Under the pieces are notes generated by a model, which was not told the DNA's origin, did no database searches, and worked only from the letters and a program-made list of their open reading frames with translations. Made by a program: the position numbers and the translations under genes. This document shows, one piece after another, positions 1-19,677 of a DNA stretch of 19,677 nt. This DNA comes from a bacterium. Its GTDB lineage: Bacteria; Sysuimicrobiota; Sysuimicrobiia; Sysuimicrobiales; Humicultoraceae. Each line of letters opens with the position of its first letter. The stretch's first letter is position 1. Location: assembly GCA_041497675.1 (NCBI GenBank), contig JBGQGY010000067.1, positions 1 through 19,677 on the forward strand. Direction: 5' to 3'.

Positions 1-1911
<1,911 letters not shown>

Positions 1912-1923
1912 AGGTTCACTGGC

Positions 1924-1934
1924 ATTGTAGCACA
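1924..1934 (-). promoter_or_regulatory. putative extended -10 promoter (TGTGCTACAAT) for dnaE
   Basis: Minus strand reads TGTG-C-TACAAT, ending 12 nt before the dnaE ATG; matches the TRTGnTAnnnT extended -10 pattern in a GC-rich background. Confidence 0.55.
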
Positions 1935-1961
1935 GCCGAAATTCGCCGGCCGTGCCGGCGT

Positions 1962-3413
1962 CTACGCACCGGCGCGGCGAAGCGAAACTACGCAGAACAC
2001 GTGGCTGGTCTGCGGCAGCAGGTCGACCGGCTGCACGCTGATCAACCGGTAGCCGGCCTCCTCCCACCGTCGCAGGTCGCGCGCGCAGACGGCCAGGGAG
2101 CGCGCCATGTAGACGACGCGCTGAATCCGCGCCGTGGCCACCGTGCCGATGGTCTCAGACGGCAGCCCCTGCCCCTCGGCGGTCACGACCACGGCTGCGG
2201 GCCGTCGTCCCCGGGCCACGTAGCGATTCAACATCCCCAGGGGATCTCGCGAGAAAAACACAGCGTTGGTGACGCCGTTGGCGGTCGCCGCATCGCGGGC
2301 GTCTCCGATGCCCCGGCGGGTCGGCGTCACGCCTGTGGCCGACCCGGCCTCCTGCGCCATCGCGAGCACGAACAGGGGGTGCGTTGCGGAGAGATCGAAG
2401 GCGGTCTCCTCCGGGCGCAGGGCCGCGGCGCGCTTGACCGCCGCAACCAGGACCGCCGCCCCCGCCGGATGCGGCGGGAACTCGCTCGTCGGCCGTACCT
2501 GCACGCGAAAACCGGCCAGATCGTCCTCAACGTGATCTCGCCCCCACAAGAGGCGCAGCCGGGGACCGAGCAGTTCCAGCGTGGCCTGTGGTTGCACGGT
2601 GTGCAGGATGCCCACCAGACCCGGCACTCGATCGATCATCGCGTGCACCACCGCGGTCGGGTCCGGGAGCACGGAGGCGGTGGATAGGGTGAGCAGGGCC
2701 TCACCGGTGGCGAACGACGCGACGCCCACGATCCCGCGCAGCAGGCCGCGGCCGCTCTCGCGGTCATAGACCCCGAGGTTCAAGGATCGGGCGACGTGGC
2801 GCGCCGCGCGCAGCATTGCCTCGTTGGCCGGATGCTGCACCGGGCACTCGGCGATGTCGAGCACGCGCGGTTCGCCCGAGACATGATAGCCGACCACGGC
2901 GACGCCGTCGCGCTCGCCGAATACCGCCCGCAGCGTGCTGCGGTAGTGCCAGGGATCCGCTCCCACCGTCTCCAGCACGAGGTCGCGCCTCATCGCCGCA
3001 TGCTCTTTCAGGTAGTCCTTGACCAGTCGTGTCTTCAAGCGGCGCTGCGCGTCTGGTACGAGGTGCTGCCACTGGCATCCGCCGCAGCGGCCGAAGTGCT
3101 GGCACCGCGCGCGGACGACGTCGGGGACCTTGCGGATGAGCGCCACAAGGCGGCCCTCTGCCCGGCGGCCCCCCTTCGTCACTTCAACAATGGCTTCTTC
3201 GCCGGGCACCCCAAACGGCACGGACAGCTGCACGACACCCAATCGTGCCACGGCGGCCCCATCAGGGTCGACGGCGGAGAACCTCACCGTCAAACGCTCG
3301 CCCATATGCAGGGTGCCCAGCCCGCCGCGGCGGGGATGACGCGTCGGCGGCTCGGTCTTGGGGATGAGGATGTTGGTGCGTGGGGGCTTGGGCGCGGGGG
3401 TTGGTTGGGTCAC
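1962..3413 (-). CDS. rlmD: RlmD/TrmA-family RNA m5U methyltransferase homolog (TRAM-like domain + Fe-S motif), catalytic motifs degenerate
   Basis: TRAM-like N-terminus (VPFGVPGEEAIVEV), CQHFGRCGGCQWQH plus distal CPVQH, PWHYR, and C-terminal ARDL...GY...VQPVDLLPQTSHV. GTG start overlaps the gatB TGA (GTGA). Symbol is family-level; activity is doubtful (see findings). Confidence 0.85.
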   Translation of the reverse strand: MTQPTPAPKPPRTNILIPKTEPPTRHPRRGGLGTLHMGERLTVRFSAVDPDGAAVARLGVVQLSVPFGVPGEEAIVEVTKGGRRAEGRLVALIRKVPDVVRARCQHFGRCGGCQWQHLVPDAQRRLKTRLVKDYLKEHAAMRRDLVLETVGADPWHYRSTLRAVFGERDGVAVVGYHVSGEPRVLDIAECPVQHPANEAMLRAARHVARSLNLGVYDRESGRGLLRGIVGVASFATGEALLTLSTASVLPDPTAVVHAMIDRVPGLVGILHTVQPQATLELLGPRLRLLWGRDHVEDDLAGFRVQVRPTSEFPPHPAGAAVLVAAVKRAAALRPEETAFDLSATHPLFVLAMAQEAGSATGVTPTRRGIGDARDAATANGVTNAVFFSRDPLGMLNRYVARGRRPAAVVVTAEGQGLPSETIGTVATARIQRVVYMARSLAVCARDLRRWEEAGYRLISVQPVDLLPQTSHVFCVVSLRRAGA

Positions 3414-4870
3414 ACTCCAAGCCTCCGCCGCAGGAGCCGAGTGGCGGTCTCAGGGTTCGCCCGCCCCCCGGTCGCCTTCATGATCTGCCCCATCAAGAAG
3501 CCCATGGCCGCGTTCTTGCCGGCCCTGACGTCGGCCGCGGGCCCGGGGTGATCCGCGACGATCTTATCCACGATGTCACCGAGGGCCGCTTCGTCCCTGA
3601 TCTGCGTGAGACCGCGGGCTTCGACGATAGCGGCCGGGTCTCGGTCCTCGCGGATCGTCTCGACGAGAACCTCTTTGGCGATGCGCCCGCTGATGGTCCC
3701 GTCCTCGATCAGCCGCAGCAGCGACGCCAGGCGCTCGGGTGACAGGCCGAGCTGATCCAGGTCGGCGCCGGTGTCATTCAGATAGCCGGTGACGTCACCC
3801 GTAATCCAGTTGGCCACCGTCTTGGGCTGTGGAAACAGCGCCACCGCGCGTTCGAAGAACGCCGCGACCGAGGGCGCGGTGGTCAGCAGGTCCGCATCGT
3901 ACGCCGACAGCCCGTACGCGGCGACGAACCTGTCCCGCCGGGCGGCGGGGAGTTCGGGCAGCTCCGCCCGCACGCTCTCCAGCCAGTTGTCGTCGACGAC
4001 CAGCGGCACCAGATCGGGCTCGGGGAAGTATCGGTAGTCCTGAGCCTCTTCCTTCGAGCGCGAGCCGAAGGTCACCTCGCGCCGTTCATCCCAGTGGCGG
4101 GTTTCCTGTGCGACGGAGTCGCCCCGGGCCAGCACGGCGCGCTGGCGCTCGACTTCGAACGCCAGGGCGCGCTCGACCGACCGAATCGAGTTCATGTTCT
4201 TGACCTCGGTGCGTGTCCCAAACGGACCGCCGGGCCGCTGCAGCGACACGTTGGCGTCGCAGCGCAGAGTTCCTTCCTCCATCCGGCCGGTGCTCACCTC
4301 CGCGAACTGTAGCAGGCGGCGCAAGGCGGTGAGGAACTCGCGCGCCTCGGCCGGTGCGCGGAGGTCAGGTTGCGTGACGATCTCCATCAAGGGCACGCCC
4401 GACCGGTTGTAGTCGATCAGGCTGCCGCCGTGTTGATCGGGCGAGTGCACCAACCGGCCGGTGTCTTCTTCGAGGTGCACGCGCCGGATACGGATGCGCC
4501 GCTTCTGGCCATCGACGTTGATGTCCAGGTGGCCGTCGGTAGCCAGCGGTGCGTGATCGGCGTATTCGTATTGCGAGATCTGATAGCCTTTTGGAATGTC
4601 CGGATAGAAATAGTTCTTTCGGTGAAACTGGCTGTGCGGGTGCACCCGACACTCCAGCGCCAGGGCCGTCCGCAACCCCAACTCCACCGCGCGCCGGTTC
4701 AGCACCGGCAGCGATCCCGGCAGGCCCAGACACACCGGACAGATCCGCGTGTTCGGCGACGCGCCGAAACTCACCGCGCACCCACAAAACATCTTGGAGA
4801 CCGTCAAGAGCTGGACGTGAATCTCCAGCCCCACAACCGTCTGGTACTCGATCGCCGCTTCTTTGGCCAT
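3410..4870 (-). CDS. gatB: Asp-tRNA(Asn)/Glu-tRNA(Gln) amidotransferase subunit B
   Basis: VGLEIHVQL, CPVCLGLPGSLP, RKNYFYPD, HLEED, DYNRSGVPLMEIV, RCDANVS, EVKNMNS, DYRYFPEPDL, C-terminal YqeY-like GQIMKATGGRANP. Confidence 0.99.
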   Translation of the reverse strand: MAKEAAIEYQTVVGLEIHVQLLTVSKMFCGCAVSFGASPNTRICPVCLGLPGSLPVLNRRAVELGLRTALALECRVHPHSQFHRKNYFYPDIPKGYQISQYEYADHAPLATDGHLDINVDGQKRRIRIRRVHLEEDTGRLVHSPDQHGGSLIDYNRSGVPLMEIVTQPDLRAPAEAREFLTALRRLLQFAEVSTGRMEEGTLRCDANVSLQRPGGPFGTRTEVKNMNSIRSVERALAFEVERQRAVLARGDSVAQETRHWDERREVTFGSRSKEEAQDYRYFPEPDLVPLVVDDNWLESVRAELPELPAARRDRFVAAYGLSAYDADLLTTAPSVAAFFERAVALFPQPKTVANWITGDVTGYLNDTGADLDQLGLSPERLASLLRLIEDGTISGRIAKEVLVETIREDRDPAAIVEARGLTQIRDEAALGDIVDKIVADHPGPAADVRAGKNAAMGFLMGQIMKATGGRANPETATRLLRRRLGV

Positions 4871-4877
4871 CGGCGGT

Positions 4878-6344
4878 TCAGGCCGTGGCCACCGGCGGCC
4901 GCCGGCGGTGCCAGGGTGTCGCCTGTTCGTAGGTGTAGGCCGCGCGGAACAACGTCGACTCGTCGAAGGGCCGCCCGATCAGCTGCATGCCGATCGGCAG
5001 GCCCCGCGCGAACCCACACGGCACCGCCAGCCCGGGCAGACCGGCGAGGTTCACCGGGATCGTAAAGATGTCGGACAGATACATCTGGAGCGGATCTTCG
5101 GCCTTCTCACCGATCGCAAACGGCAGGGTGGGCGCCACCGGCATGACCACGACGTCGACCTTGCGAAAGGCCGCCTCGAAGTCCCTCGCGACCAGCGTCC
5201 GCACACGCTGCGCCTTGAGGTAGTAGGCGTCGTAGTAGCCGGCCGAAAGCGCGTACGTCCCCAGCATGATACGCCGCTTCACCTCATCCCCGAACCCTTG
5301 GCGACGGGTCTCCGCGTACATCTCGTGCAGGTCCTCGGACGGCGCGCGCAACCCGTATTGGACTCCGTCATAGCGCGCCAGGTTCGAGGAGGCTTCCGCC
5401 GGCGCGATCAGGTAGTACGCGGGCAGCGCGGCCTCGATGGTCGGCAGGCTGATGCGCTCGACCTGCCCCCCGTGTGCCGCGAAGACATCGAGCGCGTGCC
5501 GCACCGCCTCGGCCACCGCGGGCTCGACACCCGGACCGACGACCTCGTCGGGCACACCCAGGCGCAGGCCACCGGCGCCCTCCCCGATCGCGGCGATGTA
5601 GTCGGGCACGGGCACGTCCGCCGACGTCGAATCCTGCGGGTCCTTCCCCGCAATGGCGCGCAGCATCAGGGCGCAGTCCGTGACGTCACCGGCCAACGGG
5701 CCGATCTGATCGAGTGAAGAGGCGAATGCCACCAACCCGTATCGCGAGACTCGACCGTAGGTCGGCTTCAATCCCACGATGCCGCAGAACCCCGCGGGCA
5801 GCCTGACCGATCCCCCCGTGTCCGAGCCGAGCGCGAGCGGGACAAACCCCGCCGCGACGGCCGCCGCCGAGCCTCCGCTGGACCCCCCAGGCACCCGCGA
5901 CGGATCCCACGGGTTCCGGGTCGGCCCGAACGCGGAGTACTCTGTTGACGAGCCCATCGCGAATTCATCCAGGTTCGTCTTCCCGATGATGATGGCGCCG
6001 GCTTCTCGCAGCCGTGTGACCACGGTGGCGTCGTACGGGGGCCGCCAGCCTTCCAGGATGCGCGATCCGCAGGTCGTCGGGACGCCGCGCGTGCACATGT
6101 TGTCCTTGATCGCCACCGGCACCCCTGCGAGCGATGGCAGCGTCTCCCTTGCGCCCACCCGAGCGTAGCGCTCATCCCAGACCGCGGCCTCGGCCCGCGC
6201 CTGATCCGCACCCACATAAAGGAAGGCATGCAGGTGGCGGTCGTGCCGGGCGATGTGGTCGAGGGCGGCGTCTACGACGTCAGACGGCCGCAGGCTCTTC
6301 TCGAGATACGCGGCGCGCAACGCGAGTGCGCCGGAGGGGGGCAT
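4878..6344 (-). CDS. gatA: Asp-tRNA(Asn)/Glu-tRNA(Gln) amidotransferase subunit A
   Basis: Amidase signature [60 protein letters not shown]; lies between gatC and gatB. Confidence 0.99.
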
Positions 6345-6353
6345 CGGGATTTC

Positions 6354-6653
6354 TTAGCCGCCTTCCAGCACCCGCGGGACGCGGAAGAACCCGTCCTGGT
6401 GCGCGGGAGCCTGGGCGAGGACTTCGTCGCGATCCAGCGACGGAGTGGCAACATCATCACGCAGGACGTTGGTGATCGGGATCACGTGCGATGCCGGCGG
6501 CACGTCGGCCAACGGCAGTGCATTGAGCCGGGCGCAGTGCTCGAGGATCCGCGCGATCTGTTCCGCGAAACGTTCGCGATCCCGCTCGGAGACGGCCAGG
6601 CGGGCCAGATGAGCCATGTGCTCGACGGTCGCGCGATCGTTGACCTGGCTCAT
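6354..6653 (-). CDS. gatC: Asp-tRNA(Asn)/Glu-tRNA(Gln) amidotransferase subunit C
   Basis: VEHMAHLARL...NVLRDD...LAQAP...GFFRVPRV. ATG at 6653 gives a typical 99-aa GatC; the ORF-track start at 6704 is probably too long. Confidence 0.96.
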   Translation of the reverse strand: MSQVNDRATVEHMAHLARLAVSERDRERFAEQIARILEHCARLNALPLADVPPASHVIPITNVLRDDVATPSLDRDEVLAQAPAHQDGFFRVPRVLEGG

Positions 6654-6711
6654 AAGATCAACCGTTGGCGTTTCCCGACGGGAATCCTCCGGTGGCATTC
6701 GCACAATACGA

Positions 6712-6737
6712 AGGCCGGGGCATGTGGGCCCCGGCCT
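6712..6737 (-). terminator. putative terminator/stem-loop between oppF and gatC
   Basis: Perfect 10-bp inverted repeat AGGCCGGGGC-N6-GCCCCGGCCT, followed on the minus strand by only a weak T tract (TCGTATTGT). Confidence 0.5.
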
Positions 6738-6764
6738 CAGGAGAAACCAACTGGTGTGCGAGCG

Positions 6765-7790
6765 CTAAGACGTCGGCGCCTTGAGGACCGCGGACTTGCT
6801 CCGCTGCGACTTGAACGGCTGGATCTCGCAGGCCACAAAGTGTCCGTTGCTCCGGTAGTCCGTGAGCACCTGCTCATTCACCTTGCATGACTCCTGCGCA
6901 TACAGGCAGCGGGTGTGGAAGTTGCACCCCTTCGGCGGGTTGACCGGGCTGGGCACGTCACCAGGCAGGATGATGCGCTCGCGCCGCATCATCGGGTCGG
7001 GGATCGGCACCGCCGACAGCAACGCCTCGGTGTACGGGTGCTGCGGGTTGGCGAACAGCTCCTCGGTGGTGGCGATCTCAGCGATCTTCCCCAGGTACAT
7101 GACGGCGATGCGGTCGCTGATGTGCTTCACGACCGACAGGTCGTGGGCGATGAACAGATAGGTCAGCCCGAACTCTTTCTGGAGCTCCTGCAGGAGGTTC
7201 AAGACCTGCGCCTGGATCGAGACGTCCAGGGCCGAGACCGGCTCGTCGCAGATGATGAGTTTGGGGTTCACCGCGAGCGCGCGGGCAATACCGATCCGCT
7301 GCCGCTGACCGCCGGAAAACTCGTGCGGGTAGCGGTTGGCGTGGTAGGGCGAGAGCCCCACGACTTCCAGCAGTTCCTGAACACGGCGGACCTTTTCCTT
7401 CCCCCGCGCCAGATTGTGAATCTCCAGCGGCTCGCCGATGATGTCGCCGACCGTCATCCGCGGATTCAGCGAGGAGTACGGGTCCTGGAAGATGATCTGC
7501 ATGTTGCGCCGCATCCGGCGCAGCTCTTCCTTGCCCAGCTTGAACACGTTTTGATTCTCGAACTGGACATCGCCGGACGTCGGCTCCATCAATCGCAGGA
7601 TCACCCGGCCGGTCGTCGTCTTGCCGCAGCCCGACTCACCCACCAGCCCGAGCGTCTCGCCCTGCCGGATACTGAACGAGACGTTGTCGACGGCTTTGAC
7701 CGCCCCGACCTGCTTCTGGAAGATGAAGCCCTTGGTAATGGGGAAGTGTTTGACGAGGTTCTTGACATCGAGGATGACCTCTCCGGCCAC
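6765..7790 (-). CDS. oppF: oligopeptide/dipeptide ABC transporter ATP-binding protein (OppF/DppF type)
   Basis: [45 protein letters not shown]-terminal GCNFHTRC...C...C. Confidence 0.95.
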
Positions 7791-7802
7791 GATGCGTTCC
7801 TC

Positions 7803-8852
7803 CTACGAAGATCGTGTCGACACGGCCAAGCCTGCCGCGGCGGCGTGCTTCTTCTCTTCTTCGGTGGCGTGCTGCGAGTATAAGAAACACTTCGCGGAAT
7901 GACCCGCCTGGATATCATAGTCCGGCGGATCCTGCTGCACGCAGATCTCCATGGCGAACGGGCAGCGCGGGGCAAACGCGCAGCCCACCGGTAGGTCGAT
8001 GAGGCTGGGCGGCTGTCCCTCGATGGGAATCAGACGCTCCTTGCGCGTGTAGAGCTTCGGGATCGAGCGCAGCAGCCCCCAGGTGTACGGGTGCTTCGGG
8101 TCCTGGAACGTGCGCTTGATGTCCGTGTGCTCGACGGGTTTGCCGGCGTACATGACCACCACGTTGTCGCACATCTCGGCCACGACACCCAGGTTGTGGG
8201 TGATCATGATGACCGCCATGTTGAACTCGCGCTGGAGTTCTTTGACCAGTTCGAGGATCTGCGCCTGAATCGTCACGTCCAAGGCCGTCGTCGGCTCGTC
8301 CGCGAGCAGGATGGACGGGTTGCAGGAGAGCGCCATGGCGATCATGACGCGCTGCCGCATGCCACCGCTGAACTGGTGCGGGTAGTCCCTCACACGCTCG
8401 CGCGCCAGCGGAATCTTCACGCGCTCCAACATCTCAATGGCGCGTTCCCAGGACGCCCTCTTGTCGAGCTTTTGGTGGAGGATGACCGCCTCGGCGATCT
8501 GCTCGCCGATCGTCAGCACGGGGTTGAGCGAGGTCATCGGCTCCTGGAAGATCATCGCGATCCGGTTGCCGCGGATATGCCGCATCGGCTCGTCCTTGAG
8601 GGTGAGGAGGTTCTTGCCCTCAAAGAGCACTTCCCCCTCGACGATTTTGCCGGGAGGCGTGGGGATCAGTCGCAGGATCGACAGCGCGTGGACGCTCTTG
8701 CCGCATCCGGACTCGCCGACGATACCCAGCGTCTCGCCTTTGTGCAGGTCGTAGGACAGGCCGTCGACGGCCTTGACGACGCCCTCATCGGTATAGAAGT
8801 AGGTTTTGAGGTTCCGCACGGACAGCAGCGGCTGCTCGGCCACTCGAGTCAC
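7803..8852 (-). CDS. oppD: oligopeptide/dipeptide ABC transporter ATP-binding protein (OppD/DppD type)
   Basis: [50 protein letters not shown]...C...C; GTG start. Confidence 0.95.
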
Positions 8853-8880
8853 CTCTTCCGGTTTCCCTTCAGGTTCTCCG

Positions 8881-8915
8881 CAGGTTGGTCGAATCCTCTC
8901 CCCCCGGCCAACCCG
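8881..8915 (-). promoter_or_regulatory. imperfect stem-loop downstream of SBP gene
   Basis: Minus-strand CGGGTTGGCCG-N13-CGACCAACCTG forms an 11-bp stem with one G-U pair and one mismatch; no U tract. Confidence 0.35.
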
Positions 8916-8919
8916 CCCC

Positions 8920-9013
8920 CTACTGATCCCCCCACTTCCACTCCCAGGCGTTCCATATAGGGGCCCCGGGTAGGTTCTACTGGTCGCCCCACTTCCACTC
9001 CCAGGCGTTCCAT
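8920..9013. repeat. 37-bp direct repeat (35/37 identical): SBP gene 3' end and an orphan downstream copy
   Basis: 8920-8956 CTACTGATCCCCCCACTTCCACTCCCAGGCGTTCCAT vs 8977-9013 CTACTGGTCGCCCCACTTCCACTCCCAGGCGTTCCAT, separated by 20 nt. Confidence 0.95.
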
Positions 9014-10650
9014 GGGATGTAGTACGAACCCAGCCCCACGGGCTTCACGTTACGCATGGCCTTGGGGTAGGTCGTGAGGTCCAACCGGAAGTACAGCGGC
9101 AGGCTGGGCAGGTCCTCGGCGAAGACCTCCTGCTGCTTCTTGAGCAGCGCGTTCCGCTTCTCGACGTCGAGTTCGGCGATGATCTGCTCCCACATCTTGT
9201 CGTTGTCGGGATTGCGCCACCCGACGCGGTTGTTGCCAGACCACGAGTTGGTGGCTGACGGGACTTCGTTGCTATGGAACCGGTCGGACGGCACATCCTC
9301 TGGCGTAAACAGGCTGGCGTACATGGCCATGTGGGGGAACTGCCGCCGGGTCGTGTAGGTACCGAAGAAGACGGAGGCCGGCCGGTTCTCGATGCGGACG
9401 TCAATGCCGACCTGCCGGAGCTGCTCCTGAATGATCTGCTCGACCTGCTCCCGGATCGAGTTCCCGGCGGTCGTGGAGATGACCATTTCCACCCGCCGTC
9501 CAGTGCTGTCGCGCAACACCCCGTCGGGACCGGGCCGGAAGCCGGCCTCGGTCAGCAACGCGCGCGCCTTTGCGGGGTCGTAGTCGTACTTCTTGACGTT
9601 CGGATTTGCGGCAGGATGACCCGGGGCCATCCACGAGTGCGCCACGGGTTGCCGGCCGCCGGCGCACGAGACCTCGGCGATGGCCTTGCGGTCCAGGGCG
9701 TGGCCGATGGCCTGTCGCACCCGTCTGTCCTTCAGCCAGACGTCGTCGTTGTTGAAGTCGATGCGCTCCCAGACCATGGCCTCGCGGTGGTGGGCCTCCA
9801 CGCGCGGGTTGCGTTGGGCGACCTGCTCCATCTGCAGGCAACTGAAGTTGTTGATGTCGGTGGCGTCCACGCCGCCCGAAATGACGTTGGCCTGCAGGAC
9901 GGTGCTGTCGAGGATAAACCGCAGTGTGATCTTCTTGATAGCCGGCGCGCCGAGCGGCCACTTCTCGTTCGCCTCGAACGACATATGGCTACCGGGAACC
10001 CACTCGGTCATCTTGTACGGGCCCGCGCCCACGGCCAGTCGCCAATATGGATGTGCCTTCAACTGGGCGGGGTTCGCGAGATAAGCCCGCTCGAGGATGT
10101 GGCGCGGCAGCACGTACCTTTGGCCGAACGGCTGGCTGCCGGCGAAGGGCCACAGCTCGTTCCACTGCACGACCATCGTGTAGGGATCGTCGGGGTTGGG
10201 GACCGAAATGTTGTCGACTTTATTCAGGACGAACCGGGCAATGCTGGGCACCTGGGGATTCCGCATCATCCCGTAGGTGAACCGCCAGTCGAGCGCCGTG
10301 ACCTGCTTCCCGTCGTGCCAGGTAAAGCCGCGCTTCAACTTCCAGGTCACCCGCATTTTCTTGTTGGGCAGCACCTGCCAGTCGCCGTCCTTGAGGGTCG
10401 GGAACTTCTCCACCATCAGGGGGATGCGCTGCCACTTATCGTTGAAGGGCGTGATGTCACCAAGCACGATGTTGTGGATGACGCCGGCTGCCGCCATGAC
10501 CCCCATCGGCCCGATGATGTCGGGTTCCTGAGCCATGCCGATCACAACCATGTCACGGCGCTGCTGGGCGTCACCCGCGGACGGCACCAGGGCGAACGCC
10601 AGCGCCGCCACGGTTAGCACCACAGCCGCACGGATCGATACCGCTCTCAT
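8977..10650 (-). CDS. peptide ABC transporter substrate-binding protein (SBP family 5)
   Basis: Start at ATG 10650 with AAGGGGGG RBS and Sec-type signal MRAVSIRAAVVLTVAALAFALVPSAGDA; motifs TWHDGKQVTA, GAGPYK, DRRVRQAI, YDYDPAKARALL, LPLY. The ORF-track start at 10788 overlaps oppC. Confidence 0.95.
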   Translation of the reverse strand: MRAVSIRAAVVLTVAALAFALVPSAGDAQQRRDMVVIGMAQEPDIIGPMGVMAAAGVIHNIVLGDITPFNDKWQRIPLMVEKFPTLKDGDWQVLPNKKMRVTWKLKRGFTWHDGKQVTALDWRFTYGMMRNPQVPSIARFVLNKVDNISVPNPDDPYTMVVQWNELWPFAGSQPFGQRYVLPRHILERAYLANPAQLKAHPYWRLAVGAGPYKMTEWVPGSHMSFEANEKWPLGAPAIKKITLRFILDSTVLQANVISGGVDATDINNFSCLQMEQVAQRNPRVEAHHREAMVWERIDFNNDDVWLKDRRVRQAIGHALDRKAIAEVSCAGGRQPVAHSWMAPGHPAANPNVKKYDYDPAKARALLTEAGFRPGPDGVLRDSTGRRVEMVISTTAGNSIREQVEQIIQEQLRQVGIDVRIENRPASVFFGTYTTRRQFPHMAMYASLFTPEDVPSDRFHSNEVPSATNSWSGNNRVGWRNPDNDKMWEQIIAELDVEKRNALLKKQQEVFAEDLPSLPLYFRLDLTTYPKAMRNVKPVGLGSYYIPWNAWEWKWGDQ

Positions 10651-10682
10651 GTCTGTCCCCCCTTGTGGGTGTGAACCGTTGA

Positions 10683-11603
10683 CTAGGTCTTCAGGCGCGG
10701 GTCGAGGGCGTCGCGCAGCCCGTCGCCCAGGAAATTGAAAGACAGCACGGTCAAGAAGATGAACAGTCCGGGAAACACTGCCAGCCACGACGCCTTCAGC
10801 AGGTACTCCTGAGCCCGCGTCAGCATGTTCCCCCAGGACGGCGTGGGCGGTTGAATGCCCAACCCGAGGAACGACAGCCCCGATTCGGCGAGGATCGCGT
10901 TGCCGACGGTCAGCGTGGCGGCGACGATCACCGGCGCCATCGCGTTAGGGATCAGGTGCCGCAGGATGATTCGGACCTCAGACGCCCCCATGGCGCGGCC
11001 GGCCTCGACGAAGTCGGCGCTTTTCAGTGAGAGGATCTGCGCGCGGACCAGTCGCGCCACAGTGGTCCAGCCGAAGACCGTAAAGATCAAGACGATCCGG
11101 CCCACGCCGCCACCCGGGATGAGCGCAGCCAGGATCAGGTACAGCGGCAGCACCGGCACCGAGATCAAGATGTCGACCAGGCGCATGAGCACGCTGTCGA
11201 CCCAGCCGCCGTAAAACCCGGCCGCCGCGCCGATCAACGCGCCTGAGATCGAGATCGCGAAGGCCGTCACATAGCCGACGACCAGCGAGATGCGGCCGGC
11301 GAACATGATTCGGGTCAGCACGTCGCGGCCCAGCTCATCGGTGCCAAAGGCGTTCATCAGCGTGGGCGCGACCCATCGCTCTTGCAGGTTGATCTTGTCA
11401 AAGGAGTGCGGTGCGATCCAGGGCGCCAGCACCGCCATCAACGTCAGCCCGATCGCCGCGGTCCCGCCGATCAACGCCAAGCGGTGCTTGAGGAACCGGC
11501 GCCAGGCAACCTGCAAATATGACTGGCCGATGGCAACGCCGGCCGCCGCCTTGCGCCGCCGCTCGAGCTCCAACGCGATCTGTTGCGGTGTGGCCTGCGC
11601 CAT
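10683..11603 (-). CDS. oppC: peptide ABC transporter permease (OppC/DppC type)
   Basis: WRRFLKHRLA, FGTDELGRD, EAA-loop FVEAGRAMGA, ESGLSFLGLG, WGNML, GDGLRDALDP. Confidence 0.94.
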   Translation of the reverse strand: MAQATPQQIALELERRRKAAAGVAIGQSYLQVAWRRFLKHRLALIGGTAAIGLTLMAVLAPWIAPHSFDKINLQERWVAPTLMNAFGTDELGRDVLTRIMFAGRISLVVGYVTAFAISISGALIGAAAGFYGGWVDSVLMRLVDILISVPVLPLYLILAALIPGGGVGRIVLIFTVFGWTTVARLVRAQILSLKSADFVEAGRAMGASEVRIILRHLIPNAMAPVIVAATLTVGNAILAESGLSFLGLGIQPPTPSWGNMLTRAQEYLLKASWLAVFPGLFIFLTVLSFNFLGDGLRDALDPRLKT

Positions 11604-11622
11604 CGGGGCCCCTCTCCGACGC

Positions 11623-12606
11623 TCACTCGTACCGGATCCGCGGGTCCACCATCGCGTAGGCGACGTCCGCGAGCAGATTGAACACGACGGTGGTCAAAGC
11701 CAGAAACAGCAGGACGGCCATCGCGACATTGTAGTCGTGACCCAGCACGGCCTGGAAGAGCGCCAACCCCATCCCCGGCCACGAGAACACCGTCTCGGTC
11801 AACACCGACCCGTTGAGCAGGCCCGGGACAGACAGGGCGACCAGCGTGATGATCGGGATCAGCGCATTCCGCATCGCGTGCTTGTTGATCACGACGCGTT
11901 CATCGTTGCCCTTCGCCCTGGCCGTGCGGACGTAGTCCTGGCGGATCACTTCGAGCATGCTGCTGCGCATGTAGCGCGCCCACGCCGCGGTGTTAAACGT
12001 CGCCAACACCACGACCGGGAGGATCAGGTGCCACAATCGATCCATCAGCGCGGGCCAGCCTGGTGCCACGCCGGGCGTGAGCATGCCCCCCGCCGGGAAC
12101 CACGGTATCCAGACGGCGAAGAGCAAAATAAAGACAATGCCCTGCCAGAACACCGGGACCGAGTGCCCGGCGAACGCCGCCACGGTAATGAAGTAGTCCA
12201 ACTTGGAATACTGGTGCAGCGCCGAATAGACGCCGGCCGATACTCCCACGATGAACGCCAGGACGAAAGCGCCGGAGAGGAGCCACAGGGTATTCTTCAG
12301 ACGCTCACTGATGATTTTCGTGACCGGCTGGCCGTACGTCCGCGAGTAGCCCAGACGCGTGCCTGTCGCGGGGTCGCCGAGGACCAGGATGCGCACCCAC
12401 TTGACGTACCGCACGTACAGCGGGTCATCCAGACCGTAGTACTTGCGGAGCATGGCCGTGTCTTCCGCCCGGATATCCGGGTTGCTGGCCGCCAGGAGTT
12501 CAACGGGATCGCCGGGGGTGAGGACCAACAGCGAAAACATCAAGACCGACAGACCAACGAGTATGAAGACCCCGTGTACGAGACGCCGGAACAGAAATCG
12601 CTGCAT
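11623..12606 (-). CDS. oppB: peptide ABC transporter permease (OppB/DppB type)
   Basis: Start ATG 12606 (GGAGGG RBS), MQRFLFRRL, PGDP, YGLDDP, DYVRTARAKG, HAMRNALIP, ETVFSWPGMG, DPRIRY. Confidence 0.94.
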   Translation of the reverse strand: MQRFLFRRLVHGVFILVGLSVLMFSLLVLTPGDPVELLAASNPDIRAEDTAMLRKYYGLDDPLYVRYVKWVRILVLGDPATGTRLGYSRTYGQPVTKIISERLKNTLWLLSGAFVLAFIVGVSAGVYSALHQYSKLDYFITVAAFAGHSVPVFWQGIVFILLFAVWIPWFPAGGMLTPGVAPGWPALMDRLWHLILPVVVLATFNTAAWARYMRSSMLEVIRQDYVRTARAKGNDERVVINKHAMRNALIPIITLVALSVPGLLNGSVLTETVFSWPGMGLALFQAVLGHDYNVAMAVLLFLALTTVVFNLLADVAYAMVDPRIRYE

Positions 12607-12623
12607 GGCCGCCCTCCGGTAGG

Positions 12624-12649
12624 GGGGGTGGGGTTCTACCCCCACCCCC
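12624..12649 (-). promoter_or_regulatory. stem-loop between SBP gene and oppB
   Basis: GGGGGTGGGG (12624-12633) and CCCCACCCCC (12640-12649) form a perfect 10-bp stem; no U tract. Confidence 0.55.
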
Positions 12650-12669
12650 TCCGCTTCGGTTCGACCGGG

Positions 12670-14319
12670 CTACTGCGTCCAGCCCCACTCCTGGGAGTTC
12701 CAGTTGATGTACGTGCCGGACAAACCCGCGGGCTTGACGTTTTGCAGCCGCTTGTTGGCGGTGTTCAGCTGGAGACGGAAGTACAGCGGAATCGCGGGCA
12801 GCTCCTCCGCCCAGATCTCCTGCTGCTTCTTCAGCAGGGCCACGCGCTTGGCGGAATCGATCTCCTGCAGGATCTCGTTGTTGAGCTTGTCGTTCTCGGC
12901 GTTCCGCCAGCCGGGATAGTTCGAGCCTTCCCAGCTGTTCTGCGCGGTCGGAATCTGGTCGGCGTTCCAGAACGCATGCGGCAACGTGAGCGGCGACATG
13001 ACCCACGCGTACATGACCATGTGCGGGAACTGCCGCTGGCGTGTCGTCTGCCCGAACAAGACGCCCGCCGGCCGGTTATCGATCCGAAGATCGATGCCCA
13101 CGGCCCGCATCGACTCTTTCATGATCTGCTGCACCTGCTCGCGAACAGCGTTGCCGGCGGTGGTCATGATGCTCATCTCGAACCGCTGGCCGCGGGCGTC
13201 CCGCATAATGCCGTCGGAGCCCATGGTAAAGCCGGCTTCCTGGAGCAGCGCGCGCGCGCGGGCCGGGTCGTAGTTGTACTTTCTGACGTTGGCGTTGTAG
13301 CCTTCATGGCGCTCGGGCAGCCAGGTATGGGCGACGGGCTGTTTGCCGTAGAAGAGTTTCTGGCTGAGCTCGTCGCGGTTGATGGAGTGCGCCAGCGCCT
13401 GGCGGACACGCTTGTCCTTCAGCCACTCGTTCTCGAGGTTCAGGTCGATGTGTTCCCAGATCAGTGCCGGTGTGTAGTAGGCATTCTGCTGCGGGTTGCG
13501 CTTTTCGATCTCGAGCATCTGCTCGATCGAGAAGTTGTTGATCTCGGTGGCGTCGACCTGGTTGGCGATGACGTTTGCCTGGAGCACCGTCGAGTCGAGA
13601 ATGAACCGCCAGGTCTGTCGCTTGATCTTGGCCGGCCCGCCTGGGAACTTGTCGTACGCCTCAAGCGTGATGTGGCTCCCCGCAACCCACTCGGCAAACT
13701 TGTACGGGCCGTTGCCGATCGGGGCGCGGGCCTGCTTGTGCGCCTTTAGGGTGGACGGGTCGCGCAGGTACTCCTTCTCCATCACATGTTTCGGGTAGAC
13801 GGCATGCCCGGTGTTCGCGAATGGATACCGCTCGTTCCACTGAACAACAAGCGTCGAGGCGTCCTTGGCGGTCATGTTGTCGATCTTGCGCAAGATCGTC
13901 CGGGACAGGGTCGGGCTACGCGGGTTACGCAGCATCAGGTACGTCCACGAGGCGTCCTGGGCGGTGTAGGGTTGCCCGTCGTGCCACGTGTAGCCCCGCT
14001 TGAGCTTGTAGGTGACGCGCATCTTCCCACCGGGGAGCAACTCCCAGTCGCCGTCTTTCAGAGTCGGGATCTTCTCGACGGTCGCGGGGAAGAGCTGCCA
14101 CTTGTCGTTGTAGTTGACCATCCCGAGAAGAATCGAGTTGACTTCGATGGCGGCGCCCGCGGCCATCTGGCAGAATTGACCGATCAAACAGTCGGGCTCC
14201 TGCGCCATGCCGATGACGACCGTGTCGCGGCTCTGCTGTGCCTGCGCCGCCGGCAGGGTTCCAAGCGCCAGCAGGGCCAGCACGACCATGCTGAGCACAG
14301 GACCGATGCGGTGCTTCAT
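12670..14319 (-). CDS. peptide ABC transporter substrate-binding protein (SBP family 5), paralog of 8977..10650
   Basis: AAGGAGG RBS, Sec signal ending AQA; TWHDG, GNGPYK, DKRVRQAL, YDPARARALL; shares blocks such as VVIGMAQEPD, PTLKDGDW, RFILDSTVLQANVI and RQFPHM with the other SBP. Confidence 0.96.
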   Translation of the reverse strand: MKHRIGPVLSMVVLALLALGTLPAAQAQQSRDTVVIGMAQEPDCLIGQFCQMAAGAAIEVNSILLGMVNYNDKWQLFPATVEKIPTLKDGDWELLPGGKMRVTYKLKRGYTWHDGQPYTAQDASWTYLMLRNPRSPTLSRTILRKIDNMTAKDASTLVVQWNERYPFANTGHAVYPKHVMEKEYLRDPSTLKAHKQARAPIGNGPYKFAEWVAGSHITLEAYDKFPGGPAKIKRQTWRFILDSTVLQANVIANQVDATEINNFSIEQMLEIEKRNPQQNAYYTPALIWEHIDLNLENEWLKDKRVRQALAHSINRDELSQKLFYGKQPVAHTWLPERHEGYNANVRKYNYDPARARALLQEAGFTMGSDGIMRDARGQRFEMSIMTTAGNAVREQVQQIMKESMRAVGIDLRIDNRPAGVLFGQTTRQRQFPHMVMYAWVMSPLTLPHAFWNADQIPTAQNSWEGSNYPGWRNAENDKLNNEILQEIDSAKRVALLKKQQEIWAEELPAIPLYFRLQLNTANKRLQNVKPAGLSGTYINWNSQEWGWTQ

Positions 14320-14353
14320 ACTCTTGGCCTCCTTCGTACGTCAGAGTTGTCGT

Positions 14354-14734
14354 TCAGTTCAGACTTCGCATGACAATCGCCAGGGGATCACCACTCAGGA
14401 ACACCGGATCGCGGTCCTGCGCGCGCTCCCGCCGTGAAGGCCCGACGTAGATGTCGTCCGCCCTCTTGCCATCCCGCACCCAAACGGACCGGATCCTCGT
14501 CTCCGGCGCCCGCCGACCGCTCGGTGTGGCCGGAGCCTTCCGTTCCTCGAGGAAGCGGTCAACATCGGCCTTCAGGATGCGATAGAGTTTGCCGAGCTTT
14601 GCCGCGGGAATCTTCCCCTCGCGCACGTACCGGTACACCGTCAGGCGGTTCATCTGAAGATACGCCGCCACCTGGTCGACGGTCATGACTGGGCCGGCCC
14701 GCCTCACGTCCGCTGCCCTAGGCTTTCTAGCCAT
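14354..14734 (-). CDS. excisionase-family (HTH_17, MerR-like winged HTH) DNA-binding protein, probable regulator
   Basis: VMTVDQVAAYLQMNRLTVYRYVREGKIPAAKLGKLYRILKADVDRFL matches the Xis/HTH_17 pattern; ~55-aa unrecognised C-terminal tail; AGGGGGG RBS. Confidence 0.88.
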   Translation of the reverse strand: MARKPRAADVRRAGPVMTVDQVAAYLQMNRLTVYRYVREGKIPAAKLGKLYRILKADVDRFLEERKAPATPSGRRAPETRIRSVWVRDGKRADDIYVGPSRRERAQDRDPVFLSGDPLAIVMRSLN

Positions 14735-14750
14735 TGCGGACCCCCCTATA

Positions 14751-14780
14751 CAAGAGCATCCAATAACATACTAGAATATA
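14751..14780 (-). promoter_or_regulatory. AT-rich promoter region with three tandem 10-bp direct repeats
   Basis: CAAGAGCATC / CAATAACATA / CTAGAATATA at an exact 10-bp period, just upstream of the HTH_17 gene; includes -10-like TATATT and TAGTAT on the minus strand. Confidence 0.55.
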
Positions 14781-14834
14781 CCCAATTCCACGATTCCGTC
14801 GCCGGTTCCGAAACTCCTTCTTGGCGTCCGCTAA

Positions 14835-15923
14835 CTATTTCGACCCCCGGAGTCTGGGGTCCAGGATGTCCCTGAAGGCGTCACCAAGCAGGTTCCAGCC
14901 CAGCACGAATAGGAAGATCGCGGCGCCGGGAAAAGCCAGCACGTACCAGTAGGCAAACGGCCGACCGGGCGCACCGAGAATCCAGTTTCGGGACAGGTTG
15001 ATCAGCATCCCCCAGTCGGCGTAGCCGACCTCCGCCCCCAACCCCAGGAAGGACAGCGCCGCGGCGGTGATGACAATCAGCCCCATGTCGAGCGAGCTCA
15101 GCACCATGAAAGGGTAGATGGCGTTCGGGATCACGTGGCGGAGGATAATGCGCGCGTCACCGGCACCGCACGCCCGCGCCGCCTCGACGAAATCCCGGCC
15201 GCGGACCGTCAGGATGTCCCCGCGCAGCAAGCGAGCGTAGATCGGCCAGTGGACCACGGCGATAGCGACCATGACGTTGTCCAGGCTACGCCCCAGCACT
15301 GCTACGACGGTCACGGCCAGCACGAGCCCCGGGAACGCCAGGAAGACATCGGTAATGCGCATCATGGTTTCATCGAGCCAGCCGCCATAGTACCCGGACA
15401 GGCCGCCAAACACGAGGCCGATGACCACGGCGATGACGATCACGACGATCGAGACTCGGAAGGCGGTCCGCGCCCCCCAGACGATCCCGTAGTAGATGTC
15501 GTATTGCCCTTCAGTGGTCCCAAAGATGTGCCGGCCCCGCGGCGGCTGAGGGTCGCTGCCGAATCCCTCTTGGGGGATCAGATATACGTTGCGCGAGGTG
15601 GCCGGCGGGGGCGCCAGAATCGGCGCCAGAACGGCCAGCGACACAAATGCCACGATCAGCGAGAACCCGACGACCGAGAGAATGTTCTTGCGGAGCCGCT
15701 TGGTGACGTCGGATGGGATCGTCCAGAACGCGAAGACCGCGACCGCCACGAAGAGAAACTCGGCCGCGGCCAGGGGAAAGCGGGCGACGCGGTCGCGAAC
15801 CCCTGGGACGACGACGGCCGCGAGCACGATGGCGACGCCGAAGACCGCGATGCCGCCGAGGCGTCCGCGGTAGGCGGGCGGCGCCGCTTCCTCCCGGGCG
15901 ATGCTCAACGTGTGCATCGTCAC
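14835..15923 (-). CDS. peptide ABC transporter permease (OppC/DppC type) with N-terminal hydrophobic extension
   Basis: HIFGTTEGQYD, FVEAARACGA, RHVIPN, LSFLGLG, DWG, GDAFRDILDP; GTG start overlaps the upstream TGA (alternative ATG at 15917). Confidence 0.93.
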   Translation of the reverse strand: MTMHTLSIAREEAAPPAYRGRLGGIAVFGVAIVLAAVVVPGVRDRVARFPLAAAEFLFVAVAVFAFWTIPSDVTKRLRKNILSVVGFSLIVAFVSLAVLAPILAPPPATSRNVYLIPQEGFGSDPQPPRGRHIFGTTEGQYDIYYGIVWGARTAFRVSIVVIVIAVVIGLVFGGLSGYYGGWLDETMMRITDVFLAFPGLVLAVTVVAVLGRSLDNVMVAIAVVHWPIYARLLRGDILTVRGRDFVEAARACGAGDARIILRHVIPNAIYPFMVLSSLDMGLIVITAAALSFLGLGAEVGYADWGMLINLSRNWILGAPGRPFAYWYVLAFPGAAIFLFVLGWNLLGDAFRDILDPRLRGSK

Positions 15924-16945
15924 TGCAGCCTGATCCGCGGGTCAAAGTACGCGTACAGGATGTCCGCCGCGAGGTTCCCGAGGACGGTCAGCGCCGCGAC
16001 GAACAGGGTAAACCCGGTCACGCCCGGGATATCCAGCTGCTGCGCGGCGAAGGCCCCCCACCGGCCGATCCCGGGGAAATTGAAGATCGTCTCGGTGATC
16101 ACAACGCCGCCGAGCAGACCGACGACGGTCAGGCTCGAGAGCGTGATGACCGGGATCAACGCGTTCTTGCGCGCGTGCTTCGTGTTGACCACGGTCTCCT
16201 CCAGCCCCTTGGCCCGGGCGGTCCGCACGTAGTCTTGGCTCAAAGCCTCCAGCATGGACGAGCGGGTCACGCGCACCAGCAGGGCGATCTGGATCATGAT
16301 CAGCGTCAGGGCGGGCCCGACCAGGTGGCGCGCGGCATCGACGAAGACCCAGAGTTGCCCATTGAGCAGGGCGTCGAGCGTCATGAAACCCGTGTAGGCG
16401 TGAAATTGACCGGACCGCACGAAGAGATCGGCGTCCAGGGACAACCGCCCCGGCGGAAACCAGTTCAACCGGCCGTAGAAGATCATCAAGAGCAGCAGCC
16501 CCCACACGAAGCTCGGCATCGAACGGAATGAGATCGAGAGCACCCGCGACAGATGGTCGATCGCGCGGTCGCGGTGCACCGCCGCCGCGGTCCCCAGCCA
16601 GACCCCGATAACCATCGTCGGGATGAACGCGTAGAACGTGAGCTCCAGCGTTGGCGGGAAAAAGGCGGCGATGGCTTCAGCCACGGGGAGCCGGGCCGTC
16701 TGCGACCAGCCAAGGTTGCCGTGGAAGAGCTCGCGGAGCCAGTGCAGGTACTGCACGTGGACGGGTTGGTCGAGCCCGTACTTCCTGATGATGGCGTCGA
16801 TGGCCTTAAGCTGGTTGGGGTTGGTGATGAACGCCCCGGCGCGGATCGCCGGATCGAGAAACTGCAGGAGGGCAAAAATCAGGATCGTGACGCCGAAAGC
16901 GACCAGCGGCAGCAACACCAACCGGCGCGCAATGTAACTGGCCAT
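15920..16945 (-). CDS. peptide ABC transporter permease (OppB/DppB type)
   Basis: Start ATG 16945 MASYIARRL; YGLDQP, GNLGWS, DYVRTARAKGL, HARKNALIP, ETIFNFPGIG, DPRIRL. The ORF-track extension to 17296 overlaps the SBP gene. Confidence 0.94.
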   Translation of the reverse strand: MASYIARRLVLLPLVAFGVTILIFALLQFLDPAIRAGAFITNPNQLKAIDAIIRKYGLDQPVHVQYLHWLRELFHGNLGWSQTARLPVAEAIAAFFPPTLELTFYAFIPTMVIGVWLGTAAAVHRDRAIDHLSRVLSISFRSMPSFVWGLLLLMIFYGRLNWFPPGRLSLDADLFVRSGQFHAYTGFMTLDALLNGQLWVFVDAARHLVGPALTLIMIQIALLVRVTRSSMLEALSQDYVRTARAKGLEETVVNTKHARKNALIPVITLSSLTVVGLLGGVVITETIFNFPGIGRWGAFAAQQLDIPGVTGFTLFVAALTVLGNLAADILYAYFDPRIRLQ

Positions 16946-16965
16946 CGTCCAACCCGCCTGGGCGT

Positions 16966-16994
16966 GGGCGGCCCGGGCGTAACCCGGGCCGCCC
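16966..16994 (-). promoter_or_regulatory. perfect GC stem-loop between SBP gene and permease B
   Basis: GGGCGGCCCGGG-N5-CCCGGGCCGCCC, a 12-bp perfect stem; no U tract. Confidence 0.6.
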
Positions 16995-17009
16995 CGTCTC
17001 AGACCCTTC

Positions 17010-18767
17010 CTACTGCTTCGACATCGGGTAGACGTAGTCACCGAAGAACGCGGGGTTGTAGTACCACCCGCGCACCCAGGTCCGCAGCACTTCGAAGCCC
17101 GTGCGGTCCAGGTAGAGCGTGAACACGTCGTTGTACGCGATCTCCTGCAGCCGGTTGTAGATGGCGCGCCGCTTGGCGGGATCGGTCTCGGCACGCGCCT
17201 GCGTGATGAGTTTGTCCGCCTCGGGGTTGTTGTACCCCTGGGCCTTGGAGTAGGTGCCCGTGCTGTGCAGGAACGGAGTGACGAAGTTGTCGGCATCCGG
17301 GAAGTCCGCCGCCCAGCCGATGATCCACATGGGCAGCTTGCCCGCGCGGTAGTTCTGCAGCAACTGCGGGAAGGTGATGCTGCGGACGTCGACCCGGAAC
17401 TTGGGATTCAGGGCCTCGACGCCGACTTTCAGCACCTGCGCCATGCACTGCCGGGTCGAGTTGCCGGTATTGAACAGGATGGTGAACCGGAAGCCGGTGT
17501 TCCACACCTGCCCCCCGCGCGCTTCGCGGAACGCCGCCGCCGCTTTGGCCGGATCGTACGCGTACCACTTCTGGGCTGCGTTGTAGCCAAACAGGCCTTT
17601 GGGAATGGGGCCGTGACCGACGAAGGCCTTGCCCCGCCAGCAATCGCGGATGGCGGTATCATAGTCGACCGACTGGGCCATCCCGCGGCGGACGTTGACG
17701 TCGGCGAAGAAGTCACCGGGGATGCCGTTGCCGTCGAGGCGCCCGCTGCCGACGTCGGGGTTGCCGCCGGTGGTATCGATCTTGAGGTTCATGTAGTAGT
17801 TGGCGTTGATCAGCTGGAACAGGTCATCGATCAGGCGCACCCCCGACAGGCCTTCCACCTGGCTCTGCTCGGGCCGGTTCACCGAGATGATGTCGGCGTC
17901 GCCCTGCTGCAGCATCAGCCGGCGGGCGCCGAAGTCTTCGACCACGCGATAGATGACGCGCTTCAGCCCCGCCGGCTTGCGCCAATAGGCGTCGTTGCGC
18001 TCGAGGATCACCTGGCGGGTCTGCCGGTCCCACTGGATCAGCTTGAACGGACCGGTACCGTTCGCCTTGCTGAACAACGTGGTGTTCTCGGGTTTCTGAG
18101 GGTTGTTCAGCTTGCTCAAGTCGCCGGCCGTGCCATTCCAGTCGCCGTTCTTGACCGCCCACGGCTTGCTCACGACCATCGACCACATGGCCATGATCGA
18201 CATGAAGGGCGCGAACGGCTCCTTGAGGGTGATGGTGACCGTGGTGCCTTTCACCTGGATGGCCCGATCGGCCTCGGCGAACAGCGCCGTCTTGAGCTGC
18301 CCCTTCTCGCGGGTCTCTTCGGTCCCCACGAGGGGCGCCAGCAGCAGCCAGGACGGCCCGCCGTCGCGATCCATGAACATGAATCGAAGCAGCGAGTACT
18401 TGACGTCCTCCGCCGTCATCGGCGTCCCGTCATGAAACTTGACGCCGTCACGAACCTTGAAGGTGTAGACCTTGTTGTCCCTCGAGATGCCGCCGTTGGC
18501 CTGGCTCGGCACCTCGGCGGCGAGCATCGGCACGAACGTGCCGGTGGACGAGCCGTTGAAGAAGATCAGCGTCTCGTAGATGTGCCAGAGGTAGATTTCC
18601 GAACTGGCGGTGTCGTACCCGTACGCCGGGTCGAGCGTCTCCGGATCCGAAAAGCGCGCGATCGTCATCGTGTCCGGGTTCTTGACCGCCTGCGCGTAGG
18701 CGCTACCGTCGATACTGGCGAGTGAGGCTATCAGCGCCAGGACCAGCAGGATTCGCATCATTTTCAT
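17010..18767 (-). CDS. peptide ABC transporter substrate-binding protein (SBP family 5, DppA-like)
   Basis: Start ATG 18767 (AAGGAGG upstream; nearby alternative ATGs), signal peptide ending AYA; PETLDPA, YETL, KFHDGTPMTAEDV, GTGPFKL, GWAADFPD. Confidence 0.95.
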   Translation of the reverse strand: MKMMRILLVLALIASLASIDGSAYAQAVKNPDTMTIARFSDPETLDPAYGYDTASSEIYLWHIYETLIFFNGSSTGTFVPMLAAEVPSQANGGISRDNKVYTFKVRDGVKFHDGTPMTAEDVKYSLLRFMFMDRDGGPSWLLLAPLVGTEETREKGQLKTALFAEADRAIQVKGTTVTITLKEPFAPFMSIMAMWSMVVSKPWAVKNGDWNGTAGDLSKLNNPQKPENTTLFSKANGTGPFKLIQWDRQTRQVILERNDAYWRKPAGLKRVIYRVVEDFGARRLMLQQGDADIISVNRPEQSQVEGLSGVRLIDDLFQLINANYYMNLKIDTTGGNPDVGSGRLDGNGIPGDFFADVNVRRGMAQSVDYDTAIRDCWRGKAFVGHGPIPKGLFGYNAAQKWYAYDPAKAAAAFREARGGQVWNTGFRFTILFNTGNSTRQCMAQVLKVGVEALNPKFRVDVRSITFPQLLQNYRAGKLPMWIIGWAADFPDADNFVTPFLHSTGTYSKAQGYNNPEADKLITQARAETDPAKRRAIYNRLQEIAYNDVFTLYLDRTGFEVLRTWVRGWYYNPAFFGDYVYPMSKQ

Positions 18768-18895
18768 GTTGCCCTGGCCTCCTTCTTCACGATGGTGCGC
18801 AATGTCGAGCACCTACGACCACGACTGCCGAGCCGGTCCGTCCGTGTCGGTCTACCACCTCCCCATGCCCGTGGGGCCGATCGGCCTCGCGGTCA

Positions 18896-19405
18896 CTACT
18901 GGCCGGCCAGCCGGCCGCTGTACTCCACCTTCATCTGCGCAAATGCCTGGCCTTGCTTGGCGGTCACGGTGGCGAGCAGGTCGCGGCCCGCGTAGAGCAG
19001 CACCCTCACGGACTCGACCGCGGTGTTCTGGTACAGCGCGAGCTGCGCCCCGAGCCGTCCCTCGGTGGCCAGGTACTCCTGGTTCTCTTTGAGGGGCTTT
19101 GCCGCGTCGTAGTACTTGGACGTGGCCTCCACCTTGGCCGAGCGCGTGGCCGCATCGTAGGACACGCGCCGGACGCTGTCGGTCCCGGAAATGCTCCTGA
19201 TTGCGCCCCCAACCCGCACGGCCGGGTCGAGCGGCGCGCTGAGGTTGCCCGCCATCTGGTTGCGGGCGACCCAGACGCGATCGAAGGCGACCAGCCCCCC
19301 GAGGACCAGCAGCACGCCAAGACCGACCGCGATGAACCCCCGCACGGTTCCGCGCGTACTCGTCGGCCGCCCGCGACGCCGTGACGATTGCGAACTGCTC
19401 GGCAT
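18896..19405 (-). CDS. hypothetical membrane-anchored protein (~169 aa)
   Basis: ATG 19405 follows the upstream permease stop with a G-rich RBS-like sequence; basic N-terminus, one TM segment (GFIAVGLGVLLVLGGLVAF), soluble C-terminal domain, triple stop TAG TAG TGA. Confidence 0.75.
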   Translation of the reverse strand: MPSSSQSSRRRGRPTSTRGTVRGFIAVGLGVLLVLGGLVAFDRVWVARNQMAGNLSAPLDPAVRVGGAIRSISGTDSVRRVSYDAATRSAKVEATSKYYDAAKPLKENQEYLATEGRLGAQLALYQNTAVESVRVLLYAGRDLLATVTAKQGQAFAQMKVEYSGRLAGQ

Positions 19406-19419
19406 ACGTCGTCCCACCC

Positions 19420-19677
19420 TTATCCAGTGCGATGCCGCGGATCGAGGGCGTCGCGGAGCCCGTCCCCGAACAGGTTGAACGCCACGACCGCCAGGATAAT
19501 AAACACCCCGGGAAACAACAGCCACGGGGACAGGATGAGCGTCGGCAGGTTCGAGGCCGACGTCAACAGGTTCCCCCACGACGAGCACGGCTCCCGGACC
19601 CCGAACCCAAAGAACGACAACGCCGATTCGCCGAGGATGGCGCTCGGGATCCCCAGCGTGGCGACGACGATGACAAA
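19420..19677 (-). CDS. peptide ABC transporter permease (OppC type), 3' fragment truncated by the window edge
   Basis: Open to the edge: ATLGIPSAILGESALSFFGFG...SWGNLL...PWLLFPG...GDGLRDALDPR. Confidence 0.92.
   Translation of the reverse strand, partial: FVIVVATLGIPSAILGESALSFFGFGVREPCSSWGNLLTSASNLPTLILSPWLLFPGVFIILAVVAFNLFGDGLRDALDPRHRTG

Follow-up and report, generated by a model that had tools for sequence, protein, structure and literature searches.

The window analysed here is the whole stretch of 19,677 nucleotides of contig JBGQGY010000067.1 (assembly GCA_041497675.1). On its minus strand, the open reading frame (ORF) at 1962–3413 comprises 483 codons between a GTG start and a TAG stop (1962–1964), and the ORF list and translation place an RlmCD/RlmD-like pseudo-methyltransferase there. 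Upstream, in the same gene string and on the same strand, lie gatC (6354–6704; Pfam GatC), gatA (4878–6344; Pfam Amidase) and gatB (3410–4870; Pfam GatB_N and GatB_Yqey). Downstream, the 5′ part of dnaE (1–1911, minus strand; Pfam PHP, DNA_pol3_alpha and finger domains) begins after 50 nt and runs off the window. The TGA stop of gatB (3410–3412) overlaps the GTG start of the ORF (3411–3413), and a GGAGG Shine–Dalgarno sequence is found at 3422–3426, inside the 3′ end of gatB and 8 nt upstream of the GTG. Read from the sequence, this is translational coupling to gatB within a housekeeping gatCAB–X–dnaE gene string.

Family Membership and Domain Organization

The protein belongs to the RumA-type family (COG2265) by homology and by its three-domain architecture, as found with TIGR00479, hhalign, and AF2 combined with Foldseek. 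The NCBIfam model TIGR00479 (rumA, RlmD) scores 215.7 bits against a cutoff of 183.55, with profile positions 3–431 of 432 aligned to residues 50–472, and the best match to a solved structure in phmmer is RlmCD of S. pneumoniae (E 3.4e-37, residues 47–478). Profiles of 26 inactive relatives, which share the motif losses described below, and of 26 canonical sequences align in hhalign with a probability of 100% over 452 columns. The AF2 model of the 483-residue protein (pLDDT 94.1, pTM 0.90) is matched by Foldseek to RlmCD (5zq0_A, TM 0.92, 451 columns), RumA (TM 0.86–0.88; 2bh2_A 0.88), PabTrmU54 (2vs1 and 2jjq, TM 0.83–0.84) and TrmA (3bt7, TM 0.76). The first-pass annotation of this DNA had read a full-length ORF with the RlmD/RumA fold from end to end, and had called for an HMM alignment and a comparison of predicted structures; both have now been carried out and agree with that reading.

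The chain opens with a basic, Pro/Arg-rich extension (residues 1–36; 3306–3413) that is predicted to be disordered, with a mean pLDDT of 43–53 over residues 1–30 and values below 50 at residues 1–3 and 10–22. This extension is mostly specific to the inactive group: at least 25 residues precede the TRAM barrel in 76 of 121 inactive rows versus 19 of 142 canonical ones, and the median length is 33 residues, with a net charge of +6, versus 8 residues in the canonical proteins. A P-T-R-H-P-R-R-G-G stretch recurs in about 50 of the 121 inactive rows, among which M37 is not conserved as a start. The following TRAM-like β-barrel (residues 37–100; 3114–3305) has its strands at residues 40–94 of the AF2 model. 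The earlier statement that a TRAM-like region is retained holds for the predicted fold but only weakly for the sequence, on which Pfam TRAM reaches E = 0.2 and 12 bits, below its cutoff of 21. In the Pfam comparison, made on two sets of 26 rows, the same model matches 6 inactive and 25 canonical sequences. The central domain (residues 101–295; 2529–3113) carries the Fe–S cysteines and the RNA-contact equivalents R158, Y176 and Q193, and the class I methyltransferase-like domain (residues 296–483; 1965–2528), defined by alignments, direct reading of the DNA and the AF2 model, is predicted with a pLDDT of 95–98.

Loss of the Catalytic and SAM-Binding Apparatus

Six motifs of the last domain are altered. 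FYQVN has become EFPPH (residues 311–315; 2469–2483), the D-A-Y-x-G-x-G of motif I reads DLSATHP (residues 340–346; 2376–2396), the GVE of motif II is GVT (residues 361–363; 2325–2333), the DPPR of motif IV is TAEG (residues 411–414; 2172–2183), Y-I/V-S-C-N-P is YMARSL (residues 435–440; 2094–2111), and HVE is HVF (residues 471–473; 1995–2003). Each of these substitutions had been listed in the first-pass annotation, and all six agree between two independent alignments, that of phmmer to S. pneumoniae RlmCD and the hhalign profile alignment; YMARSL and HVF were also confirmed by direct reading of the DNA. HVF lies exactly where it had been placed, and YMARSL, correctly recognized, sits at 2094–2111 and not at about 2098–2112.

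In place of the SAM-binding motifs of the family, the protein has DLSATHP, GVT and TAEG, and it lacks the two glycines of motif I, the acid of motif II and the Asp of motif IV. R438 occupies the position of the catalytic Cys, F473 that of the general-base Glu and P313 that of the uracil-binding Gln. In RumA, the nucleophile Cys is C389 and the general-base Glu is E424. The catalytic-domain model PF05958 does not match the protein even at E up to 1, and it recognizes none of the 26 inactive and all of the 26 canonical sequences.

The same pattern extends over an inactive alignment of 121 rows (the protein and 120 homologs, down to 38% identity), 120 of which cover the catalytic columns. As controls, 142 canonical representatives were used, together with 76 canonical genome loci among the matches listed. 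The nucleophile Cys occurs in 0/120 inactive rows (R in 78, H in 32) and 141/142 canonical ones, the general-base Glu in 0/120 (H in 104) and 142/142, the uracil-binding Gln in 0/120 (P in 108) and 141/142, the DPPR Arg in 1/120 and 141/142, and the motif-II acid in 0/120 and 141/142 (129 Glu and 12 Asp). The motif-I glycines are present in 142/142 and 140/142 canonical representatives and the motif-IV Asp in 139/142, and the canonical genome loci carry the consensus residue at the same columns in 75–76 of the 76 listed. Judged against these canonical column counts, the losses are far beyond chance. Whether close orthologs have kept the motifs, a check proposed at the outset, is answered by the absence of the Cys, the Glu and the Gln from every row covering these columns. 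The protein is therefore a clear homolog of active enzymes without their catalytic and cofactor-binding residues, as is expected of a pseudoenzyme. No methylation would be expected of it, and the loss shared by all close relatives suggests that it may now have a different, non-enzymatic job.

It is very unlikely that the group instead consists of cryptic enzymes, which would modify RNA or another substrate through different residues or another cofactor, for example through the Cys in A-V-C-A-R-D. This shifted Cys had been named earlier as a possible way to methylation. It corresponds to C443 and is found in 62/120 rows; a Cys at a different position, C435, is found in 33/120, and 25 rows have no Cys in the stretch. 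C443 is thus not a conserved replacement nucleophile, and it was rejected as a group-wide feature. The intact fold and the newly conserved polar residues in the old pocket (R/H438, H473 in 104/120 rows, N315 in 105/120, R366 and R389) would suit a new chemistry, but no group-wide equivalent of the Cys, Glu or Gln accompanies them. Similarly, the second Gly of motif I is present in 55/120 inactive rows, and generic methyltransferase Pfam models weakly match 3 of the 26 inactive members (E ≈ 4e-4), but in the protein itself both motif-I glycines are gone along with the acid of motif II and the Asp of motif IV. The known m5U mechanism, moreover, requires a covalent Cys–C6 adduct and a Glu base (PMC6235398, PMC5614603), and for RlmCD the covalent C408–U adduct has been shown (PMC6235398).

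The losses are not confined to the active site, as had been claimed when only the catalytic residues were said to be missing; that view was overstated. Outside the catalytic domain, F64, R99 (of the S-P-x-R motif), K160 (RlmCD K129) and R231, all conserved in canonical proteins, are gone too, as are the equivalents of RlmCD H151 and N249. Since conserved residues have disappeared outside the active site, the RNA target or the binding mode may have changed.

Retention of the Fe–S Ligands and of Some RNA-Contact Equivalents

The ligands of a [4Fe–4S] cluster of the RumA type are present as C104-x5-C110-G-G-C113 (3075–3104) and C190-P191 (C190 at 2844–2846), and cluster occupancy is inferred from these four residues alone. 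The earlier observation that all four Fe–S cysteines are kept extends to every inactive row covering the columns: C104, C110 and C113 are found in 120/120 rows and C190 in 121/121, and the canonical representatives have them in 141–142 of 142. Nowhere is the protein conserved more strictly than in the C-x-H-F-G-x-C-G-G-C-Q-W/L-Q-H block around the ligands. In RumA, the ligands are Cys81, Cys87, Cys90 and a Cys of the central domain, and PMC5614603 presents the cluster as probably structural and Gly89, in the CGGC loop, as touching RNA through a water molecule, while describing the role of the [4Fe–4S] cluster in RumA-type enzymes as unclear.

Several of the residues through which RlmCD touches RNA (R127, Q162, F145, H441, N249 and H151; PMC6235398) also have counterparts. 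R158, Q193 and Y176 map to R127, Q162 and F145, and the H441 equivalent is kept as well. R158 and Q193 are invariant (121/121 inactive rows each), position 176 is Y in 80 rows and F in 41, and residue 471 is H, R or K in 120/120.

Origin and Selective Maintenance

Every one of the 120 homologs, whose identities span 99% to 38%, has an open reading frame of nearly full length. In the tree, 31 inactive rows lie on one side of a branch with an SH-aLRT of 100, so that the inactive set, whose named member belongs to Ca. Sysuimicrobiota (CSP1-3), is monophyletic; a tree from residues 36–295 only, without the methyltransferase-like domain, recovers the inactive branch with an SH-aLRT of 99. The motif loss has a single origin, and by both position and phylogeny the ORF is the ortholog of RlmCD/RlmD.

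The dN/dS of the pseudo-methyltransferase is about 0.27–0.30, with 0.29 against L001 and 0.27 against L002, the two closest loci with DNA among the matches listed; these are to be taken as rough upper bounds, since dS is saturated and the DNA comparators number only four. For gatB, the same comparisons give similar values, 0.18 (L001) and 0.25 (L002). By domain, the ratio is 0.12–0.17 for the TRAM region, 0.24 for the central domain and 0.36–0.49 for the methyltransferase-like domain. The column entropies are reversed between the two groups: in canonical proteins the methyltransferase domain is the most conserved (1.87 vs 2.15–2.24 elsewhere), and in the inactive ones it is the least conserved (1.68 vs 1.38–1.41). 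Nevertheless, this C-terminal domain of 188 residues has 24 positions with at least 90% conservation in a set of 26 diverse inactive members, which have 46 invariant columns overall. Purifying selection, as estimated from these comparisons, is strongest on the module formed by TRAM and the Fe–S central domain; on the old catalytic domain it is weaker but has not vanished. The intact homologs, the dN/dS and the invariant columns together mark a pseudoenzyme maintained by selection.

A decaying relic, that is, a pseudogene-to-be that happens to be still open, is accordingly hardly credible. The gene does evolve more rapidly than those around it (its product shares 65% identity with that of L001, compared with 76–83% for GatB, GatA and DnaE), and its old catalytic domain faster still. 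However, dN/dS is well below 1 despite the saturated dS, whereas a value near 1 had been named earlier as the signature of decay. The breadth of open homologs, the conserved C-terminal positions and the high pLDDT of that domain, the conserved translational coupling and the uniform motif loss speak against decay as well, and the hypothesis was rejected as effectively refuted. The preference of the first-pass annotation for a conserved non-methylating pseudoenzyme over a decaying gene is thus supported by ortholog-wide motif loss, intact ORFs and dN/dS; the roles that it proposed, an RNA-binding chaperone or a redox sensor, are putative.

The uneven conservation also bears on the idea of an Fe–S-gated RNA-binding regulator without any assembly role, which would bind an mRNA or sRNA only as holo- or apo-protein and tune expression to iron or oxygen. 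The strict conservation of the ligands and their surroundings, the low constraint on the catalytic domain and the basic tail found in most of the group are in keeping with such a function, but active relatives conserve the four Cys just as well, so their retention alone is no sign of sensing. Further, the gene lies in a housekeeping string and not beside iron or redox genes, and no candidate RNA element was found: a promoter and terminator scan of 1700–7000 returned no promoter-like and three terminator-like sites, which is chance level. A regulator of this kind is considered quite improbable.

Coupling to gatB

A contig search returned at least 80 loci, 4 of the inactive type and 76 canonical among the matches listed. 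The gatB stop/start overlap occurs in 5/5 loci of the lineage, namely the window and all four inactive-type loci among the matches listed (4–11 nt). The gatC–gatA–gatB order is shared by L001 and L005, the contigs of L002 and L003 end at gatA or gatB, and dnaE is directly downstream in L001, L002 and L005 too. Upstream gatCAB is also found at 24 of the 76 canonical loci listed (Bacillota), where the motifs are intact and gatB is separated by gaps of 624–7633 nt in 24/24. The gatCAB neighbourhood was therefore rejected as a new trait of the inactive group, and the tight start/stop overlap with gatB is its only group-specific part among the loci listed. Of the 14 supplement files of PMC11962464, 12 were searched for signs of a second, intact m5U methyltransferase and contain no entry for K03215, K00557, K03212 or K04094.

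This overlap, with the Shine–Dalgarno sequence embedded in the end of gatB, raises the question of a tRNA- and GatCAB-linked factor: the inactive enzyme would bind tRNA and cooperate with the Glu/Asp-tRNA amidotransferase; it might, for instance, hold or fold the tRNA-Gln or tRNA-Asn that is to be transamidated. Both TrmA and the archaeal, RumA-like TrmU54 bind the T-arm. RumA-fold enzymes can indeed use tRNA, as does PabTrmU54 (PMC2528175), and TrmA acts as a tRNA chaperone independently of catalysis (PMC7641329). Nonetheless, this role appears unlikely. Coupled translation is in itself no proof that two proteins interact or work together, the conservation of dnaE on the other side is just as strong, and the loose linkage at canonical loci means that the neighbourhood is at least partly inherited and not newly evolved.

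Proposed Function

That the protein is a conserved inactive ortholog of a RumA-type 23S rRNA m5U methyltransferase (RlmCD/RlmD) is held with high confidence. The best explanation as a whole, a non-catalytic Fe–S RNA-binding ortholog that probably serves large-subunit assembly, stands in our judgement at an even balance. An ancestor of the lineage (Ca. Sysuimicrobiota/CSP1-3 and relatives) would have lost the whole SAM-binding and uracil-activating apparatus, after which selection would have kept the protein in a non-catalytic form. It may still bind structured RNA, most likely where its ancestor bound 23S rRNA (the loop of helix 35, the 1939 region or both), and may there help the large ribosomal subunit to fold or assemble without methylating it. 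The [4Fe–4S] cluster would keep the RNA-binding central domain in shape, and stability or RNA affinity would then depend on iron and oxygen status. The old SAM/uracil pocket, having lost its acidic residues and gained the conserved R366, R389, R/H438 and H473, probably contacts the phosphate backbone and not a cofactor and a flipped base. Taken separately, the assembly-factor mechanism is proposed tentatively, at slightly less than an even chance.

The TRAM domain has diverged in sequence and the group-specific coupling to gatB hints at a tRNA/GatCAB role and not a ribosomal one; both sit uneasily with the assembly factor.

A bolder extension, in which the [4Fe–4S] cluster acts as an Fe–S-gated RNA-binding switch coupling iron and oxygen status to large-subunit assembly or, given the gatB coupling, to tRNA amidation, seems doubtful at present. 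If it is true, the mitochondrial METTL17 checkpoint would have a counterpart in free-living bacteria, and the RumA cluster, long unexplained, would receive its first functional assignment.

These findings have wider consequences. Nature appears to offer here a relative in which catalysis has been discarded and the cluster strictly kept; as the two are thereby separated, a non-catalytic role of the cluster becomes directly testable. The protein would also be a natural counterpart to the laboratory-inactivated rRNA and tRNA modification enzymes that aid RNA folding and ribosome assembly, suggesting that such a second role is sufficient to keep the gene in at least one bacterial lineage. Regarding annotation, relatives of the protein are named ‘RlmD’ in the sources and TIGR00479 scores above its cutoff, so that m5U1939 or m5U747 is probably mispredicted for these genomes. 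No description of such a group of RlmD pseudoenzymes was found in the limited collection of literature searched.

Comparison with Known Systems

The closest solved match in both sequence and fold is RlmCD (S. pneumoniae SP_1029; B. subtilis YefA), the dual 23S rRNA m5U747/m5U1939 methyltransferase. The two proteins share the TRAM, central and class I methyltransferase architecture and the equivalents of R127, Q162, F145 and H441. Unlike RlmCD, however, the protein has F281 replaced by E, Q283 by P, D381 by T, R384 by G, C408 by R and E443 by F, has lost the SAM loop and carries the basic N-terminal tail; it also keeps four cluster ligands, whereas PMC5614603 describes S. pneumoniae RlmCD as having no Fe–S cluster. 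In this last respect it resembles E. coli RumA/RlmD, a [4Fe–4S] enzyme that forms m5U1939 in 23S rRNA, with the same Cys-x5-Cys-G-G-Cys…Cys pattern and a TM of 0.86–0.88, although equivalents of the RumA nucleophile Cys and general-base Glu, and of Q265 and D363 (named in PMC6235398), are lacking.

In function, the proposed role is closest to that of METTL17 (Rsm22), a mitochondrial Fe4S4 methyltransferase-like assembly factor of the small subunit. It combines a methyltransferase fold with a cluster on four Cys whose conservation exceeds that of its SAM motif; the cluster stabilizes the protein and its rRNA contact, and ribosome binding was experimentally shown (PMC11046306). Set against that description, the column counts of the inactive group agree in that the cluster Cys are better conserved than the SAM motifs. 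The resemblance is functional only, ribosome binding by the protein being inferred, and METTL17 belongs to another methyltransferase family, acts on the other subunit and is eukaryotic and organellar.

Roles independent of catalysis are also known among modification enzymes. RlmB(E198A) and RlmL(N309A), although inactive, continue to stimulate the assembly of 50S subunits (PMC11194073), and TrmA, a member of the same m5U superfamily, folds tRNA independently of catalysis (PMC7641329). RlmB, the RlmL domain and TrmA are, however, active enzymes whose second role was revealed by laboratory mutants, whereas the protein described here is a naturally inactive, lineage-fixed ortholog. Some Mollicutes provide a natural parallel in their TrmFO-like proteins, which are related to an m5U-forming enzyme but have both of its catalytic Cys replaced, and for which a moonlighting role has been proposed (PMC7226160). 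These proteins belong to an unrelated flavin/folate-dependent family and, as described there, have kept their cofactor sites, whereas the pseudo-methyltransferase has lost its catalytic Cys and its cofactor site alike.

Active-Site Motifs in the Inactive Group

The pseudo-methyltransferase ORF (1962-3413, minus strand, 483 codons) is matched end to end by the NCBIfam RlmD model TIGR00479 (215.7 bits vs a cutoff of 183.55); Pfam returned no methyltransferase domain for it, only a sub-threshold TRAM match. Its motifs were checked by alignment to the solved RlmCD of S. pneumoniae and by comparing profiles built from 26 inactive and 26 canonical sequences, which align over 452 columns with a probability of 100%. 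Both alignments bear out every substitution listed in the first-pass annotation: FYQVN has become EFPPH, D-x-Y-x-G-x-G DLSATHP, GVE GVT, DPPR TAEG, S-C-N-P A-R-S-L, and HVE HVF. Codons of the last two were read directly in the DNA, and the motif coordinates proposed there were correct within a few bases. The four Fe-S cysteines described as retained are all present (C104, C110, C113, C190).

The best 120 of 161 relatives from a word-indexed search (the 120 spanning 99% down to 38% identity) were aligned with the query in MAFFT, and residues were counted over the 120 rows covering each column. The nucleophile Cys (replaced by Arg in 78, His in 32), the general-base Glu (His 104, Phe 6), the uracil-binding Gln (Pro 108), and the motif-II acid (Ala 60, Val 39) each occur in 0/120 inactive rows. 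The DPPR Arg survives in one (Gly in 115), the first Gly of motif I in seven (most commonly replaced by Glu, 51), and the second in 55, with Pro in the other 65. The Fe-S cysteines are found in every inactive row covering their columns. At the same columns, the consensus residue is held by 139-142 of 142 canonical representatives from an exhaustive phmmer search (motif II: 129 Glu and 12 Asp) and by 75-76 of 76 canonical genome loci, mostly Bacillota, one of which (L068) has a gap at the nucleophile column. PF05958, the Pfam catalytic domain, is recognized in 0/26 inactive vs 26/26 canonical members. With Cys, Glu, and Gln absent throughout and the controls intact, the motif loss is common to the orthologs examined, a comparison that the first-pass annotation had called for. 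On these alignments, the protein is a conserved pseudo-methyltransferase. Many members of the group are named "23S rRNA (uracil(1939)-C(5))-methyltransferase RlmD" in source databases, a systematic over-annotation; the protein described here passes the TIGR00479 cutoff even though it lacks the catalytic residues.

Origin and Selection

A tree of 85 rows places the 31 inactive ones on one side of one branch (SH-aLRT 100), and the same split is recovered from residues 36-295 alone, with the methyltransferase-like domain left out (SH-aLRT 99); both are quick, unrooted LG+G4 searches with no bootstraps. Judged from these trees, the motif loss of the inactive group has one origin. The deepest subgroup (P0124, P0160, and L005, an "ANGP1"-labelled MAG and relatives) keeps the G-x-G loop and the P-P of motif IV, with the nucleophile Cys, the general-base Glu, the uracil-binding Gln, and the Arg of DPPR all absent, which suggests that catalysis went first and that the SAM site eroded stepwise afterwards. 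Elsewhere, the unrelated-looking RumA-family protein P0213, from outside the window, has Pro for the nucleophile Cys, a replaced F-x-Q, and T-P-P-K for D-P-P-R. It keeps G-x-G and the Glu base, forms a long branch within the canonical set of the 85-row tree, and may represent an independent second inactivation.

Four relatives with DNA were available for dN/dS estimation (NG86). Because dS is about 1 and saturated, all values are upper bounds: 0.29 and 0.27 for the pseudo-methyltransferase gene against loci L001 and L002, compared with 0.18 and 0.25 for gatB and 0.19 and 0.17 for gatA in the same pairs. Within the gene, they range from 0.12-0.17 (residues 1-100, tail and TRAM) through 0.24 (central domain) to 0.36-0.49 (methyltransferase-like domain). 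The whole-gene values favour purifying selection over decay, as first proposed. Column entropy reveals a reversal: among canonical proteins conservation peaks in the catalytic domain, yet it is lowest there in the inactive group, where 24 of 188 C-terminal positions nonetheless reach 90% conservation or more across 26 diverse members.

Predicted Fold and RNA Contacts

An AlphaFold2 model made from a 140-row alignment is highly confident except in the N-terminal tail (mean pLDDT 94.1, pTM 0.90). Foldseek matched it in the PDB to RlmCD (TM 0.92, E 1.7e-44) and RNA-bound RumA (TM 0.88), with two archaeal RumA-like enzymes and TrmA among further matches; the predicted structure agrees with the intact scaffold initially assumed.

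In the account of RlmCD-RNA structures in PMC6235398, F281, Q283, D381, and E443 form the uracil pocket, R384 contacts the ribose, C408 forms the covalent adduct, and R127, H441, Q162, F145, N149, H151, N247, and N249 contact RNA. Residues were mapped by alignment to S. pneumoniae RlmCD. All pocket equivalents are replaced. The counterparts of R127 (R158) and Q162 (Q193) are kept in 121/121 inactive rows, that of F145 is Y or F in 121/121, and that of H441 is H, R, or K in 120/120. Equivalents of H151, N249, and K129 are lost, as are R99 and R231, arginines conserved in canonical proteins. Newly conserved residues include R366, R389, R/H438, and H473, and the pocket acids are gone. We infer that the former pocket is now basic and that the protein still docks RNA in part, in a remodelled way.

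Genomic Context

All genes of the window form one minus-strand string. Several Opp/Dpp-type peptide ABC transporter genes lie back to back (6765-18812), comprising two ATPases, four permeases, and three family-5 solute-binding proteins (8977-10788, 12670-14319, 17010-18812). They are accompanied by gatC (6354-6704), gatA (4878-6344), gatB (3410-4870), the pseudo-methyltransferase ORF, and the 5' part of dnaE (1-1911).

The ORF's GTG start (3411-3413), with GGAGG 8 nt upstream, overlaps the TGA stop of gatB (3410-3412). Residues 1-36 are basic, proline-rich, and predicted to be disordered in the AlphaFold2 model. This upstream start is supported by a P-T-R-H-P-R-R-G-G stretch recurring in relatives' N-terminal tails; M37 is not conserved as a start. 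A short palindrome, GCCGGC-ACG-GCCGGC (1945-1959), lies in the 50 nt that separate the ORF stop from the dnaE ATG (1911); no T-run follows it, and a consensus scan called no terminator there. The dnaE frame stays open for 52 codons beyond the likely ATG (1912-2067, minus strand), overlapping the ORF's 3' end; numbered from the ATG, the PHP domain starts at residue 7, and the extension was taken as a high-GC open-frame artefact.

A genome scan (600 stretches matched, 580 relatives) kept 80 loci, at least four of them inactive-type: L001 (Ca. Fervidifonticultor octavus, phylum Ca. Sysuimicrobiota), L002 (labelled Armatimonadota), L003 (a MAG), and L005 ("Bacillati bacterium ANGP1"). In all four, gatB lies directly upstream and its stop overlaps the inactive-type start by 4-11 nt; dnaE follows in L001, L002, and L005. 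Among the 76 canonical loci kept, 24 have gatB upstream, at a gap of 624-7633 nt. Loose gatCAB linkage is therefore common to active enzymes, whereas the tight coupling is specific to the inactive group. These 24 loci belong to Bacilli and Negativicutes, with gatCAB 0.6-7.6 kb upstream of an intact rlmCD-like gene, and the loose linkage looks old and widespread in Bacillati. Given the gatB coupling, the pseudo-methyltransferase may alternatively have a tRNA- or GatCAB-linked role.

Proposed Function and Comparison with Known Systems

We favour a mechanism in which the protein would take part in large-subunit assembly by binding RNA without methylating it, and in which the Fe-S cluster would play a structural or sensing part. 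It is preferred because the RNA-binding module is kept and because of precedents in inactive RlmB and RlmL variants (PMC11194073) and TrmA (PMC7641329), together with the METTL17 parallel. Literature searches on RlmD/RumA pseudoenzymes, inactive iron-sulfur RumA, and rRNA methyltransferase pseudoenzymes found no description of the inactive group in the literature covered. The nearest precedent found is the Mollicutes TrmFO-like proteins with their Cys-to-Tyr replacement (PMC7226160). METTL17 (PMC11046306) offers a close parallel to the proposed mechanism.
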